A DNA stretch of 64,000 nucleotides from a virus: the IMG/VR virus record IMGVR_UViG_3300035696_000035, positions 1 through 64,000 of that record. One strand, given 5' to 3'. Below, piece by piece: positions 1 to 64,000 of this stretch. How positions within the stretch are numbered: the stretch's first letter is position 1; each line of letters opens with the position of its first letter. The notes under the pieces are model-generated. The model worked only from the letters and a program-made list of their open reading frames with translations, ran no database searches and was not told where the DNA came from. The position numbers were made by a program, and so were the translations under genes.

Positions 1-9
1 CATGCTCCG

Positions 10-657
10 TCACTTCCGCAGGGCCTGGGACAGCAGCACCTCCAGCCGTGTCCTCCCCCTCATGCCGAGCGGGTGCCTGATGCTCAGCGCCAGCGTCTCC
101 CCGGTGTTCAGCACGTAGGTGAACTCGCTGGTGCACTGGTCGCTGTCCCTCTGCAGGGTCTCCGGCCTGATCGAGCCCGACTTCACCCAGGCCAGCTTCT
201 CCATCATCGCCAGGCCCAGCGCCCGCGCCCACGCGACACCCTCCTGCTCCAGCTCCTCGTTGTGGGCCTCTCGCTGCGCCTGCTCCAGCTGCGTCCTCAG
301 CGCGTTCTCCTCTGTTGCCAGCTCCAGCCGCTTGGCTTGGATCGCTGTGAACCGCTGCTCAAGCTCGCGCGCACGCGCGCGCGCAGTGGGGGGCGGGGGC
401 GGCTCGACGAGCACCGCGGGAAGGCGATCTCCGAGGAGTCGCCCGACCTGTTCGAGCCTGTTCTCGGCCAGCCTGCCGTTGGCTGTCTCCAGCCGCAGCC
501 GCAGCTCGTCCCTCTCCTCTTTCAGCTTCAGGGCCAGGCACCGGGTGTGGCACTTGAAGTCCCGCTGCTGCTGGCAGTCGTGCCAGTCTGCTTTCTCGTC
601 TCCCACCCGGAACTGTGCCACGCACAGCACGCAGCTGGTGCCGTCAGCGATGCTCAT
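10..657 (-). CDS. hypothetical coiled-coil protein with poly-Pro linker
   Basis: 215-aa ORF; LEQ/RLE heptad-like repeats and PPPPP segment; its ATG overlaps stop of upstream minus-strand gene (ATGA at 654-657). Confidence 0.45.
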   Translation of the reverse strand: MSIADGTSCVLCVAQFRVGDEKADWHDCQQQRDFKCHTRCLALKLKEERDELRLRLETANGRLAENRLEQVGRLLGDRLPAVLVEPPPPPTARARARELEQRFTAIQAKRLELATEENALRTQLEQAQREAHNEELEQEGVAWARALGLAMMEKLAWVKSGSIRPETLQRDSDQCTSEFTYVLNTGETLALSIRHPLGMRGRTRLEVLLSQALRK

Positions 658-1097
658 CGTCTCTTCTCCGTTCCCTTCTTCGGTGCTCTGGGGTGGAGGC
701 CCTTCCGCTGCATCTCAGCCCGGTGGTTCTTCAGGTCTGTCTTCGTCGGCACCCGCCACTCGACCGTCACCGATCCCGTGTAGGTCTTGGTCTTGTCGTC
801 TCCCGCCGATTCCTCCTCGAAGGTGCAGGCGTTGTCGGTGTCCTTGAACTCCTCGGGCACGTCTGCTGGCCCCACGCTGTAGGCCGTCCCCTCCCTGGCG
901 TCGAAGGGTTCCTCCTCGTCCAGCTCCGCCCACTCGGCGGTGATCTGCAGGCCGTCCCTCAGGTTGTCCCGGCACTCCTCCGGCGTCGCTCCCTGGGCCA
1001 CGTAGTAGTAGTCGGTGCAGCCCGCCACCCAGGCCACCTCGTCCCACAGCATCACGAAGGTGAAGGTCCGGCTCTTGGTTGTCTCCCGCGCTTTCAT
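654..1097 (-). CDS. hypothetical protein (HicB/UPF0150-like fold suspected)
   Basis: ORF 654..1421 trimmed to internal Met (MKARETTKSRTFTF..) because upstream 108 codons are Arg/Pro/Gly-rich and this Met forms ATGA overlap with stop of 1094..1432 gene; FVMLWDEVAWVAGC..ATPEEC motif. Confidence 0.4.
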   Translation of the reverse strand: MKARETTKSRTFTFVMLWDEVAWVAGCTDYYYVAQGATPEECRDNLRDGLQITAEWAELDEEEPFDAREGTAYSVGPADVPEEFKDTDNACTFEEESAGDDKTKTYTGSVTVEWRVPTKTDLKNHRAEMQRKGLHPRAPKKGTEKRR

Positions 1098-1432
1098 GAG
1101 TCCCAGCACGTCCCGCCCGGGTGGTGGTAACCACACTCGGGGCACGGTGGGTTCTCGACGGGCTTCTCGGGGGCACGAGCCGAGGCTCCCGGCCAGTCCC
1201 GGTCGTCCCGGTACCTGGCCACCTTGGGCTTCAGGTCGACGGGTACCAGGAACTCGGCGATGACGTGTGAGTTGGTCTCGTCCAGCACCTCGACCAGCAC
1301 GTTGAAGGGTCCCACCCGCTTGTCGGGTTCCAGGTCGGTCAGCAGCAGCTTGCCGGGGTGCGGGGTGTCGCTGGCCCGGCTCACTGAGTCCTGCAGGCGT
1401 CGCTTCAGCTTGTCGTTCCACTCGCGGCCCAT
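1094..1432 (-). CDS. hypothetical protein with C-terminal CPECG..GGTC tail
   Basis: 112-aa ORF, balanced composition, stop/start coupled on both sides. Confidence 0.4.
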   Translation of the reverse strand: MGREWNDKLKRRLQDSVSRASDTPHPGKLLLTDLEPDKRVGPFNVLVEVLDETNSHVIAEFLVPVDLKPKVARYRDDRDWPGASARAPEKPVENPPCPECGYHHPGGTCWDS

Positions 1433-1824
1433 CAGCGTCCCTTCCCTTTCTCTAGGTCGAATGTCTCTCCCCCGAACTTCAGGCTGGTCGCCCGGTACGA
1501 GCCGTCCCTCTGCAGCTCCAGCACCAGCTCACCGCCCTGGTGCCGGCACATCGCGTAGGCGGCGTCCTCGTGCTCCCGGGTGATGTCCTCGGGCGGCAGC
1601 TCCTGGCCGCAGTGTTGCAGGTTCAACCAGAAGTTGAGCCCCCGCCGTTCGTTGGTCCCCTCGCGGGGCGGAGCGATGGTGAAGCTGGCAGCGAAGCGCC
1701 TCCGTGGGTCGGAGGGCGGTGTCTGCTTCTTCTTCGACTGCTGCTTCTCCCCGCGTTGTGCTGCTTCCGAGCACGCCTGGCACTCGCTGGGACCCAAGCC
1801 GCAGTGACCGAAACACGAGGGCAT
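1432..1824 (-). CDS. hypothetical Cys-rich protein
   Basis: 130-aa ORF (CFGHCG..CQAC N-terminus); TGATG coupling to downstream gene. Confidence 0.35.
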   Translation of the reverse strand: MPSCFGHCGLGPSECQACSEAAQRGEKQQSKKKQTPPSDPRRRFAASFTIAPPREGTNERRGLNFWLNLQHCGQELPPEDITREHEDAAYAMCRHQGGELVLELQRDGSYRATSLKFGGETFDLEKGKGR

Positions 1825-1847
1825 GCCACCACTCTACCCGGCACCCG

Positions 1848-2102
1848 TCACCCTGGATCTCTCAGCTCGCCCTCCCAGACCCAGCCGTACTTCTGGTCGC
1901 ACAGCACCAGCACCATGTGGTCCCCGAAGGCGGGTCCCGGCTTCGTCGCCAGCACCAGGGCCACGGTGTCGTCTTTCAGCATCCCGACGATGTCTCCCCG
2001 GTCGCTGCCGTCCCCCGGCAGCCGCCACATCCAGGTGATGTGGTCCCCGCCCGAGCTCGCTGTCTCGCTGGACTTCGTCAGGGCTAGGTCTCCCGGTCTC
2101 AC
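1848..2102 (-). CDS. family-A small beta-rich protein (PGDLV/GW paralog)
   Basis: MRPGDLALT.. N-terminus, VALVLA and YGWVWEGEL C-terminal signature shared with >20 paralogs. Confidence 0.5.
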   Translation of the reverse strand: MRPGDLALTKSSETASSGGDHITWMWRLPGDGSDRGDIVGMLKDDTVALVLATKPGPAFGDHMVLVLCDQKYGWVWEGELRDPG

Positions 2103-2332
2103 GGCGCTAGCCTGAACTGTTCCTTCTCCCGCCAGCCGAAGTACACCCCGCCGTCGCCCTTCGGCACCATGACGAACACGCTGGTCTCGTTGACTGCTAG
2201 CACCAGGGCGGGCTGGTCGTGCCGCAGGTTCGTCACCGACTTGCTGGTGGTGCTCCAGACCTCGGGCTCGTCGAACAGGGTCAGGAAGGAGTGGTTCTCC
2301 CTGGTCAGCACCGTGTCCCCGGGCTTGATCAC
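2099..2332 (-). CDS. family-A paralog
   Basis: GTG start (VIKPGDTVLT) overlapping TGA of upstream gene (GTGA); ALVLAV..YFGW motif. Confidence 0.5.
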   Translation of the reverse strand: MIKPGDTVLTRENHSFLTLFDEPEVWSTTSKSVTNLRHDQPALVLAVNETSVFVMVPKGDGGVYFGWREKEQFRLAP

Positions 2333-2598
2333 GCTTCTTCGATCAGGTGCTGGCCCACCCAGCCAAACCTGCCCCCGCACAGGACCAGCGCCCAGTCCCA
2401 CTGCGGGTGGGTGCCCAGCAGCAGGCACACGTCCTGCATCCTGATCTGGCCCACCAGCTTGGGATCGTGTTCTTCGTCCCGGATGTGGTTGACGTCGGGC
2501 TGGTACGGAGCCGGCACGTTGCTGAGGCCGATGCTGCCGCCCTCGTCGAGCAGGGTCCTGCCCTGGGCGCTGAGCTTCACCAGGTCACCGGGCTTCAT
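2329..2598 (-). CDS. family-A paralog
   Basis: Trimmed to MKPGDLVKL (ATGA overlap with 2595..2795 gene); ALVLC..FGWVG motif. Confidence 0.5.
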   Translation of the reverse strand: MKPGDLVKLSAQGRTLLDEGGSIGLSNVPAPYQPDVNHIRDEEHDPKLVGQIRMQDVCLLLGTHPQWDWALVLCGGRFGWVGQHLIEEA

Positions 2599-2795
2599 GC
2601 CTGTCCCTTGGGCCTGGGTTGGGTGCTGATGGCGAAGCCGAAGAGTTCCTCTTCTTCTTTGGCGAGCTCCCGTAGCCGGCGGTTGCGTGCCCACCAGCAC
2701 TGGACGTGGCACACCTCGACCGGCACCCCGTCCCGGATGGTGATCATCGAGGTCTCCCCCGTGTCGATGGGTTCACCGCAGACCGGGCAGCTCAC
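2595..2795 (-). CDS. family-C zinc-ribbon protein
   Basis: 66 aa; CPVCGEPID..x..VCHVQCWW four-ligand pattern shared with 2792..3037 and 4094..4429. Confidence 0.5.
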   Translation of the reverse strand: MSCPVCGEPIDTGETSMITIRDGVPVEVCHVQCWWARNRRLRELAKEEEELFGFAISTQPRPKGQA

Positions 2796-3037
2796 CGCAG
2801 CACCTCGCCCGAACCCGAGAACACTGTCGGCTCGCTGCCGATGGAGTGACGAGCGTTGCGTTGCCAGCTTGCGGTGCCCGAGCCCCCGTCGCTCTCGCCC
2901 CTCAACTCAGCAACGACCGCCGTCAACCGGGCACACTCGGCCTTCCACCAGCACAGCTCGTGGTACCAGTGCCCGTCGAGGATGTGCGGCGCCTCAGGTG
3001 TGATGTCTTCGTCACAGAAGGTGCAGACCGGGACCAT
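2792..3037 (-). CDS. family-C zinc-ribbon protein
   Basis: Trimmed to MVPVCTFCDEDI..HWYHELCWW; N-terminal Ser/Arg-rich extension of the track ORF discarded. Confidence 0.45.
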   Translation of the reverse strand: MVPVCTFCDEDITPEAPHILDGHWYHELCWWKAECARLTAVVAELRGESDGGSGTASWQRNARHSIGSEPTVFSGSGEVLR

Positions 3038-3041
3038 GCTG

Positions 3042-3293
3042 TCATGGTACCACCTCAAAGTATGCTGTACCCTGCCAACCCAACTGGTTGCGGCACAACA
3101 CCAAGAGCAACCGCGACTTCCAAGAGAGCTGGACCTCAGAGGTAGCGATGACGATGCCCACGTCATCGGGCTCGAACGACCCGCAGGTTCGCTTGCCCTC
3201 TGTGGTGTCGAGCTGCCACTCGCGGACGTTCCACAGGGAGACTGAGGCGTTGCCGGTGTTCTTCAGCCTCACCAGGTCCCCCGGCTTGATCAC
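3042..3293 (-). CDS. family-A paralog
   Basis: GTG start (VIKPGDLVRLKN) in GTGA overlap with 3290..3565; GIVIAT..LGWQG motif. Confidence 0.5.
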   Translation of the reverse strand: MIKPGDLVRLKNTGNASVSLWNVREWQLDTTEGKRTCGSFEPDDVGIVIATSEVQLSWKSRLLLVLCRNQLGWQGTAYFEVVP

Positions 3294-3565
3294 TCGACCA
3301 CCTCGAACTGGGTCGTCTCCCGCCAGCCCATCTTGGAGTCCCCGTCCCCCGTCGCCACCAGCACCAGGCACTCAGTCGCTGATGAGACCTCGTCGTATGG
3401 GATCTCGTTGACGGCCAACACCAAGCCCACGTCTTCCGGTTGCATCTGGTAGACCTCAGGGATCGAGGTGCCGCCTCCGACAGTGAGGGCGACGGGTCCC
3501 GGCTTGGCGAACAGGGTGACGAAGCCATCGGGCTGCACGATCTTGACGGTGTCTCCCGGCTTCAT
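3290..3565 (-). CDS. family-A paralog
   Basis: MKPGDTVKIVQP..GLVLAV..MGWRETTQFEVV; ATGA-coupled to neighbours. Confidence 0.55.
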   Translation of the reverse strand: MKPGDTVKIVQPDGFVTLFAKPGPVALTVGGGTSIPEVYQMQPEDVGLVLAVNEIPYDEVSSATECLVLVATGDGDSKMGWRETTQFEVVE

Positions 3566-3882
3566 GGCACCAGCTCGAACATGCGGGTCTCGTTCCAGCC
3601 GAACTGGTCACCGAACAGCACCATCACCTGGTCACCCAGGCCCTCGAGGCCCTTCTGTTCGGGCCCGATGGCGATGTGCCGGGCTAGCACCAGTCCCACC
3701 CGGTTCCACATCGCTTTGCCAGTGATGCCGCTGCCTCCCTGGTCCTTCCACAGGGTGACGTTGGTCGTCTTGGGTCCGGTGTCCTCTTGGCGTGGCCACA
3801 CCAGCGCGCCCGGCACGATCCGCATGTCGGGTTGCCACACCTGGCGCTCGCCCGCCATCGCTGAGGACTGTTCGACGCTCAC
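3562..3882 (-). CDS. family-A paralog (divergent N-terminus)
   Basis: IVPGALVWP..GLVLA..FGWNETRMFELVP, ending nearly identical to 3290..3565 paralog. Confidence 0.5.
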   Translation of the reverse strand: MSVEQSSAMAGERQVWQPDMRIVPGALVWPRQEDTGPKTTNVTLWKDQGGSGITGKAMWNRVGLVLARHIAIGPEQKGLEGLGDQVMVLFGDQFGWNETRMFELVP

Positions 3883-4094
3883 GGCAGCCCACGCACCCGT
3901 TCCAGCTGCCGGCGTGCATGGCGCTGCTCGGCTCGTTTCTTCTGCAAACGTTCTTGGATCCCCTGCCTACGGTTGAGGATCCAGTGTTGGAACTCCGAAG
4001 CCATGATGGGCGCGTCTTGCCGCTGCCCCTGCCCACGGAAGACCCACAGAATGGTCCATGCAGTGATGAGGGTGGCAACCACAGCTCGGCTCAT
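3879..4094 (-). CDS. small single-pass membrane protein
   Basis: Trimmed to MSRAVVATLITAWTILWVF (TM helix) followed by basic coiled region; TGATG coupling. Confidence 0.4.
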   Translation of the reverse strand: MSRAVVATLITAWTILWVFRGQGQRQDAPIMASEFQHWILNRRQGIQERLQKKRAEQRHARRQLERVRGLP

Positions 4095-4429
4095 CAGCGC
4101 CTCCTGAGGCGGTCCAGCACCGCGTGGGCCAGGGACTTCAGCAACGGCGGCTGCCGCAGCTGTTCCAGGTCGTGCTCGGCGTCCCACCGCTTGTGGCGTT
4201 CCTTCCAGACCTCGTCCGAGAGCAGCTTGTTCTCGCCCTCGAGGATGTGGTTGTCGTCCTGGAGTGAGCTTAGCTCTTCTTCGAGCTCATCGGCACGTTC
4301 GCTACGCTTCCGCAGGTAGCACAGCTCGTGAGCGAGCTCGCGGCCCAAGCGGGACGTCTGGATCATCCGGGTCCGGTCCTTGACCTTGTCGATCGGCCCG
4401 CTGCAGATGGGACACTTTTCGTGTTGCAT
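4094..4429 (-). CDS. family-C zinc-ribbon protein with coiled-coil tail
   Basis: Trimmed to MQHEKCPICSGPIDKV..LAHELCY after GGGGGA RBS-like stretch. Confidence 0.45.
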   Translation of the reverse strand: MQHEKCPICSGPIDKVKDRTRMIQTSRLGRELAHELCYLRKRSERADELEEELSSLQDDNHILEGENKLLSDEVWKERHKRWDAEHDLEQLRQPPLLKSLAHAVLDRLRRR

Positions 4430-4637
4430 CAGTCCCCCGTCAAGCGTGGTGCTTGCCACCCGCTGTGAAATACCCGTGACGGAAGCCCGTCGATGACCCC
4501 TCGCGGTGCCCGCGGTCGTAACCGACCCGGTACGCAACGAGCCACGTCACCGCTCCCGTCACGAACACCGACAGGAGTGTCACCCAGGTGCTGTCGTCCA
4601 TGTGTCCACCTTAACTCGCGCGTGGTACGTTTGCACC

Positions 4638-4901
4638 ATGAAGCCGGGTGACCTCGTCAAACGCAAGGACAAGTGGCGGGACACCAACGTGAACTCGGGT
4701 CGCATCTTCCTGATGCGGGACGCCGAGAAGTTCAACGAGGCGGTCTGCGAGTTCCACTACGACAGGCTCGCTCTGGTCGTCGCCGTCAAACACGTGATGT
4801 GGTCCGACTTCATCGGCGGGGACTTTGCCCTGCTCCTCTACGAGGGGACGTACGGCTGGACGCTGGTCGGCGAGCTGGAGGCTGTCAGCCCGGGCTCGTG
4901 A
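4638..4901 (+). CDS. family-A paralog
   Basis: MKPGDLVKRKDKW..LALVVAV..YGWTLVGELE. Confidence 0.5.
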   Translation: MKPGDLVKRKDKWRDTNVNSGRIFLMRDAEKFNEAVCEFHYDRLALVVAVKHVMWSDFIGGDFALLLYEGTYGWTLVGELEAVSPGS

Positions 4902-5172
4902 GCCGTTCGATGGTGTCCTCGTAGAACTTGACCAGCGCGTCCACGGCCAGCACCTCGTTGCGGGCTGCCTTCTGCTTCTCGTAGGCCTCGACCAGCTTGT
5001 CGCGGTAGTAGGTGAGGTCGTCGACGGGTTTTGCCGCCTGCCTCTCCTGCTTCTTCCTGGCGGCGAAGGCCTGGAACGCAGCGTCCGACTTGATCAACTT
5101 CTCGGGCTTCCGTTCCTGCTTCTTGGTCGCCTTCTTCTTGTCCTTCTTGTGATCCTTCTTCTTGCTTGCCAT
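4885..5172 (-). CDS. lysine-rich basic protein (histone H1-like tail; putative DNA-binding)
   Basis: Trimmed to MASKKKDHKKDKKKATKKQERK..; GGGGAG RBS-like 6 nt upstream. Confidence 0.5.
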   Translation of the reverse strand: MASKKKDHKKDKKKATKKQERKPEKLIKSDAAFQAFAARKKQERQAAKPVDDLTYYRDKLVEAYEKQKAARNEVLAVDALVKFYEDTIERLTSPG

Positions 5173-5210
5173 CTCCCCATCGTATACACCCGGATGATGT
5201 AGGATAGGGC

Positions 5211-6101
5211 ATGACTGTCGTCTTCGTCTACTCCAAGAGGAACCAGGAAGCGACCACCCTGGCATACTTCGACTACGTGCTGGCCGCGATGCAGGCCAAC
5301 GGCGCCCTGGTGCTGGAGGAGTCGAGGTTCATGGCGTCAGGCAAGGACATGCTGGTCCCACACGGTGACCGCCTCGTCAACTTCTACTGTGACAACCCAG
5401 CTGCGGTGTGGCAGCGGTGCCTGCCCCAGTTCAGATGGAACTACGCCATCGATGAGATCGCTCAACCCGACGGACGAGCCTACGCCACCAAGATCAAGCA
5501 GTGCAAGGAGAACGACTGCACCAAGATGGTCGTTACCTACATGTCACCCCGACACCTGCTCAACCTGCGCCAGGCGGGCATCTCCTACGTCGGCATGCCG
5601 TGCTGTCCCCCGAGGATCCGCACCCGTGTCTCCAAGCCCCGTGCCGTCGCCGCCTTTGGTTCCTACCACCCGACGACGTACCCTGAACGGACCCGCATCA
5701 AGGAAGCGTTGGTCAGGTCGTTTGGAGCGCAGCACGTCCATGAACACCTGAACCCACCCGCCACGGGGGAACGGTTCTACGAAGCGTTGGACGGTTACCA
5801 GATGGGCATCGTCGACCGTGCTGGCTTCCGCGACCGCTTCGTCAACAAGTACGTCGAGTTCGGGGCCTCACATGTGCTGCCCATCGGCGACTGCCCCAGC
5901 TACATGCCCCGTGACATGCGGGAAGCGATGGTCAACACCGAGGGCAAGAACGCCAAGTGGATCATCAGCGAGGTCAACCGCTTGCTGCACACACCACAGG
6001 AACTGATGCTACGCCAGGAGAACTACACTGAGGCGGTGTCGAAGAACTTCAACCTGCTGCAACACGCTGGCCGCGTTGTCCAGACGATCACGGCAGCCTG
6101 A
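5211..6101 (+). CDS. hypothetical protein, possible glycosyltransferase (CgeB/GT1-like C-terminus)
   Basis: 296-aa ORF; RFYEALDGYQMGIVD resembles GT1 E-x7-E region; weak. Confidence 0.4.
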   Translation: MTVVFVYSKRNQEATTLAYFDYVLAAMQANGALVLEESRFMASGKDMLVPHGDRLVNFYCDNPAAVWQRCLPQFRWNYAIDEIAQPDGRAYATKIKQCKENDCTKMVVTYMSPRHLLNLRQAGISYVGMPCCPPRIRTRVSKPRAVAAFGSYHPTTYPERTRIKEALVRSFGAQHVHEHLNPPATGERFYEALDGYQMGIVDRAGFRDRFVNKYVEFGASHVLPIGDCPSYMPRDMREAMVNTEGKNAKWIISEVNRLLHTPQELMLRQENYTEAVSKNFNLLQHAGRVVQTITAA

Positions 6102-6852
6102 TACCGATGAGCTCGTCGCAGCGGTTGTAGAAGTCGCTGCTGAATGGGACACCACGGAACGGGTTCTTCCGGGACCTGCCCTGGTGGAGGACGAAGGGCG
6201 TGCCGTCGGGCAGGTGCCATTCTTCGTACGAGGTCGGGAACGCCGCCAACGCCTTGCGACACTTGGGGTCGTCGATGTTCTCGAAGGCAAGGGACGTCAG
6301 GCCGTTGTCACGGAGGAAGATCGGGAAGTTCCAGCACGCGTCCTGCAACACCCGGTAGTCAGCGGGCAGCCCATACAGGTCCTGTAGTTCAGGAGTGTTG
6401 GTCATCAGGGGTTGGGTTGGGTTGCACCTCGCCGGTTCGTACAAGTGCCAGGGCTTCCCTGGTTTCAGCGCCATCCACTCGACGTTGGGCTTGCCCTTGT
6501 ACGTCTGGTACCTGCTGAAGCCCGTCTGCTTGGTGCCGATCCTCTGGTACGCGGTGCCCACGCAGTCGTAGGTCTCCAACATCTGTTTCAGTGCGATGTC
6601 CCAGTCCGCCATCACCACGACGGTGTCGCTGTCGCAGACCACATGGATTGCCTCGGGTTCCTTCTGCATCGACTGGAACGCTTCCTTCACGGCTCGGCAG
6701 TGGTTGTCTGCGGGTTCAGGCGGGTTCTTGGGAACGATGTGCTTCTCAAGCCGCAACGCTTCCTTATCAGCAGCAAGACGTTGCATCGCTCCGAAGCAGT
6801 ACCCCGCGTATGACCCGGTGCCTTGTCCTGTCGGAATGTGGACGACTATCAT
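6088..6852 (-). CDS. hypothetical protein, possible GT-A fold glycosyltransferase
   Basis: 254-aa ORF; HVVCDSDTVVV DxD-like motif after N-terminal beta-alpha-beta (MIVVHIPTGQG). Confidence 0.4.
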   Translation of the reverse strand: MIVVHIPTGQGTGSYAGYCFGAMQRLAADKEALRLEKHIVPKNPPEPADNHCRAVKEAFQSMQKEPEAIHVVCDSDTVVVMADWDIALKQMLETYDCVGTAYQRIGTKQTGFSRYQTYKGKPNVEWMALKPGKPWHLYEPARCNPTQPLMTNTPELQDLYGLPADYRVLQDACWNFPIFLRDNGLTSLAFENIDDPKCRKALAAFPTSYEEWHLPDGTPFVLHQGRSRKNPFRGVPFSSDFYNRCDELIGIRLP

Positions 6853-6911
6853 GGCTGCTTCACCATATCATATCAGTGCAAGCGAACGCCAGGCTGAAGT
6901 AAGGTAGCTCC

Positions 6912-7133
6912 ATGAGCGCCTACTGCGTAGGCTTCGAACACGACGGTAGCTCCACACCTGCCTGCCTAGTCAGCGGGGCAGACGAGATCGCGGCGATTTG
7001 TAATGCAGGCGGTCCAACATTGGAAGGAACCGTCGCCGTGGTGCTGACCATTCCGGTCGACCCGCAGAAGCCCGCTGCAGCCAGGTATCGTTGCAAGAAG
7101 GGCCAGTGGGTCCTGGAAAGCAGATCACCGTGA
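6912..7133 (+). CDS. hypothetical protein
   Basis: 73-aa ORF following divergent intergenic region 6853-6911. Confidence 0.35.
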   Translation: MSAYCVGFEHDGSSTPACLVSGADEIAAICNAGGPTLEGTVAVVLTIPVDPQKPAAARYRCKKGQWVLESRSP

Positions 7134-7489
7134 CAGAGGATACGAAGACACACATCATCAGCCAAAAGCTCGCCAACTACCGAGAAGCCGACAGGTGCTG
7201 CCCGGTCTGTGATGACGGAACCCGCATCAAACGGATGCAAGTGGTCAACGTCAACGAAGAGACGGGCAACATCACCTTCGGTGGCTACTACTGGGTCTGT
7301 GAGAGCAACCCGGACGATACCGACCACTACCAGTACAGCCCAGGCGGTGGCAGGCGGGGAGCGAAGCCCAGGGAGTCAGTCCACGCTCACGTACCCGAAC
7401 GTTTCAAGCCCAGCTTCGTCATGCAACCCCGAGGTCCTGGCCACGTCATCAAACGAGGCAAGGACGGCAAGAAGACGGTGATCAAGTGA
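7131..7489 (+). CDS. hypothetical zinc-ribbon protein
   Basis: GTG start in GTGA overlap; CCPVCDDG..x..YYWVCES Cys pairs. Confidence 0.4.
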
Positions 7490-7686
7490 ACAGGCACCTC
7501 CCAATCGTCTCCGAAACCACTGAAGCAACCGAACTCTCCGTCGCCGTCAAGTTTCCCAAGAAGGTGGAACGTATCCGACGTGAAGCACGCATCGCTCACT
7601 ACGTCAACAACTACAGCGTCAGGACGCTGGCGGAGCTCATCGTGTCGTTGGAGGACAAGTATGGGATCCCCTCCGCGATCGACTGA
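7486..7686 (+). CDS. hypothetical protein
   Basis: 66-aa ORF, GTGA-coupled start. Confidence 0.35.
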   Translation: MNRHLPIVSETTEATELSVAVKFPKKVERIRREARIAHYVNNYSVRTLAELIVSLEDKYGIPSAID

Positions 7687-8101
7687 GCTCACACGGCTGG
7701 GCCGAGCGCTCCGTCGCGAGCTCGAGCCACTGGTCAAACAACACCCAGACGAGTTCGGCTTTCCCAACTACATGGGTGCCTGCGGTGTCGCGGCCTACGC
7801 CATGTGCAAGCTGCTGCGTCGCCTGGGAAGCCAACCCAAGCTCGTCATGTCGGGCGGCCCGTTCCCGGGCAGCAGGCACTGTTGGACCGAGGTGGACGGC
7901 TTCATTGTGGACCTGACAGCGACACAATTCGGCTACACCAAGCCAGTCCAGGTCGTCACCCGCCGGAGTGAATGGCACACGCCATGGCTTTGCGAAGGTC
8001 GAGATGCACTGGAGCGCTTGAAGACCTGGGATCTCCAGAACCCGCTGAAGCACCGTGAGGCCATCGATGCCGCGGTGAGCCGGGTCCTCACACCTCGCTG
8101 A
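7661..8101 (+). CDS. putative transglutaminase-like cysteine peptidase
   Basis: Cys (GACGVAAYAMC), His (RHCWTEVDGF), Asp (IVDLTATQ) spaced like transglutaminase-like triad; start uncertain. Confidence 0.35.
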   Translation: MGSPPRSTELTRLGRALRRELEPLVKQHPDEFGFPNYMGACGVAAYAMCKLLRRLGSQPKLVMSGGPFPGSRHCWTEVDGFIVDLTATQFGYTKPVQVVTRRSEWHTPWLCEGRDALERLKTWDLQNPLKHREAIDAAVSRVLTPR

Positions 8102-8369
8102 AGCACAGCAAGCTGTTCCATCCCAAGCGAGTGCCGAACAACACCAACGCTTCCAGGTGCTTGCCACCCGCTGCCCACCCGTCAGCGGCGTCGGTCTCAA
8201 CCTCGACCACAGCAATGAGCAAACCGACCTCGTCGAGCTCCACAGTGCCGACCGTCGGGTTGTCAGGAGTGAAGGGCTCCGGTCGCTTCAACAGCACGAC
8301 CCGGTTGCCTCCCGTCTCAGTGCCTCTGTCGACAGGGTCGACCTTGATGAGGCTGCCGGGCAGCATCAC
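8088..8369 (-). CDS. family-A paralog
   Basis: MMLPGSLIKV..GLLIAVV..LGWNSLL. Confidence 0.45.
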   Translation of the reverse strand: MMLPGSLIKVDPVDRGTETGGNRVVLLKRPEPFTPDNPTVGTVELDEVGLLIAVVEVETDAADGWAAGGKHLEALVLFGTRLGWNSLLCFSEV

Positions 8370-8659
8370 TCGCTGCGGCGGTGCGCCAGCTCCGCGATGA
8401 AGTGACCTAGCTTGGCATACTCACAGCCCAGGGCGACCAGGTCACGTGGAGTGCACCAGCCTGCACCGATGTTGCGGGTCTTGCGGCCCTTGATGTCCTG
8501 GAAGAGTCCGTAGATGGGCTTGATCTTGAGCATCTCGGCCCCGACCTCCTCACGGTCCAAGACGTCGATGACCACGTAGAGGACCCCGCCTGCGATGCCC
8601 TGGTACTCGCAGGTGCAGACGTCGCCCTTCTGCCACACGTGTTTCTGGTCGTCGCTCAT
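8366..8659 (-). CDS. family-B protein (LG..Y..LGHFI.E.A tail)
   Basis: C-terminal LVALGCEYAKLGHFIAELAHRRSE shared with 8656..9003, 23869..24159, 24152..24499. Confidence 0.5.
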   Translation of the reverse strand: MSDDQKHVWQKGDVCTCEYQGIAGGVLYVVIDVLDREEVGAEMLKIKPIYGLFQDIKGRKTRNIGAGWCTPRDLVALGCEYAKLGHFIAELAHRRSE

Positions 8660-9003
8660 GCTTCCATGCCGAGGCGACGTGCCTCGTCCCGTATGAAGTT
8701 GCCGAGGTTCATGTACTCAGTGCCCAAGTCGACCAACGACAACGGAGTGCACTGGCGTGCCATGACGATTACCTTGCGGTTGTGGACGCCGAACAGCGGC
8801 GTCGCTTGTTCAAGTCGTAGACGAACAAAGCGTTGTCGGGAACCCGGGCTGGCTGTGTCTTTGGCGGGCAACACTTCAACAACGCGACTGATGATGCCAA
8901 TCCAGCGCTTGCACAGGTCGCCGACACGCCATTCGTTTTCTTCCTTCCGGCCGTTGAGTGCCATCGGATGCTCCAGGTCTCGATTGTCTGCCGTGCTGGT
9001 CAT
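8656..9003 (-). CDS. family-B protein
   Basis: C-terminal LSLVDLGTEYMNLGNFIRDEARRLGMEA. Confidence 0.5.
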   Translation of the reverse strand: MTSTADNRDLEHPMALNGRKEENEWRVGDLCKRWIGIISRVVEVLPAKDTASPGSRQRFVRLRLEQATPLFGVHNRKVIVMARQCTPLSLVDLGTEYMNLGNFIRDEARRLGMEA

Positions 9004-9053
9004 AGTGTACCACGACAGTGAAAGTGAGAGGCCACCCGTGGTATGATTAGACC
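9004..9053. promoter_or_regulatory. divergent intergenic region with shared AGTGTACCA motif and TATGAT -10-like hexamer
   Basis: Only about 50 bp between divergently oriented gene blocks; AGTGTACCAC also present in the 27362-27404 divergent region. Confidence 0.3.
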
Positions 9054-9626
9054 ATGGAGCAGGAACTGGAGCAAGAGCTCACCACCCCCAAGCCACCACC
9101 TGTCATTGACGATGCGGACGAGGCTCCCAGCGAGGAGGACCTGCTCTCACACGAGCAGCGGTTCCAGCGCTGGCAGTCCAAGCGTCCGCCCATCGACCAC
9201 CTTCGCGATGCTCTCCACGTCGACCACCAGACGGGCGACATCGTGCCGCTCTTCGATGTGGGTGACCGCATCGTGGTCGACCGCCGGACGACCCTCCTCA
9301 AGGGGGTGCCCTGGCTGGAGACCATCGTCGGCAAGGTTCGCAGCATCGACGACGACACCGGCCTGGTCACCGTCTACGACGAGGACTCGGACCCGCGCAA
9401 CCCGCCCGTCCGTTACACATCGTTCAAGGATGGTCTCCACACCTTCAAGCTCGCCCCGGAACGTGGCAACCCATTCGAGCCGCCTCCGCCTCCCAAGAAG
9501 GAGAAGCCCCAGCCCGTCCCGGGCAAGAAGGGCCGTGGGCGGCCGAAGGGCAGCAAGAACCGTCCGAAGGACGTCATCAAGGCCGAGCGTGAGGCTCGCA
9601 AAGCAGCGAAAGGGAACAACAAGTGA
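9054..9626 (+). CDS. AT-hook-containing protein (putative DNA-binding)
   Basis: C-terminal PGKKGRGRPKGSKNRPKD AT-hook; acidic N-terminus; first gene after divergent region 9004-9053. Confidence 0.5.
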   Translation: MEQELEQELTTPKPPPVIDDADEAPSEEDLLSHEQRFQRWQSKRPPIDHLRDALHVDHQTGDIVPLFDVGDRIVVDRRTTLLKGVPWLETIVGKVRSIDDDTGLVTVYDEDSDPRNPPVRYTSFKDGLHTFKLAPERGNPFEPPPPPKKEKPQPVPGKKGRGRPKGSKNRPKDVIKAEREARKAAKGNNK

Positions 9627-9901
9627 GCCAGCTCATCCCGGAACTCGACGACCCGTTCGACCTCGCGGTCTTGCTGGAGGACACCTACGACTCGCCTCCC
9701 ATTGTCTCCGCGTTGCCGTCTTCGCCGCCCAACGCTCTCATCGTGACCACGCCCTGCGGCGACGAGATCGTGCCCTTCCATGACCTGGAAGACCCGACCA
9801 TCATCATCCGGGACGTGGAGCTGGCGGCGTTGCTAGCTGATTCCAGCCCACACACCCACAAGACGGTGCCCAGCTTCCACGCCGTCAAGCCAGTCACATG
9901 A
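9623..9901 (+). CDS. hypothetical protein
   Basis: 92-aa ORF, ATGA-coupled. Confidence 0.35.
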   Translation: MSQLIPELDDPFDLAVLLEDTYDSPPIVSALPSSPPNALIVTTPCGDEIVPFHDLEDPTIIIRDVELAALLADSSPHTHKTVPSFHAVKPVT

Positions 9902-10002
9902 ACCAGCTCGTCACAGACCTCTTCTTCTGCTTGCCCGCCGGAGTGGCAGCGTTGCTGTTCCTCTGCACAGTCGGCGGGTGGGGGATGAAGAAGAGGTCAC
10001 CG

Positions 10003-10211
10003 TGATCTCGTTGCGAGGTGGCATCGCCGCCACAGTCTGGTACGTGGCCGTCCTCCTGTCGATCAGGTTCGGTCAGGTCCAACCCGATCCGGTTCCCGCC
10101 ATCCAGCTCAACGCTCCCGCAGTCGATGCCAGCGTGCCTCCGCCCCCGCCTCCGCCGGAACCAGCGGGTGACTGTGGCGAGTGGGACGACTCAGAGGAGT
10201 GCGAGACATGA
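10003..10211 (+). CDS. small membrane protein with poly-Pro acidic tail
   Basis: GTG start in GTGA overlap; IAATVWYVAVLLSI TM helix then PPPPPPPEP..DCGEWDDSEECE. Confidence 0.3.
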
Positions 10212-10498
10212 AAGCGAGCCCAGGCATGATGTTCATGGTGAAGAGCAACGCACCCGTCCACGATGACCCGGCATACAAGGAGACCCAGATGCGGTCCCAC
10301 TACAACCGGGAGCTGGGGCGCGTGGTCGAGACCACCAACGAGATCATCCGTGAGCTGTTCCGTACCGAGGACGGTGACCTGGCCCTGGTGCTGGCGACGG
10401 GCATGAAGGGTGACGGCCGCGAAGGCTACTCCTACTGCCTGCTGCCGGGCCAGCGACTCGGCTGGATCCACAACAACGACCTGATGCAAGCTGACTGA
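10208..10498 (+). CDS. family-A paralog
   Basis: Trimmed to MKASPGMMFMV (ATGA overlap); LALVLAT..LGWIHNNDL. Confidence 0.45.
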   Translation: MKASPGMMFMVKSNAPVHDDPAYKETQMRSHYNRELGRVVETTNEIIRELFRTEDGDLALVLATGMKGDGREGYSYCLLPGQRLGWIHNNDLMQAD

Positions 10499-10833
10499 TG
10501 TCTCGCCGGGTACTGCCAGGGGACCTGGTCAGCTTCTATGCACCCCCGCCAGGCGACAACCTGCCACAGGTGCAGGTCATCGAGCACCGCGCCACGCCCA
10601 GGAAGAAGAAGGCACCGGGCTTCCCGTTGCTGATCGACAACGACGACTTCAACAGGCTGGGCGAGCTCCAGAAGGAGATGGATGCCATCAACCCGAACCA
10701 CCTGTACCTGGTGCTGACGGCATCGGAGACCCGGTCGTTCTTGATGCGTTGCGGCACCTGCAAGTACGTCGTTGCCTTCAACAAGGACCTGGTCAACCAC
10801 TCGGACGAAGAGGAGGAAGACCCGTGGCTCTGA
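10498..10833 (+). CDS. family-A-like protein with acidic tail
   Basis: MSRRVLPGDLVSF..LYLVLTA..; TGATG start. Confidence 0.45.
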   Translation: MSRRVLPGDLVSFYAPPPGDNLPQVQVIEHRATPRKKKAPGFPLLIDNDDFNRLGELQKEMDAINPNHLYLVLTASETRSFLMRCGTCKYVVAFNKDLVNHSDEEEEDPWL

Positions 10834-11126
10834 AGCTCGTCCCCGGTGCTCGCATCGAGATGCAGGGCCCCGCATCACGGGTCCCAGCGAAATCAGCGAG
10901 TGGGCAACCCTCTCCCCCACCTGACATTGTCGTCATCGACGCTCGGTCCGAGAAGGAGAGACGGTTCGTCCCCCACGGACACCAAGCTTTGGTCATCGGG
11001 GTCAGGGTCCTCAACGAGCGGGAGCCGATGCACACTACATGGGTGTACTGCTTCTCCAGCGAGCACGGCTTCTGGCGGTGTGAGTCGACCCGTATCAGAG
11101 TGATATGGAGCCCAGAAGAGGGATAG
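10825..11126 (+). CDS. family-A-like protein
   Basis: GTG start overlapping previous stop; QALVIGV..WVYCF..GFW. Confidence 0.35.
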
Positions 11127-11127
11127 G

Positions 11128-11427
11128 ATGGGTGACATGAAGCAGGACATCAAACAGACGACCTCGTGGAGCGAGGTGTATGAGCACGACGGCTTCAAGC
11201 TGACGGTCTCCACGTCGAACCACCCGTTGGTCTACCTCGACATCCCGGAAGTCGACCACAACAACGACGGCAAGCCCGACACCAACGGCCTGGGCAAGGC
11301 ACGGCAGGAGTGTGCAGTGCTCAGCGTCGAACAGTTGTACCAGCTTCGTAACTTCGTCGACCATGCCATCCGCGATCTCGAGACCAACAAGCGCTGGCCC
11401 AAGAAGCCAATGACGAGGAGCCGCTGA
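11128..11427 (+). CDS. hypothetical protein
   Basis: 99-aa ORF, good composition. Confidence 0.4.
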   Translation: MGDMKQDIKQTTSWSEVYEHDGFKLTVSTSNHPLVYLDIPEVDHNNDGKPDTNGLGKARQECAVLSVEQLYQLRNFVDHAIRDLETNKRWPKKPMTRSR

Positions 11428-11669
11428 TGCCCCGCCAGCGCAAGAAAGTCGACCGGGTCTACCTGCAGTGGGAGCAAGCGATGCTGGTCTCCGACGGGCA
11501 GAAGCTCGCCAAGGAGATGAAGCAGCTCCTCACCGCCCTCGAGAAGTGCCTTGAGGGCGACAACCCAGCCTTCCCCATCTGGACCCGTGACATTCTCGAG
11601 AAGGCGACTGGGCTCTACCAGCTGGGCGGTTGCCACGCTGTCCTTGCCAACATCCTAGTGAAGCGCTGA
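11427..11669 (+). CDS. hypothetical protein
   Basis: 80-aa ORF, TGATG-coupled. Confidence 0.4.
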   Translation: MPRQRKKVDRVYLQWEQAMLVSDGQKLAKEMKQLLTALEKCLEGDNPAFPIWTRDILEKATGLYQLGGCHAVLANILVKR

Positions 11670-11672
11670 GCC

Positions 11673-11942
11673 GTGGGACGCCGGGCCATAAGGACAGGTG
11701 ACCTGGTCGTCTCTCGCCACGAGTCGGTCCAGCTCTGGCGGCTGCCTGAAGGCAACCTCGACTCCAGCGACTGCGTCTCACACAACTGCAAGATGGGCCT
11801 CGTTATCGGCCTGCAACAGGTGACGTGGTACGCCGACAAGTTCAACACCCACCCGAAGACCAAGCTGATGGTGATGGTGTTCGATTCGACCGTTCAGAAG
11901 TATGGTTGGGTCGAGGTCAACAAGATCAAGCGGGTGGACTGA
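11673..11942 (+). CDS. family-A paralog
   Basis: RTGDLVVSRH..MGLVIGL..YGWVEVNKI. Confidence 0.5.
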   Translation: MGRRAIRTGDLVVSRHESVQLWRLPEGNLDSSDCVSHNCKMGLVIGLQQVTWYADKFNTHPKTKLMVMVFDSTVQKYGWVEVNKIKRVD

Positions 11943-12175
11943 TGCCGAAGTCTGACCAACGTCCCAAGCCGGGTGACATGGTGTTGCTTCGTGGCAACGT
12001 CGCTCGGGATGTCTGGGCTGAGCCGCCGAAGCAGCGTGCCGGCGTGGTGATGCCTGGGTCGTTGGGCCTCGTCATCTCAGCGAACCACGAGACCGCCAAG
12101 TTCTACACCTACGTCCTGTGGTCGATGCCCTGCATCATGGGATGGATCGAGGACGGCTTCCTCCTGAAGGCATGA
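11942..12175 (+). CDS. family-A paralog
   Basis: TGATG start; KPGDMVLLRG..LGLVISA..YVLWS..MGWIEDGF. Confidence 0.5.
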   Translation: MPKSDQRPKPGDMVLLRGNVARDVWAEPPKQRAGVVMPGSLGLVISANHETAKFYTYVLWSMPCIMGWIEDGFLLKA

Positions 12176-12176
12176 C

Positions 12177-12446
12177 ATGAAGAAGACGATCCACAAGTAC
12201 AACGTGACGATGGAAGACACCTTCGAGCTGAAGCTGCCGAGGGGTGCCCAGATCCTCACTGTCCAGGAGCAGTACGGCGAGCCTCAGCTCTGGGCCGTCG
12301 TCGACACCTCGGCTCCCAAGGAACCACGCCGGTTCCGGTTGGTAGGCACCGGCCACCCGATCGACGAGAAGCTCAACCTGTCGTACGTCGGCACCTTCCA
12401 ACTCGACCACGGCGAGTTCATCGGTCACCTGTTCGAGCTGCTGTGA
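12177..12446 (+). CDS. hypothetical protein
   Basis: 89-aa ORF. Confidence 0.4.
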   Translation: MKKTIHKYNVTMEDTFELKLPRGAQILTVQEQYGEPQLWAVVDTSAPKEPRRFRLVGTGHPIDEKLNLSYVGTFQLDHGEFIGHLFELL

Positions 12447-12712
12447 TCGCTCCTGGCACTCTCTGCAGGCTGAAGAACCCGATGGGGTTCAACATCACGT
12501 TCCGGCGTCGGCTAGAGGACCCGCCCCCGGATCCTGCGAAGCCCCCAGTGAATGGAACGTGCCTCATTGACCCGAACCTCTACCTGTTCACAATCGTAGC
12601 GGTGCCCTTTCGCCGTGCAAACGACCACTACGCTTGGGGCATGCTCAACGATGGCCGCTTGGGGTTCATCAACTGCAAGTGGCTGATTGAGGTCCGCGAT
12701 GGTGATGTCTGA
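12443..12712 (+). CDS. family-A-like protein
   Basis: GTGA start; IAPGTLCRLKN..FTIVAV..CKWLIEV. Confidence 0.4.
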   Translation: MIAPGTLCRLKNPMGFNITFRRRLEDPPPDPAKPPVNGTCLIDPNLYLFTIVAVPFRRANDHYAWGMLNDGRLGFINCKWLIEVRDGDV

Positions 12713-12989
12713 GATCCTGCTCGTCCTGGTGCCGGTGTTGCTTGCCATTCTAGCTCTCGCTGGAAGGATAACTCAGGAGGGAGTCAAGCAGAACAATGAG
12801 GACGGTCCCTCCTTTAACGGCACCCAAGCCCGCACCTACCAGTGCCAAGAGATGGTGCCCGACATGGAGCTCGCAGTGACCTACCGTGACGCGCCGTTGA
12901 AGCAGTGCAGCCATGCCATCAAGCTCCACGTCAGGGGTGACTGCATTCCCATGTGTCCCAAGCATGGCACACCGATGAAGCGAGTGTAA
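12699..12989 (+). CDS. small membrane protein with 5-Cys C-terminal domain, immediately upstream of MVP gene
   Basis: MVMSEILLVLVPVLLAILALAG TM helix; CQEMVPD..CSHAIKLHVRGDCIPMCPKHG. Confidence 0.4.
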   Translation: MVMSEILLVLVPVLLAILALAGRITQEGVKQNNEDGPSFNGTQARTYQCQEMVPDMELAVTYRDAPLKQCSHAIKLHVRGDCIPMCPKHGTPMKRV

Positions 12990-13019
12990 CGCTGTCTGTT
13001 AAAGAGATAGGGTGGCACC

Positions 13020-16000
13020 ATGGTCAAGTGCAATATGTGTCGCGGCTCGGGTTGGTACCAAGCCAACGCGAACCAACGCACCAAGTGCCCCTACTGCCAG
13101 GGTCGAGGCAGCATCGACGAGAAGGACCCAGCGCAGCAGCGTAGGGCTCGTGAGCTCGACGACTTCTACACCGGGATGAAGACCTTCGGTGATCCCACCA
13201 CCACGTTTCCTGGCGGGTACAACCCCAGCGAAGTAGAGCGGATCCTGAACGAGAAGGCGATCGAGTCCAAGGCAACGATGCGGAAGCCCGCTCCTTCGCC
13301 CGCGATGCCGATCCCGGGTCCGAGCCCGATCGACGTGGCTCTGTCTGAGGCCCGGCGCCGCAAGCAGGAGCTGTACGGCACTCGCCCAGAACCAACGATT
13401 TCGCCGACGACGCCGGTGGCACCTGAATCTAGTGTAAAGCGTCCGAAAAAAGAAGTAGGGTCTGGTCACACAACGGCGCAAGCCAAAACTCGGAGCAACG
13501 ACAACATGAGCGAAGAAGATATCCGCGGACAGCGTCGAGTGCAGGACATGATCCTGGCTCCCAACGAGTTCGCATACATCAGCGACGAGACCAAGGGCGA
13601 AGTCAACGTCTTCGTCGGTCCCAACAAGCAGAGCCTGGCCGGCACCGACCAGCTCGTCAAGTTCGACCTCAAGTCGAAGCGGTTCCAGTCGGTCACTCGG
13701 GAGCAGGGCATCCAGCTCTTCCAGACCGCACCGGAAGGGTGGTACATCGTCCTGAAGAACCCGGCCGACGGTGACAAGCACCCGACGGGCCAGGGCAAGC
13801 TCAGCACGCCAAACCTCCGGGTCGGCAAGAAGGTCAACATCCCGGGTCCGGCATCGTTCCCGCTGTGGCCTGGCCAGATGGCGAAGGTCGTCCAGGGACA
13901 CTCGCTGAAGTCGAACGAGTACCTGCTCTGCCGGGTCTACGACGAGGAAGCCGCGAAGGCCAACTACGGCAAGGCGGTCGTCAAGACGCAGGGTGAGACC
14001 TCTGCAACGCCTGCTGCCGAGGGCGAGTCCGCCAAGCGGCCGCACCGCAGCGTCGAGGCCTCGGGTCGTGCTTCCAGCGACATCCCGACGGCCAACGACC
14101 TCACGATGGGCAAGCTCTTCGTGGTCCGAGGCACCGAGGTCTCCTTCTACATCCCGCCGACCGGCATCGAGGTCGTCGCCGAGAAGGTGAATGGCGAAGA
14201 GCGCATGGTCCGTGAGGCCTGCTCGCTCGAGCGTCTCGAGTACTGCTTGCTCCTCGACCAGAACGGCAACAAGCGCTACGTCATCGGCCCGGACGTCGTG
14301 TTCCCCCGCCCGACCGAGAAGTTCGTCGAGGCTCCCATCAAGTCGAACCCGGACAAGGTGAAGGCGAAGAAGTTCCGCGCCCAGGAGCTGACCCCGACGA
14401 GCGGCATCCACATCCGTGTCATCGCGGACTACAAGGAGGCCGACGGCACTCAGCGCAAGGCTGGCGATGAGCTCTTCATCACCGGCAACGAGCAGCCGGT
14501 GTACTTCCCCCGCGAGGAGCACGCCATCATCAAGTACGGCGAGCAGGACGTCCACTACGGGATCGCGATCCCGCCTGGCGAGGCTCGTTACATCCTCAAC
14601 CGCCTCACCGGCGAAGCGAGCCTGGTCGTCGGTCCGAAGATCTTCCTCCCGGATCCCCGGACGCAGGTCATCCTCCAGCGCGCCCTTCCCCTCGACCTCT
14701 GCAGCTTGCTCTACCCGGGCAACAACGAGGCTCTCGAGGTCAACGCGGCTCGCCTCGGCGTCGAAGACGTCGACTTCATGGGTGCTGGCGGGGCCAACGC
14801 GGCCTTCCTCAACAGCAACTACGTCCGCAGCGAGACGGAGAACGAGGCCTACGGTGCCGTGGCAGCAGCCGCGACCCCCGATGTCGGCCGCGGTCGCATC
14901 CTGATCAAGGCGGCGAGCAAGGCTCTGCCGGGCGATGCCTTCGACCGCAAGGCGAAGTTCACCGCACCGCGCTCGGTCATCCTCAACACCAAGTACGACG
15001 GCGCCGTCGCCGTGACCCTCTGGACCGGGTTCGCAATGCTCCTCGTTCGCAAGAGCGGCGAGCGCCGGGTCATCCAGGGACCGGGCACCTTCATGCTCGA
15101 GTACGACGAGAGCCCGCAGGTTCTGTCGCTCTCGACGGGCAAGCCCAAGAGCACCGACAACATCCTCCGCACGGTGTACCTGCAGGTCGCCAACAACATG
15201 GTCAGCGACGTCGTCGAGGTCGAGACCAAGGACTTCTGCCGGATCAAGGTGAAGGTGTCGTACCGCGTCAACTTCGAGGGCGACAGCGACTCGTGGTTCA
15301 ACGTCGACAACTACGTCAAGTTCCTCTGCGACGCGATGCGGTCTCGCATCCGGTCCGCAGTGCAGAAGCTCGGTGTCGAGGAGTTCTACTCCAACCACAC
15401 GCCGATCCTGCGTGACATCATCCTGGGTGCCAAGCACAAGGACCAGGAGCGCCTCGGCACCACGTTCGCCGAGAACGGCATGCGGATCTACGACGCCGAG
15501 GTCCTCGGCATCGAGATGACCAACACCGACGTCGAAAAGATGTTGGTCGCTGCACAGCGGTCGGTCATCCAGAACACCCTCGTCCTGGCCGAAGAGCGGC
15601 GCAAGCTGGAGTTCGTCAAGGAGACAGAGGAGCTGAAGCGGCAGACGGAGCTGGCCCGGGCGGAAACGACCCGAGCGACCCTCGAGCTGCAGCAGGTCAA
15701 CGCCAAGCGCAAGCTGGAGCTCGACCTGACCCTGATCGCCAACAACGCCAAGCAGCAGGCCGACCAGCTCGCTGCGGAAGCGGCTGCGGAAGCAGCACGT
15801 GCGGCGAACAACATGGCCCGTGAGCAGGCGGCAGCCGAAGTGGCAGCCCTCGAGCTCCAGACGACCGAGGCCCAGCGCGCCGCAGAGCGAGAGCACCTGG
15901 CGAAGACCCAGGCCATCGAGCTCGAGAAGCTCCGGGCACAGGTCCAGGCCACGGTCGACAAGGCCAAGTCCATCGAACCGCAGTTCGTCGCGGCCCTCCA

Positions 16001-16196
16001 GGCCTTCGGCGACAAGGCACTCGTCGAGAAGCTGTCGGAGGCCATGGCTCCGCTGGCGATCATCGGCGGTGGCAAGAAGGGCGTCGCCGAGATCTTCAAC
16101 GACCTGCTGAAGGGCACCGTCCTAGGCAACACCCTGGGCACCCTCGCGGCAGGCGCCGAGAAGTCGAACGGCGCGGCCAAGACGGCACGAGCCTGA
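13020..16196 (+). CDS. major vault protein (MVP) homolog with N-terminal DnaJ-type CxxCxGxG zinc finger
   Basis: 1058 aa; repeated MVP-repeat pattern (NEFAYISDETKGEVNVFVGP; RYVIGPDVVFP; SLVVGPKIFLP); shoulder region VLSLSTGKPKS..TKDFCRIKVKVSYRVNF..VDNYVKFLCDAMRSRIRSAV aligns by eye to MVP [48 protein letters not shown]; long C-terminal Ala/Glu/Lys/Gln coiled coil = cap-helix; N-terminal CNMCRGSG..CPYCQGRG. Confidence 0.85.
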   Translation: MVKCNMCRGSGWYQANANQRTKCPYCQGRGSIDEKDPAQQRRARELDDFYTGMKTFGDPTTTFPGGYNPSEVERILNEKAIESKATMRKPAPSPAMPIPGPSPIDVALSEARRRKQELYGTRPEPTISPTTPVAPESSVKRPKKEVGSGHTTAQAKTRSNDNMSEEDIRGQRRVQDMILAPNEFAYISDETKGEVNVFVGPNKQSLAGTDQLVKFDLKSKRFQSVTREQGIQLFQTAPEGWYIVLKNPADGDKHPTGQGKLSTPNLRVGKKVNIPGPASFPLWPGQMAKVVQGHSLKSNEYLLCRVYDEEAAKANYGKAVVKTQGETSATPAAEGESAKRPHRSVEASGRASSDIPTANDLTMGKLFVVRGTEVSFYIPPTGIEVVAEKVNGEERMVREACSLERLEYCLLLDQNGNKRYVIGPDVVFPRPTEKFVEAPIKSNPDKVKAKKFRAQELTPTSGIHIRVIADYKEADGTQRKAGDELFITGNEQPVYFPREEHAIIKYGEQDVHYGIAIPPGEARYILNRLTGEASLVVGPKIFLPDPRTQVILQRALPLDLCSLLYPGNNEALEVNAARLGVEDVDFMGAGGANAAFLNSNYVRSETENEAYGAVAAAATPDVGRGRILIKAASKALPGDAFDRKAKFTAPRSVILNTKYDGAVAVTLWTGFAMLLVRKSGERRVIQGPGTFMLEYDESPQVLSLSTGKPKSTDNILRTVYLQVANNMVSDVVEVETKDFCRIKVKVSYRVNFEGDSDSWFNVDNYVKFLCDAMRSRIRSAVQKLGVEEFYSNHTPILRDIILGAKHKDQERLGTTFAENGMRIYDAEVLGIEMTNTDVEKMLVAAQRSVIQNTLVLAEERRKLEFVKETEELKRQTELARAETTRATLELQQVNAKRKLELDLTLIANNAKQQADQLAAEAAAEAARAANNMAREQAAAEVAALELQTTEAQRAAEREHLAKTQAIELEKLRAQVQATVDKAKSIEPQFVAALQAFGDKALVEKLSEAMAPLAIIGGGKKGVAEIFNDLLKGTVLGNTLGTLAAGAEKSNGAAKTARA

Positions 16197-16274
16197 TCAA
16201 CAAGCCGGAAGCCGCTGCCATCCAATCCCGGGTGGCAGCGGCTTTCGCACATCTGAAGAAAGAGAGTCCCACAA

Positions 16275-24499: not shown

Positions 24500-24830
24500 T
24501 CGAACCCGTGGGGTTCGGGTTGACGTCCTTGGCGAAGGGGTCGCTGCCCACGTGCGGTGGCTCAGCCTCAGGCGGCACTGGACCGTAGCAGTCTTCTGGA
24601 CTGACGGCAGGGTTGATGAGGTGGTCGGGCATGCCTTCGCCCTCTGGGTCGCCCACGGTGTCGATGGCCTTAGCCGAGATCGCTCCCAGCTGCTCACGTG
24701 AGTTGATGTCGGGAGACAGCACGTTGCGGCCGTAGGGCTGGCCAGGGAACGAGTTGTTCGCTCCCACCTCACGCATCAGCGTCAGGCCCTCCCTGATGTA
24801 CGTTCGCAGCGTTCCTAGACGGACCAGCAC
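24474..24830 (-). CDS. hypothetical protein
   Basis: 118-aa ORF, last gene of a minus-strand block, convergent with 24152..24499. Confidence 0.35.
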   Translation of the reverse strand: MLVRLGTLRTYIREGLTLMREVGANNSFPGQPYGRNVLSPDINSREQLGAISAKAIDTVGDPEGEGMPDHLINPAVSPEDCYGPVPPEAEPPHVGSDPFAKDVNPNPTGSIKRGPTRV

Positions 24831-24844
24831 GTCTGGTAACTAGG

Positions 24845-25411
24845 TCAGTCGAACCTCAGTCCACGCCGCAAGCTGCCACCTGCACCGTCGACAACCAGGC
24901 TCCTCCCGGGTGAAGGGTGGGGCATGAAGGGCGGCTGCTTGTCGGGGCTCGGGAACGGGTTGGTCTCCGGGTGAGGAGCGCCATCGAGCACCACATCGTT
25001 GTCGAACGGGTCGGGTGCTCGGTCGAGCGGGGGAGGCGGGTCAGCCCTCTCGGGGACGGGTCCCTGGTCCTCGACATCGAGCGGGTCCGTCTTCACCGTC
25101 GGTGCGGCGCTGGGGAAGAGAGACGGGAAGTCCTCGTCTTTCGGTTCTTCTCGCTTGTTGTCGAGCGGGGGCAGCACCCGCCACGTCTCCACGTAGGCGA
25201 TGCCCGGCAGCAGGCGCTTCTTCAGGTAATGGGCGTGGGTCCACAGCTCGCTGATGGTGCGAGCAGCGCTGATGATGCCGTGCTCGATGTGGACGATGAC
25301 GGCGAAGCCCCGGTACTCCTCGAGGTCAGCTTGGTGTCGTTTGCACCATGGGTCGACCCAGGTCTGTGCGATCTGGCCGATCGCTTTCTCTGCCCTGTCC
25401 TTCTTGCCCAT
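24845..25411 (-). CDS. hypothetical protein with Pro-rich C-terminal half
   Basis: 188-aa ORF; N-terminal globular part then PxxP-rich low complexity. Confidence 0.4.
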   Translation of the reverse strand: MGKKDRAEKAIGQIAQTWVDPWCKRHQADLEEYRGFAVIVHIEHGIISAARTISELWTHAHYLKKRLLPGIAYVETWRVLPPLDNKREEPKDEDFPSLFPSAAPTVKTDPLDVEDQGPVPERADPPPPLDRAPDPFDNDVVLDGAPHPETNPFPSPDKQPPFMPHPSPGRSLVVDGAGGSLRRGLRFD

Positions 25412-25809
25412 CAGTCATCCTCCTCCACGTCATCGTCGTTGACCCTGATGACCGTCAGCGGGATCGCTTGCGCATCCTCGGCCTCATGGCCACAGTAGTG
25501 GCAGGTGTCCCCGTGCCCGTACGAGTGACCGTCCGTCACGCAACGGTGAGAAGGCGGGCTGACGTCTCGTTCGATGATGTAGGCACGTAGCTTGCCATCG
25601 TAGTCGACATGGTAGTCGAACACTGACGTGTCCTCGTCGGGACCGTTCTCCCAGCCATGTGCCTCGATGAGCTGGATCCAGCGTAGCCTCATGCTGGCGA
25701 GATGGCTCTTGAGCCTGCGGTTCTCAGTCAGGAGCTCAGTGCACCTGTTCTGTGTTGCTGTCAGGTTGTCGTAGACAGCTTGCAACTCACGTCGTTCTTC
25801 GTCGGTCAC
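25411..25809 (-). CDS. hypothetical coiled-coil protein with His/Cys cluster and acidic tail
   Basis: HRCVTDGHSYGHGDTCHYCGHE cluster. Confidence 0.4.
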   Translation of the reverse strand: MTDEERRELQAVYDNLTATQNRCTELLTENRRLKSHLASMRLRWIQLIEAHGWENGPDEDTSVFDYHVDYDGKLRAYIIERDVSPPSHRCVTDGHSYGHGDTCHYCGHEAEDAQAIPLTVIRVNDDDVEEDD

Positions 25810-26057
25810 TTGTCCAGCCCCAACGCCCGGCGCTCCTTGGGCGTCAGCTTTTCCAACGCTTCCTGACGGATGCGAACCTGCTCACCAGCCTCGTGCTTCT
25901 TGGCCCAGGCACGGAGTTTCTTGCTCATGTTGACTGTCGCGCCCTTGCCTTCGAGCTGGTCGAGCAGGTCAACCGCCTCGCACAGGAGGGGTTCGAGCTC
26001 AGCACGTAGCCGTGTCGCTTCGGTCCCATCTTGGGGATAGTCGTCTCTGCAAGGCAT
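25806..26057 (-). CDS. hypothetical protein
   Basis: 83-aa ORF, ATGA-coupled. Confidence 0.35.
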   Translation of the reverse strand: MPCRDDYPQDGTEATRLRAELEPLLCEAVDLLDQLEGKGATVNMSKKLRAWAKKHEAGEQVRIRQEALEKLTPKERRALGLDK

Positions 26058-26182
26058 GTGTCACTCCTTGGGATCGATGAGGGGCCGGTTGTCCAGGACA
26101 CTGTCGATGAGGATCGCCAGGCCCAGGAGTGCAGGCAGCCCGAGGTAGACGCACCAGTCACCGACAGTGTACCAGTCCATGG

Positions 26183-26575
26183 TCATCCGCCCTTCAGCTT
26201 GCCCCAGTCGCCGCCGACCAGAGCCTTCTCGATCGAGGCCTCGACCTTGGCGAGCGCTTCCTTGGCATCCTTGATCGCCTTGAGGCGCTCCTTCGAGAAA
26301 TGACCGTGGGCGAGCTTGCCCTCGGAGTCGAACGCCTCGATGTCGGGGCGGTTGACCTTGTTGAGCTCGGTGAGGCACTGGAAGCGCTTCTGCATCGCCT
26401 TGTCGAGCAAGTCGACGCGGCTGCTGACCTCTTTCTCGACGAGAGTGTCGATGTAGCGACGCTGCACCTCGGGGTTGCTGGCCTTGACACGCTCAGCGAC
26501 GGTGGCGAGCAGGCCTGAAGCCACGCTCTCCTTCGACTCCGACTGCGGCTGTCCCTGTCCTTCGTTCTCGCTCAT
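26183..26575 (-). CDS. hypothetical coiled-coil protein
   Basis: Trimmed to MSENEGQGQPQSE.. Confidence 0.4.
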   Translation of the reverse strand: MSENEGQGQPQSESKESVASGLLATVAERVKASNPEVQRRYIDTLVEKEVSSRVDLLDKAMQKRFQCLTELNKVNRPDIEAFDSEGKLAHGHFSKERLKAIKDAKEALAKVEASIEKALVGGDWGKLKGG

Positions 26576-26591
26576 GACCTTGTCATCCTTG

Positions 26592-26963
26592 TCAGCGGTG
26601 TTGCTTGAAGCAGACACACGGGGTTGCTCGATATTGTTTCCGGATCGCGTCTCTTGTTTCAGTTGCAAGCTGCAACGTATGATCGGGACCGAGTTGAGCG
26701 CTGTTGATGCCGTCGATCGGCAACAGTCGTTGCGGCAACTCGGGCCACGTCTCACCGTAGTGATAGTAGTTGCGCTTCGCTCGCGTCAGGTTGATCTGCG
26801 CTCGGATGTAGGGGAACAGCAAGCGCATGTGGCGGTCACAGAAGACGAGCGAGTCACGCTTGAGCAACTGACGCAGCAAGCGAGGCAGCAGTTCAGGCGT
26901 CAACGCGTCGGCCTGTTTCATGACCTCTCGCTCCAACGCCTCGAAGTCGAACGTCTCGCTCAT
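26592..26963 (-). CDS. hypothetical protein
   Basis: Trimmed to MSETFDFEALERE (ATGA overlap with 26960..27361). Confidence 0.4.
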   Translation of the reverse strand: MSETFDFEALEREVMKQADALTPELLPRLLRQLLKRDSLVFCDRHMRLLFPYIRAQINLTRAKRNYYHYGETWPELPQRLLPIDGINSAQLGPDHTLQLATETRDAIRKQYRATPCVCFKQHR

Positions 26964-27361
26964 TGGATGATCTCGTTCCAAGTGGGCCATACCGCGACGA
27001 TTCCGTATGGGCTGCCCGACTCGGGTCCGTGACCCTTGCGCCAGGACAACCGGAACTCGCCCCCAGCTTTCAGATGGAACGCTCCTGCCACTGGTTCGGG
27101 CATCTTGGGTCGCTCCTGGCCCCGCAACTCTCGGGTTACCCACTCCCAGGCGTAGTCGGCGACGTCACGCCAGTCCATCGGCTTGCGAAGCTTCTGGGCA
27201 CCCTTCCAGTCTTCGCTGGGATCATGCCAGAAGACCACCAGACAGCCTGACTCCTTGTCGATGAGGAAGTGTGTGGCCTCCCGGTGTGTCAGGAAGGCCA
27301 GCTGCATCGCGAGGTCGAACGCGTCTTTCGACGAGCTCTCGACTTCCACCTCATGGTTCAT
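26960..27361 (-). CDS. hypothetical protein
   Basis: Trimmed to MNHEVEVESSSKD; first gene of minus block next to divergent region 27362-27404. Confidence 0.4.
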   Translation of the reverse strand: MNHEVEVESSSKDAFDLAMQLAFLTHREATHFLIDKESGCLVVFWHDPSEDWKGAQKLRKPMDWRDVADYAWEWVTRELRGQERPKMPEPVAGAFHLKAGGEFRLSWRKGHGPESGSPYGIVAVWPTWNEIIQ

Positions 27362-27404
27362 GTTAGCAGTGTACCAACTTCGCCGAGCGAGATACACTAC
27401 TACC
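27362..27404. promoter_or_regulatory. divergent intergenic region with AGTGTACCA motif
   Basis: cAGTGTACCAact between minus and plus gene blocks. Confidence 0.3.
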
Positions 27405-27767
27405 ATGGCCAAGCCGACACCCGCCCAATTCACAGCGCAAGTCCAATGGATCCGCGCAGTCGGTATCGGAGCGCGGGTGATGCTGTTGGCACCGGCAGTG
27501 GCGGCACACCCGTTCCACTGCAACGTCCTCGCGTTGAGCGGCGACAAGCACGAGCAGGTCACCTTCGGCTTCGACAACTCTCCCAACAGCCCGTTCCCAC
27601 CCGGCTGCCAGTTCAGGATCATCGTTGAAGAGAGACGACGTCACTTGACCGTCGTTGCTTCAGGCGTCGTCGATTCGCCTCCAGGAACACCAGCTCCCGC
27701 AGCACGGACAACGAGCCCGCCACCGAGACAGACCCAACGTCCGCCGCGCCGGAGCCTCCCATCATGA
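27405..27767 (+). CDS. hypothetical protein
   Basis: Trimmed to MAKPTPAQFTAQ; Pro/Arg-rich C-terminus may be over-extension. Confidence 0.3.
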   Translation: MAKPTPAQFTAQVQWIRAVGIGARVMLLAPAVAAHPFHCNVLALSGDKHEQVTFGFDNSPNSPFPPGCQFRIIVEERRRHLTVVASGVVDSPPGTPAPAARTTSPPPRQTQRPPRRSLPS

Positions 27768-28093
27768 TCAGAAGGATGTTCGACAAGCTACAGGTCTTCT
27801 TCTACCTCGCAGGCTTCCCACGCCTGGCGGCCTTCCTCGGCAGGTTCGGAACTCCACCGTTGCCGGCCAGTGACAACGAGGACGACCGCATCACCCTGCC
27901 CGACATCGAAATCGACATTGAGATCGATACCTCCGAGCTAGAGGGTAGGGCAGGACCGGGTTGGTCGCTCGATGAACCTCCGCCTGAACCGCTTCGTATC
28001 ATCAACTTCGACCCAACCTTCAACAACCCCGACCCGCGGATCGACCCGGCTCGTGACCTGGCGTTCCCCTCCAGCAAGCTGGATGTGAACTGA
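27764..28093 (+). CDS. hypothetical protein
   Basis: 109-aa ORF. Confidence 0.35.
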   Translation: MIRRMFDKLQVFFYLAGFPRLAAFLGRFGTPPLPASDNEDDRITLPDIEIDIEIDTSELEGRAGPGWSLDEPPPEPLRIINFDPTFNNPDPRIDPARDLAFPSSKLDVN

Positions 28094-28123
28094 TCTCTCC
28101 TGGGGTGGTACAATCCACCCGTC

Positions 28124-28927
28124 ATGGGAAGGTTGATCCTTGTAGGTGATCTGCACGGCTGCCGGCGAGAAGCCGAAGAGCTGTTGCAGAAGTGTGACGC
28201 TCGAGCCGAGGATCACGTCCTGTTCTTGGGAGACCTGGTCGATCGTGGTCCAGACAGCGCGGGCTGCGTAGACCTAGCCCTTAGGATCGAGGGGCGACAG
28301 GGGAAGCCTGCCTGCATCCTCGGCAACCACGAGGAGAAGCACCTCTTCTACGAGGACATCCGCGAACGCAAGGGCCACGTCAACGTCGACATCCCGACTC
28401 ACATCGAAACCCGCAAACAGCTGAAGCGGTACCACTACGACTATTTCCGGGCGATGCCGAAGTTCATCCGCTTCCCGGAGCACAACGTCGTCGCCGTCCA
28501 TGCTGGCGTCTTCCCGGGTCGCCCCATCGAGAAGCAAAGCGATAGGCACCTGCTCCACATCCAGAGCATCAAGCCCTGGGCTTTCAACGACCAAGGCAAG
28601 ATGGTGATGAACGAGAAGTCGTTGTGGCCCAGCCGCATCGGTCCCGGTGAAGAGGGCTGGAAGTTCTGGCACCACTTCTGGGACGGACCGGAGCGCATCG
28701 CCTTCGGGCACAGCGTCCTCAACAAGCCCCTGATCACCGACAAGGTCATCGGCATCGACGGCGGCGCGTGTTTCGGCCTGGAGCTGTGGGCCTACATCTT
28801 GCCCGACAACCAGCTCGTCAGCGTCAAGGGCAAGGGCAAGCACGACCAAGAAGACCTGGACCGTCGAGGCAACCACGACCGCAAGCTCTTCATCATTGAC
28901 GAAGAACACGGGGTCGGGACGTACTGA
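28124..28927 (+). CDS. PPP-family Ser/Thr protein phosphatase (calcineurin-like metallophosphoesterase)
   Basis: GDLHG, GDLVDRG, GNHE signature motifs. Confidence 0.8.
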   Translation: MGRLILVGDLHGCRREAEELLQKCDARAEDHVLFLGDLVDRGPDSAGCVDLALRIEGRQGKPACILGNHEEKHLFYEDIRERKGHVNVDIPTHIETRKQLKRYHYDYFRAMPKFIRFPEHNVVAVHAGVFPGRPIEKQSDRHLLHIQSIKPWAFNDQGKMVMNEKSLWPSRIGPGEEGWKFWHHFWDGPERIAFGHSVLNKPLITDKVIGIDGGACFGLELWAYILPDNQLVSVKGKGKHDQEDLDRRGNHDRKLFIIDEEHGVGTY

Positions 28928-29083
28928 TGAGCCAGACGGACCGCGCCAAGAAGAAAGCGAAAGCGAAGACCAGCGCTGGTTGGAACCGCGACCGGATGAA
29001 TGAGACCCACCGGAAGGGCAAACGCCAGGCAAAGAAGCAGGTTCGCAGGGCGCGGCGGCGTGTTCCCGTCAACGAGGAGGAAA
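28921..29083 (+). CDS. small highly basic protein (53 aa, below cutoff)
   Basis: Own translation: MSQTDRAKKKAKAKTSAGWNRDRMNETHRKGKRQAKKQVRRARRRVPVNEEET; ATGA-coupled to phosphatase stop. Confidence 0.3.
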
Positions 29084-29084
29084 C

Positions 29085-29696
29085 TTGAGAAGCCAACAGA
29101 TGCAGCAGTTCGTCACTCCCGATGAGAACCATGGGTGTGAACACCTTTTCGTCTACCGTGAGCACCGGTGCAGCCAGACCCCAAACGTCCTGACGGCGTT
29201 GGACCAGCTGAGCGATGCCATCAAGGACGACCCGGCGAAGACTATCATCGAGGTGGGTACCCTTTTCGGCGCCTTCACCCGGATCCTACAGGACCATGAC
29301 ATCAGCGCCGCCGCTGCGATCCACACCTTCGATGTCGTTGTCACGATGCCCAAGGTCGTCGGTGTCACCCACCACCTGGGCAACGTCTTCGGGCACCAAC
29401 TGGCGACAGTGAGGTCGCTCATCGAGGCTCCAGGCCGGTGTCTGGTCTTCTGCGACGGCGGGGATAAGGAACGCGAGGTCAACACCTTCAGCGACTTCCT
29501 CAAGCCCGGTGACATCATCATGTGCCACGACTACGCTCGAGACCCAAAGTTGGCTGGAAGCGAAGCGTATGGGAAGTGGCCCAGCTACGAGAGCTCCTAC
29601 GCCAACATGGAGGTCGCCCTGGCTCGAAACAACTGCGTGCCCTTCATGGAAATCCAGATGCAACGTGCCGCCTGGGGCTGTTTCATCAGAGGCTAG
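29085..29696 (+). CDS. putative class-I SAM-dependent O-methyltransferase (CmcI/TylF-like)
   Basis: KTIIEVGTLFGAFTRIL resembles CmcI-family glycine-rich SAM motif; DGGDKE acidic motif. Confidence 0.45.
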   Translation: MRSQQMQQFVTPDENHGCEHLFVYREHRCSQTPNVLTALDQLSDAIKDDPAKTIIEVGTLFGAFTRILQDHDISAAAAIHTFDVVVTMPKVVGVTHHLGNVFGHQLATVRSLIEAPGRCLVFCDGGDKEREVNTFSDFLKPGDIIMCHDYARDPKLAGSEAYGKWPSYESSYANMEVALARNNCVPFMEIQMQRAAWGCFIRG

Positions 29697-29961
29697 GGTA
29701 CCCGTTGGTGCCCTCGAAGAACTTGTCGAGGAGCTTCTTGGCCTGCTCCACCGTGATGCCGGCGTGCTCGGCGTACATCTTCAGGTGCTGCTCGTCGCGG
29801 GAGTCCTGCTCCAGGCGACGCATGTCACCGCGGATCATCGACCTGACGACCTCGTCTGGTCCCACCGCGTAGGCACCCGTCACCGGGTCGGTGTGGGTGT
29901 AGCCGGGACCACCGAGCTGGTTGCGCCCGACAACCCGAGCGTAGGACATCGGGTAGCCCAT
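29686..29961 (-). CDS. hypothetical protein
   Basis: 91-aa ORF. Confidence 0.4.
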   Translation of the reverse strand: MGYPMSYARVVGRNQLGGPGYTHTDPVTGAYAVGPDEVVRSMIRGDMRRLEQDSRDEQHLKMYAEHAGITVEQAKKLLDKFFEGTNGYPSL

Positions 29962-30389
29962 CAGGTCCCCTGACGGCTGGTGTCGATGTGCTTCGCCATG
30001 TGGGCGTGTTCAGCTTCCCACTGCTCTTTCGCCTGCTCGACGTCAGCGGCCGTGGCGGGACCCGAGTAGTCCTCTTGCTTCCACACGTCGTAGCGACGCT
30101 CGGATGAGTGACTACCGAAGCCCACGCTGATCAACAGAAAGGGTTCGTGTCCAGGTGCATGGACCGTGGTGAAGCCCTTGATCTCGCCAGCGTGCTCACG
30201 ACCACGGTGATCCTTGACCATGACCCAGTCGCCTGCCTTGAAACCGTCGTGCTCCTCGACCTTCTCGTGGAAGGGAACGCCACGTTGGTGGGCCTTCTCC
30301 TTCGTCCAGGGTCCGGTATCAACGGGCCGCTTGGGCCGGTACTTGGCGTCGCGGAGGAGGCCGCGAACCTGCCCCATCGTGGTCTTCAT
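29961..30389 (-). CDS. hypothetical protein
   Basis: 142-aa ORF. Confidence 0.4.
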   Translation of the reverse strand: MKTTMGQVRGLLRDAKYRPKRPVDTGPWTKEKAHQRGVPFHEKVEEHDGFKAGDWVMVKDHRGREHAGEIKGFTTVHAPGHEPFLLISVGFGSHSSERRYDVWKQEDYSGPATAADVEQAKEQWEAEHAHMAKHIDTSRQGT

Positions 30390-30401
30390 GATCGAATACT
30401 C

Positions 30402-30605
30402 TCAGGAGCTAGACTTGCCGGTCAGCAGCGGCCCCCAGACCGTCTTCCAGTCTGAGGCGACCATGATGCCCGTGATGACGGCGATGCCGCCCGTCGCAAC
30501 GGGCGCCAGCAGGGGCAGCTTGGTGCCAAGCAGGAAGTAGAGGCACAGCGCTGTCATTCCGAGGCACATGACAAGGCTGAAGATGGGACCGAGGTACTTG
30601 CTCAT
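30402..30605 (-). CDS. small two-TM membrane protein
   Basis: IFSLVMCLGMTALCLYFLL and GGIAVITGIMVA helices. Confidence 0.4.
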   Translation of the reverse strand: MSKYLGPIFSLVMCLGMTALCLYFLLGTKLPLLAPVATGGIAVITGIMVASDWKTVWGPLLTGKSSS

Positions 30606-30779
30606 GGCTTGTAACTATCGATCTCGTGGTCCTTGAGGTAGAACCACCCGACCCCCACCAGCATCCCGCCCATCACCAGGAGCCGGGGGACGTCATCGAA
30701 CCCGATCAACAGGTAGCACGAGGCCCCGGCGACCAGGGCACCCACGAACAGGAGGGGCCAGCGAAATCTCTCCACGTAA
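30603..30779 (-). CDS. small membrane protein (58 aa, below cutoff)
   Basis: Own translation of minus strand: VERFRWPLLFVGALVAGASCYLLIGFDDVPRLLVMGGMLVGVGWFYLKDHEIDSYKP; ATGA-coupled to 30402..30605. Confidence 0.3.
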
Positions 30780-30836
30780 CCTCACTGTAACACGCTGGTG
30801 ACACCGGTTGCACCTACTTAGACGCGGAGGAACCCA

Positions 30837-31571
30837 ATGACCAAGATGGACCGCTACGCAGTCATCAACGACTCAACCGTCGTCACTGATGCACAGGTGC
30901 AGGAGATGTGGAAGGCCGTGAAGAACCAGATGTTCTACCACGTTTGCCCGGCTTGGAACCGTCCCTTCATGGACAGCGTCTTCGTCGCCAAGGGCGGCAC
31001 CACACCCGCTGACTGCTACCCGATCTACATCCTGGACAACGCTGACGTGGCGGGAGCCCTGGGCTACCACACCGAGGACCCGGGTGGCAGCGTCTACGGC
31101 CGCGTCTTCGCCGAGACCGTCCTCGCTGCAACTGGTTCAATCCTCAATGGCTCGCTGTCGGTCAGCGCCTGCCTCAGCCACGAGGCTATCGAGTTCTTCA
31201 TTGACAAGCACTGCGACCTGTGGGCACAGTACGACCAGACGCACATGGTCGCCTATGAGGCCTGTGACCCGGTCGAGAACGACAGCTACAACGTCAAGGG
31301 CATGACCCAAGAGGTCGCCGTCAGCAACTTCGTCCTGGACGCATGGTTCGACGCTCAGTCGACCGCGGCGGGCACCCAGTGGGACTACATGAAGACGACA
31401 ACGGGTCCGCTGAAGATGTCGTCGGGTGGTTACATTGTCCTGTTGGACTGCACCACCAACCAGACCTCGCAGCAGTTCGGTTCCAGAGAAGCAGAAGTCC
31501 TCCACAACCTGGTCAAACCCGCCCACCCTGCAGCCCGTGCATCACGTCGGGCAGTCGGCCACGGTCACTGA
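30837..31571 (+). CDS. hypothetical protein
   Basis: 244-aa ORF after GGAGG RBS. Confidence 0.45.
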   Translation: MTKMDRYAVINDSTVVTDAQVQEMWKAVKNQMFYHVCPAWNRPFMDSVFVAKGGTTPADCYPIYILDNADVAGALGYHTEDPGGSVYGRVFAETVLAATGSILNGSLSVSACLSHEAIEFFIDKHCDLWAQYDQTHMVAYEACDPVENDSYNVKGMTQEVAVSNFVLDAWFDAQSTAAGTQWDYMKTTTGPLKMSSGGYIVLLDCTTNQTSQQFGSREAEVLHNLVKPAHPAARASRRAVGHGH

Positions 31572-31575
31572 AGCG

Positions 31576-31845
31576 TCAGTGACGCCAGGTCACTCGGCCC
31601 TTGGTAACGTCATAGGGTGACACCTCGATCGTTACGTTGTCTCCTGGTAGCAGCCGGATCCTGTTGATCCGCAGCTTGCCTGACAGCGTACAGACGACGG
31701 TGTTGCCCATTGTCGTCTTCACCCGGAACAGCGTTCCGGGCATTGCTTCCTCAACGCGGCCCTCGAACTCGAGGCGGTCTTCCCGTACCTCCTGCTCGGT
31801 TGTAGACCCTTGCGCCTGGTTGACCCATCTCCGTCTCTTGCTCAT
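31576..31845 (-). CDS. infA: translation initiation factor IF-1 (S1-like OB fold) with about 24-aa N-terminal extension
   Basis: EFEGRVEEAMPGTLFRVKTTMGNTVVCTLSGKLRINRIRLLPGDNVTIEVSPYDVTKGRVTWR aligns along full length to bacterial IF1 ([50 protein letters not shown]). Confidence 0.75.
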   Translation of the reverse strand: MSKRRRWVNQAQGSTTEQEVREDRLEFEGRVEEAMPGTLFRVKTTMGNTVVCTLSGKLRINRIRLLPGDNVTIEVSPYDVTKGRVTWRH

Positions 31846-32108
31846 TGTCCTCGTTGTCTTCTTCTTCTGGTCCGCCGAGTCCCGGCGGGGGTGACATCAT
31901 GCTCGCTTCGCGGTTGCTTCCACTGGAGTTGCCGCCGCTGCCACCGAAGCCGGAGCCGCCACCGTCCATGAAGAAGCCCGCTGAGTTGCGGTTGTCATCG
32001 TCGACACCGAACTCCAGCAACCGCCGGATCTCCAGCCTCAGCTCGCGCAGCGTGGTCTTCACGAGCTATATCTAGGGGCTTCTGTGATGTACAGATCTTG
32101 TCTGGACC

Positions 32109-32498
32109 ATGGCGAAACAGCGGAAACATGTGTACGTTCCCATCCCGTGTAAGGGATGTAGACAAGAGTTCACTCCCAAGGCTTCGTGCCAGAAGTTCTG
32201 CGTCATATGCATCCCCAACAAGAAGGCTCAGGGGCGTCGCCAGATCTACGGCCTCACGCAGCCTGAGTTTGAGAGGATGTTGCAAGAGCAAGACGGGAAG
32301 TGCTTCTTTTGCAGACGCGATTTCGCCGCAATGTTCAACGGCAAGTTTTCTCCGATCTGCGTTGACCATGACCATCAGACGAACCGCGTACGAGGTTTGC
32401 TGTGTCGGAAGTGTAACATGCTCTTGGGCTGGTTGGAGCTGTGCCCTCCCGGCATCCTGCGAAAGATCGAGAGCTACCTCAGTCATCCGTGTATCTGA
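32109..32498 (+). CDS. endonuclease VII-like (HNH-type) nuclease
   Basis: VDHDHQTNRVRGLLCRKCNMLLG core; CxxC pairs at N-terminus. Confidence 0.7.
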   Translation: MAKQRKHVYVPIPCKGCRQEFTPKASCQKFCVICIPNKKAQGRRQIYGLTQPEFERMLQEQDGKCFFCRRDFAAMFNGKFSPICVDHDHQTNRVRGLLCRKCNMLLGWLELCPPGILRKIESYLSHPCI

Positions 32499-32892
32499 CT
32501 CGGGTGCCTTCTGGACCCGTCGACAGCGACCCAAAGCACATCAGTGACGTCGAGTGGTCAATGGCCCATCCGGCGGAGATCTCGTAGCTGCCCGTCATCA
32601 CGTACTCGAGGGTCTGGCCATGGTCGATCGGGACCACCCAGACGTTGGCCTTGGGCAACCCCTCGGCCATCTGGGTTTCCCAATCGATCTCACGGATGTA
32701 GCCGTCGCCAGTGATGAAGACGATGTCCCCGCTTGGGTGACGCCCCGACGCAAAGATCAGGTCGGCGCGGTTGTCGGCCTTCCTAGCTTCTTCCAGCTCA
32801 CGTGGTGCCAAGAGCCTCATGTACTCCGGCAGCTCGATCGTGACTGGCCCCTCGGCATGGATGCTAGCGTGGGGGTCGAGGGTCAGTTCCAT
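32479..32892 (-). CDS. hypothetical protein
   Basis: 137-aa ORF. Confidence 0.4.
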   Translation of the reverse strand: MELTLDPHASIHAEGPVTIELPEYMRLLAPRELEEARKADNRADLIFASGRHPSGDIVFITGDGYIREIDWETQMAEGLPKANVWVVPIDHGQTLEYVMTGSYEISAGWAIDHSTSLMCFGSLSTGPEGTRVRYTDD

Positions 32893-32930
32893 TCCCGTTT
32901 ATGGTACATCCATGACGTAAGTAGTACACT

Positions 32931-33188
32931 TTGGAGGTGAGTGCCCCTGACTTGCTGCCTGGAGACCTCATCAGGATCACGGGCGTCTTCAACGTGTCAG
33001 GAAGCCCCGTCCTCGCCAAGGGCCAGGAAGCGTTGGTGATCTCAACGCCTGGCGTTTTTCCTGACCAACGAGAGGCGTTGCTCCTTACAGACGGTCGTTT
33101 GGTCACCATCGCTGACTGGTGGCTGCGAGCGAACTGCGACGTGTTGAACGACCCCACACCTGGTCGCTCCCGGCCAGGCCACGTCTGA
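32931..33188 (+). CDS. family-A paralog
   Basis: LLPGDLIRITG..ALVIST.. Confidence 0.45.
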   Translation: MEVSAPDLLPGDLIRITGVFNVSGSPVLAKGQEALVISTPGVFPDQREALLLTDGRLVTIADWWLRANCDVLNDPTPGRSRPGHV

Positions 33189-33199
33189 TAGGTACTTGC

Positions 33200-33988
33200 A
33201 TGCCTGGTCCTTTCGCTGCCTTCACCATCACACGCAACGAAGCTCTGTTCTTGCCGCTATGGTGCCAGTACTACTCGACGGTGTTCGGCGAAGAGAATTG
33301 CTACATCATCGACAACGACACCACCGACGGATCAGTGGAGACAGTCAAGCAACGATTCCCGAGCATCAACGTCGAGCAGCAACACCGTGAAGCGGAACAC
33401 GACACCCGGTGGTTGCTTGAGGTGGTCCAGCGGAAGCAACGTCAACTGTTGGCATCACACAAGGTCGTTGTCTTTGCGGAAACTGATGAGTTCCTGTTGG
33501 CAAAGCCAGGAGGCAAGTACAAGGACCTCCATGATGTGTGTGAACAGTTGTTGGTTGATCCTCACCGCAACTGGATCCAAGCTCAAGGTTGGCAGTGCAT
33601 GCAAGCACCTGACGAGCCAGCGATCACTGTGGTGAGGGGCGAGCCGGCGTTGAAGGACCGAGCAACCGTCCAACAGCACGAACAGTACTGCAAGACGCTG
33701 GTCAGCAAGGTCCCGTTGTCATGGGTCGGAGGCTTTCACTGGCGAGACATCGGGAATGGCCGAGGCGACAAGAACCCCAGCTCCATCGACTCTGACTTGG
33801 CATTGTTGCACCTGTGGACGTTGGATGCTGAGGCGTTCATGGAACGTCGTCGTAACAGGATGCAGAAGTGGGGCCAACTCGAGAAGTGGCCCGACATGTG
33901 GACGATGTTCAAGGATCAAGAGAACAGCTGCAGGCTGCATGCATCTATGCCTACTCCCGAGGAGTGGAGAGAGCTGTTGGTCTGGTGA
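33200..33988 (+). CDS. putative glycosyltransferase (GT-A fold; paralog of 35778..36569)
   Basis: Trimmed to MPGPFAAFTITRNE; IDNDTTDGSVE DxD-type motif; shares AFTITRNE/TTDGSVE/DLALLH blocks with 35778..36569. Confidence 0.55.
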   Translation: MPGPFAAFTITRNEALFLPLWCQYYSTVFGEENCYIIDNDTTDGSVETVKQRFPSINVEQQHREAEHDTRWLLEVVQRKQRQLLASHKVVVFAETDEFLLAKPGGKYKDLHDVCEQLLVDPHRNWIQAQGWQCMQAPDEPAITVVRGEPALKDRATVQQHEQYCKTLVSKVPLSWVGGFHWRDIGNGRGDKNPSSIDSDLALLHLWTLDAEAFMERRRNRMQKWGQLEKWPDMWTMFKDQENSCRLHASMPTPEEWRELLVW

Positions 33989-35091
33989 TGCTGCCGTACG
34001 ATTACCTCGTCGTCGGTGCGGGTCTTTTCGGAGCCACCTTTGCTTGGCATGCCGTCCAGCGCGGCAAGCGGGTGCTGGTCATCGACAAGCGAGATCACAT
34101 CGCCGGCAACGTCTACACCAAGCAACAGGAAGGCATCCACGTCCACACCTACGGCCCTCACATCTTCCACACCAGCGACCATGAGGTCTGGGCCTTCGTC
34201 AACAAGTTTGCCAGCTTCCACCGCTACGTCCACCACGTCAAGGCCCGCAACGGTGACCGGGTCTTCTCGTTGCCCATCAACCTGATGACAATGTACCAGT
34301 TGTGGGGCGTCACCAGCCCGAGTGAGGCCGAGGCCAAGCTCGCTGCGGTGCGGGTCCCGTGCGATCGCCCGCAGAACATGGAGGACTGGGCGCTGTCCCA
34401 GGTCGGGCCCGAGCTGTACGAGCTGCTGTTCAAGGGCTACACCACCAAGCAGTGGGGGCACCCGCCCAACGAGCTGCCCGCTTCGATCCTGAAGCGGCTA
34501 CCCATCCGCCTGTCATGGGACGACGACTACTTCACCGACACCTGGCAGGGGATTCCCGCCGGGGGCTACACCCGGATTGTCGAGCAGCTGCTGGAGGGCT
34601 CAGAAGTCCGCCTGCGGGTCGATTACCTGGCCGACAGGCAAGCGCTAGACGCCCTGGCACCGACGGTGGTCTACACCGGTCCCATCGACGCGTACTTCGG
34701 CTACTCACTCGGGCAGCTGGAATACCGGACGATGTCGTTCGACACTCAAGTGCTCGACGTACCCGACTACCAGGGCTGCGCCCAGCTGAACTGGACGGGC
34801 ACGGAAGTGCCGTGGACCCGCACCGTCGAGCACAAGCACTTCGAGATGGTCAACGTGCCCAAGACTGTCGTCACCTGGGAGACGCCCTCAGCTTGGCAAC
34901 CCGGTAGCGAACCCTACTACCCGGTGTGTGATGCCAAGAACAACGCGCTCTACGTTGAGTACAAGCAGATGGCTGACCAGCTCCCAAACGTCAGGTTCGG
35001 CGGGCGCCTCGGCACCTACAAGTACTACGACATGCACCAGGTCATCGCCCAAGCATTGCACATGTGCCGAAAGGAGGGTCTGCTTGCCTGA
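33988..35091 (+). CDS. glf: UDP-galactopyranose mutase
   Basis: Start in TGATG overlap; YDYLVVGAGLFGA FAD motif; near-colinear similarity to bacterial Glf (HIFHT, KQWG, GIPAGGYT, YTGPIDAYF, EHKHF, YYPVNDAKN, GRLGTYKYYDMHQVI). Confidence 0.85.
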   Translation: MLPYDYLVVGAGLFGATFAWHAVQRGKRVLVIDKRDHIAGNVYTKQQEGIHVHTYGPHIFHTSDHEVWAFVNKFASFHRYVHHVKARNGDRVFSLPINLMTMYQLWGVTSPSEAEAKLAAVRVPCDRPQNMEDWALSQVGPELYELLFKGYTTKQWGHPPNELPASILKRLPIRLSWDDDYFTDTWQGIPAGGYTRIVEQLLEGSEVRLRVDYLADRQALDALAPTVVYTGPIDAYFGYSLGQLEYRTMSFDTQVLDVPDYQGCAQLNWTGTEVPWTRTVEHKHFEMVNVPKTVVTWETPSAWQPGSEPYYPVCDAKNNALYVEYKQMADQLPNVRFGGRLGTYKYYDMHQVIAQALHMCRKEGLLA

Positions 35092-35788
35092 CATCATTGC
35101 ATCGTTCCTGCTGCCGACCCGGGGTCGTCCCGATCGTCTAGTCCAGAGCATCCAATCGATTCACACTCGTAACGGCAGCATCAAGCGTTGGGATGACACC
35201 GACATCCCGAACTACGAGATCCTGATCCGGGCAGACGTTGATGACAAGCCGACGTGCGACCTGGTCAAGCCATGGGTCAACGACATCTATTGCCGGGTCA
35301 CCCTCGGACCCAGGCACCGCGGCTACCTCGACCTGCACCTGATGGTGAACCAGCTCGCGGTCCGTGCTCGAGGCGAGTTCCTGGTGTTGTGGAACGACGA
35401 TGCCCTGATGCAGACGGAAAACTGGGACGACGTGTTGAAGCGACACCTTGCTGACCCGCCACGCATCTACCATCCCACCTCAGCCGGGACCAACCGCAAC
35501 ATCTTCCCGATCGTCAGGCGTAGCATCTACGGAGCTATGGGCCGCTTCAGCGAGAGCGCTCTCAACGACTTCTACGTGTGGACGCTGGCCAAGCGGTTGG
35601 GCATCAACACCCACATTGACATCGACATCAAGCACGACCATCCTCAGGTCGGCGGCACCAACATCGACCAGACCTACCTCGATGCAGCCGCCGCATGTGG
35701 TATCGTCAAGCACGACGACAAGGATCCTCGGATCCTAGCGTGCCTGGCTGAGGACGAGGCCAAGATCCGAACGTTGCTCAATAGGTGA
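35085..35788 (+). CDS. family-2 glycosyltransferase
   Basis: TTG start after GAAAGGAGGG RBS; LLPTRGRPDRL (GT2 PTYNR-type) and ADVDDK DxD. Confidence 0.6.
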
Positions 35789-36569
35789 GCAGCGACCGCC
35801 AGTGATCGGGCACCGGCGTCTCAGGACCGACGGCATGGGGATCACCCTCGTTGACCCATGGGGCTTTGTGAGTCCTGAAGTACTCGCTTGCGGTCGCCTT
35901 GTTGAGGTCCAGGAACCTGCCGCTGTGTCGATTCACGTACTCGTCAATGTCAACGCGCCAGGCATGAAGCAACGCTAGATCGACATCGATGGGTTCATCA
36001 ACCTGCTTGACTCCGGCGTCGAAGAAGTTGTGGAAGCCCTTCTGGTACACTATCGGTTTCTTGGTGATCAACGTTTTGTCGTACGTTGGCAGCAACCACA
36101 TCGAATTGCGAGCTTCCAGGAGGCTCGCGCCGGGCTCGCGTCTGACAGCCGGCTCCGTATCGATCTGCTGGACAACGTTCCAACCCTGAGCCCGACGCCT
36201 TGTCGAGGTTGGATCATCATTGAACTGTTGACAGTAGTCGAGCAGACCTGCATACCTGGTGCTCGGGATCAGGTACTCGTCGGTCTCGCTGAAGACAACA
36301 ACGCGGTAACGTTGAAGCAGCTCACGTTGGAACGCTTCGACAGTCCCCTTCAAGAACAGGCTGACATGCGCCACAGGTGAGTCTCGAAAGACGAAGTTGA
36401 CGGTTGGGTGCAACGCTCTTGCCTCTTCAACGCTGCCGTCCGTCGTCGAGTTGTTGATGACATAGACGTCCTCTGGCGGGAAGACCTTCGTCATGTAGTT
36501 GAGCCACACCCGGAGAAACAGGGGCTCGTTGCGCGTGATGGTGAAGGCAGCGAAGTCGTGTTCTCCCAT
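35778..36569 (-). CDS. putative glycosyltransferase (paralog of 33200..33988)
   Basis: AFTITRNEPLFL, INNSTTDGSVEE, DLALLHAW conserved blocks. Confidence 0.55.
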   Translation of the reverse strand: MGEHDFAAFTITRNEPLFLRVWLNYMTKVFPPEDVYVINNSTTDGSVEEARALHPTVNFVFRDSPVAHVSLFLKGTVEAFQRELLQRYRVVVFSETDEYLIPSTRYAGLLDYCQQFNDDPTSTRRRAQGWNVVQQIDTEPAVRREPGASLLEARNSMWLLPTYDKTLITKKPIVYQKGFHNFFDAGVKQVDEPIDVDLALLHAWRVDIDEYVNRHSGRFLDLNKATASEYFRTHKAPWVNEGDPHAVGPETPVPDHWRSLLTY

Positions 36570-36604
36570 GTGTAGATTGTACCTTCTCCTAACTAGAGTG
36601 AAGC

Positions 36605-36949
36605 ATGTGGACTGAGCGCCCGAAGTGGACCGACGGGCTCATCCTGGCGACAGCGGTGGGTCTGGGCCTGAGCGTGATAGTTAGCATCGGGCGCGAACCT
36701 GACCAACCTCAGGCCACCGCGCCCACCTGCCAGGAAGTCGTCGTGATCGTTCACCAAGGGGAGGAGATCCTGGCCCAGTGCCCGCAAGGGTCCTGGATAG
36801 ACATCGTTGACAACAACGTCGTCTGCAGGTGTGGGCCCCGTAGAGAGCCGCTGTGGTTCGAACACATCCAGCCCGTTCCTCCAGCTCCAGAGCAACACCG
36901 GACAGACCGCCCCTTCAAATTCGACGGCAAGCAAGGGACCCCGATCTGA
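36605..36949 (+). CDS. hypothetical membrane-anchored protein
   Basis: N-terminal hydrophobic segment LILATAVGLGLSVIVSI; Cys pairs. Confidence 0.35.
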   Translation: MWTERPKWTDGLILATAVGLGLSVIVSIGREPDQPQATAPTCQEVVVIVHQGEEILAQCPQGSWIDIVDNNVVCRCGPRREPLWFEHIQPVPPAPEQHRTDRPFKFDGKQGTPI

Positions 36950-36955
36950 CCATCA

Positions 36956-37207
36956 ATGCCTCCACTTGTACTCCTGATCGTAGCCTTCGTCATCGCTGTC
37001 ACTCTTCTTCCCCGTCTCTGGGTGCTACGCCACAAGCATGAGACACGGGAGCTGCCGTTCATTGCCGACATCACGCATGGCATCTGTCCACGCTGCGGTG
37101 ACACCCACCCCGAAGCACAGGTCATCCGGGACAAGCCCGCCAGCTTCTGGCAACACTTCAGCTGTCGCTGCGGGTTCGCGGTGAAAGCGCATATCAAGTC
37201 TGACTGA
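36956..37207 (+). CDS. small membrane protein with zinc-ribbon
   Basis: LVLLIVAFVIAVTLL TM helix; CPRCG..x..CRCG. Confidence 0.4.
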   Translation: MPPLVLLIVAFVIAVTLLPRLWVLRHKHETRELPFIADITHGICPRCGDTHPEAQVIRDKPASFWQHFSCRCGFAVKAHIKSD

Positions 37208-37252
37208 CATTCAGCGTTGGGTGGAGTAAGGTGGGAAGAGGAGGCTCTTCTC

Positions 37253-37933
37253 ATGAGACGTTTTGTTCCCGCCCTCGCCGCAATGGCGCTCGTATGCGGT
37301 TGCGCAGCAAGCGCGCCGCCCCCGCAACCCGTTCCCCCGAAGGCCGCAATCGTGGCCTTGGCTTCGCCGCCCGCACAGCTGGCCCCGAAGCCCACCACCA
37401 ACCACATCGTCCACAAGGATTGGGACATCACCGTCCCCGCTGACTGGACCGTCAGCGACGAGGATGAGACGGGCGTCAAGGCTGTTCGAGCTGCCGACAA
37501 GGCGAACCACGTGCTGCCCGCGCTGGTCGAGGTTGCCAGCCAAGACGTCGACCCCACCATCGATGCCAAGCAGAACGCGGTGATGCTGTCAGTGATGTGC
37601 GTCGCTGCCGCTTCACAGGACAACGAGGACAACATCGACGGTGTCCGTCGCGGGTTCATCGTCTACGAGGGTCGCATCGGCTCGTTGACACAGGTCGGCT
37701 TCAAGAACGGCAGCTTCACCGGTTGCATCGGCCTCCTCGATGAGACAGCACATCGGTCGTACCTGATCGTTGCAGTTGCCCCACAGGACGACGGTCACCT
37801 GATGGCCACGATCTCGAAGACGTTCCACCTGCACAACCCGGCGCCGCCGCTGTCGAAGGACGATGACGACGACTCCACGCCGCCGGCACCCGATCCGAAG
37901 GCGGTACCGAAGCACACTTCGCTGAGCCTGTGA
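37253..37933 (+). CDS. putative lipoprotein
   Basis: Trimmed to MRRFVPALAAMALVCGCAAS after GAGGAGG RBS; lipobox-like LVCGC. Confidence 0.5.
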   Translation: MRRFVPALAAMALVCGCAASAPPPQPVPPKAAIVALASPPAQLAPKPTTNHIVHKDWDITVPADWTVSDEDETGVKAVRAADKANHVLPALVEVASQDVDPTIDAKQNAVMLSVMCVAAASQDNEDNIDGVRRGFIVYEGRIGSLTQVGFKNGSFTGCIGLLDETAHRSYLIVAVAPQDDGHLMATISKTFHLHNPAPPLSKDDDDDSTPPAPDPKAVPKHTSLSL

Positions 37934-38169
37934 ACGACGTCTGTCGCGAGCATGTGCCCGCGACGATGAGACCTGGGGACCTCATCAGGTTCCACGGGTT
38001 GGTAGGCGAAGACCGTGGCCCATGCCTCGTCATCGCAGTGTATCCCTGGCCCGACGTCGAGTACCCGGGCAAGAGGGTGTTGCTGCTGACGAGGCATCGC
38101 CGTTTGCTCACCCTGGAGATGGGTGGACCTGATGATGACCGGCCTTGGACGCTGATGAATGACGACTAG
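37930..38169 (+). CDS. family-A paralog
   Basis: GTGA start; MRPGDLIRFHG..CLVIAV.. Confidence 0.45.
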   Translation: MNDVCREHVPATMRPGDLIRFHGLVGEDRGPCLVIAVYPWPDVEYPGKRVLLLTRHRRLLTLEMGGPDDDRPWTLMNDD

Positions 38170-38389
38170 TGAACAGTGGCTGAAGCGCCTGGCTCCGGGG
38201 ACCATGCTCTACAACAAGGTCAAGCCCGAGCGTGGCTTCTTCCTTGTCATCACCGCTGATGTGAAGGAGTTCCCTGGGAAGTGGACTGAGCTGTTCGTCT
38301 TGGTGGTGACGCCAGAGTGCACATTGAAGAAACTCGAGGTAGAATCGGGTGTATTCACTGGCAACTGGGCCATCGTCGATGTCGACTGA
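38159..38389 (+). CDS. hypothetical protein
   Basis: 76-aa ORF. Confidence 0.4.
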   Translation: MTTSEQWLKRLAPGTMLYNKVKPERGFFLVITADVKEFPGKWTELFVLVVTPECTLKKLEVESGVFTGNWAIVDVD

Positions 38390-38657
38390 ACTGCTGACAC
38401 CCCTGCCCGGAGACACCGTCTACGCGGTGCACCGGATGCGAGCTTGGGAGAACGACCACGAGCGTGGTGTGGACGGAGTCTGGGTCGATCCCGAACAGGT
38501 CGCTCTCGTCATTGAGGTCAAGCGTGTCGGCCGTGGCCGGACCCGGATGCGGGTGCTGACGAACCAGCGGATCGTCATGTTCTCGTGCTACACCCGAGAC
38601 CTGGCACGGAATTGGCGCGTGGTGGGCCGACAGTTACCCACCTCTGGCAGCCTGTGA
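38379..38657 (+). CDS. family-A paralog
   Basis: Trimmed to MSTELLTPLPGDTVYAV; ALVIEV.. Confidence 0.45.
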   Translation: MSTELLTPLPGDTVYAVHRMRAWENDHERGVDGVWVDPEQVALVIEVKRVGRGRTRMRVLTNQRIVMFSCYTRDLARNWRVVGRQLPTSGSL

Positions 38658-39005
38658 TTATTCCGTGAGCCTCTGAGAGCCAAACAACCGGGCCGGATTG
38701 TGGACCTCGTCCGGGTGGATGATGCGATTGCCAGGCACCCGGTAGAAACCTGGCGAGACGATGCTGTCATCGTGCTCGTTCCCGATCAGCTTCTGGTCTC
38801 CCTTGATGCTGCCGAAGAAGACGATGTAGTACATGTGGGAGTCCTCGTAGAGAGCGCTGGGCTCCGTCCACTGGTGCGAACGCTGGACAACGAGTCCCAG
38901 CTGCAGGCCCCGGGTGAACTGTTCGATCTCGGTGCCACACCGAGCGATGAGGCTCGATTCGAGGACGACGATGAGGTCGCCGGGCAGCCAATCACGCGTA
39001 GGCAT
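38656..39005 (-). CDS. family-A-like protein
   Basis: WLPGDLIVVLE..LGLVVQ.. Confidence 0.4.
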
Positions 39006-39240
39006 GCAGCAATTCCCACCCGTGGTATGGGCCCAAGAACCTGATGCCGTAGGGCGTATCTCCGTACGTCATCACCCAGTACTTCCAGGGCTGACTGTCG
39101 GTCAGGCCACGCTCCTTCGCATCTGGGATCTGGTCGCTGGGTTGGACGCTGATGACCAGAGCGTTAACCTGCCATGACTTCCCCACGTCCTGGTGTAGGG
39201 TCAACAGCACTGGGTCCCCGGGCACGAAGGCGGGCTTCAT
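38992..39240 (-). CDS. family-A paralog
   Basis: MKPAFVPGDPVLLT..ALVISV..HGWELL. Confidence 0.45.
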   Translation of the reverse strand: MKPAFVPGDPVLLTLHQDVGKSWQVNALVISVQPSDQIPDAKERGLTDSQPWKYWVMTYGDTPYGIRFLGPYHGWELLHAYA

Positions 39241-39467
39241 GGCTTCAACGACCCCCGCTCTGCAACGCTAGGAACGTTGTTGAGGTCGATGACCTGCAAC
39301 GCGTCAGCCAGATGCCACTTGAACTTGGTCTGCTTGTCACCCGTCGTCCACAGCACCAGCCAGTTGTCTTCGGCGTCACGTCCGATGACGAGGCCCATCA
39401 AGTCGGCATCGACCTGCCACCTGATCCTCTTGACTACCAGCTCACCGGGCTTGAGGGGGAGGGCCAC
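39237..39467 (-). CDS. family-A paralog
   Basis: LKPGELVVKR..GLVIGR..LVLWTTG. Confidence 0.45.
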   Translation of the reverse strand: MALPLKPGELVVKRIRWQVDADLMGLVIGRDAEDNWLVLWTTGDKQTKFKWHLADALQVIDLNNVPSVAERGSLKP

Positions 39468-39594
39468 CTCTGTACGTATCTCGCCTAATCTCCCGCCTGA
39501 CCGCTAGCACCAGGCTGACCACGACCCAGATGCCCGCAAGGATGACTAGCCCTCCCAGGATGTCGAGGGTGTAGATGATGTCGTCGAGGGTCAT
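39442..39594 (-). CDS. small membrane protein (about 50 aa)
   Basis: Trimmed to MTLDDIIYTLDILGGLVILAGIWVVVSLVLAV (ATGA overlap with 39591..40031). Confidence 0.3.
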   Translation of the reverse strand: MTLDDIIYTLDILGGLVILAGIWVVVSLVLAVRREIRRDTYRGGPPPQAR

Positions 39595-40031
39595 CCCTTG
39601 GCCGGATGGAGTTGGGCCAGTTCGCGGAGGACATCGACGGCCTGCTGCTCGAACTGGCCGACGATCTGTGCTGCCACGTACGCCTTTCGGTACAGCCACA
39701 GCGCCCTGATCAGCTGGGTCCCGATGACGATCGCGAGAGCGAACCAGCCGCTGGCACCGCAGAGCCAGGCAACCAGCGACAGCACCGACGCGCTGATGAC
39801 GCCGCCCGTTGCAGTGCCCCAGGCGTTGCGTCGCAACAGGTGGGAGTGGTAGACGTCACGGTAGAGTGCCAAGGCCAGGCCGAAGCTCGCCGCTTCCTCC
39901 TCTTTCACCTGGTGCCAGTCGACCTTGCTGGCCTCGTCAGTCATCAGGGTGTCAACGTCAACGTCGACATCCGCAGACTGGATCGTCACTTCACTGCTGT
40001 CCATTGTCTTGCTCCTTGCTGGGCTCGTCAT
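39591..40031 (-). CDS. membrane protein
   Basis: Two predicted TM helices (VISASVLSLVAWLCGASGWFALAIVIG). Confidence 0.4.
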   Translation of the reverse strand: MTSPARSKTMDSSEVTIQSADVDVDVDTLMTDEASKVDWHQVKEEEAASFGLALALYRDVYHSHLLRRNAWGTATGGVISASVLSLVAWLCGASGWFALAIVIGTQLIRALWLYRKAYVAAQIVGQFEQQAVDVLRELAQLHPAKG

Positions 40032-41631
40032 AGACGACCGCGTCGAGTGACAGGAACGTCGTTGCCACGCTGGCGGCGTGCTTGAGGGCTGACCGGGTCA
40101 CCTTGACCGGGTCGATGACTCCAGCCTGGACCAGGTCCTCGTACTCCCCCGTTGCCGCGTTGTACCCGCGGCTGTCGGAGCGCTCACCCCGTTCGAGCTC
40201 AGCAACGACGACGTCAGCGCTGGTGCCTGCGTTCTGGACGATGCGCTGGAGGGGCGACAAGCACGCCTTGAACACAGCCGTCGCTCCATGGACCTCGTCG
40301 GGGTCGACACCCTCGGCCTTGCCGACGGCGCTGCGGACCTTGGTCACTGCGTTGAACAACGCCATGCCACCGCCCGGGACCAGGCCCTCTTCGGTTGCTG
40401 CCTTCGTTGCGTTGAGAGCGTCCTCGATGCGGAACTTCCGCTCCTGCATCTCGATCTCGGTGGCACCACCGACGCGGATCACTGCGACGCCGTTGGCCAG
40501 CTTCGCTGCCCGCATCCGGAGCTTCGTCAGCTCGTCTTGAGCCAGGGTCACGTCAGTGGCCTGGACACGTAGCTGTTCCACGTGCTGGGCGACCTTCTCC
40601 TTGGTTGCGCCCCCAGCGACGATGGTCGTCACCTTGGCGTCCGACGTCAGCTTCCTGACCTGGCCCAGGTGGGTGCCCTGGATGTCCTTCAGGCTTAGTC
40701 CCGTCGCGCTGGAGATGAGCGTGGCCCCTGTCAGCACGCAGATGTCCTGCAGCAGCTCCTGACGGTGCTGGCCGTAGCCCGGTGCCTTGACGGCGACGAC
40801 GGGCAGCTTGCCCTGGGCCCGGTTGATGACGAGGCCCGTCATGGCGTCACCCTCGAAGTCTTCAGCGATGATCAGCAGCGGCCGCCGTGCCTGGGCCACC
40901 TTCTCGAGGGCAGGCACGATGTCAGCGAAGGAGGACAGCTTCTTGTCGGTGACCAGCACCAGAGCTTCCTCGTAGACAGCCCGCATCCGCTCCGGGTCGG
41001 TGATGAAGTACGGGCTGACGTAGCCCCTGTCGATCTGCATGCCCTCGACGACCTCCATCGAGGTCGACATGCCCTTGGCATCTTCGACGGTGATGATCCC
41101 GTCACGTCCCACCCGCTCCATGGCATCGGCGATCAGCTTGCCGATGACAGCATCACCGTTCGCTGAGATGGTGCCGACCTGGGCGACTTCCTCTGAGGTC
41201 TGGACAGCCTTGGCCGATCGCTTGAGCTCCTCGAGGACCAACTCCACAGTGGTGTTGATGCCCCTGCACACTGCCAGCGGGCTCATCCCCGCCTCGACCA
41301 GCTTCATGCCCTCGCGGACCAGCGCCTGGGTCAGGACGCTGGCGGTCGTGGTGCCGTCACCAGCGACGTCGTTGGTCTGGCTGGCTGCCTCACGGACCAG
41401 GTCTGCCCCCATCCTTTCGACTGGATCACGGAGCTTGATCGACTTGGACACCGTCACCCCGTCCTTGGTGACCAAGGGTGCCTGCCCCTGTCGCTGGATC
41501 AGCACCGTCTTGCCCTTCGGGCCGAGGGTGCATCCGATGGCGTCAGAAGCCTTGTCGAGGCCTGACAGGAGCTGCTTGCGAGCTTCGCTGCTGAAGATGA
41601 TCTGTGTCGTGGATTCGCCGGGCATGTTCAT
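39991..41631 (-). CDS. groEL: chaperonin GroEL (Cpn60)
   Basis: 546 aa; TLGPKGKTV, GDGTTTA, VEGMQIDRGY, AVKAPGYG, GGG(MALFNAV) hallmark motifs; full-length colinear with GroEL. Confidence 0.9.
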   Translation of the reverse strand: MNMPGESTTQIIFSSEARKQLLSGLDKASDAIGCTLGPKGKTVLIQRQGQAPLVTKDGVTVSKSIKLRDPVERMGADLVREAASQTNDVAGDGTTTASVLTQALVREGMKLVEAGMSPLAVCRGINTTVELVLEELKRSAKAVQTSEEVAQVGTISANGDAVIGKLIADAMERVGRDGIITVEDAKGMSTSMEVVEGMQIDRGYVSPYFITDPERMRAVYEEALVLVTDKKLSSFADIVPALEKVAQARRPLLIIAEDFEGDAMTGLVINRAQGKLPVVAVKAPGYGQHRQELLQDICVLTGATLISSATGLSLKDIQGTHLGQVRKLTSDAKVTTIVAGGATKEKVAQHVEQLRVQATDVTLAQDELTKLRMRAAKLANGVAVIRVGGATEIEMQERKFRIEDALNATKAATEEGLVPGGGMALFNAVTKVRSAVGKAEGVDPDEVHGATAVFKACLSPLQRIVQNAGTSADVVVAELERGERSDSRGYNAATGEYEDLVQAGVIDPVKVTRSALKHAASVATTFLSLDAVVYDEPSKEQDNGQQ

Positions 41632-41664
41632 GCCCCGATCCTACACCCGACTGGGGACGCTGTT

Positions 41665-41949
41665 TCAGCCCTCTTTGGTGACCTTGATGTAGACCGGCTG
41701 ACCACGGCGCCATGCAATGGCGATGTTTCCATCCTTGTAGTCCTGGATCATCGCCATGAGGACCAGCTTCTGCTGGCTGTCGTGGGTCTTGCTGGCGTAG
41801 CGGAGCAGCTTTTTCTCAGTGAAGTCGACAACGTTACGACAGACGTTGCCACCGTGCAGCTGGAACTCCGTGCAGCGTTCTTTCCGCTCAGGCAGGTTGG
41901 CAGCATTCCGCGTAGCCATGTCAGGAGTAAGTAGGCCTCGCGAGCTCAT
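41665..41949 (-). CDS. hypothetical protein (not GroES-like)
   Basis: 94-aa ORF immediately upstream of groEL on same strand. Confidence 0.4.
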   Translation of the reverse strand: MSSRGLLTPDMATRNAANLPERKERCTEFQLHGGNVCRNVVDFTEKKLLRYASKTHDSQQKLVLMAMIQDYKDGNIAIAWRRGQPVYIKVTKEG

Positions 41950-41985
41950 GTCAACACCAGCTTGTCACCGAGCCCAAATGACAAC

Positions 41986-42004
41986 GCGCCGGTCTTCCCG
42001 GCGC
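41986..42004 (-). terminator. short GC hairpin between AAA and groEL-upstream gene
   Basis: GCGCCGG-TCTTC-CCGGCGC perfect 7-bp stem. Confidence 0.25.
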
Positions 42005-42267
42005 GTGTCAAGGGATCATGTGGGTTGTTCTTCGTCAGGCTAGGTGGTGAGTTCTCCAAGCGATCCATGATGTTGCCATCGTACTCTTAAGTACGGCCGA
42101 GCGTCACCGTTTACGCTTCGTCAACTGCTTCTTCAGCTGCAGCTTGGCTTGCTTGCGGCGTTTCTTGAGGGCCTTCTTGACGCCCTTCCAGACCTTTGCC
42201 TCATTCATCGGGACGGGTGTGGTGTCCTTCACCGCGTCCTTGACGAACTTCTTGAGGTCGGACTCCT

Positions 42268-43806
42268 TCAGCTCCCGGAGTCCTCCTCCCCCTCCTCCGG
42301 ATCTAAAGGGTCGTCGTCTTCGACGTCGTCCTCCTCTCCTAGCGGAAGTCCCATCTCACGTTGGAAGGTGTCGATGGCATCCTTCAGCTGGTCGGGGGTG
42401 ATCTCGCTCTCATCTCCCTGGTCTGCGGGTGGGGAAGCTTCGCCTGGGACCGTGGTATTTACCGCGGCGTTTACCTTTGCGGCCCGACCGATGAGCGACC
42501 ACATCCGGGCCATGCCGTCGTCGTCCTCGTCACGGTACTTGCTGAGGCCCTTCACCCGCTTCGCCAGCTCCTTGACGCTCTCGGCGGCTTCCTCAGGGCT
42601 GAGGTAGGTCCGTCTGACGACGTACTCATGGATGAAGGCGATGGGCCAGTCCTTGACGTAGTCGTAGCCGTCGTTGTACTCGCCCAGTACGTGGCGGACC
42701 ACTTCCTCGTCCAGGGTGTCGACCAGCTCAATCTCATCGATGCGGCCTGGACGTTGCAGGGCATCGTCCAGCTTCCGTCGGTTGTTGACGGTGATGATGA
42801 CCAGCTTCACCTTCTCTTGGAAGTACTCCAACGTCTCCAGCAGCTGTGCCTGGTGGTGGGTGCGATCGAAGTCATCCAAGATGACCGCATCAGGTTGGAA
42901 GATGTTCAGCGCCTCGAACAGGGTGGAGTTGTCGAGCTGGCCGAGGTCAGCGATGCGGATGCGGAACGACCTGAACCCCATCAGCTCGACGATCGTCCGT
43001 GCCATCGTCGACTTGCCGGTGCCGGGTGGCCCGTAGAACATCACGGTGCGGGGCACCCCCGCGGCGATGGGCTTCTTGAGGTACCGAGCGTACTCGGTGG
43101 CCCGCTTGGACTGCTTGCTCTCGAAGGCATCGTCCTGCTCGAAGATGACCCGAGCCTCGTTCTCCTTGAGGATGAGGCGGTTGTTCTTCCGCATCACCAA
43201 GCTCTTGCCCTGGAACTGTTCCCACAGGAGCTGCTTGATGTAGTCCTTGGCCTCCTGCATCCGCTCGGTCTCGACGTAGATGTTGTCGACCGTCTGCAGG
43301 CGTCCGGTGTAGGTCCAGCCGACCTTGAGGCCATTGGGCAGGGTGCAGACCCGGATGAAGGTGTTGTCTTCCGATGTCTTGATCCTCTCGTATGGGAACT
43401 TCTGGAGCACGTGGAGCAGGGTCTGGGTGAAGTCCTGGCTGTAGGGCTCCGTCCATTCGTCTCCGGCGAAGTAGTCCTCGCTGTAGACCTCGACGTCTTC
43501 GATCATGGTCTTGCCCATGGCGAAGGCTGCCTTGCCCGCCGTCCACCATGAGGGCTTGTCCAAGAACGGCGTCGCCGCGTTGAACAGCTCGGTGCCCAGG
43601 GCAAACGCGCGCTTGACCTTGCTGATGCTGAGGAAGCGCCTGATCTCTTCGATCAGGGGCATGTCCTTCACCACCTTCAGCAGGTCCTCGTCGTCGGGAG
43701 CCATCAGCCCGCCCTTCTTTCCCATGTCTTCCTCTTTGTCTTCGGTGACTTCGACGTCAAGAGCATCAATGAACTCGTCTGCTACGTCTTCCCACTTGGT
43801 CGTCAT
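42268..43806 (-). CDS. AAA+ ATPase (paralog of 18622..19902) with acidic C-terminal tail
   Basis: Trimmed to MTTKWEDVADEF (ATGA overlap with 43803..44498); Walker A GPPGTGKST, Walker B VILDDFD, LQRPGRIDEI; tail EEDDVEDDDPLDPEEGEEDSGS. Confidence 0.75.
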   Translation of the reverse strand: MTTKWEDVADEFIDALDVEVTEDKEEDMGKKGGLMAPDDEDLLKVVKDMPLIEEIRRFLSISKVKRAFALGTELFNAATPFLDKPSWWTAGKAAFAMGKTMIEDVEVYSEDYFAGDEWTEPYSQDFTQTLLHVLQKFPYERIKTSEDNTFIRVCTLPNGLKVGWTYTGRLQTVDNIYVETERMQEAKDYIKQLLWEQFQGKSLVMRKNNRLILKENEARVIFEQDDAFESKQSKRATEYARYLKKPIAAGVPRTVMFYGPPGTGKSTMARTIVELMGFRSFRIRIADLGQLDNSTLFEALNIFQPDAVILDDFDRTHHQAQLLETLEYFQEKVKLVIITVNNRRKLDDALQRPGRIDEIELVDTLDEEVVRHVLGEYNDGYDYVKDWPIAFIHEYVVRRTYLSPEEAAESVKELAKRVKGLSKYRDEDDDGMARMWSLIGRAAKVNAAVNTTVPGEASPPADQGDESEITPDQLKDAIDTFQREMGLPLGEEDDVEDDDPLDPEEGEEDSGS

Positions 43807-44498
43807 GCACACAGGTCCTTCGCCAGTTTTCCCTCTTTCTCCAACGTCATGTTCGCATTGAGCTCCCAGTGGAGTGGGATGAGCTTCAACCTCTTGGCGG
43901 CATGGACCAACGTCCGAGCATGGTAGTACAACACTCGGGCTTCTGGCATCACGCCCGGCGGTCGCTTGATCTTGAGGAACCGCTTCTTTGCGTCTTTGAC
44001 GATCCACCACGGACCGGTGTGCTCCTCTCGCTGGTAGCCTTCTTGCAGGTACTGGTCGACAGCAACACGGAGCTCCTCAGGTACCCGCTTCCAGGTGTCC
44101 TCGTTCTTGACGCAGAGGACGATGTAGTTGATGTAGTCCTTCCACGCCTTGATCTGACGTTCCCATTCCCGTTCGGGGTCAGCGTAGAAGCCAACGCATG
44201 ACTCAGTGAAGACCTTGGGCCCACAGACGATGCCGATCTCGATCTCCTCCGGGAAGGGCTGCCCGCCAGCGTCTACGTTGCCAACCTTGGCCGAGTCCTC
44301 GTGCGACTCGTTCTTGAGGTGCAGCACGTGCCTGATGGGTCGACCACAGCAAGCACACTTGCTCTTGCCGTAGTGGAAACCGCAGATGATCCACGAGCCC
44401 GCAGCAATGAGGGGCTTGAAGTTCTTGCCGTAGGCTTTGACGTGCCTATCGTCACTGGCCCGCTCGATGACGTCAGTCTGTTGGGTCTGGTATCGCAC
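43803..44498 (-). CDS. hypothetical Cys-rich protein
   Basis: 231-aa ORF; CGFHYGKSKCACCG cluster. Confidence 0.4.
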   Translation of the reverse strand: MRYQTQQTDVIERASDDRHVKAYGKNFKPLIAAGSWIICGFHYGKSKCACCGRPIRHVLHLKNESHEDSAKVGNVDAGGQPFPEEIEIGIVCGPKVFTESCVGFYADPEREWERQIKAWKDYINYIVLCVKNEDTWKRVPEELRVAVDQYLQEGYQREEHTGPWWIVKDAKKRFLKIKRPPGVMPEARVLYYHARTLVHAAKRLKLIPLHWELNANMTLEKEGKLAKDLCA

Positions 44499-44679
44499 TG
44501 GTCAGCCTCCTTGTGGGAACATGAGCGCTGACTGTCACAGTGGTGACCCCATCGGGCCCGGAGAGCTTTGCAGCCTCCATGAGGAGTCGCATCAAGTTCA
44601 TCATGGTTGAGCGCACGTCGCGGCCGCCGACCTTGACAGTCGTCGTCTTCACGCAATCGAACTTTTCTGGAGTGCTCAA
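44473..44679 (-). CDS. hypothetical protein
   Basis: 68-aa ORF, ATGA-coupled to NRDE gene. Confidence 0.35.
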   Translation of the reverse strand: MSTPEKFDCVKTTTVKVGGRDVRSTMMNLMRLLMEAAKLSGPDGVTTVTVSAHVPTRRLTSAIPDPTD

Positions 44680-45500
44680 CCGATGACCTCGATGTCTTCG
44701 TCCTTCAGCTCAATGGGCTCCAAGTCACTGAAGTCCAGATGCAGCAAGCGCCCCGCTAGTGTCAACGGCGTGTGTTGGCATGCAGGGCCCTCCTTGTACC
44801 AGTACTCCACAACCCCTTGATTGGACACGGTGACCAGGCTGGTGCTCCTTGTCCCGAAGGCAAACTCGTCAGCATGGACGCACAGGGCCTGGAACGGGTC
44901 GTCCTTCGCCTTCCTGTTTGAGAAGTGAGAGGCCAGCGTGACGAGCAGTCGTGTCTTGACTTCCTCGAACGGGACGGGAGGGTCATCGATGAGGCTCTCT
45001 GTCATCCGCTTGGCCCAGTCGGTCTTCTCGGCGTACCTGGTACCCCAACAGTCGTTGCTGATGACGTTGATGCCTTTGGGCATGGGCAACATCTCGATGT
45101 GGTTGCCTGGCAACACTCGGGTCAGGAACATCGCACCGGGCCTGCCAAAGACCAGGTTGAAGGGGTTGTAGTCTTCAGGGTCGATGGATGCCAGCACTCG
45201 AGCGGCAATGGTGTGGTTGCCCGCTCCGAGCACCCGGAGGACGACGTCGCCCCGAGACTTCTTGTGTTCGTCGTGGTGTTGGTCGTCCTGATTGGTGATG
45301 CCAACGAACCACCCCGTCTGGTCAACGCCCATCCAAGTGCCACCACGTTCGTCATCGTGGGGCATGATGAGGCTGATCAGGTTGGCCTTCTGTGTCACGT
45401 CAGGTGGGCGTGACTTGCGGTCGTACCTCTCGTCGCGGTTAGCGGCGACGATTAGTGGGTACCCCTCCACCTGCTCGTTGAGGATGATGAGCGTGCACAC
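44676..45500 (-). CDS. NRDE-family protein (TANGO2/DUF833-like, N-terminal Cys)
   Basis: MCTLIIL..PLIVAANRDERYDR matches NRDE-family N-terminus. Confidence 0.7.
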   Translation of the reverse strand: MCTLIILNEQVEGYPLIVAANRDERYDRKSRPPDVTQKANLISLIMPHDDERGGTWMGVDQTGWFVGITNQDDQHHDEHKKSRGDVVLRVLGAGNHTIAARVLASIDPEDYNPFNLVFGRPGAMFLTRVLPGNHIEMLPMPKGINVISNDCWGTRYAEKTDWAKRMTESLIDDPPVPFEEVKTRLLVTLASHFSNRKAKDDPFQALCVHADEFAFGTRSTSLVTVSNQGVVEYWYKEGPACQHTPLTLAGRLLHLDFSDLEPIELKDEDIEVIG

Positions 45501-45503
45501 CGC

Positions 45504-46088
45504 TCACCTGTCGTCGTCTTCTTCGTCCTCATCCTCGTCGTCGTCGCTCTCCTCGTACTCATCGTTGGGAGTGAAGACGGGAGCGTCAGCTCCCGGGTGG
45601 AGCTGGATCTCGCACCAGACCAGCTGCCCGTCGGAGATGATGAAGTGAGAGGTCTTGTAGTTGTTGATGTCTTCACCGTCGTCATTGACCTCCCCGTAGG
45701 TGACGCTTCCCTCGGCCTGGCCGCGGAGGAGCGGGACCACCTTGTTGACGAAGATCGGGAAGAAGGTGTTGGCCGCGGTCTCGTCGTAGCCGCTGTCATC
45801 GTCGTGCCAGTCGAGGCAGTTGATCTCCAGGCCGGCCACCGACTTCTTGACAACCTTGGCACCGCACTCTCGACAGAACTTGGCGTTACCGTAGCTGGTG
45901 GTGCCGCAGGCACACTTGACCTTCTCTTTGGTCTGCGAGTTGATCTTGTCCTCCAGCTCACGGAGGAAGCAGTTCTCGGGAAGGTCCCCGTCGTACTTGT
46001 CGAGGAGCTTCTTGGCATCGCGCGGGTCGATGTTGAGGGTTGAACGCTCAGGCCTCAGGAACGTGACGCTGTCGATTCGAGTGCTCAT
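45504..46088 (-). CDS. hypothetical zinc-ribbon protein with poly-acidic tail
   Basis: CACG..x..CRECG ribbon; C-terminal EESDDDEDEDEEDDD. Confidence 0.4.
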   Translation of the reverse strand: MSTRIDSVTFLRPERSTLNIDPRDAKKLLDKYDGDLPENCFLRELEDKINSQTKEKVKCACGTTSYGNAKFCRECGAKVVKKSVAGLEINCLDWHDDDSGYDETAANTFFPIFVNKVVPLLRGQAEGSVTYGEVNDDGEDINNYKTSHFIISDGQLVWCEIQLHPGADAPVFTPNDEYEESDDDEDEDEEDDDR

Positions 46089-46999
46089 ATCGGTGCCTCC
46101 ATCAATCTCTTGCCCAAGTCCTTCAAGAACTCGGGCCCGTACTTCAGGTTGCCTGTTGCCTCGAGGTCTCGCTCGAGGAAGTCAGGCAGGACTTCGTCCT
46201 GGCACCGTGCCGAGGCGATGCCCCAGGCGATCGCGGCGACGCTGTCAGTGTCCCCGCCCCACTCGATGACCTGTCGCATGATGCCCATCAGGGTCGGTTG
46301 GGTCGTCAACAAGGTATGCACCGCCCATGCAGTGTTCATGCCCACATCCCACGGTGAGTGCTTGGCTTTGCCGGTCACCGGGCCCACCCAGGGCTCACGG
46401 AAGCGCTCGAAGGCCGGGAGCTGGTTGGCCAACCACCCGGTCATGCTGGGGAAGTCTCGACGGTCATAGAGGGCAAAGTGTGACATCAGGGCCACAGCCA
46501 CCGAGGCAGTCACGCCCTCGTAGGTCGCATGGGTGGTGCCCGCCTGGCGCATCGCCATCATCTTGACCCACTCCGGGTCGGCGATGGTGCCGAGTGGCAC
46601 GCTCCGCATCGCCGCACCGTTCTTGGTCGAGTCGGGCTTCAGGGTCAGCCGCAGCTCGTCGCCGGACTTGACTGACTCGAGGATCGCCTGGAAGTTGCGG
46701 GAGTATCCATCACGGGGATCACGCTTGAAGGCGTTGAACCAAGCCTCGATGAAGTCCTCGTGCTTAGCGCTCCTACCCTTGGCCAACAGCACTTCGGTCA
46801 ACGCGATCGACATCTGGGTGTCGTCGGTGTACATGCCGGGCCGGAGCTTAGTGTGGGTCGGGTGCTGCAGGTACTGTTCGAATCGGCGAGCCCACTCGTA
46901 GAGGCCTGGGTTCTCTGCTTCCTTGACGTACTCGACGCACGCGGCGTAGGCGTCGCCCTGCGCGATACGGAGCAGCATCAAGTCGTTGCGGTGTCTCAC
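46085..46999 (-). CDS. ADP-ribosylglycohydrolase family protein (DraG/ARH-like)
   Basis: N-terminal GDAYAA, YTDDTQMS, C-terminal GGDTDSVAAIAWGIASA motifs. Confidence 0.7.
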   Translation of the reverse strand: MRHRNDLMLLRIAQGDAYAACVEYVKEAENPGLYEWARRFEQYLQHPTHTKLRPGMYTDDTQMSIALTEVLLAKGRSAKHEDFIEAWFNAFKRDPRDGYSRNFQAILESVKSGDELRLTLKPDSTKNGAAMRSVPLGTIADPEWVKMMAMRQAGTTHATYEGVTASVAVALMSHFALYDRRDFPSMTGWLANQLPAFERFREPWVGPVTGKAKHSPWDVGMNTAWAVHTLLTTQPTLMGIMRQVIEWGGDTDSVAAIAWGIASARCQDEVLPDFLERDLEATGNLKYGPEFLKDLGKRLMEAPI

Positions 47000-47184
47000 G
47001 CAAGCACCATGATCTGCGTAGGTTGGATCTGGTCGCGGACCAGCTCGAGCTCTTTGATACGACGCTTCAAGCGCGTTTTCTCTTCAGCAAACCTGGCTTC
47101 CGAGAGCGTCTTCTCGGCCTCCTCGATCTGGAAGATCCTCAGAGACATCGCCTCGATGACCATCTGTGCGCCCTTCGGTGTCAT
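46996..47184 (-). CDS. small coiled-coil protein
   Basis: Trimmed to MTPKGAQMVIEAMSL (ATGA overlaps on both sides). Confidence 0.35.
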   Translation of the reverse strand: MTPKGAQMVIEAMSLRIFQIEEAEKTLSEARFAEEKTRLKRRIKELELVRDQIQPTQIMVLA

Positions 47185-47621
47185 CCCCATCTCCTGTGTC
47201 CGATGCGGTTCTGTTCGACCTTGTCCTCGAGCACGTCGTTGAGGCACTCGGCAGCGGTCTCCCAGATGTCATACGACCTGCTGAGGCGGTTGTACTTCCA
47301 CCCTTGTGTCCTGCGATCAGCCTCGTTCTTGCAGATGCGTGCTAGCTCCTCGTCGAGCCAGTAGCCCAGAGCGACCTGGATCTTGAGGTCGGGCCCGGGC
47401 GTGTAGTTCGGGGACCGGCCGACGAGGTAGGGTGCGAAGAGCCTGTCAACGTCGCCTTCGACCGCAGCCTTGATGTTGGCCACGGTGTAGGGCTTCGTCT
47501 CAAGGTGCTTCTTCCAACAGGCGCACTTCACCATCGCCAGCGCGCTGCACTGGCCACAGGTGTGGCGAATGCCCTTCTTGTTGTGAAGGCACTCGGGGTC
47601 AGTGCACCACTGCTCAGCCAC
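47181..47621 (-). CDS. hypothetical Cys-rich protein
   Basis: CTDPEC..x..CGQC..x..CAC motif. Confidence 0.4.
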   Translation of the reverse strand: MAEQWCTDPECLHNKKGIRHTCGQCSALAMVKCACWKKHLETKPYTVANIKAAVEGDVDRLFAPYLVGRSPNYTPGPDLKIQVALGYWLDEELARICKNEADRRTQGWKYNRLSRSYDIWETAAECLNDVLEDKVEQNRIGHRRWG

Positions 47622-47850
47622 CGGTCCTGCCCTGGCCCTCAGGATCGCTTGGCTCTTCCTGGGTCAGGACGATCTGGTAGACACCACCGTCAAGCTGAAG
47701 CTTGGCGACGGAAGGCGTCGAGTGGAAGAAGTACTGCTTCTGCGGGTTCTCACCCTTGGCGCGAGCCAGCAGGCACAGCGCAGCGTCGAGCTGCTTGAAA
47801 ACGGCGGGCACGTCGGGGGTCTTCACAACCTTGACTTTGATGTCGCTCAC
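47614..47850 (-). CDS. hypothetical protein
   Basis: 78-aa ORF. Confidence 0.35.
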   Translation of the reverse strand: MSDIKVKVVKTPDVPAVFKQLDAALCLLARAKGENPQKQYFFHSTPSVAKLQLDGGVYQIVLTQEEPSDPEGQGRTGG

Positions 47851-48113
47851 GGGTTCTCCTGGATGACCATGTCATCGATGCGTGCTTTGATGGCGTCCTT
47901 CTGGTCCTTGTTGAGCTTGTCGTTCCAGAGGACCAGAAAGTTCTGGAGACGTGCCTTGTCGTTGCTGAAGAGGGCTTGCCCCAGCTCACTGCGGAGGCGC
48001 TCTTCCTCTTGTCGCTTCGACTTGTCACTGCGAACAACGGCAATGAAGCCGCCGAGCAGTCCCGCCATCAGGACGACCGCACCGATGTCAACAAGAATCA
48101 TGTGCCTATTCAT
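47847..48113 (-). CDS. single-pass membrane protein
   Basis: ILVDIGAVVLMAGLLGGFIAVV TM helix. Confidence 0.4.
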   Translation of the reverse strand: MNRHMILVDIGAVVLMAGLLGGFIAVVRSDKSKRQEEERLRSELGQALFSNDKARLQNFLVLWNDKLNKDQKDAIKARIDDMVIQENP

Positions 48114-48171
48114 ACAACAACGGGCGCCCAGTTTTCACCGAGCGCCCGTTGTGGGAGGAACGACTACGTTG

Positions 48172-49014
48172 TCAGCTCTGAGACGAATCGGGTGGCGTCA
48201 CCGGCGTCGCCGCCGGCACCGTCGTCCCGACGAACGTCACTCCAGGCGGGAGGCTGGGAGCGGCGTTGACATTGAGCCCGGCGAGCAGGTTCGGGTCGAG
48301 CTTGTTGGGGTCGATGTTCACCACGCCAGCGACTCCACCGAGCGGGTTGTTGCCACCCAGGTTGTCGCCCGTCGAGGCGTTGTAGGTGGCCTGGTCGAAC
48401 AGGTGCTCTTTGACACCGCTTCCCTCGCTGCGGTACGCTGCGACGTTGGCAGACAGGCTCGACATCATGCCCCGTGAGTGGGCCGCATCAGCGGTGTAGG
48501 ACACTGAGTTCGACGCATGGACACCGAGGCTGGTGCCGACAGCATAGGCGTCCTGGTTGGCGCCGAGGAAGATGAACTCCCACTGGTATTTCGAACGCTG
48601 GTGGGTGATCTTGTCGAAGATCCTCTGACGCCCGATCTCCCCTTGGAACTCCTTGCTGCTGTTCTCTCCACCGTCGCTGACGATGACGAAGAGGACCTGG
48701 CTCGGACGTTCGTGTTCAGGCGTCTTGCGGAGACGTTCACCGACGTCACCCACCGCTTTGCCGATTGCGTCGTACAGAGCGGTCATGCCACGGGGTTCCA
48801 GCGTGTACTTGGGGACCCGTGACAGGGACAGCGCCTGGTACTTCACCTCGTACTGGTCGTCGAAGTCGTACAGGGACACCAGGCACTCTCCTGGCACTTG
48901 CTTCTGCTTGTTGAGGAAATCGTCGATGCCGACGGTCATGGCCTCTGCGATGCTGCTCATCGAGCCGCTGCGGTCGACGAGGAAGATGATCTCAGTCTTG
49001 TTGGGTTTCGTCAT
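48172..49014 (-). CDS. von Willebrand factor type A (vWA) domain protein
   Basis: Trimmed to MTKPNKTEIIFLVDRSGSMSS (MIDAS DxSxS), later T and D ligands (MTALYDAIG, IVSDGGEN). Confidence 0.7.
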   Translation of the reverse strand: MTKPNKTEIIFLVDRSGSMSSIAEAMTVGIDDFLNKQKQVPGECLVSLYDFDDQYEVKYQALSLSRVPKYTLEPRGMTALYDAIGKAVGDVGERLRKTPEHERPSQVLFVIVSDGGENSSKEFQGEIGRQRIFDKITHQRSKYQWEFIFLGANQDAYAVGTSLGVHASNSVSYTADAAHSRGMMSSLSANVAAYRSEGSGVKEHLFDQATYNASTGDNLGGNNPLGGVAGVVNIDPNKLDPNLLAGLNVNAAPSLPPGVTFVGTTVPAATPVTPPDSSQS

Positions 49015-49018
49015 TGGG

Positions 49019-49273
49019 TCAGTTTCTCCAGATCTCAGGCACGTGGTCAATCTTCTCGTACTCGATGCCGTCAGCCTCAAGGGCTGCACGTGCCTGGCAC
49101 CTGAGACACGTTACTTTGGTGCCCGGGTCGTAGTGCCCAGGCGTCACCTTGCCAGTCATGGGATCATAGGTGCTGAGGCTGGCGCTACCGTTGATGTGGT
49201 AGCACGAGCACCTGCCCTTTGACAGCTCCTTGACAAGGGCGGTCACCTCCGCGGTTACGATGTGCTCGCTCAT
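49019..49273 (-). CDS. hypothetical zinc-binding protein
   Basis: Trimmed to MSEHIVTAEV; CSCYH..x..CLRC. Confidence 0.35.
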   Translation of the reverse strand: MSEHIVTAEVTALVKELSKGRCSCYHINGSASLSTYDPMTGKVTPGHYDPGTKVTCLRCQARAALEADGIEYEKIDHVPEIWRN

Positions 49274-49458
49274 AGAACAAGACCATACACTGGGTCGTAG
49301 ATCGAGTATTGGCGGCACTCGTTCTTGGCATGCCACTTCCTCCAGCACAGCTTCCGTGCGACCTCGCAGCCACACTCGCCCGTGTTGTGGATGCCCTCGT
49401 CCTGCTCGTTGGCGATCTCTCGCTTGCAGTCGGGGCAGACCTCGCGACCCTCTGCCAT
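49270..49458 (-). CDS. small zinc-ribbon protein
   Basis: CPDCKRE..x..CGCEVARKLCWRKWHAKNEC. Confidence 0.4.
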   Translation of the reverse strand: MAEGREVCPDCKREIANEQDEGIHNTGECGCEVARKLCWRKWHAKNECRQYSIYDPVYGLVL

Positions 49459-49697
49459 CAGTTCATCATCGACACGGTGGTCGAGCAGATCGAGATGCTA
49501 CCCTGGCCGGGTGGAGGATCACCGACGTAAACGTCGCCTGGGTACGGCTGCCAGGGCTGGACGTAGGGTTGATTCGGCCAGATCGTTGGGACTGGTTGCC
49601 AGGGGTTGTAGGGCTGGACGTAGGGGCCCGCGTAGGGCATTCTCTGTCCACAATGGGGGCAGTGACCGCAGTTGCGGCAGGGATCTCCGTGTGACAT
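49458..49697 (-). CDS. Pro/Trp/Tyr-rich protein with CxxCxHCxxC cluster
   Basis: MSHGDPCRNCGHCPHCG then PYVQPW-type repeats. Confidence 0.35.
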   Translation of the reverse strand: MSHGDPCRNCGHCPHCGQRMPYAGPYVQPYNPWQPVPTIWPNQPYVQPWQPYPGDVYVGDPPPGQGSISICSTTVSMMN

Positions 49698-49706
49698 GGT
49701 TCTCTT

Positions 49707-50603
49707 TCAGTGTTGGACGCTCGGGACCCAGTGCGTAGTGCGACCATCCTTGGTCTCTTCCTTGACGACTGGGTTGCCAATCGGGTCCGTCTGATTACCA
49801 TACACCGCGAAGCGGCGTTGCATGCCACCTTTTGAGCCGTCAACGTTGCGGTAGGTGCTGATGGTCGCACCACCCGTGTTGTAGCTCGCCTTCATCACGT
49901 TGACGATCTGCTGGCGGAGCCGCTCGATCTCCTGGTTCGACAGCTCGCAGACGATGCGATGTGGGCTGAGCTCGGCTAGGTACAGGGCCTCGGCCTTGAC
50001 GTAGTTGCCAACCCCGCTGACGCACGACTGGTCCATCAGTGCCTCGGCCAACGTTTTCTGGTTGCGGCGGTTGAGGGCGATCCGGAACTGTTGCTCGTTG
50101 GGCGGGTTATGTAGCATGTCTGGCCCGAGCGATGCCAGTTTTTCTTGGTGCAGCTCGTCGCTGTGGACGAACTTCAGGGTGCCGAAGTGCCGGTGGTCGT
50201 TGAAGTACAGGGCGGGTGGCTGGACGAAGTTGCCGGTCGCATCGAGGGGTGAGCCAGAGTCGTTGTAGTTGATTCCGAAGCCTGCGTGTTTGGTCTGCTC
50301 TGACGACCACTGGCCCGACATCCCGTATGTGATCCATAGGCGCCACGGTGGTTCGCTCCGTTCGGGTCCCACCAGCTTCCGTGGGAAGTCCATCGTCCAC
50401 CACATGAACTTGCCCTTGCAGTCGACCTCGGTCACCCGACAGGCACCCCGACCGCGAAGCTCGCCGAGGAACTCGGCGAAGCCCTCGGGTGGCCGCTGCA
50501 CGTACCGGCCCGTGGTGCCCACGAAGGCATTGACGATACGCTTGCCCACAAGCAAGCGGCACAGGTGGTCGGTGCTACGCCGGACCTCGGGACCCTCGGG
50601 CAT
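49707..50603 (-). CDS. Fpg/Nei-family DNA glycosylase (zincless-finger type)
   Basis: Diagnostic N-terminus MPEGPEV; H2TH region (SGVGNYVKAEALYLAEL); no C-terminal CxxC zinc-finger cysteines (NEIL1/Mimivirus-Nei-like). Confidence 0.8.
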   Translation of the reverse strand: MPEGPEVRRSTDHLCRLLVGKRIVNAFVGTTGRYVQRPPEGFAEFLGELRGRGACRVTEVDCKGKFMWWTMDFPRKLVGPERSEPPWRLWITYGMSGQWSSEQTKHAGFGINYNDSGSPLDATGNFVQPPALYFNDHRHFGTLKFVHSDELHQEKLASLGPDMLHNPPNEQQFRIALNRRNQKTLAEALMDQSCVSGVGNYVKAEALYLAELSPHRIVCELSNQEIERLRQQIVNVMKASYNTGGATISTYRNVDGSKGGMQRRFAVYGNQTDPIGNPVVKEETKDGRTTHWVPSVQH

Positions 50604-50683
50604 GACATCACCTTACCACAGGTGTGCGCCAGGGTACATGTACTTGTGCCCGAAACGTATAGCTATGTTCTAAGGGGTGTGTT
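50604..50683. promoter_or_regulatory. divergent intergenic region with two perfect palindromes
   Basis: GTACATGTAC (10 bp) and ATAGCTAT (8 bp) between Fpg/Nei (-) and protease (+) genes. Confidence 0.3.
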
Positions 50684-51544
50684 ATGAAGCGTCTGGCGGT
50701 CTGGGCCTTGGCAGTTACGTTGCCGGCCTGTTGTGTAGCAGCCAGGACGTCGACGGTGAACCCGTCAACACACCTGACTCTGGTCGAACAGCTTGAAGCA
50801 GAGTCACCTGCGTTGGTCTGGTTCAGCGATGGAGAAGGGCACCACACCTACGACACTGACAACGTTCCCAATGGCTACAACCTGGTGCCGTACTGTGCCT
50901 CAGTGTGGATCAGCCCCGATACGATCTTGACCGCTGAGCACTGCGTCGATGACATCGGTCGCCCGAACGAGAAGGCAGACACCAGCACCGATGACAACAC
51001 CGGTGACGACGATGATCCGACCCAGTTGCTGCTGCAACTCCTGGACCAACTACAGGCCCTGAAGGCACAGACGGTCGCTTGGACGCCGGTGGGTCAGGCT
51101 GTCCTGTACTCCAACCGTGAGGACATCGATCCCAAACACAAGGCGTACCACTCTGGCAGGGTCACCGCGGTCGACATGATCAATGACCTGGCTCTGATCA
51201 AGGCAGATGCTCCGGGCAACCACTTCGTTGCCCATCTTCGCCAGGGGACCATCCACGATGGTGAGGAGCTCCACGTTGTGGGAATGCCCGCCGGGTCTTG
51301 GTGGTCCTACAGTCACAACTACGTATCGGGTGAAAGGCCCGAGTACTGGGACGGCAAGCACACTCGCCCGATCATGCAGACATCGGGTCCCCTCTTCTTC
51401 GGCAACTCCGGCGGTGGAGCCTTCGACACTGATGGCAATCTGGTCGGCATCGCTGACGCCATCAGCAGGGTCCCATCAACGGGCTTCTTCATTCCTCGGG
51501 ACGTCATCCAGGGTTTCCTCACCGCCAACGGCTTCAAGCGTTGA
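50684..51544 (+). CDS. secreted trypsin-like (S1) serine protease
   Basis: Signal peptide MKRLAVWALAVTLPAC; His motif LTAEHCV, Asp (NDLALIK), Ser motif GNSGGGAFD. Confidence 0.7.
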   Translation: MKRLAVWALAVTLPACCVAARTSTVNPSTHLTLVEQLEAESPALVWFSDGEGHHTYDTDNVPNGYNLVPYCASVWISPDTILTAEHCVDDIGRPNEKADTSTDDNTGDDDDPTQLLLQLLDQLQALKAQTVAWTPVGQAVLYSNREDIDPKHKAYHSGRVTAVDMINDLALIKADAPGNHFVAHLRQGTIHDGEELHVVGMPAGSWWSYSHNYVSGERPEYWDGKHTRPIMQTSGPLFFGNSGGGAFDTDGNLVGIADAISRVPSTGFFIPRDVIQGFLTANGFKR

Positions 51545-51971
51545 CGGGCTGGTGCTGGACATACCAACGCCAGTAGTCGGTCAAGGCATGGTCCTTAGGG
51601 GCTTCGTCCCCGATGATGCCCTGGCAGAAGATCTCCCAAGACCGAGCACCGTACTCACCGATCCCGGGCAGGTCCCGGGCGTGTTGCCATGGTCCCGCCA
51701 GGTACAGGTGGGTCATCTTCATCATGTTGTCGGTGCGTCGGGTAGCGAAGCCCAGGCTACGACAGACGTCAGCGACAGCTAGCGGGTTGGCGTTGATGAA
51801 CGCCTGCGGCGTGGGCCACAGTCGCCTGAACTCAGGCAACACCCGCTCGACTTGCTTCCGGCTCGTCTGGTTCAGCATCATGCAGCTGATCAGGATCATC
51901 CACTCGTCCGGCCACAGGTCCTCCTGTAGCAACCCGAACGGGCTCCTGGGCGGCGTCCACCTTTGGTTCAT
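51534..51971 (-). CDS. HhH-GPD DNA glycosylase, MBD4/Mig-like
   Basis: LISCMMLNQTSRK, LPGIGEYGARSWEIFCQGII, HALTDYWRWYV align to MBD4 glycosylase domain (IATIFLNRTSGK, LHGIGKYGNDSYRIFCV, HKLNKYHDWLW); start uncertain because of overlap with 51832..52401. Confidence 0.55.
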   Translation of the reverse strand: MNQRWTPPRSPFGLLQEDLWPDEWMILISCMMLNQTSRKQVERVLPEFRRLWPTPQAFINANPLAVADVCRSLGFATRRTDNMMKMTHLYLAGPWQHARDLPGIGEYGARSWEIFCQGIIGDEAPKDHALTDYWRWYVQHQPVNA

Positions 51972-52401
51972 CGTTTGCCTCTCCCATCATGATCAACAGG
52001 CGGTGTTGCTCCTGGATGAGCTCACGTTGTTCGACGCGAGCGTCTTCCAGCGCTCGCAGTGCATCGTGTCTAGCCGACTCCATCACGTCACGGCTGTACT
52101 CAACCCGAGTGTTCATGGCGTTGTTTCGTAGGTTGCTGATCTGCTGGTCGAGCATCTTCCGTCTGTCCAACAGGACGTTCAGCGCCTGCTTCTTTGTGTC
52201 GAAGAGTTGCTGTTCAATCGTGATTGCGGGGCGCTCGGGTGGCGGGGACGCCAGCTCTGCCTGCTTCAGGTCGACCTCGGCCTTCTTGGTCGCGGCATGC
52301 TTCTTGGCGCCGTAGTGGTTACCGATCCACACCAAAGCGAGCAGCGTGCCACAGATCAGGTACAGCATCGTCATTGTCATCGGCCCACTCCGCACCAGCA
52401 C
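51832..52401 (-). CDS. membrane-anchored coiled-coil protein
   Basis: MTMTMLYLICGTLLALVWIG TM helix then coiled coil; 3' end overlaps glycosylase ORF. Confidence 0.35.
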   Translation of the reverse strand: MLVRSGPMTMTMLYLICGTLLALVWIGNHYGAKKHAATKKAEVDLKQAELASPPPERPAITIEQQLFDTKKQALNVLLDRRKMLDQQISNLRNNAMNTRVEYSRDVMESARHDALRALEDARVEQRELIQEQHRLLIMMGEANDEPKVDAAQEPVRVATGGPVAGRVDDPDQLHDAEPDEPEASRAGVA

Positions 52402-52622
52402 TGGTCTTCACCGCACCCCGGGCACGTTTCGTGCTTGAGGTCTTCAGCCTTGCATTCCTCGGGAGCGCTCCATTCTTCCTGGACGCCCCACACGTGGACA
52501 TGCCGCCCGTTCTTGTCCCAGATGACGATGAGGGTGCCATCAACGACAGCGTCGACGAGCCCGTAGGATCCCGGGCGGTCCTTGTGAGCGACTAGGTCTG
52601 CCATCCCGAAAGTTTCAGACAT
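52377..52622 (-). CDS. hypothetical protein (family-A-like core, C-terminal Cys cluster)
   Basis: Trimmed to MSETFGMADLVAHK; TLIVIWD..; CPGCGEDQCWCG. Confidence 0.3.
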   Translation of the reverse strand: MSETFGMADLVAHKDRPGSYGLVDAVVDGTLIVIWDKNGRHVHVWGVQEEWSAPEECKAEDLKHETCPGCGEDQCWCGVGR

Positions 52623-53700
52623 ACTTGAATCCGGTGAGCATCCGGCCCGCCGCCTCCAGGTCTTCTTGTGTCTTGACCCCGAAGTACCGCGCGTCTCGTG
52701 GCACTCTGACGAACTGGGTCGGGAACTCCTCAGTGAGCTGCTGCAGCAGCCGCTCATGCTGGATGACAAGGCGGTGACCCACCTGCTTGCGGGCTCGGTG
52801 CCAGCGCCACTCGATGGGTGCCTTCAGCGCTGCGATGTCGATGATCATTGAGTTGGTGTTGTGCCACCGAGCCTGGTCGGCGAAACCTGCGGGCAGCCGC
52901 CAGTCTTCAGCGATCTGGAGCTTGTTGTTGACGTATGCAACGACGCCGCCTTTGTCGCCGCGTTGGCGTTCAATCACCTCGCAAGTGACGGTAGCACCCT
53001 CTCGCTTGTGAAAGCCCAGCAACCCAGGGTGTGGTGAACCCATCACGTTGTCGACGTTGACGATGTAGGCGTACTTCACACCTGGGTTGTCAGCGATGAC
53101 CCCGCTCTCAACCAGCGCCGGGCCCACGTCACCGTGCCCCAGCGGGTACAGGTCGGGTACCCCGTGAGCGATCCACTCCAACCGGTTGTCCGGTGTCAAG
53201 CGGTACCCCTCGAACTGCTCGAAGATGTGGTAGCTCGCCTTGGGCGGTCGCGCCAGCTTCTCTAGGTGGAGAGCGATCGACTTCAGATTGCCGACTGACG
53301 TCATGATCCAGACGGGCATGTTGCCACCCTGCATCACCTTCCACGCCAGCATGCTGGTGTCGACTCCGGGGATCTTGGCGAAGACCTTGGGCATCCCCAT
53401 CCGGGTACCCGCACCACCTGCCAGCAGGACGAAGGCGACCTCGCCCCTGCTGATCATCTCTTCGCCGACCTGTTCGTCAGCAACGGTGATCTCTTCGTAG
53501 TTGTTGAGCTTGTCGTCGTCCGGAAAGTCCGGGTGGTACATCGCCGGATCGGCATCCTGACGAGTCGTCATCTTGACGAGCTCCTCGTCGGTGAGTGCAC
53601 CTGAACGGTGAACCCGAACCTGAAACTCGGGCAGGACCTGGGTCAGCTCTTCACGTAGTGAGCGAACGAATCCGGGTTCAGTCTTCACCAGCCACCTCTT
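52615..53700 (-). CDS. UTP--glucose-1-phosphate uridylyltransferase family (UGPase/UDP-sugar pyrophosphorylase type)
   Basis: LLAGGAGTRMG nucleotide-binding loop, PLGHGDV motif; true start uncertain (Arg/Ser-rich 5' extension of track ORF discarded). Confidence 0.65.
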   Translation of the reverse strand, partial: KRWLVKTEPGFVRSLREELTQVLPEFQVRVHRSGALTDEELVKMTTRQDADPAMYHPDFPDDDKLNNYEEITVADEQVGEEMISRGEVAFVLLAGGAGTRMGMPKVFAKIPGVDTSMLAWKVMQGGNMPVWIMTSVGNLKSIALHLEKLARPPKASYHIFEQFEGYRLTPDNRLEWIAHGVPDLYPLGHGDVGPALVESGVIADNPGVKYAYIVNVDNVMGSPHPGLLGFHKREGATVTCEVIERQRGDKGGVVAYVNNKLQIAEDWRLPAGFADQARWHNTNSMIIDIAALKAPIEWRWHRARKQVGHRLVIQHERLLQQLTEEFPTQFVRVPRDARYFGVKTQEDLEAAGRMLTGFKYV

Positions 53701-54187
53701 GTTCAAACCAACTCTCGTCGACGGGTATGTCAGGGAACGGCCACCAAGCGGGTGCGGCCGCCCTGGGTGCCCACTTGGCGAAACGTGCTTTCTCACCGAT
53801 GTAGTACGCGCGGTACGCCTTGACGGGGTCAGCATCGCGGTACTGCTCGGGCATCGCCTGAGCAAAGGGAGTCAGCCCCAGGTCAGGCAGGTCAGGTTGT
53901 TCGAGCGAGGCGATGATGTGTTCGGTCTTGTGGACCTTGCCGTAACGACGAGTGTACTCGTTGCAGAGCTCACAAGCGTGCCGCAACAACCACTCATAGT
54001 TCGACAACGAGGCACGGACCCACTTGCCACACGGGTGGTTGACGTGAGTGTGTTTGTATCGCGTCGTCCCGGGCGGGAATGCAGTGACCAACAGTTGGGC
54101 ACTCTCCAACAGCATCTTGACCACGTGCTTGTTGCACTGGTCTCGTGCTGCCTTGAGCGGGTCCTGGTCTAGGACGAAGATGTTCAT
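53678..54187 (-). CDS. hypothetical protein
   Basis: 169-aa ORF; MNIFVLDQDPLKAARDQCNKHVVKM N-terminus. Confidence 0.45.
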   Translation of the reverse strand: MNIFVLDQDPLKAARDQCNKHVVKMLLESAQLLVTAFPPGTTRYKHTHVNHPCGKWVRASLSNYEWLLRHACELCNEYTRRYGKVHKTEHIIASLEQPDLPDLGLTPFAQAMPEQYRDADPVKAYRAYYIGEKARFAKWAPRAAAPAWWPFPDIPVDESWFEQEVAGED

Positions 54188-54390
54188 CAGTTATTGAACT
54201 GTCGGTGCTTGACGAAGATCATGCAGCGTTCCTGATGCTTCTCGTTGAGAAGCGCCAGCGTTCGCTCCAGGTGACCCTTGGTGAAGATCAAGACGTAACC
54301 ATCGTCGACTGTTGCGACGGCCACACCTTCCTTGTCGGCCATGTCGACCAGGTCCTCGGGACCCAGGTCCTTCTTGACGGGTTCACTCAT
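54187..54390 (-). CDS. hypothetical small protein
   Basis: 67-aa ORF, coupled. Confidence 0.35.
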   Translation of the reverse strand: MSEPVKKDLGPEDLVDMADKEGVAVATVDDGYVLIFTKGHLERTLALLNEKHQERCMIFVKHRQFNN

Positions 54391-54590
54391 TTGTTACACA
54401 CGATTCGACACCGCTTGATCAGCTCCAGCGGAATGAAGCTGTTTTCTCGCCGCAGCTCTTCCTGCGTGACCTCTCCTGCCGCTAGCCGGCGGGCATCTTC
54501 ATCGCGCGAGGCCTGCTTCTCTGCGGCACGCTTCTTCGGGTCGAACGTCTCCATGGCACTAAGGTTACACCATGCGACGTCGTTTTTCAC
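54387..54590 (-). CDS. hypothetical small protein
   Basis: 67-aa ORF, ATGA-coupled. Confidence 0.35.
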   Translation of the reverse strand: MKNDVAWCNLSAMETFDPKKRAAEKQASRDEDARRLAAGEVTQEELRRENSFIPLELIKRCRIVCNK

Positions 54591-55150
54591 TCAGCGGCTG
54601 GCAACCCCAGTTTCGACCACAACTGCTTGTTGTACGAGCCAAAGGGACCATTGAACAGCACGCTGGGTTTCACCCACCGAATGACGCCGCTCTCAGGCGT
54701 GTTGATCTCGCCCTCGACCTCACAAGCGAATGTGTGAGTGACGAAGCCATCGTCCTCCTGGTGCGTGAAGACGTGCGATAGCTTGGTGGCAGTCAAACCC
54801 GTCTCCTCCTGGAGCTCACGGGCTGCTGCTTGTTCAGCGGTCTCGCCCGGGTCAACCTTGCCGCCAGGCAGACCAAACGCCGACGGATCGTTCTTGCGAG
54901 ACACCGCCAATACGTGACCATCGTTCGTCAGGATGAGGCAACACGCTGCTTGTTTCACGTCCTGCTCCGCTGTTTCTTCCTCGTTCTCTTCGTCATCGAG
55001 GATGTTGCTGCTGGCACCGGGCCTGACGCCCGCATCGCCCGTTGTCAGGCCAGTCGGGTGCAAGTTGCCGGCGACACCGTCCTTGCCGTACTGCTTGTTG
55101 TTGAATCCTACCAGGACCTCCTGGATGTATTCACGGAGCAGCTTGCTCAT
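54587..55150 (-). CDS. NUDIX hydrolase
   Basis: Nudix box GGKVDPGETAEQAAARELQEETGL; start trimmed to MSKLLREY. Confidence 0.7.
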   Translation of the reverse strand: MSKLLREYIQEVLVGFNNKQYGKDGVAGNLHPTGLTTGDAGVRPGASSNILDDEENEEETAEQDVKQAACCLILTNDGHVLAVSRKNDPSAFGLPGGKVDPGETAEQAAARELQEETGLTATKLSHVFTHQEDDGFVTHTFACEVEGEINTPESGVIRWVKPSVLFNGPFGSYNKQLWSKLGLPAAE

Positions 55151-55346
55151 GGTGCCTCGGTGGTGGAAGCGGGCAGGAAACGGTGCTGGTGCAGACGGGC
55201 GCGCTACCTGAGTCGTCAACGTCAGAGACGCCGGCAGCGGACGCGACTGGGTGTTTCTGTTGCCAGCAGCTGGCGAACAGGTTGTTCGCCATCAGCATCG
55301 CGAACAGGAACAGCACCAAGAAGAGGAGACCGCGGCTTCCGTTCAT
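55131..55346 (-). CDS. small membrane protein (possible holin-like)
   Basis: LLFLVLFLFAMLMANNLFA TM helix; ATGA-coupled; two genes downstream of endolysin. Confidence 0.35.
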   Translation of the reverse strand: MNGSRGLLFLVLFLFAMLMANNLFASCWQQKHPVASAAGVSDVDDSGSAPVCTSTVSCPLPPPRHHEQAAP

Positions 55347-55669
55347 CGGTCATACACCCTGAGGTCATGGAACCTCGTATCGAGTAGGTTGTACATCGTC
55401 TGCTTTGCAGTCAGGACGTTGCCGCGGTAGCGTCTAACGATGCCGGGCCACCGCTTCTGCACGAACCGAGTGACGATGGCCCTGTCCCTGGGAGACACTC
55501 GGCCTCCCAAGTCCTCGAACCACTCCTCGGCGAGCTTTCTGCCCGCCTCATCACCGGGCTGCTCATGGCCCTGCAGGCTGGTTCCCTTCAACAGCTTCAT
55601 CATGTGAGGGTCGACACGTAGCTCTGCCAGGGTCTCCTGGATGAATTGGCGGAGGACGTCTTCGTTCAT
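55343..55669 (-). CDS. hypothetical protein
   Basis: 108-aa ORF directly downstream of endolysin. Confidence 0.4.
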   Translation of the reverse strand: MNEDVLRQFIQETLAELRVDPHMMKLLKGTSLQGHEQPGDEAGRKLAEEWFEDLGGRVSPRDRAIVTRFVQKRWPGIVRRYRGNVLTAKQTMYNLLDTRFHDLRVYDR

Positions 55670-56910
55670 GACCTGGGCTTCAACAGGAACTTGACCAGCG
55701 CGACAATGGCGTTGATGATAGACTGCAGGGCACTGCCCCCAGCCGGCGCGGGTACAGGAGAGGGCGGCGTGGGGGCCGGAACAGGCGGCACCGGAGCGGG
55801 GGGCGGGTTGACGGGAGGCGGCTGGTCCAACGCCAGGACTGGGATGCCCAGCTTGTTGGGGTCAAGCCACTCGATCAGGGGACGGCCCAGGCTCGATAGC
55901 ACCGGACCGGTGCCCTGGGTGATCGCGTTGTTGGCGCGGCCACCGCCGCCGTGGTCAGCGTTCCCAGACGCGTCAACGGGACCCAGCAACCACTCAACGT
56001 GGTCGTCGTTGGTGCCCGGAGTGTTGTAGTGCATCAGCGCGCCGACAGGCGGGTTCTGGCCCTTGACGTACTTGGTCAGGGCACCGGTGTTGATGCCGAT
56101 CTGGCGGACCCAGGCGATGGCCATGCCCGACACGTAGGGCTTGTTGAGGAGCGGGTCACGGACTCCAGCAGCCGCCATGATGCCAAGAGCTGACGTGGCA
56201 CAGTTGGTTGAGATGGTCACGACTGACTCTGGGTTGTCGACCCCGCGGCCGACCAGGTTACCCAGGTCGGTGCGACGGTTGGTGAGGCTGCAACCCACGT
56301 AGGACTTGACAAGCCTGACGATCCTGTCAGCGGGCTTCTCACCCGGAACCAGCGGCTGCTGAGCAACGGGCACGTTGGAAGCCTCGGGAGCCGGGTGCAC
56401 CACGGGAGGAGGAACGGGGACCGGAGCTGGCGCGGGTGGGGGTGCTACGGGCTGCGTTGAACCCGCTGGCGTCAGGAACAACGCTCGTTCGGCCTGGCGT
56501 CGCTTGAGCAGGCCCTCATCGACCGTCAGCACGCCGTTGATCGTTGTCTTGTCCCACAGCAGCAACGCGTCAGCCGCGCCCTGGATGTCTCCGGTGTTGA
56601 GCTTGGTCCGGCACGACGACTGTTCCAGCGCGCCGCCCCCACAGTTGAACGTGAATGACACCAGAGCGTCAAACATGTTCTGCGTCATCGAGTGGGTGAT
56701 GTACTCGTTGACGGCGTTCTCAGCAGTACCGACATCGCCCGCTAGCAGGGCCAGGGCCTGTGCATGAGTGATGCCGTTGGGGAACGACTCGCCAGGTCTG
56801 ACCACGTGTCCGATGCCGATCGTGGGGATGCCTGCAACGTCCTTGTAAACGTGATCGACTTCACCTTCCCACGAGGCGATGAAGTTCAGGCCGTTCTGAG
56901 ACGTCTTCAT
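55666..56910 (-). CDS. endolysin: GH24 lysozyme domain plus Pro-rich linkers and a C-terminal Cys-containing domain
   Basis: N-terminal GLNFIASWEGEV..GIPTIGIGH (T4/lambda-type lysozyme); PPPAPAPVPVPPP linker; C-terminal domain with conserved Cys/His; second Pro-rich tail. Confidence 0.75.
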   Translation of the reverse strand: MKTSQNGLNFIASWEGEVDHVYKDVAGIPTIGIGHVVRPGESFPNGITHAQALALLAGDVGTAENAVNEYITHSMTQNMFDALVSFTFNCGGGALEQSSCRTKLNTGDIQGAADALLLWDKTTINGVLTVDEGLLKRRQAERALFLTPAGSTQPVAPPPAPAPVPVPPPVVHPAPEASNVPVAQQPLVPGEKPADRIVRLVKSYVGCSLTNRRTDLGNLVGRGVDNPESVVTISTNCATSALGIMAAAGVRDPLLNKPYVSGMAIAWVRQIGINTGALTKYVKGQNPPVGALMHYNTPGTNDDHVEWLLGPVDASGNADHGGGGRANNAITQGTGPVLSSLGRPLIEWLDPNKLGIPVLALDQPPPVNPPPAPVPPVPAPTPPSPVPAPAGGSALQSIINAIVALVKFLLKPRS

Positions 56911-56936
56911 GGCCTTAAGTAGGCCGGACGCGTCAC

Positions 56937-57194
56937 TCAGGCGGTCGGGCCGGGTGCTTGCTTGGACGACTTCAGCTTGGCGACGCTGGAGCGGATCATG
57001 GCCTCGATCTGGGTGGCCAGTTCCTTCATCTCGTTTTCGACCGCTGCGGGGTCGTACTGGCCCTTGAGCTTCTCACCGATCACACCGACCAACGACTGGA
57101 TCGAGTCCTTGACGCTGCCAGTGCCACCCGCGGGTGCCAGGGCTTCCTTGACGAGTTCCTTCAGGAGGCTGTTGGTGATGGGAGTGCGGGCCAT
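56937..57194 (-). CDS. hypothetical protein
   Basis: Trimmed to MARTPITNSLLKEL. Confidence 0.3.
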   Translation of the reverse strand: MARTPITNSLLKELVKEALAPAGGTGSVKDSIQSLVGVIGEKLKGQYDPAAVENEMKELATQIEAMIRSSVAKLKSSKQAPGPTA

Positions 57195-57210
57195 GCAGGT
57201 AACTAGGCCG

Positions 57211-57705
57211 TCACGGGTGCTTCTTGGGAGGGACTTTGATCTTCCCCTCAGCGACTGCCCGCCGTAGGGCTCCGATGACATCGACGACTTGACCGGCTGC
57301 TCGTCGAGCATCGACCTCGAACGGGTTGTCATAGTACGGGTGAGCGTAGCGGCAGAACTTCAAGCCCAGGTAGGCGAGAGCATAGAGGACGGGCAAGAAG
57401 ACTCCCAACACCATGCCCTGGCGGACGTGTTCCTGCTCGTGCCGCAGGGTGATGCGCCCACGGTGGGTGTCGAGGTTGTCATTGAGGACGACGATGTTGC
57501 CGACAGTGTGTCCGGCCCAGTGCCGCCAGGCCGCAGCGAGGAGAGCTGGCATCCGGTCCTTGTTGATCTCCCAGACCAGCGCATCACCGTGCCGACCCAG
57601 GCTCTTGTACCAGCCGAGAAAGGTGAAGAGGGTCACGTAGAGGAAGCCGCACAGCGTGAGCGGGAGCGACCACAGCCACCCCAATGCCCTCCACGGCTGC
57701 TTCAT
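57211..57705 (-). CDS. membrane protein with HExxH motif (possible metallopeptidase)
   Basis: TM segments at both ends; LRHEQEHVRQ. Confidence 0.4.
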   Translation of the reverse strand: MKQPWRALGWLWSLPLTLCGFLYVTLFTFLGWYKSLGRHGDALVWEINKDRMPALLAAAWRHWAGHTVGNIVVLNDNLDTHRGRITLRHEQEHVRQGMVLGVFLPVLYALAYLGLKFCRYAHPYYDNPFEVDARRAAGQVVDVIGALRRAVAEGKIKVPPKKHP

Positions 57706-57751
57706 GGCCCACCTCCCGTTGAGGGTAGGTAGGCCAAAGCGCTCTAGAAGT

Positions 57752-58600
57752 TCACGATTCTTGTGGGCCCCAGAGCGGATCGAACGTTGCGACGAACTTG
57801 TCCCACGTCCCTTCCTTCAGCATGCTCTTGAAAGCCATGCTCTCGAACTGCTCACGGAGGGGCTGCCAGTCGCGCTTCGAGCCCGATGAACGCATCTTCA
57901 ACGCTTCCTCGTCGGTCCACTCGTACAGCGCGATCAGGGAAGTGTTGCGAACGAACTGGTCTTGCAGGGACTGGTCGCTCTCAAGCAGTTGCTGCAGCTT
58001 CACCAGGTCTGTCGCCAGCTCCGTCGCCCTGACGTCCCCGATGCCGGGGAGGCTCGGGATGTTGTCGCTGCCGTCGCCACGAAGCGACTTCCAGGTGACG
58101 TAGTCGTACTCCGGTGCCTCGACGTACTTCTTGGTGATCGGGTTGTAGAGCTTGACGTTGCCGAACTCCTGCAGCATCTGGATGAAGTCGGTGTCCGTCG
58201 ACACCACGGTGAAGTCGATGGCCGAGCTTGACCGCTTCACCAGGTTGTAGATCAGGTCGTCGGCCTCGAAGTCCGGGTGTTGGACGACGGTGACGGGCAG
58301 CATGTGAGTCAGGATGCGGACGATGATCTCGTTCTGTCGTCTGTAGTCCTCTTCGCTGCGCTTGCCCTCGACGGCTTCCCCCTCCCGACCGATGCGGTTG
58401 GCCTTGTACTCGGGCAGCAGCTGTAGCTGGCGTCGGGGCGCACCCTCCAGGGTGAAGTAGACCCGGGTCGGCTTCATCAGCTCGACCAACGACCTCAGGT
58501 TGCGGACGAAGTTGTAGACGACGTTGAAGTCTCCCAACTGGAAGCCAGCCCGAGCACGGTACATGAAGTTGTGCCCGTCGATGATCAGGATCTTGCTCAT
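57752..58600 (-). CDS. 5'-3' exonuclease / flap endonuclease (T5 D15 / Pol I N-terminal domain-like)
   Basis: ILIIDGHNFMYRA PIN motif; GDGSDNIPSLPGIG H3TH motif. Confidence 0.8.
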   Translation of the reverse strand: MSKILIIDGHNFMYRARAGFQLGDFNVVYNFVRNLRSLVELMKPTRVYFTLEGAPRRQLQLLPEYKANRIGREGEAVEGKRSEEDYRRQNEIIVRILTHMLPVTVVQHPDFEADDLIYNLVKRSSSAIDFTVVSTDTDFIQMLQEFGNVKLYNPITKKYVEAPEYDYVTWKSLRGDGSDNIPSLPGIGDVRATELATDLVKLQQLLESDQSLQDQFVRNTSLIALYEWTDEEALKMRSSGSKRDWQPLREQFESMAFKSMLKEGTWDKFVATFDPLWGPQES

Positions 58601-58884
58601 ATCAATACTCTCGGTGGCTTGTCGGGTTCCATGTCAGTGTGGCAGACTGGGCCTCGGCCCGACCTTGAACGGTTGTTGCGATCGAACGACACGAACAACA
58701 GGTACTTGCCGTCGACGACCTTCGAAGCGAGGAAGTGAGCGTCCTCTTGTGAGGTGATGTCGACCAGCACCCCGTCCTCGGTCACTTCTGCGATCCGGTG
58801 TGCTACAACACACGCGCCCCAAGTGACGACGTCGCCGACCTTGAAGTGCTTCTGCGCTTTCTTACGTTCGGCTCGTTTGCTCAC
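58597..58884 (-). CDS. hypothetical protein (family-A-like)
   Basis: FKVGDVVTWG..GVLVDIT..; ATGA-coupled. Confidence 0.4.
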   Translation of the reverse strand: MSKRAERKKAQKHFKVGDVVTWGACVVAHRIAEVTEDGVLVDITSQEDAHFLASKVVDGKYLLFVSFDRNNRSRSGRGPVCHTDMEPDKPPRVLI

Positions 58885-59804
58885 GTCACGTCTCGGTACG
58901 GGTGGTTCGGTGTCGTGAGAGACTGTACCGCACCCTTTCCGATCTGTTCAGCGAGCTGGTCCAGCGTCAGGTCACAGACCTCATCGATCCAGTCACCGAC
59001 GACGTAGAGCTGGCGTCGGCCCTTCATCAGGCCGAACAGGATCGGGTCCTTGCGACGGGCCTTCTCGGCCTCCGTCTCGGCGTAGGACTTCGCCTGCGGG
59101 TCGTAGTGGAGCACGACGTAGTTGTCGAACAGGCCCAGCTCGTTGGCACGGGCCTGCTTGGCGACGATGCCCTCTGGGATGACCCTGGAGAAGTTGCGGA
59201 CGTAGTCGAGGCGCAGCCCCTTCTTGCATTGCTTGTAGAACCTGACGATGTCCTCCTCCGACACGAACTTGGTCAAGCCCATGGCGACGAGCTGCGTCTC
59301 CATCTTGTAGGCGTTGAGTCCCGCGGCGAGCTTCTCGAACAGGGCCTGTTGGCCCGCCTGCTTGGCGTTCGCCATCGCTCGTTCGTAGCCCGCGGCACGC
59401 TCCTCGACGACGGTCAGCTCCTGTTGGGTGTTCTTCACCGACTTGAAGAAGTCTTCGATCGATAGCGGCGGCTCCGGCTCGGGCGGGGGAGGCGGGGGTG
59501 CCTTCTTCCAGAGGGACGTCAGCTTGTCGAACAGGCTGGGACTCTTGGTGACGCTTCCCTGCACGTTGTATGGGACCAACTGGACCGACGTGGTGCCGCT
59601 GACCTGGTTCCAGACGACGTTGGAAGCCAGGCGGAAGTTGCCACCGTTGCTCGAGTCCTCCGACATATCGCTGTCTTCGTCGGTCAGGTCGATGACGTTG
59701 CCCTTCGACCTCCCGCCCTTCGCGGGCTTCTTGTACTTGGGCAGGTTCCAATCGATGCTCATGTCCTCCAGGACGATAAGGTGGTTGCCGTCTTGTGTGA
59801 TCAT
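58881..59804 (-). CDS. hypothetical protein with poly-Pro segment
   Basis: Trimmed to MITQDGNHLIV (ATGA overlap); PPPPPPEPEPP linker. Confidence 0.45.
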   Translation of the reverse strand: MITQDGNHLIVLEDMSIDWNLPKYKKPAKGGRSKGNVIDLTDEDSDMSEDSSNGGNFRLASNVVWNQVSGTTSVQLVPYNVQGSVTKSPSLFDKLTSLWKKAPPPPPPEPEPPLSIEDFFKSVKNTQQELTVVEERAAGYERAMANAKQAGQQALFEKLAAGLNAYKMETQLVAMGLTKFVSEEDIVRFYKQCKKGLRLDYVRNFSRVIPEGIVAKQARANELGLFDNYVVLHYDPQAKSYAETEAEKARRKDPILFGLMKGRRQLYVVGDWIDEVCDLTLDQLAEQIGKGAVQSLTTPNHPYRDVT

Positions 59805-60085
59805 GTCTTGTTCCCTTCGATTGTTCGCATGAACGCGCTCAACACCCATGACAGGGCGATACGAGCCCTGCCACCGGGCGCCTGACGGTTGAGGTCTTCA
59901 CTCCAGTGATAGTCACCCATGATGAGACCCGCAGGAGGGTCAGGCAACAGGGTTACGGCGAACCAGGTGTCCCCACTGCCGTAGAACTCGGCGACGCGGA
60001 ACAGGAAGAAGAACAGCTTCTCCTGTTGCTCGGGGCTCATCGCACGCCAGATCTCGCCCAGCGTGGAGTGCTCAGTCAGGGCCAT
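59801..60085 (-). CDS. hypothetical protein
   Basis: 94-aa ORF. Confidence 0.4.
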   Translation of the reverse strand: MALTEHSTLGEIWRAMSPEQQEKLFFFLFRVAEFYGSGDTWFAVTLLPDPPAGLIMGDYHWSEDLNRQAPGGRARIALSWVLSAFMRTIEGNKT

Positions 60086-60117
60086 GGCCCCACCCTACCA
60101 CGGTCACCCATGGCTTT

Positions 60118-60534
60118 TCACTGGTTGATGACGATGCACCCGGCGACGACCAGCGTGACACCGAGCAACTTCGTGAGAGTGAAGGACTCGCCCAGGAACA
60201 TGCAACACAGCAGAAAGGCCAACACCGGGTTGGTGCTGGTCATTGTGTTGACGAAGCTGGCGGGCTTGTTCTCAACAGCGAACATGTAGGAGTACACAGC
60301 GCCCAGCCCCAACATCGCAGTGACGACAGCCCAAGCGATGCCTGGCTTCGTCCAGTTGATGTCCTCACCCCGCCACTTCATCACCAGCGTGGCAATGGGC
60401 GCGACGGCGCTGTAGACGTACAGCATCACCAGCTGTACCAACATCGGCGACATGCTGCGGACAGCGAGCTTGGAGGTCAGCACCCACCAGCCCCAGAAGA
60501 ACGTCGCCGCGGCGATGAACACCCAATCCCTCAC
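60118..60534 (-). CDS. DMT-superfamily (EamA/SMR-like) small membrane transporter
   Basis: 138 aa, four hydrophobic helices, EamA-like pattern (VYSYMFAVEN..ESFTLTKLLGVTLVVAG). Confidence 0.5.
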   Translation of the reverse strand: MRDWVFIAAATFFWGWWVLTSKLAVRSMSPMLVQLVMLYVYSAVAPIATLVMKWRGEDINWTKPGIAWAVVTAMLGLGAVYSYMFAVENKPASFVNTMTSTNPVLAFLLCCMFLGESFTLTKLLGVTLVVAGCIVINQ

Positions 60535-60538
60535 GGCT

Positions 60539-64000: not shown

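What the first reader, a model, noticed from the sequence alone, without database searches (positions are those of the whole stretch)
39991..41949. GroEL without an adjacent GroES
A complete Cpn60 is present. The gene upstream on the same strand (41665-41949) has no GroES-like sequence (no mobile-loop GG..A, no IVKR..E..GGI), and no other GroES candidate exists in the window.

This matches the single-ring, co-chaperonin-independent GroELs of some jumbo phages. Here a paralogous AAA+ ATPase with an acidic tail also sits nearby.
Basis: partly seen in the sequence, partly recalled or inferred. Interest (0 to 1): 0.65.

Follow-up and report, generated by a model that had tools for sequence, protein, structure and literature searches.

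The report
Jumbo-phage GroEL lacking a GroES gene
A giant bacteriophage carries its own complete GroEL protein-folding machine with no GroES lid gene nearby, a pattern already known in phages; what is new is that an unrelated small gene of unknown function always sits where groES normally would.

Summary
ORF 39991-41631(-) is a full-length, ATPase-competent Cpn60. No GroES-like sequence exists in the 64-kb window or in about 153 kb of related loci.

The context is a jumbo phage, with relatives on 281-369 kb viral contigs. But this is not an EL-type chaperonin: it is 47% identical to Salmonella GroEL in a nearly gapless alignment, against 27% to phage EL gp146.

It belongs to a monophyletic, virus-only clade. 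Identity is 59-100% inside the clade and at most 52% to any cellular GroEL found.

The clade has lost E461, F44, K327 and the GGM tail. Phage GroELs that do have a phage GroES 9 kb away show the same changes, so these residues do not prove lid independence.

In 11 of 11 clade loci the groES slot holds a conserved, basic 84-94-aa protein ("p84"). Its predicted fold is helix-helix-hairpin, not GroES-like. The cluster also contains a conserved hairpin and a YjoB/Bcs1-like AAA+ with an acidic tail.

Most likely the chaperonin takes a GroES-type lid in trans, from the host or from a distant phage gene. Lid-free action, or p84 as a new cofactor, remain open.

GroEL-only phages are already documented, so interest is moderate.

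The parts
39991..41631 (-). Group I (GroEL-type) chaperonin, 546 aa, member of a virus-specific clade
   Evidence: Pfam Cpn60_TCP1 E=1.2e-70, full length. 47% identical to Salmonella GroEL. ATP-site residues T30-P33, K51-G53, D87-T91, D398 and D495 are all conserved. The clade is monophyletic in an NJ tree. The best cellular identity found is 48-52%.
41665..41949 (-). p84: conserved small basic protein in the groES position. It is 84 aa from the conserved MATRN start at 41919, or 94 aa from 41949. pI 9.6.
41984..42006 (-). Conserved GC-rich hairpin (ACGCGCCGG-GAAGA-CCGGCGCGT) followed by TTGTCATTTGGGC, about 65 nt upstream of the p84 MATRN start. It may be a terminator, an attenuator or an operator.
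   Evidence: Terminator-like site with 9 pairs, 8 of them G-C. The stem is conserved and the loop varies in L003, L005, L008, L009 and L091. Unique in the window. No Rfam family matches.
41946..42068 (-). Tentative 40-codon leader ORF spanning the hairpin; its stop overlaps (ATGA) the 41949 start of p84
   Evidence: An open frame of 37-50 codons covers the hairpin in all 6 loci examined, and 4 of them end in the ATGA overlap. This is weak evidence: a mean of about 33 codons between stops is my own estimate for 61% G+C, not computed in a call, and the peptide conservation may only reflect the hairpin.
42268..43806 (-). Classic-clade AAA+ ATPase, 512 aa, with a YjoB/Bcs1-like architecture and an acidic C-terminal tail
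   Evidence: Pfam AAA E=1e-14. Best PDB sequence hits are Cdc48/p97/FtsH at E=1e-12. AF2 mean pLDDT 80. Top Foldseek hits are B. subtilis YjoB and Bcs1, E=4e-12 to 1e-10, over 340-460 alignment columns. Invariant DDFDR in place of a Walker B 'DE'. Syntenic with GroEL in most of the clade loci that extend that far upstream; L094 shows none.
43803..44498 (-). 231-aa protein of unknown function, stop overlapping the AAA+ start (ATGA)
   Evidence: Homologues in L003, L004 and L005 at E=1e-108 to 1e-131, and a 226-aa ORF in the same position in L091. No Pfam hit.
39591..40031 (-). 146-aa protein; its start overlaps the GroEL stop by 41 nt and it has hydrophobic segments
   Evidence: ORF list. Homologues directly downstream of GroEL in L001, L005 and L009. 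No Pfam hit. More distant clade members carry other small ORFs in this position.

Best explanation
This is a phage-encoded, catalytically intact group I chaperonin from a virus-specific GroEL clade carried by jumbo phages of about 300-370 kb.

It is probably transcribed as its own unit: a promoter-like element, a leader with a conserved hairpin, p84, groEL, then a small hydrophobic protein. It sits next to a YjoB/Bcs1-like AAA+ chaperone-type ATPase.

It most likely works as an ordinary ATP-driven heptameric-ring folding cage for phage proteins and still uses a GroES-type lid. That lid would be supplied in trans, either by the host's GroES or by a phage groES lying more than 22-40 kb away, rather than by a neighbouring gene.

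Shown: the identity and integrity of the chaperonin, absence of groES in the regions examined, clade specificity, and the conserved neighbours. Inferred: the operon structure, the ring architecture, the source of the lid and the substrates.
For: - Canonical architecture: 47% identity to GroEL with only 7 gapped positions, so there are no apical insertions that could act as a built-in lid.
- ATP site fully conserved.
- The helix H/I groove that binds the GroES mobile loop is kept: Y199, S201, Y203, F204, L237, E238, V263 and N265 are invariant or nearly so in 117 clade members. N265A blocks GroES binding but not substrate binding, and mitochondrial Hsp60, which needs Hsp10, has V/L/L at positions 234/237/264 much as this clade does (PMC3514286).
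- Phage GroELs carrying the same derived residues as this clade (L011, L013) do encode a GroES, 9 kb from groEL. So this style of phage GroEL is GroES-compatible, and a phage groES need not be adjacent.
- Clade-specific residues are conserved rather than degenerate: T4 98%, T37 97%, H284 97%, L517 99%. This indicates a working protein.
- GroEL-only phage genomes are common: 282 GenBank phage records hold a GroEL, against 27 with a detectable GroES. Marine et al. 2017 proposed host GroES use or independence for their GroES-less viral GroEL clade (PMC5649160).
Against: - No GroES was found in 64 kb of window or 153 kb of related loci.
- Two pattern scans of IMG/VR did not return the clade's 369-kb contig.
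- 85 of 212 positions that are >=95% conserved in cellular GroELs are not kept at >=90% in the clade. These include GroES-facing A260/T261, cavity-wall E304/E363, F44, K327 and E461.
- The three phage chaperonins that have been studied biochemically and lack GroES work without one (PMC7185714, PMC9598537).
- The groES slot is taken by a different conserved gene.
- Compatibility with a host GroES cannot be judged, because the host is unknown.
Confidence: 0.5

Rival explanations
1. Lid-free chaperonin. Like EL gp146, OBP gp246 and AR9 gp228, it works without any co-chaperonin, perhaps as a single ring, mainly preventing aggregation of phage proteins and cycling them by ATP.
For: - No GroES in any examined region.
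- The inter-ring salt-bridge partner E461 is lost clade-wide (S/N/V/T), S463 becomes D/E, and the window protein has R452Q.
- The GGM tail is absent in 0 of 117 members, and F44, K327, E304 and E363 are lost.
- There is precedent in jumbo phages (PMC7185714, PMC9598537).
Against: - It is not related to the EL type: 27% identity to EL against 47% to GroEL.
- The same residue losses occur in phage GroELs that have their own GroES.
- N265 and the H/I groove are invariant.
- There is no apical insertion that could form a lid.
- Single-ring Hsp60 still needs Hsp10 (PMC3514286).
Confidence: 0.25
2. p84 is a clade-specific partner of the chaperonin that has replaced GroES in the operon. It would be a new kind of cofactor, or a substrate adaptor, docking through its conserved disordered N-terminal motif (MATRN...TEFQxH) onto the remodelled apical groove.
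For: - p84 is followed by GroEL in 11 of 11 loci, across 45-100% p84 identity and 59-100% GroEL identity, 33-50 nt apart on the same strand.
- This holds even where other neighbours change, for example the UvdE insertion in L092.
- p84 is about 10 kDa, like GroES.
- Its N-terminal 31 residues are predicted disordered yet are conserved, as a binding motif would be.
- Helix I residues 260/261/264 have switched to new conserved states.
Against: - The predicted fold is two helices plus a hairpin, not a beta-barrel, and nothing indicates heptamer or dome formation.
- p84 is basic (pI 9.6), unlike GroES, and would equally suit nucleic-acid binding.
- Wider synteny is also conserved in this clade (AAA+ upstream, IF-1 downstream), so the adjacency may simply be inherited gene order.
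- No interaction test was possible.
Confidence: 0.15
3. p84 is a small nucleic-acid-binding regulator of the p84-groEL unit, acting on the conserved inverted repeat in the leader. This would be loosely analogous to HrcA/CIRCE control of bacterial groESL. It is compatible with any of the lid scenarios above.
For: - A conserved, locus-unique inverted repeat lies about 65 nt upstream of p84.
- p84 is basic.
- The weak top Foldseek hits are winged-helix repressors (MecI/BlaI, LmrR, AspA).
Against: - The hairpin has a T-rich tail and may simply be the terminator of the AAA+ unit.
- Distant clade members L092 and L093 have different, short upstream spacers.
Confidence: 0.2
4. The gene is a cellular groEL paralogue on a bacterial contig, not a phage gene.
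For: Bacteria do carry orphan groEL paralogues without groES; 3 of 75 cellular loci did.
Against: - No genome among 185,579 species representatives returned a GroEL more than 52% identical.
- Bacterial orphan GroELs keep all the canonical residues that this clade has changed.
- The relatives lie on IMG/VR and 281-369 kb contigs dense in small ORFs of unknown function, with phage hallmark genes.
Confidence: 0.02

Closest known systems
Bacterial GroEL (group I chaperonin, e.g. E. coli/Salmonella GroEL, PDB 1AON)
   Same: Full-length three-domain Cpn60. 47% identity with a near-gapless alignment. Identical ATP-site residues. Conserved apical hydrophobic groove including N265.
   Different: No groES upstream, whereas 72 of 75 cellular loci have one. 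No GGM tail. Clade-wide changes at 85 of 212 near-invariant positions, including F44G, T261G, R284H, K327A, E363T and E461S. The clade is found only in viral contexts.
Viral 'GroEL' clade without a neighbouring GroES (Marine et al. 2017, ISME J, PMC5649160), and GroEL-only cultured phages (Vibrio, Flavobacterium, Aeromonas phages)
   Same: A phage-borne group I GroEL with no GroES gene on the contig, and the same open question of host GroES versus independence. GroEL-only records are common in GenBank phages.
   Different: Those are marine phages with at most 44% identity to this protein. This clade comes from 61% G+C jumbo phages found in soil and freshwater metagenomes. It has its own conserved neighbours, p84 and a YjoB/Bcs1-like AAA+. 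Phylogenetic membership in Marine's clade was not tested.
Phage EL gp146, OBP gp246 and AR9 gp228 (co-chaperonin-independent phage chaperonins)
   Same: Jumbo-phage-encoded GroEL homologue with no GroES beside it.
   Different: Only 27% identical to EL gp146, with many gaps. EL-type proteins are about as far from GroEL as group II chaperonins are, and have indels that change the substrate-binding site (PMC7185714). This protein has none of that.
T4 gp31 and RB49 CocO (phage co-chaperonins used with host GroEL)
   Same: A phage supplies one half of the chaperonin pair and presumably relies on the host for the other half.
   Different: The division of labour is reversed: here the phage supplies the cage, not the lid. 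No gp31-like sequence was found in the window.
B. subtilis YjoB and mitochondrial Bcs1 (chamber-forming AAA+ chaperone and translocase) - for the neighbouring AAA+
   Same: These are the top structural matches over nearly the full length. It is a classic AAA domain with arginine fingers and no long aromatic pore loop (PMC9565160, PMC10567702).
   Different: TM-scores are only 0.3-0.45. There is an acidic C-terminal tail, DDFDR replaces Walker B DE, and there is no membrane anchor. Function was not tested.

Membership tests
Group I chaperonin (GroEL/Cpn60) | Full-length Cpn60_TCP1 domain with equatorial, intermediate and apical parts | tested here: met
   Pfam PF00118 E=1.2e-70, profile positions 2-489 of 490. 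47% identity to Salmonella GroEL over 528 residues.
Group I chaperonin (GroEL/Cpn60) | ATP binding and hydrolysis residues (T30-P33, K51-G53, D87-T91, D398, G415, D495) | tested here: met
   All are identical in the window protein and in at least 116 of 117 clade members.
Group I chaperonin (GroEL/Cpn60) | Apical hydrophobic groove for substrate and the GroES mobile loop (Y199, Y203, F204, L234, L237, L259, V263, V264, N265) | tested here: met
   Invariant or conservatively replaced (V234, M259, I264); N265 is present in 117 of 117.
Group I chaperonin (GroEL/Cpn60) | Works with a Cpn10 co-chaperonin, usually encoded directly upstream | tested here: not met
   No Cpn10 in the window or in 153 kb of clade loci, against 72 of 75 cellular loci. 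Only the gene neighbourhood was tested; functional dependence was not.
Group I chaperonin (GroEL/Cpn60) | Double heptameric ring held by contacts at R452/E461/S463/V464 and K105/A109 | tested here: inconclusive
   K105, A109 and V464 are kept. E461 becomes S, S463 becomes D, and R452 becomes Q in the window protein. The same changes occur in GroES-partnered phage GroELs. Oligomeric state cannot be tested here.
EL/OBP/AR9-type co-chaperonin-independent phage chaperonins | Sequence closer to EL gp146 than to cellular GroEL, with many indels in the apical domain | tested here: not met
   27% identity to EL with 39 gaps, against 47% to GroEL with 7 gaps. In the NJ tree, rooted on EL, no cellular or other viral GroEL falls inside the clade.
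EL/OBP/AR9-type co-chaperonin-independent phage chaperonins | Chaperone activity without GroES and no binding of GroES | not testable with these tools
   Needs biochemistry of the kind done in PMC7185714.
EL/OBP/AR9-type co-chaperonin-independent phage chaperonins | No co-chaperonin gene anywhere in the phage genome | tested here: inconclusive
   Only 64 kb plus about +-10 kb in relatives were seen. IMG/VR pattern scans did not return the clade's 369-kb contig, but they were narrow and capped.
GroES/Cpn10 (asked of p84, the upstream gene) | Cpn10 sequence profile with a GGI[VI]L-type mobile loop | tested here: not met
   No Pfam or PHROG hit. The p84 frame is not among the best window hits of the 144-sequence GroES HMM, whose best E is 1.4.
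GroES/Cpn10 (asked of p84, the upstream gene) | Beta-barrel fold | tested here: not met
GroES/Cpn10 (asked of p84, the upstream gene) | About 10 kDa product encoded directly upstream of groEL on the same strand | tested here: met
   9.7 kDa, 33-nt spacer, 11 of 11 loci.
YjoB/Bcs1-like AAA+ (asked of the neighbouring ATPase) | Classic AAA domain plus the family's N-terminal beta-rich domain that forms a chamber | tested here: inconclusive
   AAA domain met. YjoB and Bcs1 are the top Foldseek hits over 340-460 columns, but with TM 0.3-0.45 and high rmsd.

The most novel reading that the evidence does not exclude
p84 is a new, non-GroES type of chaperonin cofactor. In this reading, a large clade of jumbo phages replaced groES with a 10-kDa helix-hairpin protein. 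Its conserved disordered N-terminus (TEFQxH) would dock into the remodelled helix H/I groove (A260Q/T, T261G) of a virus-specific GroEL. The neighbouring YjoB/Bcs1-like AAA+ might then complete a self-contained viral protein-folding module.
Probability: 0.12. Interest if true: 0.8.

Novelty: new variant of a known kind. Interest (0 to 1): 0.4.

Why it matters
Phage GroELs without GroES are already known, so the bare observation adds another case rather than a new kind of system.

This analysis adds three things:
1. A large, virus-only lineage of near-canonical group I chaperonins. It is much closer to GroEL than the EL type, so it is a cleaner system for asking whether a GroEL-like cage can work without its own lid.
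2. A caution. Loss of the GGM tail, F44 and E461 is a general trait of phage GroELs, including ones that have a phage GroES, so it is not a marker of lid independence.
3. A concrete candidate. p84 is always in the groES slot, and its role as cofactor or as regulator can be tested directly with three small recombinant proteins.

Tried and rejected
- Looked for the parent contig with an exact 42-mer in IMG/VR: no match. Megablast of 20 kb against GenBank phages: no match.
- Looked up the exact protein: only 3-6 kb contigs were returned, although the database records a 72-kb contig.
- Tried to show a whole-genome lack of groES by intersecting IMG/VR contigs that hold a GroES mobile-loop pattern with the clade's 369-kb contig. 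It was not returned. The pattern was narrow: the first scan even missed the known GroES of L011 and L013, and the second showed 80 of 151. I treat this as inconclusive.
- Large GroES-bearing IMG/VR contigs of 344-364 kb turned out to be 35-41% G+C and unrelated.
- Scanning genome contigs with the p84 alignment failed because no stretch was conserved enough.
- The idea that AAA+/GroEL adjacency is a general phage theme was rejected. The AAA next to GroEL in L010 is clamp-loader-like.
- The idea that the clade's derived residues prove GroES independence was rejected by the L011/L013 control.
- Rfam and tRNA scans of the window found nothing.
- The sigma-70 promoter scan found none in 39000-46500. 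The GTGACG-18 nt-TACGAT element at 42107-42078 matches only 8 of 12 positions and was read by eye from the alignment.
They were later replaced by an HMM built from 144 harvested real sequences.
Full report
**What is there**

The window is 61% G+C and densely packed with short ORFs, most without known domains. ORF 39991..41631(-) encodes a 546-aa protein. It matches Pfam Cpn60_TCP1 end to end (E=1.2e-70) and PHROG 5725 'chaperonin groEL'. Its best solved relatives are bacterial GroELs. Against Salmonella GroEL it is 47% identical over 528 residues with 7 gapped positions. Every ATP-site residue checked is identical (T30-P33, K51-G53, D87-T91, D398, G415, D495). The C-terminus is ...VVYDEPSKEQDNGQQ, with no GGM repeats.

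**Is GroES really missing?**

Four kinds of search found no GroES in the window:
- A six-frame search with GroES and T4 gp31 queries gave nothing better than E=0.2.
- Pfam scans of 110 called ORFs listed no Cpn10.
- The PHROG scan listed no co-chaperonin family among the 25 of 28 families shown.

The method works: the first HMM picked up GroES at E=1e-19 to 1e-20 in two unrelated viral loci.

The contrast with cells is strong. Among the closest cellular groEL loci, 72 of 75 have groES directly upstream. Among loci of this clade, 0 of 11 do (Fisher p=1.5e-11). It is not confirmed for whole genomes.

**Where it comes from**

The exact protein occurs on ENA and JGI metagenome contigs. Relatives at 59-84% identity are numerous, and several lie on contigs of 281-369 kb. 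One of these is an IMG/VR viral genome of 369,475 bp.

The surrounding genes are syntenic in these contigs: Fpg, ADP-ribosylglycohydrolase, TANGO2, a 68-aa ORF, a roughly 225-aa ORF, an AAA+, a small ORF, GroEL, and further on an IF-1-like gene, a metallophosphatase and a Gp23-family hit. The window itself has phage lysozyme, endonuclease VII, portal-like and exonuclease hits. This is a jumbo-phage lineage.

No GenBank phage is close at the DNA level. The best phage GroELs in GenBank are at most 50% identical. A scan of one genome per bacterial or archaeal species (185,579 species) returned nothing above 52% identity. In a neighbour-joining tree rooted on phage EL, the 44 sampled clade members form one group with no cellular or other viral sequence inside it. 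Identity to GroES-partnered GroELs averages 46%, while those average 61% among themselves.

**Comparison with the EL type**

I fetched EL gp146. It is 27% identical to the window protein over 449 residues with 39 gaps. EL is about 22-25% identical to GroEL and does not bind GroES (PMC7185714, PMC9598537). So the window protein is not of that lineage. It is a divergent but recognisably canonical group I chaperonin.

**What has changed in the clade, and what that means**

I compared 117 clade members with 78 cellular, GroES-partnered GroELs. Of the positions that are >=95% conserved in the cellular set, 212 in all, 127 are kept at >=90% in the clade.

Clade-wide changes include:
- K4T, N37T, F44G, N68R, V77A
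- A260Q/T, T261G, F281Y, D283Q, R284H
- E304A/S, K327A, R345H, Y360D/E, E363T
- E461S, S463D, T517L, E518D
- absence of the GGM tail in all 117 members

Many of the new states are themselves highly conserved, so this is a re-tuned protein rather than a decaying one.

These losses look like relaxation of the GroES encapsulation cycle: the inter-ring E461, the cavity floor (F44 and GGM), cavity-wall charges, the D83-K327 bridge and helix I. Two controls test that reading:
- Bacterial orphan groEL paralogues that lack an adjacent groES keep every canonical residue.
- Two phage GroELs that do have a phage GroES 9 kb away (L011, L013) share many of the same derived states: F44N, A260Q, T261A, R284H, K327H, E363L/M, E461S, S463D/E and no GGM tail.

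The derived residues are therefore a trait of phage GroELs in general. They are not evidence of lid independence.

On the other side, the groove residues L237, E238, V263 and N265 are invariant or nearly so in the clade. N265A is reported to abolish GroES binding while sparing substrate binding. Hsp10-dependent mitochondrial Hsp60 has V/L/L at positions 234/237/264, much as here (PMC3514286).

**The gene in the groES slot**

The upstream ORF has a conserved start, MATRN, at 41919 (84 aa). Close relatives also conserve a 10-residue extension from 41949.

Homologues lie immediately upstream of GroEL in all eight clade loci reached through GroEL. The same is true of all three loci reached independently through distant p84 homologues of 45-52% identity.

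The family comprises 257 clusters at 50% identity, all stand-alone proteins of 61-131 aa. It has no Pfam or PHROG match.

The protein is 9.7 kDa with pI 9.6. It is not a GroES by sequence or predicted fold. It is still the one gene that always accompanies this GroEL.

**Leader region**

A 9-bp, G+C-rich hairpin with a T-rich tail lies between the AAA+ stop and p84, at 41984-42006. Its stem is conserved, and its loop varies, in five related loci. It occurs only once in the window and matches no Rfam family.

Upstream of it is a weak promoter-like element, GTGACG-18 nt-TACGAT at 42107-42078. It matches 8 of 12 positions, was read from the alignment, and was not called by the scan.

An open frame of 37-50 codons spans the hairpin in all six loci examined. 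In four of them it ends in an ATGA overlap with the long p84 start. By my own estimate, frames that long are not rare at this G+C content. The hairpin could be the terminator of the AAA+ unit, an attenuator, or an operator.

**The AAA+**

Its likely start is the ATG at 43806, giving 512 aa. It is a classic-clade AAA: Pfam AAA E=1e-14, and Cdc48/p97/FtsH are the best PDB sequence hits. It has an invariant GPPGTGKS, DDFDR in place of Walker B DE, and RPGR arginine fingers. The segment where pore loop 1 would lie is short, judging from the sequence. The tail is strongly acidic, with 15 D/E in the last 30 residues.

It is 29% identical over the AAA domain to a second AAA+ at 18622-19902. The AF2 model has mean pLDDT 80. 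Its best structural matches are B. subtilis YjoB and Bcs1, with E=4e-12 to 1e-10 and 340-460 aligned columns, but TM-scores of only 0.3-0.45. YjoB is described as a substrate-specific chaperone with an internal chamber (PMC9565160). Bcs1 is a heptameric translocase of folded protein (PMC10567702).

The family has 337 members and occurs on the same contigs as the GroEL clade. A chaperone-type role beside GroEL is plausible but untested.

**How it most likely works**

I favour, at about 0.5, a chaperonin that is still lid-dependent and obtains a GroES-type lid in trans. The lid would come from host GroES or from a phage groES outside the regions I could see. The reasons are the gapless canonical architecture with no built-in lid, the intact groove including N265, and the L011/L013 precedent.

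The alternatives are:
- lid-free action, as in EL, OBP and AR9 (0.25);
- p84 as a novel cofactor that has replaced GroES (0.15);
- p84 as a regulator acting on the leader repeat (0.2), which is independent of the lid question.

A cellular origin is effectively excluded (0.02).

**Novelty and verdict**

Phage genomes with GroEL but no GroES are well documented. Examples are EL, OBP and AR9, and the GroES-less viral GroEL clade of Marine et al. 2017, whose authors raised the same alternatives of host GroES or independence. In GenBank phages, 282 records hold a GroEL while only 27 show a GroES at tblastn E<=1e-3.

The finding as written is therefore a new case of a known pattern. What goes beyond it is the virus-only, near-canonical clade with a constant unknown partner gene, a conserved leader hairpin and a YjoB/Bcs1-like AAA+. 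I rate it a new variant of a known kind, with moderate interest (0.4).

Noticed in passing
window 13020-16196 (+): A 1058-aa homologue of the eukaryotic Major Vault Protein. Pfam MVP_shoulder E=7e-29 and Vault_3 E=8e-10. The only PDB sequence hits are rat/human MVP at E=2e-22, covering MVP residues 476-788. This is unusual for a phage-like contig.
   Followed up: partly
window 16275-18197 (+) and 18622-19902 (+): Directly after the MVP-like gene come a 640-aa Band 7/SPFH protein and the second AAA+ paralogue (29% identical to the one beside GroEL). They may form another module together with the vault-like protein.
   Followed up: no
window 31576-31845 (-); also L003, L005, L091, L092, L093: An IF-1/eIF-1A-family gene lies 1-8 kb downstream of groEL in every clade locus that extends far enough. 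An M24 (methionine-aminopeptidase-type) peptidase is also in the window. Together they suggest that the phage invests in translation and protein maturation.
   Followed up: partly
window 41946-42107 (-): A weak promoter-like element (GTGACG-18 nt-TACGAT), a 40-codon leader ORF and a conserved hairpin with a T-rich tail precede p84-groEL. This architecture resembles a translation-coupled attenuator.
   Followed up: partly
L011 14247-14546 and L013 16882-17181: In two low-G+C IMG/VR phage contigs, a canonical GroES lies about 9 kb downstream of groEL inside a replication-gene block, not next to it. Phage groES and groEL can therefore be unlinked.
   Followed up: yes
window 44676-45500 (-), 46085-46999 (-), 33868-35091 (+), 52615-53865 (-): TANGO2-family protein, ADP-ribosylglycohydrolase, UDP-galactopyranose mutase and a UDP-glucose-pyrophosphorylase-like gene. 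These are auxiliary metabolic genes, and the first two are syntenic with groEL in relatives.
   Followed up: no
window 58881-59849 (-): A 322-aa ORF matching PHROG 10081 'transposase' at E=4e-23. It may be a mobile element inside the phage genome.
   Followed up: no
L092 1965-6403 (-): A more distant clade member carries a PrkA / SpoVR / DUF444 (YeaH-like) gene trio and a ClpP-family protease near its groEL.
   Followed up: no

What the first reader, a model, noticed from the sequence alone, without database searches (positions are those of the whole stretch)
49707..51971. Unusual base-excision-repair pair: zincless-finger Fpg/Nei plus MBD4-like mismatch glycosylase
Fpg/Nei has the N-terminal PE catalytic dyad and H2TH but no CxxC...CxxC zinc finger, resembling NEIL1/Mimivirus Nei. 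The 145-aa HhH protein aligns to the MBD4/Mig T:G/U:G glycosylase domain.

Both are rare in phages. They may protect or edit a modified genome (for example deaminated or hypermodified bases). A T5-like FEN (57752-58600) and NUDIX (54587-55150) lie nearby.
Basis: partly seen in the sequence, partly recalled or inferred. Interest (0 to 1): 0.55.

Follow-up and report, generated by a model that had tools for sequence, protein, structure and literature searches.

The report
Phage MBD4-like and zincless Nei repair pair
A large uncultivated phage carries a stand-alone copy of the glycosylase domain of the animal and plant MBD4 enzyme (which removes T or U mispaired with G) together with a mimivirus/NEIL1-type Nei glycosylase-lyase that has lost its zinc finger; the two genes form a conserved module in many big phages, often alongside enzymes that make modified cytosine.

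Summary
ORF 49707-50603(-) is an intact Fpg/Nei enzyme. It has Pro2/Glu3, the Lys, the H2TH motif and the finger Arg, but none of the four zinc ligands. Its best solved match is Mimivirus Nei1. ORF 51534-51971(-) is a stand-alone MBD4-type glycosylase domain (E 9e-26; model TM 0.90, rmsd 1.2 A). The catalytic Asp and the Gln/Tyr pyrimidine pocket are conserved, and there is no lyase Lys.

The pair is not accidental. Fpg lies downstream on the same strand in 31 of 82 related phage loci. In nine distinct distant loci the MBD4-like stop codon and the Nei start codon overlap in a conserved NTGCCTGA junction, which suggests translational coupling. In this clade a protease gene has been inserted between them.

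The MBD4-like family is almost absent from cellular prokaryote genomes. Its nearest non-phage relatives are eukaryotic MBD4 proteins. Its only cultured-phage relatives include Xp12, whose DNA is fully 5mC. About half of the large related contigs carry a dCMP-specific (Asn177->Asp) thymidylate-synthase homologue. No such gene was found for this phage's own clade.

Best reading: a coupled glycosylase plus AP-lyase repair module for deaminated or oxidised bases. A link to modified cytosine is plausible but unproven here.

The parts
51534..51971 (-). Stand-alone MBD4-type HhH-GPD DNA glycosylase (MBD4L), 145 aa. Predicted to be a monofunctional glycosylase that removes T, U or 5-substituted U opposite G.
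   Evidence: PDB phmmer E 9e-26 to the MBD4 domain. AF2 pLDDT 95.1. Foldseek TM 0.90, rmsd 1.2 A. D127 corresponds to human D560, Q16 to Q449 and Y107 to Y540, all conserved (residue roles from PMC3479182). Y107 occupies the position of the EndoIII lyase Lys. There is no Fe-S Cys cluster.
49707..50603 (-). Fpg/Nei-family bifunctional DNA glycosylase/AP lyase with a zincless finger (MvNei1/NEIL1-like), 298 aa.
   Evidence: Pfam H2TH, Fapy N-domain and PF21025. MvNei1 E 5e-36. Foldseek top hit MvNei1. P2, E3, K63/K65, M95, R138, F140, N200 and R288 are conserved in the family alignment; the four Zn ligands are replaced by T/N/V/V.
50684..51544 (+). Trypsin/HtrA-like serine protease with a lipoprotein-like signal (MKRLAVWALAVTLPAC). 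It lies on the opposite strand between the two glycosylase genes. It is probably a clade-specific insertion and not part of the repair function.
   Evidence: Pfam Trypsin_2 1.9e-16. Present on the opposite strand in the same place in 22 related loci, and absent from the loci where MBD4L and Nei overlap.
53678..54187 (-). Pyr_excise-family (T4 endonuclease V-like) ORF, 169 aa. It is the third DNA glycosylase in this 4.5-kb stretch.
   Evidence: Precomputed Pfam on the identical ENA contig. Pfam PF03013 1.8e-7, 31.8 bits against a cutoff of 23. Homologues sit at the same position in L007, L008, L009, L013, L018 and L019. No PDB sequence hit.
52615..53688 (-). UDPGP-family sugar-1-phosphate uridylyltransferase. 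It is a conserved immediate upstream neighbour of MBD4L.
   Evidence: Pfam UDPGP 4.6e-23. Found about 1 kb upstream of MBD4L in about 21 loci and in the MAG contig L164.
51832..52401 (-). Conserved ORF of unknown function (182-189 aa) whose 3' end overlaps the first ~140 nt of the MBD4L gene in another frame.
   Evidence: tblastn gives 49% identity in L002/L003 and about 42% in L004-L006, with the same overlap. No Pfam hit.
54587..55150 (-). NUDIX hydrolase (MutT/NudG-like). Conserved about 1-4 kb upstream of MBD4L.
   Evidence: Pfam NUDIX 1.1e-22. Best PDB hits are CTP pyrophosphohydrolase NudG and MutT-type proteins, about 5e-9. Present in 23-26 related loci.
57752..58600 (-). 5'-3' exonuclease / flap endonuclease (T5 D15 / Pol I N-terminal type).
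   Evidence: Pfam 5_3_exonuc_N 7e-22. It is the most frequent neighbour family, found in 38-47 related loci.

Best explanation
This is a phage-encoded base-excision-repair module built around two enzymes that work in series.

Step 1. The MBD4-like protein is predicted to be a monofunctional, mismatch-specific pyrimidine glycosylase. It would flip out T, U or a 5-substituted U paired with G, which are the deamination products of 5mC, C and 5hmC. It would cut the glycosidic bond with Asp127 and leave an abasic site.

Step 2. The zincless-finger Nei uses its N-terminal Pro2 amine to cleave that abasic site, presumably by beta,delta-elimination as in its characterised relatives. It probably also releases the slow, product-bound glycosylase. 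Independently, it removes oxidised bases.

Step 3. The resulting gap would be finished by a 3'-phosphatase, a polymerase, the nearby FEN and a ligase.

The two genes are an ancestral, translationally coupled operon in this group of large phages. In the clade of this window an unrelated protease gene was later inserted between them. A T4-endoV-like glycosylase and a NUDIX hydrolase complete a local repair and pool-sanitation cluster.

Status of each point:
- Shown: family membership, intact catalytic residues, the zincless finger, and conserved linkage with overlapping stop and start codons.
- Inferred: substrate (from pocket conservation) and enzyme hand-off (from gene coupling and analogy).
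- Likely in relatives but unproven here: the module exists because these phages replace C by 5mC or 5hmC, whose deamination products host uracil-DNA glycosylase cannot remove.
For: Identity and integrity:
- Sequence and family matches. Models and fold matches.
- MBD4 pocket residues Q449, Y540 and D560 and the L466-N467-x-T469 loop are conserved. Their roles are taken from PMC3479182.
- Tyr sits at the lyase-Lys position, which predicts a monofunctional enzyme that needs an AP-site processor.
- Nei catalytic P2, E3, K63, R138, F140, N200 and R288 are conserved.

Linkage:
- Fpg lies downstream on the same strand in 31 of 82 loci.
- In 9 distinct loci at 37-46% MBD4L identity, the MBD4L stop and the Nei start share the 8-nt junction NTGCCTGA (sequence read).
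- The MBD4L-protease-Fpg order holds for the closest relatives that carry both genes; a 369-kb relative (L002) is syntenic with the window.

Context:
- Neighbours are FEN, NUDIX, RNR, DnaB, Pol III alpha, a dUTPase_2-like protein and a TS-like protein.

Link to modified cytosine:
- The only cultured-phage homologues at full length include Xp12. Xp12 DNA is 5mC by LC-MS (PMC7653180).
- In Xp12 the gene abuts HAD hydrolase, a TS homologue, dCMP deaminase and DHFR.
- Every TS homologue near MBD4L has Asp at E. coli ThyA Asn177, which is the dCMP-specificity signature (established knowledge), and keeps D169.
- 14 of 27 MBD4L contigs of 100 kb or more carry such a gene.

Precedent for coupling: NEIL1 stimulates TDG-mediated excision (PMC5566547). 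The commercial USER mix combines UDG with Endo VIII.

Neither glycosylase has a PADLOC defence-system match.
Against: - No biochemical data exist for any member of the family.
- The helix-invading Arg468 of MBD4 is Gln here and Gln/Cys across the family. Pocket Gly471 is an invariant Arg, and K562 is Ala. Lesion or opposite-base specificity may therefore differ from MBD4.
- In this window the two genes are no longer an operon. They have separate starts and an opposite-strand gene between them.
- Fpg was not found within 10 kb in 51 of 82 loci, and no Xanthomonas phage appeared among the Fpg tblastn hits. MBD4L can therefore work without it.
- No dCMP-type TS or any other base-modification gene was found in the 64-kb window. 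None was found for the closest large relatives in three list-limited searches.
- CpG is not depleted (rho 0.97), so there is no compositional signature either way.
Confidence: 0.6

Rival explanations
1. These are two independent housekeeping repair genes that merely sit in the same replication/repair gene block. MBD4L handles deamination and Nei handles oxidation, with no enzyme hand-off and no relation to DNA modification. The phage carries its own BER because a very large genome or a long or compartmentalised replication cycle limits access to host repair.
For: In this window the genes are separated by an opposite-strand gene and have separate starts. The region also holds Pyr_excise, NUDIX and FEN, so it looks like a general repair cluster. 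Most loci have MBD4L without Fpg within 10 kb. No modification genes are in the window.
Against: A conserved 8-nt stop/start overlap occurs in nine divergent loci, with the Pro codon fixed as CCT to create the TGA stop. That is hard to explain without selection for co-expression. Linkage survives the protease insertion. A monofunctional glycosylase needs an AP-processing partner. The family is enriched in contigs with dCMP-type TS.
Confidence: 0.2
2. The module is a weapon or quality-control nuclease rather than a repair system. Glycosylase plus lyase together would cut DNA at a base the phage itself does not contain. Targets could be host DNA, or phage DNA that misincorporated a canonical base. 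This would be analogous to T4 nucleases that target cytosine-containing DNA.
For: The family is associated with phages predicted to replace cytosine. Glycosylase plus beta,delta-lyase is effectively a base-specific endonuclease, as in the USER mix. The plug residue and one pocket residue differ from MBD4.
Against: The pocket residues that read the 2,4-dioxo pyrimidine edge (Gln, Tyr) are conserved. So is the loop whose backbone reads the orphan G. This predicts mismatch-restricted T/U excision, not attack on normal base pairs. The phages predicted to modify C still contain T. No dedicated host-shutoff context is seen.
Confidence: 0.07
3. The cluster is a phage 'GO system'. NUDIX would act as MutT, Nei/Fpg as MutM, and the HhH protein as a MutY-like adenine glycosylase, all directed against 8-oxoguanine.
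For: The order NUDIX ... HhH-GPD ... Fpg recurs. The NUDIX protein hits MutT-type structures. TIGR fpg scores higher than nei.
Against: The HhH protein matches MBD4 at 1e-25 but MutY only at E about 1, and TM is 0.90 against about 0.6. By my own reading of the motifs against the E. coli MutY sequence (recalled, not aligned with a tool), the position of the MutY catalytic Glu in SE(I/V)MLQQT appears to be Cys here (SCMMLNQT). The best NUDIX hit is a CTP pyrophosphohydrolase and is weak. The closest solved Nei is MvNei1, which is described (my knowledge) as a NEIL1-like enzyme that prefers oxidised pyrimidines and Fapy lesions.
Confidence: 0.05
4. The module is a counter-defence. It would repair damage inflicted on phage DNA by host DNA deaminases or defence glycosylases.
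For: Defence glycosylases and modification-targeting systems exist (PMC11078745, listed). T:G/U:G repair would reverse deaminase damage.
Against: There is no specific evidence for this. An AP lyase would convert defence-made abasic sites into strand breaks. The genes sit in a replication module, not among anti-defence genes, and the glycosylases have no PADLOC relation.
Confidence: 0.05

Closest known systems
Glycosylase domain of mammalian MBD4 (PDB 4e9e, 4dk9, 1ngn, 6vjw) and plant MBD4-like proteins
   Same: 36-38% identity over the whole domain, TM 0.90, rmsd 1.2 A. No Fe-S cluster. Catalytic Asp, Gln/Tyr base pocket, the LN-x-T DNA-invading loop and the HhH hairpin are conserved. Tyr replaces the lyase Lys. 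After the phage family itself, the next-best hits among 1.84 billion cluster representatives are long proteins with the domain at the C-terminus. The three that carried organism names come from Chara, Riccia and Phlomoides.
   Different: It is a stand-alone 145-aa protein with no methyl-CpG-binding domain and no long N-terminal region. Arg468 is Gln, Gly471 is an invariant Arg, Lys562 is Ala and Leu508 is Phe. It is encoded by a phage and was ancestrally translationally coupled to a Nei gene.
Mimivirus Nei1 (MvNei1, PDB 3a42/3a46/3vk8) and human NEIL1
   Same: MvNei1 is the best sequence and structure match (E 5e-36; Foldseek 9e-27). Both share the zincless-finger motif DPxGN...RTT(H/Y)WxPxxQ with the conserved Arg, as well as Pro2/Glu3 and H2TH.
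   Different: About 31% identity to MvNei1, and only a weak sequence match to NEIL1 (E about 1e-4, H2TH region only). The phage family contains zinc-finger (CHCC), one-Cys and zero-Cys members side by side. It has an extra insert at residues ~70-85.
Uncharacterised ORF QNN97216 of Xanthomonas phage Xp12 (all-5mC genome), with homologues in Janthinobacterium phage Donnerlittchen and Stenotrophomonas phage AXL_1
   Same: Same MBD4-type family, with the invariant N, T, G, R, G, Y and D columns. It lies in a nucleotide-metabolism block next to a dCMP-type (Asn177->Asp) TS homologue.
   Different: Only about 30% identical. It comes from a 64-kb siphovirus. No Xanthomonas phage appeared among the Fpg/Nei tblastn hits. 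It is annotated 'hypothetical protein', 'endonuclease III' or 'ENDO3c domain-containing protein', and I found no functional study.
TDG-NEIL1/NEIL2 cooperation in vertebrate active DNA demethylation, and the in-vitro USER mix (UDG + Endonuclease VIII)
   Same: A monofunctional pyrimidine glycosylase is paired with a Nei-family AP lyase that processes the abasic product and stimulates excision (PMC5566547; USER described).
   Different: The glycosylase there is TDG or UDG (UDG superfamily), not an HhH enzyme. In the phages the coupling is genetic (overlapping genes) and is biochemically untested.
Archaeal/bacterial Mig (Mig.MthI, PDB 1kea) T:G glycosylases and E. coli Vsr very-short-patch repair
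   Same: Functional analogues that correct T:G arising from 5mC deamination.
   Different: Mig carries a 4Fe-4S cluster and matches only at E about 0.9, TM 0.62. Vsr is an endonuclease of an unrelated fold.

Membership tests
MBD4-type subfamily of HhH-GPD glycosylases | HhH-GPD fold of the compact MBD4 type, without an Fe-S cluster domain | tested here: met
   Foldseek gives 16 MBD4 entries at TM 0.89-0.91, rmsd 1.2 A; EndoIII, MutY and Mig reach TM about 0.6. There are only 3 scattered Cys and no C-x6-C-x2-C-x5-C motif (sequence).
MBD4-type subfamily of HhH-GPD glycosylases | Catalytic Asp about 20 residues after the HhH hairpin (human D560) | tested here: met
   D127 in APKDHAL aligns with HPEDHKL. 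It is invariant in the 28-sequence alignment and at least 90% conserved in the 40-sequence alignment.
MBD4-type subfamily of HhH-GPD glycosylases | Pyrimidine pocket: Gln449 (essential) and Tyr540 read O2/N3 of T, U or 5hmU | tested here: met
   Q16 and Y107 align with them and are (nearly) invariant. Their roles come from PMC3479182.
MBD4-type subfamily of HhH-GPD glycosylases | Arg468 finger that fills the gap left by the flipped base | tested here: not met
   The position is Gln35 here, Gln or Cys across the phage family, and Leu in Xp12. An invariant Arg38 three residues later (human Gly471) may substitute; that is an inference.
MBD4-type subfamily of HhH-GPD glycosylases | Monofunctional: no Lys nucleophile in the HhH hairpin | tested here: met
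   GIGEYG has Tyr at the position of EndoIII Lys120, as MBD4 does in GIGKYG (the EndoIII position is from established knowledge).
Full-length MBD4 orthologue | N-terminal methyl-CpG-binding domain | tested here: not met
   The protein is 145 aa and consists of the glycosylase domain only. It is not an MBD4 orthologue, only a member of its glycosylase-domain family.
MBD4-type subfamily of HhH-GPD glycosylases | Excision of T, U or 5hmU opposite G | not testable with these tools
   Needs an enzyme assay.
Fpg/Nei (H2TH) glycosylase/AP lyases | N-terminal Pro nucleophile directly after Met, plus catalytic Glu | tested here: met
   MPEGPEV. P2 and E3 are at least 90% conserved across the family.
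Fpg/Nei (H2TH) glycosylase/AP lyases | H2TH DNA-binding motif, conserved Lys and gap-filling Met/Arg/Phe | tested here: met
   Pfam H2TH 1.6e-17. K63/K65, M95, R138, F140 and N200 are (nearly) invariant in the alignment.
Fpg/Nei (H2TH) glycosylase/AP lyases | C-terminal zinc finger (four Cys/His ligands) | tested here: not met
   The ligand positions are T, N, V and V, and there is no Cys in the last 45 aa.
Zincless-finger Nei subgroup (NEIL1, MvNei1, plant/fungal FPG) | Beta-hairpin that replaces the zinc finger and keeps the DNA-binding Arg | tested here: met
   PF21025 at 9.6e-7, 29.0 bits against a cutoff of 27. Predicted strands 280-283 and 289-292 at pLDDT above 90. R288 is invariant. 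Top structural hit is MvNei1.
Fpg (MutM) sensu stricto | 8-oxoG-capping loop and equivalog-level similarity | tested here: inconclusive
   TIGR00577 scores 148.7 bits, below its 203.3 cutoff; Nei scores 76.9, below 252. The loop region 245-270 is modelled at lower confidence.
Known anti-phage defence systems (PADLOC) | Match to a defence-system protein model | tested here: not met
   No PADLOC hit for either glycosylase or for Pyr_excise.

The most novel reading that the evidence does not exclude
The MBD4-like/Nei operon is a dedicated fidelity system for phage genomes in which cytosine is wholly replaced by 5mC, 5hmC or a derivative. It would remove the T or 5hmU that arises by deamination, which host uracil-DNA glycosylase cannot see. 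The Nei partner, made in step with the glycosylase, would turn over the product-bound enzyme. This would be a viral counterpart, and possibly an evolutionary relative, of the eukaryotic MBD4 and TDG/NEIL pathways. The MBD4-type domain is essentially confined to eukaryotes and these phages. In a rough NJ tree the eukaryotic sequences form one clade placed among phage lineages. That suggests gene transfer between phages and early eukaryotes, in an unresolved direction.
Probability: 0.3. Interest if true: 0.75.

Novelty: new variant of a known kind. Interest (0 to 1): 0.58.

Why it matters
1. It would be the first described viral mismatch-specific (T:G-type) base-excision system. It would also be a natural example of a glycosylase genetically coupled to its AP-lyase partner. 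That gives a simple two-protein model for the hand-off problem studied in TDG/MBD4-NEIL biology.

2. The family could serve as a genomic marker for phages with 5-substituted cytosine DNA. It could also be a source of compact (about 140 aa) T:G / 5hmU:G glycosylases for sequencing chemistry.

3. The family shows zinc-finger, single-Cys and zincless Nei proteins side by side. This documents how a zincless finger like that of NEIL1 and MvNei1 can arise.

4. The phage-plus-eukaryote distribution of the MBD4 domain bears on the origin of eukaryotic methylation-linked repair.

Tried and rejected
- Frameshift or hidden zinc finger: rejected. The ORF ends at the family-consensus C-terminus.
- EndoIII/AlkA/MutY/Mig assignment of the HhH protein: rejected.
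- Near-identical annotated phage: none by megablast. GroEL tblastn found no close annotated relative.
- dCMP-type TS in the window: none by tblastn or by motif scans for TS and for C5- and N6-methyltransferases.
- The same gene on the closest large relatives (369-kb, 340-kb and 216-kb contigs): not found in two IMG/VR scans and one protein search.
- Pfam on about 90 window ORFs: no base-modification enzyme. Only sugar-nucleotide enzymes turned up (UDPGP, UDP-Galp mutase, a weak GT2).
- Dinucleotide and palindrome statistics: CpG rho 0.97, 4-mer palindromes 0.6-1.1. Uninformative about modification.
- Promoter/terminator scan: not above shuffled expectation. No tRNAs.
- Literature: no paper in the library describes phage MBD4-like genes or their pairing with Nei. 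The jumbo-phage survey PMC7824862 mentions only T4 endoV-type glycosylases.
- PADLOC: no hit for the glycosylases.
- Lookup of a mid-window protein to obtain precomputed annotations: not on record.
- PDB sequence search for the Pyr_excise ORF: no hit.


Full report
**1. What is at the coordinates**

The window has the layout of a large phage genome. It is 61% GC, and a simple codon-position filter selected 105 mostly short, tightly packed ORFs. Identified genes include a GroEL, a lysozyme, a FEN and a NUDIX hydrolase. No near-identical annotated phage exists.

ORF 49707-50603(-), 298 aa:
- It matches Pfam H2TH (1.6e-17), the Fpg N-terminal domain (3e-11) and PF21025 Fapy_DNA_glyco_C (9.6e-7, above cutoff).
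- It scores below the equivalog cutoffs of both Fpg and Nei in NCBIfam.
- Its best solved relative is Mimivirus Nei1, aligned end to end at E 5e-36.

ORF 51534-51971(-), 145 aa:
- It matches 15 distinct MBD4 glycosylase-domain sequences in the PDB at E about 1e-25.
- Every other glycosylase is at E about 1.

**2. Are the proteins intact, and is the finger really zincless?**

The Nei protein was modelled with a 40-sequence alignment. The model has pLDDT 92.4 and a confident C-terminal beta-hairpin at 280-283 and 289-292. Foldseek ranks the five MvNei1 chains first (TM 0.80-0.83), ahead of MutM.

In the family alignment P2, E3, K63/K65, M95, R138, F140, N200 and the finger Arg R288 are invariant or nearly so. 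The four positions that form a C-x3-H...C-x2-C site in more distant members (for example P0202, P0211, P0232, P0240) are T, N, V and V in the window protein.

Among the 120 nearest relatives:
- 75 have no Cys in the last 45 residues;
- 25 have one;
- 4 have two;
- 16 keep the full CHCC finger.

The zinc site was therefore lost within this family. The ORF ends at the family-consensus ...GRTTHWVPSVQ, which excludes a frameshift. MvNei1 shares the DPxGN...RTTxWxPxxQ motif.

The MBD4-like protein (MBD4L below) gives a model with pLDDT 95.1. It superposes on 16 MBD4 structures at TM 0.89-0.91 and rmsd 1.2 A. EndoIII, Mig and MutY reach TM about 0.6.

I mapped the human residues using the structure paper PMC3479182 and the alignments:

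| Human MBD4 | Role | Window protein |
|---|---|---|
| D560 | catalytic Asp | D127 |
| Q449 | essential, base pocket | Q16 |
| Y540 | base pocket | Y107 |
| L466-N467-x-T469 | DNA-invading loop | L33-N34-x-T36 |
| L506-G507 | backbone reads the orphan G | L73-G74 |
| R468 | plug residue | Gln (Gln/Cys in the family) |
| G471 | pocket | invariant Arg |
| K562 | pocket | Ala |
| L508 | | Phe |

The first five rows are conserved and the last four differ. Tyr107 occupies the place of the EndoIII lyase lysine. The enzyme is therefore predicted to be monofunctional and to leave an abasic site.

**3. The pair is a conserved module**

The MBD4L family has at least 263 clusters at 90% identity, many on contigs of 200-370 kb. 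The Nei family has 1454. A 369-kb metagenomic contig with 86%-identical MBD4L is syntenic with the window. Its order is FEN, lysozyme, NUDIX, UDPGP, MBD4L, protease on the other strand, Fpg, ADP-ribosylglycohydrolase, TANGO2, AAA.

Across the 82 loci analysed (80 IMG/VR contigs, the 369-kb ENA relative and Xp12), a Fpg homologue lies downstream on the same strand in 31. Neighbour clustering shows a replication and nucleotide-metabolism context. It includes FEN, NUDIX, UDPGP, ClpP, RNR, DnaB, a dUTPase_2-like protein, Pol III alpha and a TS-like protein.

The strongest result concerns nine distinct loci whose MBD4L is only 37-46% identical to the window protein. In these loci the MBD4L stop codon and the Nei start codon overlap in the same 8-nt junction, NTGCCTGA. 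The junction consists of a start codon (ATG, GTG, TTG or CTG), then CCT for Pro2, then GA of Glu3, with TGA serving as the MBD4L stop (read directly). This is the classic arrangement for translational coupling, and it fixes the Pro codon as CCT.

In the clade that contains the window, a lipoprotein-like trypsin-family protease gene on the opposite strand sits between the two genes (22 loci). The pair was split, but it stayed together.

That makes three glycosylases within 4.5 kb.

**4. Distribution**

A scan of one genome for each of 185,579 bacterial and archaeal species found a single relative. It lies on an 89-kb contig of a 'Bdellovibrionota' MAG that has the same FEN...NUDIX-UDPGP-MBD4L order, so it is most likely a binned phage contig.

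A full HMMER pass over 1.84 billion cluster representatives gave 756 hits at E <= 1e-10. After roughly fifteen to twenty short, phage-type proteins, most of the remaining listed hits are long proteins with the domain at the C-terminus. The three that carried organism names are from Chara braunii (named MBD4 in UniRef), Riccia and Phlomoides. Ten that I scanned have HhH-GPD as their only repair-related domain, or no Pfam hit at all.

A rough neighbour-joining tree places the eukaryotic sequences as essentially one clade among phage lineages. It has no support values and is suggestive only.

**5. Link to modified cytosine**

Among 50,697 cultured-phage records, the full-length MBD4L relatives are the Xp12 group of Xanthomonas phages plus two relatives that infect Janthinobacterium and Stenotrophomonas. 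Xp12 DNA contains 5mC in place of C, as confirmed by LC-MS in PMC7653180.

In Xp12 the MBD4L gene directly precedes a HAD hydrolase, a thymidylate-synthase homologue, dCMP deaminase and DHFR.

All TS homologues found near MBD4L, including the one in Xp12, have Asp at the position of E. coli ThyA Asn177. From established knowledge, that change switches specificity from dUMP to dCMP, as in T4 dCMP hydroxymethylase. They keep D169, so they are not the 5-hydroxy-dCMP synthases of PMC13326640.

Of 27 MBD4L contigs of 100 kb or more, 14 carry such a gene. Deamination of 5mC gives T:G, and deamination of 5hmC gives 5hmU:G. Both are MBD4 substrates (structures listed; PMC3479182). From established knowledge, uracil-DNA glycosylase acts on neither.

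The limitation is that I could not show this for the window's own clade. No TS-like gene or other modification enzyme is in the 64 kb. The closest large relatives did not appear in three searches, each of which was limited by row or list caps. Composition gives no signal.

**6. Mechanism and alternatives**

The best-supported reading is a two-step BER module:
1. MBD4L makes an abasic site at a G-mispaired T, U or 5-substituted U.
2. The Nei lyase cleaves that site. By analogy with NEIL1 and TDG (PMC5566547) and with the USER enzyme mix, it may also relieve product inhibition.
3. A phosphatase, a polymerase, FEN and a ligase complete the repair.

Rival readings, in order of weight:
- independent housekeeping repair genes;
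- a base-specific nuclease directed at unmodified DNA;
- a MutT/MutM/MutY-like GO system;
- counter-defence.

The conserved overlap argues against the first. The conserved mismatch-reading pocket argues against the second. The MBD4-versus-MutY discrimination argues against the third, together with what appears (by my reading of the motifs, not a tool alignment) to be Cys at the position of the MutY catalytic Glu. Nothing specific supports the fourth, and neither glycosylase has a PADLOC match.

**7. Novelty**

Both proteins belong to known families, and automated pipelines already label some members 'MBD4' or 'Fpg'. I found no paper in the searchable library that describes phage MBD4-type glycosylases, their coupling to Nei, or their association with dCMP-modifying enzymes. 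PHROGs has no family for MBD4L and lists the Nei family as 'unknown function'. I therefore rate this as a new variant of a known kind, of moderate-to-good interest.

Noticed in passing
window 13020-16196 (+), with 16275-18197 (+) and 18622-19902 (+): A 1058-aa ORF carries Major Vault Protein domains: MVP_shoulder 6.7e-29, Vault_3 7.8e-10 and a Vault repeat 1.6e-5. It is followed by a 640-aa SPFH/Band-7 protein and an AAA ATPase. An MVP homologue in a phage genome is unusual and deserves its own look.
   Followed up: no
It is conserved at the same place in six related loci. No PDB sequence hit.
   Followed up: partly
window 51832-52401 (-) versus 51534-51971 (-): A conserved ORF of unknown function overlaps the first ~140 nt of the MBD4-like gene out of frame. 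The same overlap and 42-49% protein identity are seen in L002-L006. One gene caller truncated the MBD4-like gene to 115 aa because of this overlap.
   Followed up: partly
window 50684-51544 (+): A trypsin/HtrA-like protease has a lipoprotein-type signal (…TLPAC). It is convergent with the MBD4-like gene, with an 11-nt 3' overlap, and divergent from the Nei gene across an 80-nt spacer. It has a weak PADLOC match to the protease part of RT-Protease_XI (1.6e-6).
   Followed up: partly
window 52615-53688 (-), 33868-35091 (+), 35778-36569 (-): Three sugar-nucleotide genes are present. They are a UDPGP-family uridylyltransferase adjacent to the MBD4-like gene in about 21 loci, a UDP-galactopyranose mutase (8e-73), and a weak GT2-like ORF. 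They could serve DNA glycosylation or cell-surface modification; this is undecided.
   Followed up: partly
L164 (JBBAUR010000009.1, 'Bdellovibrionota' MAG, 89 kb): This is the only hit in 185,579 species genomes. It has the phage order FEN...NUDIX-UDPGP-MBD4L, so it is probably a phage contig binned into a MAG.
   Followed up: partly
protein family of window 49707-50603 (P0121-P0240): Full CHCC zinc fingers, single-Cys intermediates (…HWCPAIQ) and Cys-free fingers coexist within one phage Nei family. This looks like a snapshot of zinc-site loss.
   Followed up: partly
L040, L053-L064, L083-L201 (TS-like genes): The dCMP-type TS homologues are 325-345 aa long. They have a conserved C-terminal extension of about 80 aa that is absent from ThyA. 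Whether they act as methylases or hydroxymethylases is unknown. A glutamine-synthetase-like ORF and a dUTPase_2-like ORF recur nearby.
   Followed up: no
window 39991-41631 (-), 46085-46999 (-), 44676-45500 (-), 60118-60534 (-), 20520-21263 (+), 28124-28927 (+): Other cargo genes: GroEL (PHROG 6e-151), ADP-ribosylglycohydrolase, a TANGO2-family protein, an EamA half-transporter, an M24 peptidase and a calcineurin-like phosphoesterase. An Endonuclease VII ORF is somewhere among the small ORFs.
   Followed up: no
window 54587-55150 (-): The best solved relative of the NUDIX protein is E. coli CTP pyrophosphohydrolase NudG (5e-9). It also matches PADLOC candidate PDC-S07 (3e-15). A dCTP-clearing role would fit a cytosine-replacing phage, but this is pure speculation.
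   Followed up: no

What the first reader, a model, noticed from the sequence alone, without database searches (positions are those of the whole stretch)
52615..53700. UDP-sugar pyrophosphorylase (UGPase type) supplies precursor for the Galf island; more putative GTs at 5211-6852
LLAGGAGTRMG and PLGHGDV motifs mark a UGPase/USP-family nucleotidyltransferase. Together with Glf and at least three or four GTs, and possibly the 5211 and 6088 genes, the element carries a near-complete sugar-activation-to-transfer route.

The start codon is uncertain: the track ORF has an implausible Arg/Ser-rich 5' extension.
Basis: partly seen in the sequence, partly recalled or inferred. Interest (0 to 1): 0.5.

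Follow-up and report, generated by a model that had tools for sequence, protein, structure and literature searches.

The report
Short UDP-glucose pyrophosphorylase in huge phage
The gene is a real, intact, unusually short UDP-sugar-making enzyme of the UDP-glucose pyrophosphorylase type, but it is a conserved core gene of an uncultured lineage of very large phages, sits among DNA-repair genes, and is kept even in relatives that lack the galactofuranose gene cassette it was thought to feed.

Summary
The minus-strand gene 52615-53688 matches Pfam UDPGP (82 bits, cutoff 22). Its catalytic motifs are intact and the predicted structure is confident and matches solved UGPase and UAP structures.

The Arg/Ser-rich 5' extension is an artefact. 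The start is GTG 53688, preceded by AAGAGG. This gives 357 aa, as in an identical database protein and in about 120 homologues of 349-366 aa.

The protein is a minimal catalytic core without the C-terminal beta-helix domain. It scores as UGPase > UAP >> USP.

A Glf cassette exists at 33119-36569 (Glf plus three GT2-like genes). ORF 6088-6852 folds as a GT-A glycosyltransferase. ORF 5211-6101 remains unassigned.

The UDPGP gene lies 16 kb from that cassette, in a block conserved in relatives down to 36% identity and from 38 to 62% GC: 5'-3' exonuclease, NUDIX, UDPGP, MBD4-like glycosylase, protease. A 216-kb relative keeps UDPGP, but the genes that flank the Glf cassette are directly adjacent there. 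No UDP-glucose 4-epimerase is in the window.

It most likely gives the phage its own UDP-hexose supply. Feeding Galf is at most a secondary role in one subclade. This is a new member of a known family, of modest interest.

The parts
52615..53688 (-). UDPGP-family nucleotidyltransferase gene, 357 aa, GTG start (minimal UGPase-type catalytic core)
   Evidence: Pfam PF01704 at 82 bits. 100% identical 357-aa database protein P0001. Homologue alignment fixes the N-terminus. AF2 model pLDDT 90.3, pTM 0.90. Foldseek against UGPase and UAP structures gives E about 1e-23.
53695..53700 (-). Shine-Dalgarno-like AAGAGG, 6 nt upstream of the GTG start. The start overlaps the end of the upstream gene by 11 nt.
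   Evidence: Read directly from the sequence.
53395..53427 (-). Gly-rich nucleotide-binding loop LLAGGAGTRMG (residues 88-98), followed by P100-K101
   Evidence: A85, A90, G91 and K101 are invariant in alignment A1.
53125..53145 (-). PLGHGDV motif (residues 182-188)
   Evidence: P182, G184, G186 and D187 are invariant. It aligns to PPGHGDV of Arabidopsis UGPase.
53047..53058 (-). NVDN motif (residues 211-214)
   Evidence: N211 and N214 are invariant. It aligns to NSDN of plant UGPase.
52672..52674 (-). Codon of Lys339 in 'PRDARYFGVKTQEDL', 18 residues before the C-terminus
   Evidence: Nearly invariant. It aligns to 'PRSRFLPVKASSDL' of Arabidopsis UGPase. The protein ends where the beta-helix domain of canonical UGPases would begin.
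54587..55219 (-). MutT-like NUDIX hydrolase, a conserved upstream neighbour
   Evidence: Pfam NUDIX 1.1e-22. NCBIfam MutT-like hits are below cutoff. Syntenic in relatives.
53678..54187 (-). Pyrimidine-dimer DNA glycosylase-like gene immediately upstream
   Evidence: Pfam Pyr_excise 1.8e-7. Present in the same position in L009-L012.
51534..51971 (-). Small HhH-GPD (MBD4-like) DNA glycosylase, the conserved downstream neighbour
   Evidence: Pfam HhH-GPD. It lies downstream of UDPGP in every locus that extends far enough. In L002 it overlaps the UDPGP gene by 4 nt.
33988..35091 (+). UDP-galactopyranose mutase (Glf), 367 aa
   Evidence: Pfam GLF 8e-73. True length taken from the 100% identical P0130.
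33119..33988 (+). GT2-like glycosyltransferase (GT_a), a paralogue of GT_c. Not seen at this position in relatives L101/L102.
   Evidence: Pfam Glyco_tranf_2_4 at 37.5 bits, cutoff 27.5. Paralogy and absence in relatives.
35084..35788 (+). GT2 glycosyltransferase (GT_b). TTG start with a GGAGG Shine-Dalgarno sequence; overlaps the Glf stop.
   Evidence: Pfam Glycos_transf_2 at 23.9 bits, cutoff 23.3. phrog_14945 glycosyltransferase 1.5e-15. Start read.
35778..36569 (-). GT2-like gene (GT_c)
   Evidence: Weak Pfam Glyco_tranf_2_4 hit, 21.3 bits, below cutoff. Conserved with Glf in L101/L102.
6088..6852 (-). GT-A-fold glycosyltransferase candidate with a DxD motif
   Evidence: No Pfam, PHROG or NCBIfam family. 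Invariant C-D-S-D-T and H-Q motifs. AF2 model pLDDT 93.2. All top Foldseek matches are GT-A glycosyltransferases, E down to 7e-6, TM 0.35-0.48. Homologues lie near Glf in unrelated viral contigs L052 and L043.
5211..6101 (+). ORF of unknown function; the GT assignment is unproven
   Evidence: No hit in Pfam, PHROGs, NCBIfam or PDB sequences. One 30%-identical homologue lies in a Glf/UDP-glucose dehydrogenase/methyltransferase cluster, L035.

Best explanation
The gene encodes an active, minimal (357 aa) UTP:hexose-1-phosphate uridylyltransferase of the UDPGP family, most like UDP-glucose pyrophosphorylase. It makes a UDP-hexose, most likely UDP-glucose, from UTP and a sugar-1-phosphate inside the infected cell. 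This would make the phage's glycosyltransferases independent of the host's own enzyme for making UDP-glucose.

It is a vertically inherited core gene of an uncultured huge-phage lineage with genomes up to about 370 kb. It is co-transcribed with a DNA-repair and nucleotide-sanitation block. In the window's subclade the product could, after epimerisation by a host GalE, feed the accessory Glf-GT2 cassette and the GT-A protein at 6088-6852.

Shown: family, fold, intact motifs, start site, synteny, and the core-versus-accessory distribution. Inferred: catalytic activity, sugar identity, and the acceptor of the sugars.
For: Family and fold:
- Pfam UDPGP at 82 bits against a cutoff of 22.
- AF2 model with pLDDT 90, matching UGPase and UAP crystal structures at E about 1e-23 and TM 0.73-0.81.

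Subfamily:
- The family profile scores plant UGPase at 103 bits over the whole catalytic domain, other UGPases at 75-92 (trypanosomatid UGPases lower, about 42-51), UAP at 50-75 and USP at 24-32.

Motifs:
- The Gly-rich loop, PK, PxGHGD, NxDN, D-K-G-G, NTN and the terminal Lys are all present and conserved.

Distribution:
- 147 homologues of 349-366 aa, several on contigs of 250-370 kb, including IMG/VR UViG_3300005529_000001 of 369,475 bp.
- The synteny 5'-3' exonuclease, NUDIX, UDPGP, HhH-GPD, protease is kept from 72% down to 36% identity and from GC 0.38 to 0.62.

Possible consumers in the same genome:
- Glf, GT2-like genes and a GT-A gene.
- Glf lies on the same contigs as UDPGP in at least four close relatives, judged by shared contig lengths 369506, 41323, 50215 and 44544.
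Against: - No enzymatic test was possible, and sugar specificity cannot be read from sequence.
- Foldseek ranks UAP/AGX1 as high as UGPase, and some source annotations call homologues UDP-GlcNAc pyrophosphorylase.
- About 10% of full-length homologues have lost or deleted the Gly-rich loop, and two of these also carry H->N in PxGHGD. Catalysis may therefore be dispensable in some branches.
- The conserved neighbours are DNA-repair genes, not glycan genes.
- Distant relatives show no glycosyltransferase within 10 kb on either side.
- The consumer of the product is unknown in genomes that lack the Glf cassette.
Confidence: 0.6

Rival explanations
1. One reading: the enzyme exists specifically to supply the precursor for the Galf route (UDP-Glc or UDP-Gal, then Glf, then galactofuranosyltransferases), forming one functional island.
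For: Glf and two or three GT2-like genes are in the same element. UDPGP and Glf co-occur on the same contigs in close relatives.
Against: The gene is 16-17.5 kb from Glf, both here and in the 369-kb relative. UDPGP is conserved down to 36% identity in fixed synteny. The Glf-GT cassette, in contrast, is cleanly absent between the adjacent homologues of o36605 and o32479 in L107/L108, which keep UDPGP. No 4-epimerase, GalK or GalT is in the window. Similarity to USP, which could use Gal-1-P directly, is the weakest of the three subfamilies.
Confidence: 0.2
2. The enzyme is a UDP-N-acetylglucosamine (UAP/AGX-type) pyrophosphorylase rather than a UGPase.
For: The Foldseek top hit is human AGX1 and many UAP structures score E about 1e-23. 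JGI labels several homologues UDP-GlcNAc pyrophosphorylase.
Against: Sequence and profile scores favour UGPase, 103 versus at most 74.5 bits, and UAP alignments stop at profile position about 266. The motif is P-L-G-H-G-D as in UGPase and USP, not the G-N-G-G of UAP enzymes; this criterion is from my own knowledge of AGX1 and was not tested here. The D-K-G-G and N-T-N motifs align to the UGPase motifs.
Confidence: 0.1
3. The UDP-hexose is made for glycosylation of the phage's own DNA (base hypermodification). That would explain why the gene sits among nucleotide and DNA-repair genes and why it is a core gene.
For: The tight NUDIX-UDPGP-HhH-GPD arrangement is conserved. A published precedent proposes that a phage Glf supplies UDP-Galf for hexosylated 5-hydroxycytosine DNA in Rhizobium phage RL38J1 (PMC13326640).
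Against: No thymidylate-synthase-like hydroxylase or hydroxymethylase, and no recognisable DNA glycosyltransferase, was found in the 64-kb window. The best structural matches of the GT-A protein at 6088 include protein- and capsid-glycosylating enzymes. Conserved gene order in a phage core region need not reflect shared function.
Confidence: 0.12
4. The protein acts mainly in reverse or non-catalytically: it breaks down host UDP-sugars with pyrophosphate to recover UTP and starve envelope synthesis, or it has a structural or regulatory role.
For: About 10% of homologues have lost the Gly-rich loop while the rest of the protein stays conserved. The UDPGP reaction is freely reversible (established enzymology). 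A NUDIX hydrolase is adjacent.
Against: The window copy and about 90% of homologues keep every catalytic motif. There is no precedent that I know of.
Confidence: 0.08

Closest known systems
Eukaryotic-type UDP-glucose pyrophosphorylase (EC 2.7.7.9), e.g. Arabidopsis UGPase, PDB 1z90/2icx/2icy
   Same: It is the best sequence and profile match (E=1.5e-28, aligned across the whole catalytic domain). It shares the Gly-rich loop, PxGHGD, NxDN, KGG, NTN and the PVK lysine. The fold is the same, TM about 0.75.
   Different: Only 22-24% identical. The window protein is 357 aa against 469 aa and ends about 18 residues after the catalytic lysine, so the C-terminal beta-helix domain is missing. It is encoded by a virus of prokaryotes.
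Klosneuvirus KNV1 'UTP--glucose-1-phosphate uridylyltransferase' A0A1V0SLA1 (356 aa)
   Same: It is the closest viral structure in BFVD: TM 0.72/0.72, rmsd 2.9 Å, E=1.8e-22. It has the same short length class.
   Different: 22% identity. It comes from a giant virus of eukaryotes. It is uncharacterised, so it offers no functional information.
UDP-GlcNAc pyrophosphorylases UAP1/AGX1 (PDB 1jv1) and USPs (PDB 3oh0)
   Same: Same Pfam family and the same fold.
   Different: Lower profile scores: UAP 50-75 bits and USP 24-32 bits, against 103 for plant UGPase. The UAP signature G-N-G-G is replaced by G-H-G-D; this criterion is from memory.
Short bacterial UDPGP-family proteins (about 360-390 aa), e.g. 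P0313
   Same: They match positions about 70-354 of the phage profile at E about 1e-50 and belong to the same short class. P0313 lies in a clearly cellular gene context next to a UbiA prenyltransferase.
   Different: They lack the lineage-specific N-terminal region of about 70 residues. They are uncharacterised, and NCBIfam has no model for them.
Phage-encoded Glf and glycosyltransferase systems: Pootjesviridae RL38J1 DNA hexosylation (PMC13326640); mycobacteriophage virion glycosylation (Freeman et al. 2023, cited in PMC12619734)
   Same: A phage carries Glf and glycosyltransferases. Glf is common in viral contigs, with 417 IMG/VR loci.
   Different: Neither system is reported to include a UDPGP-family pyrophosphorylase. 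The acceptor in the present phage (DNA, virion protein or host envelope) is unknown.

Membership tests
Pfam PF01704 UDPGP (UDP-sugar pyrophosphorylase superfamily) | HMM score above the curated gathering threshold | tested here: met
   82 bits against 22, E=4.6e-23
Pfam PF01704 UDPGP | Gly-rich nucleotide-binding loop followed by P-K (L-x2-G-x-G-T-x-M-x(n)-P-K) | tested here: met
   LLAGGAGTRMGMPK, residues 88-101. Lost in about 10% of homologues but intact in the window copy.
Pfam PF01704 UDPGP | P-x-G-H-G-D and N-x-D-N motifs and the C-terminal catalytic Lys | tested here: met
   PLGHGD 182-187, NVDN 211-214 and K339 align to the plant UGPase motifs.
Pfam PF01704 UDPGP | Rossmann-like nucleotidyltransferase fold of UGPase and UAP crystal structures | tested here: met
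   AF2 pLDDT 90.3. Foldseek E=4e-24 to 1e-22, TMq 0.71-0.81.
Canonical eukaryotic UGPase architecture | C-terminal left-handed beta-helix domain of about 100 aa | tested here: not met
   The protein ends 18 residues after K339. The alignment to the 469-aa Arabidopsis enzyme stops at its residue about 370.
UGPase subfamily (EC 2.7.7.9), as against UAP or USP | Closer to characterised UGPases than to UAP or USP | tested here: met
   Profile scores are 103 (plant UGPase), at most 74.5 (UAP) and at most 32 bits (USP). A single-sequence search gives the same order. Foldseek does not discriminate.
UGPase subfamily (EC 2.7.7.9) | Catalyses UTP + Glc-1-P <-> UDP-Glc + PPi | not testable with these tools
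   Needs an enzyme assay or galU complementation.
Single functional 'Galf island' (sugar activation to transfer) | Physical clustering of the pyrophosphorylase with Glf and the glycosyltransferases | tested here: not met
   UDPGP is at 52615-53688 and the Glf cassette at 33119-36569, with about 16 kb of unrelated genes between them. The spacing is the same in the 369-kb relative.
Single functional 'Galf island' | Co-inheritance of UDPGP with the Glf cassette | tested here: not met
   L107/L108 keep UDPGP (L010/L011), but the cassette-flanking genes are adjacent with no Glf or GT genes between them.
Single functional 'Galf island' | Complete route to UDP-Galp (UDP-Glc 4-epimerase, or GalK/GalT/USP) | tested here: not met
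   None was found among the window ORFs scanned with Pfam. The rest of the genome was not available.
GT-A glycosyltransferase (ORF 6088-6852) | DxD motif and GT-A fold | tested here: met
   D74-S-D76 is invariant. All top Foldseek matches are GT-A enzymes, E=7e-6 to 1e-3, though TM is only 0.35-0.48. No Pfam family reaches threshold.
Glycosyltransferase (ORF 5211-6101) | Any sequence or fold similarity to a glycosyltransferase | tested here: inconclusive
   No hit in Pfam, PHROGs, NCBIfam or PDB sequences. One homologue lies in a glycan cluster.

The most novel reading that the evidence does not exclude
The tightly conserved NUDIX-UDPGP-MBD4-like-glycosylase unit could be a lineage-defining DNA-modification or protection module. 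In that reading the short UDPGP makes a nucleotide-sugar used to glycosylate the phage's DNA bases, and the neighbouring repair and sanitation enzymes are adapted to that modified DNA. Loop-less copies in some branches would be pseudo-enzymes kept for a non-catalytic role.
Probability: 0.1. Interest if true: 0.6.

Novelty: new member of a known kind. Interest (0 to 1): 0.3.

Why it matters
The result corrects a plausible but wrong pathway assignment. The pyrophosphorylase is an ancestral core gene of a diverse clade of uncultured phages with genomes up to about 370 kb (GC 38-62%, one contig from a sample labelled forest). The Galf cassette, in contrast, is a recent accessory insertion.

The result also documents a minimal form of the 'eukaryotic-type' UDPGP enzyme, without the beta-helix domain. 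This form is absent from reference phage collections but common in metagenomes.

If the enzyme is active, these phages control their own UDP-hexose supply. That bears on how large phages glycosylate virions, DNA or the host surface. None of this is surprising enough to rank highly without experiments.

Tried and rejected
- Nucleotide search of 50000-58000 against 50,697 phage records found no match. A tblastn search with the protein found only two weak (27-30% identity) hits in unannotated records. No cultured relative exists in that collection.
- tblastn searches with the chaperonin and the 5'-3' exonuclease found only distant matches, below 50% and about 30% identity. The lineage could not be named.
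- A scan of 185,579 species-representative genomes with two family patterns found no relative. The method depends on those patterns, so this is not proof of absence.
- Comparing contig names between the IMG/VR UDPGP and Glf scans was uninformative. The Glf scan kept only the best 80 of 417 loci and missed the known 369-kb relative.
- I extended a Glf-linked HhH-GPD/Fpg locus (L030) upstream. No UDPGP was there, so it is a different lineage.
- A search for ORF 5211 relatives in IMG/VR found nothing.
- The AFDB50 fold library was not available.
- NCBIfam has no model for this family; only sub-threshold MobA hits appeared.
- The promoter and terminator scan around the gene found nothing above the shuffle expectation.
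- No tRNA genes are in the window.
- Two literature searches for phage UGPase found nothing directly relevant. PMC12619734 describes a different jumbo-phage lineage.
Full report

Yes. The longest minus-strand ORF is 52615-53865, 416 aa. It matches Pfam PF01704 (UDPGP) with E=4.6e-23 and 82 bits against a gathering cutoff of 22, covering profile positions 28-341 of 413. The only other hit, MobA-like NTP_transf_3, is below its cutoff.

**2. Start codon**

- The upstream gene, a pyrimidine-dimer glycosylase-like ORF at 53678-54187, ends with TGA at 53678.
- In the UDPGP frame, a GTG at 53688 is preceded by AAGAGG at 53695-53700.
- A database protein that is 100% identical is 357 aa (P0001).
- All 17 aligned homologues (35-74% identity, 349-366 aa) start at the same 'M(K/R)..PGF' position.

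The gene is 52615-53688.

**3. What the protein is**

*Structure.* An AlphaFold2 model built on the 18-sequence alignment is confident: pLDDT 90.3, pTM 0.90. It matches solved UGPase and UDP-GlcNAc pyrophosphorylase structures at E of 4e-24 to 1e-22, with TM 0.71-0.81 normalised on the query.

*Subfamily.* A profile of the family against all PDB sequences gives this ranking:

| Target | Score (bits) | Note |
|---|---|---|
| Plant UGPase | 103 | Aligned over positions 45-350 |
| Fungal, animal and other UGPases | 75-92 | Trypanosomatid UGPases score lower, about 42-51 bits |
| UAP/AGX | 50-75 | Aligned only to position about 266 |
| USP | 24-32 | |

The single-sequence search gives the same order.

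*Motifs.* These residues are invariant or nearly invariant across the family: K101, P182/G184/G186/D187, N211/N214, E237, D245/G247/G248, E261, T278/N279 and K339. They align to the corresponding UGPase motifs: GGLGTxMG..PK, PPGHGD, NSDN, EV..D.KGG, LLE, FNTNN and PR.sRFlPVK. The G-H-G-D form is that of UGPase and USP, not the G-N-G-G of UAP enzymes. That last criterion comes from my own knowledge of AGX1 and was not tested here.

*Architecture.* The protein ends 18 residues after K339, where canonical UGPases of 470-530 aa continue into a C-terminal beta-helix domain. It is therefore a minimal catalytic core.

*How common the short form is.* A profile search of 1.84 billion cluster representatives finds 242 clusters at E<=1e-30 and 1435 at E<=1e-10. 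Most of the best 150 are 340-390 aa.
- One such protein (P0313, 392 aa) sits in an ordinary bacterial neighbourhood next to a UbiA prenyltransferase.
- The closest viral structure in BFVD is a 356-aa Klosneuvirus protein, TM 0.72.
- NCBIfam has no model for the family, and no record in the 50,697-record phage collection carries a close relative.

**4. What kind of element this is**

The window is about 61% GC. It is densely packed with short genes, many of which overlap by 1-4 nt at stop and start codons. It has no tRNA genes.

Genes identified in the window:
- phage lysozyme and endonuclease VII
- a 5'-3' exonuclease
- a chaperonin most similar to GroEL-annotated genes (about 48% identity) and AAA ATPases
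- Fpg/Nei, HhH-GPD and T4-endoV-like glycosylases, and a NUDIX hydrolase
- TANGO2, an ADP-ribosylglycohydrolase and a methionine-aminopeptidase-like protein
- an MVP/vault-like protein followed by an SPFH protein

Homologues of the UDPGP gene lie on metagenomic contigs of 250-370 kb and on IMG/VR viral contigs, including one of 369,475 bp. I read this as an uncultured huge-phage lineage. One relative comes from a contig whose record name includes 'forest'.

**5. Genomic context argues against a 'Galf island' role**

*Conserved position.* In every related locus retrieved, the gene sits in the same block: 5'-3' exonuclease ... (lysozyme) ... NUDIX ... (pyrimidine-dimer glycosylase) ... UDPGP - HhH-GPD - trypsin-like protease (opposite strand) - Fpg - VWA ... 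ADP-ribosylglycohydrolase - TANGO2 - AAA - chaperonin.
- This holds for relatives whose UDPGP is 72% identical and for relatives at only 36-38% identity, with locus GC from 0.38 to 0.62.
- In the distant relatives, UDPGP and the HhH-GPD gene overlap by 4 nt.
- The HhH-GPD protein resembles the MBD4 glycosylase domain and keeps the Asp of the 'P-x-D-H' catalytic motif. This is my reading of the sequence and rests on memory of MBD4.

*The Glf cassette is elsewhere.* It consists of:
- GT_a, 33119-33988 (Glyco_tranf_2_4, 37.5 bits)
- Glf, 33988-35091 (GLF, 8e-73; true length 367 aa)
- GT_b, 35084-35788 (GT2; phrog_14945 glycosyltransferase, 1.5e-15)
- GT_c, 35778-36569 on the minus strand (weak GT2_4 hit)

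. The cassette lies about 16 kb from UDPGP.

*The cassette is accessory.*
- The cassette Glf-GT_b-GT_c is in the same place in two relatives: L101 from the 369,506-bp contig and L102 from the contig labelled forest.
- In L107/L108 (contigs of 102,814 and 215,857 bp), UDPGP is 56% identical (L010/L011). There, the homologues of the flanking genes o36605 and o32479 lie about 290 bp apart with nothing between them.
- The cassette is therefore an accessory insertion, and UDPGP is retained without it.
- The window's Glf is about 58% identical to a very large number of bacterial Glf proteins, and Glf occurs in 417 IMG/VR loci. Both fit a frequently exchanged auxiliary gene.

*The route is incomplete.* A UGPase product (UDP-glucose) is not a Glf substrate. 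A UDP-glucose 4-epimerase is needed, and none is present among the window ORFs scanned, nor is a galactokinase or GalT. The route is thus not 'near-complete' within the window. It would depend on a host GalE, or on Gal-1-P promiscuity, for which the weak USP similarity gives no support.

**6. The two extra 'putative GTs'**

*ORF 6088-6852.*
- It has no Pfam, PHROG, NCBIfam or PDB-sequence hit.
- Its 14-member family has an invariant C-D-S-D-T (DxD) motif and a later H-Q.
- Its model is confident, pLDDT 93.2.
- Every top Foldseek match is a GT-A glycosyltransferase: COLGALT1 at 7e-6, STIV A197, the LH3 glycosyltransferase domain, Mimivirus R699 and PBCV-1 A64R. TM scores are modest, 0.35-0.48.
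- Homologues lie within 6 kb of Glf in two unrelated viral contigs, amid UDP-glucose dehydrogenase, ATP-grasp and acetyltransferase genes.

I accept it as a probable GT-A glycosyltransferase.

*ORF 5211-6101.* It gave no hit anywhere. Its only support is one 30%-identical homologue in a Glf/UDP-glucose dehydrogenase/methyltransferase cluster. It remains unassigned.

**7. Mechanism**

*Best-supported reading (confidence about 0.6).* The gene encodes an active UTP:hexose-1-phosphate uridylyltransferase, most likely making UDP-glucose. It gives the phage an autonomous UDP-hexose supply for its own glycosyltransferases. In the window's subclade these include the Glf cassette (via a host GalE) and the GT-A protein. 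Activity, sugar identity and acceptor are inferences.

*Rivals.*
- Dedicated Galf supply (0.2): weakened by section 5.
- UAP-type specificity (0.1).
- Supply for DNA base glycosylation (0.12). This is prompted by the conserved nucleotide and repair neighbourhood and by the published proposal that a phage Glf feeds hexosylated 5-hydroxycytosine DNA in Rhizobium phage RL38J1 (PMC13326640). It is unsupported by any hydroxylase or DNA glycosyltransferase in this window.
- A reverse or non-catalytic role (0.08). About 10% of full-length homologues have deleted or degenerate Gly-rich loops (P0036, P0040, P0041, P0045, P0049, P0066, P0081, P0086, P0094, P0103), and two of these also carry H->N in the PxGHGD motif.

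**8. Verdict**

- The family assignment and the start-codon suspicion are correct.
- The pathway interpretation is only partly supported.
- This is a new member of a known enzyme family, in a short form that also occurs in bacteria and in a giant virus.
- It is notable mainly as a conserved core gene of an uncultured huge-phage clade.
- Interest is modest, 0.3.

Noticed in passing
window 13020-19902 (+): A 1058-aa protein has Major Vault Protein shoulder and vault-repeat domains (MVP_shoulder 6.7e-29) and an N-terminal CxxC-rich region. It is followed by a 640-aa SPFH/Band-7 protein and an AAA ATPase. Bacterial MVP-like proteins have been discussed in bioRxiv 10.1101/872010, but I found no description of one in a phage.
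   Followed up: partly
window 49707-58600 (mostly minus strand): The region concentrates base-excision-repair and sanitation genes: Fpg/Nei (49707-50603), a small MBD4-like HhH-GPD (51534-51971), a T4-endoV-like pyrimidine-dimer glycosylase (53678-54187), a MutT-like NUDIX (54587-55219) and a 5'-3' exonuclease/FEN (57752-58600). The arrangement is conserved across the lineage.
   Followed up: partly
homologues P0036, P0040, P0041, P0045, P0049, P0066, P0081, P0086, P0094, P0103: About 10% of full-length UDPGP homologues have deleted or degenerate Gly-rich nucleotide-binding loops. P0040 and P0066 also have H->N in PxGHGD. P0040 was seen on 14 contigs, so this is not a one-off assembly error. 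These may be pseudo-enzymes.
   Followed up: partly
window 60118-60534 (-): A 138-aa single-domain EamA-type membrane protein (Pfam EamA 3.5e-17), with weak similarity to the ArnF undecaprenyl-phosphate-sugar flippase subunit. It could bear on whether the glycans are built on a lipid carrier.
   Followed up: no
window 39991-41631 (-) and 42268-47000 (-): A chaperonin about 48% identical to GroEL-annotated genes, followed by an AAA ATPase, a TANGO2-family protein (8.8e-28) and an ADP-ribosylglycohydrolase (4.8e-33). All are syntenic in relatives.
   Followed up: no
L002 6984-7994 and 15763-16755 (relatives at GC 0.45): Distant relatives carry a short (330 aa) adenylosuccinate-synthetase-family gene, in the size range of phage PurZ enzymes of 2-aminoadenine DNA, and a 336-aa glutamine-synthetase-like gene near the UDPGP block. 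No counterpart was seen in the window.
   Followed up: no
window 52377-52601 (-): A 74-aa ORF lies directly downstream of UDPGP and ends in a Cys-rich 'ETCPGCGEDQCWCG' segment. It overlaps the start of the next gene, a predicted membrane-anchored protein whose ORF is 51832-52401, through an ATGA. No family hit.
   Followed up: no
window 33119-33988 (+) versus 35778-36569 (-): GT_a and GT_c are paralogues: both hit the single GT_c-like gene of relatives at 37-38% and 57-61% identity. GT_a appears to be an extra copy specific to the window's genome.
   Followed up: partly
window 58881-59849 (-) and 20520-21263 (+): ORF 58881-59849 matches the PHROG 'transposase' family phrog_10081 (4e-23) and is conserved in relatives. 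ORF 20520-21263 is a Peptidase_M24, methionine-aminopeptidase-like protein (3.6e-51).
   Followed up: no
L104 7026-9179: A bacterial short UDPGP (392 aa) lies 6 nt downstream of a UbiA-family prenyltransferase in a cellular contig with MoxR, transglutaminase and Ser/Thr-kinase genes. This may be a clue to the cellular function of the short-form family.
   Followed up: no
L105 6011-7981: A 656-aa protein carries the UDPGP core at its C-terminus (residues 365-644) behind an unannotated N-terminal half. It lies next to a 3-methyladenine glycosylase (Adenine_glyco) and an NTP_transf_8 gene. This is a second instance of a UDPGP gene beside a DNA glycosylase.
   Followed up: no
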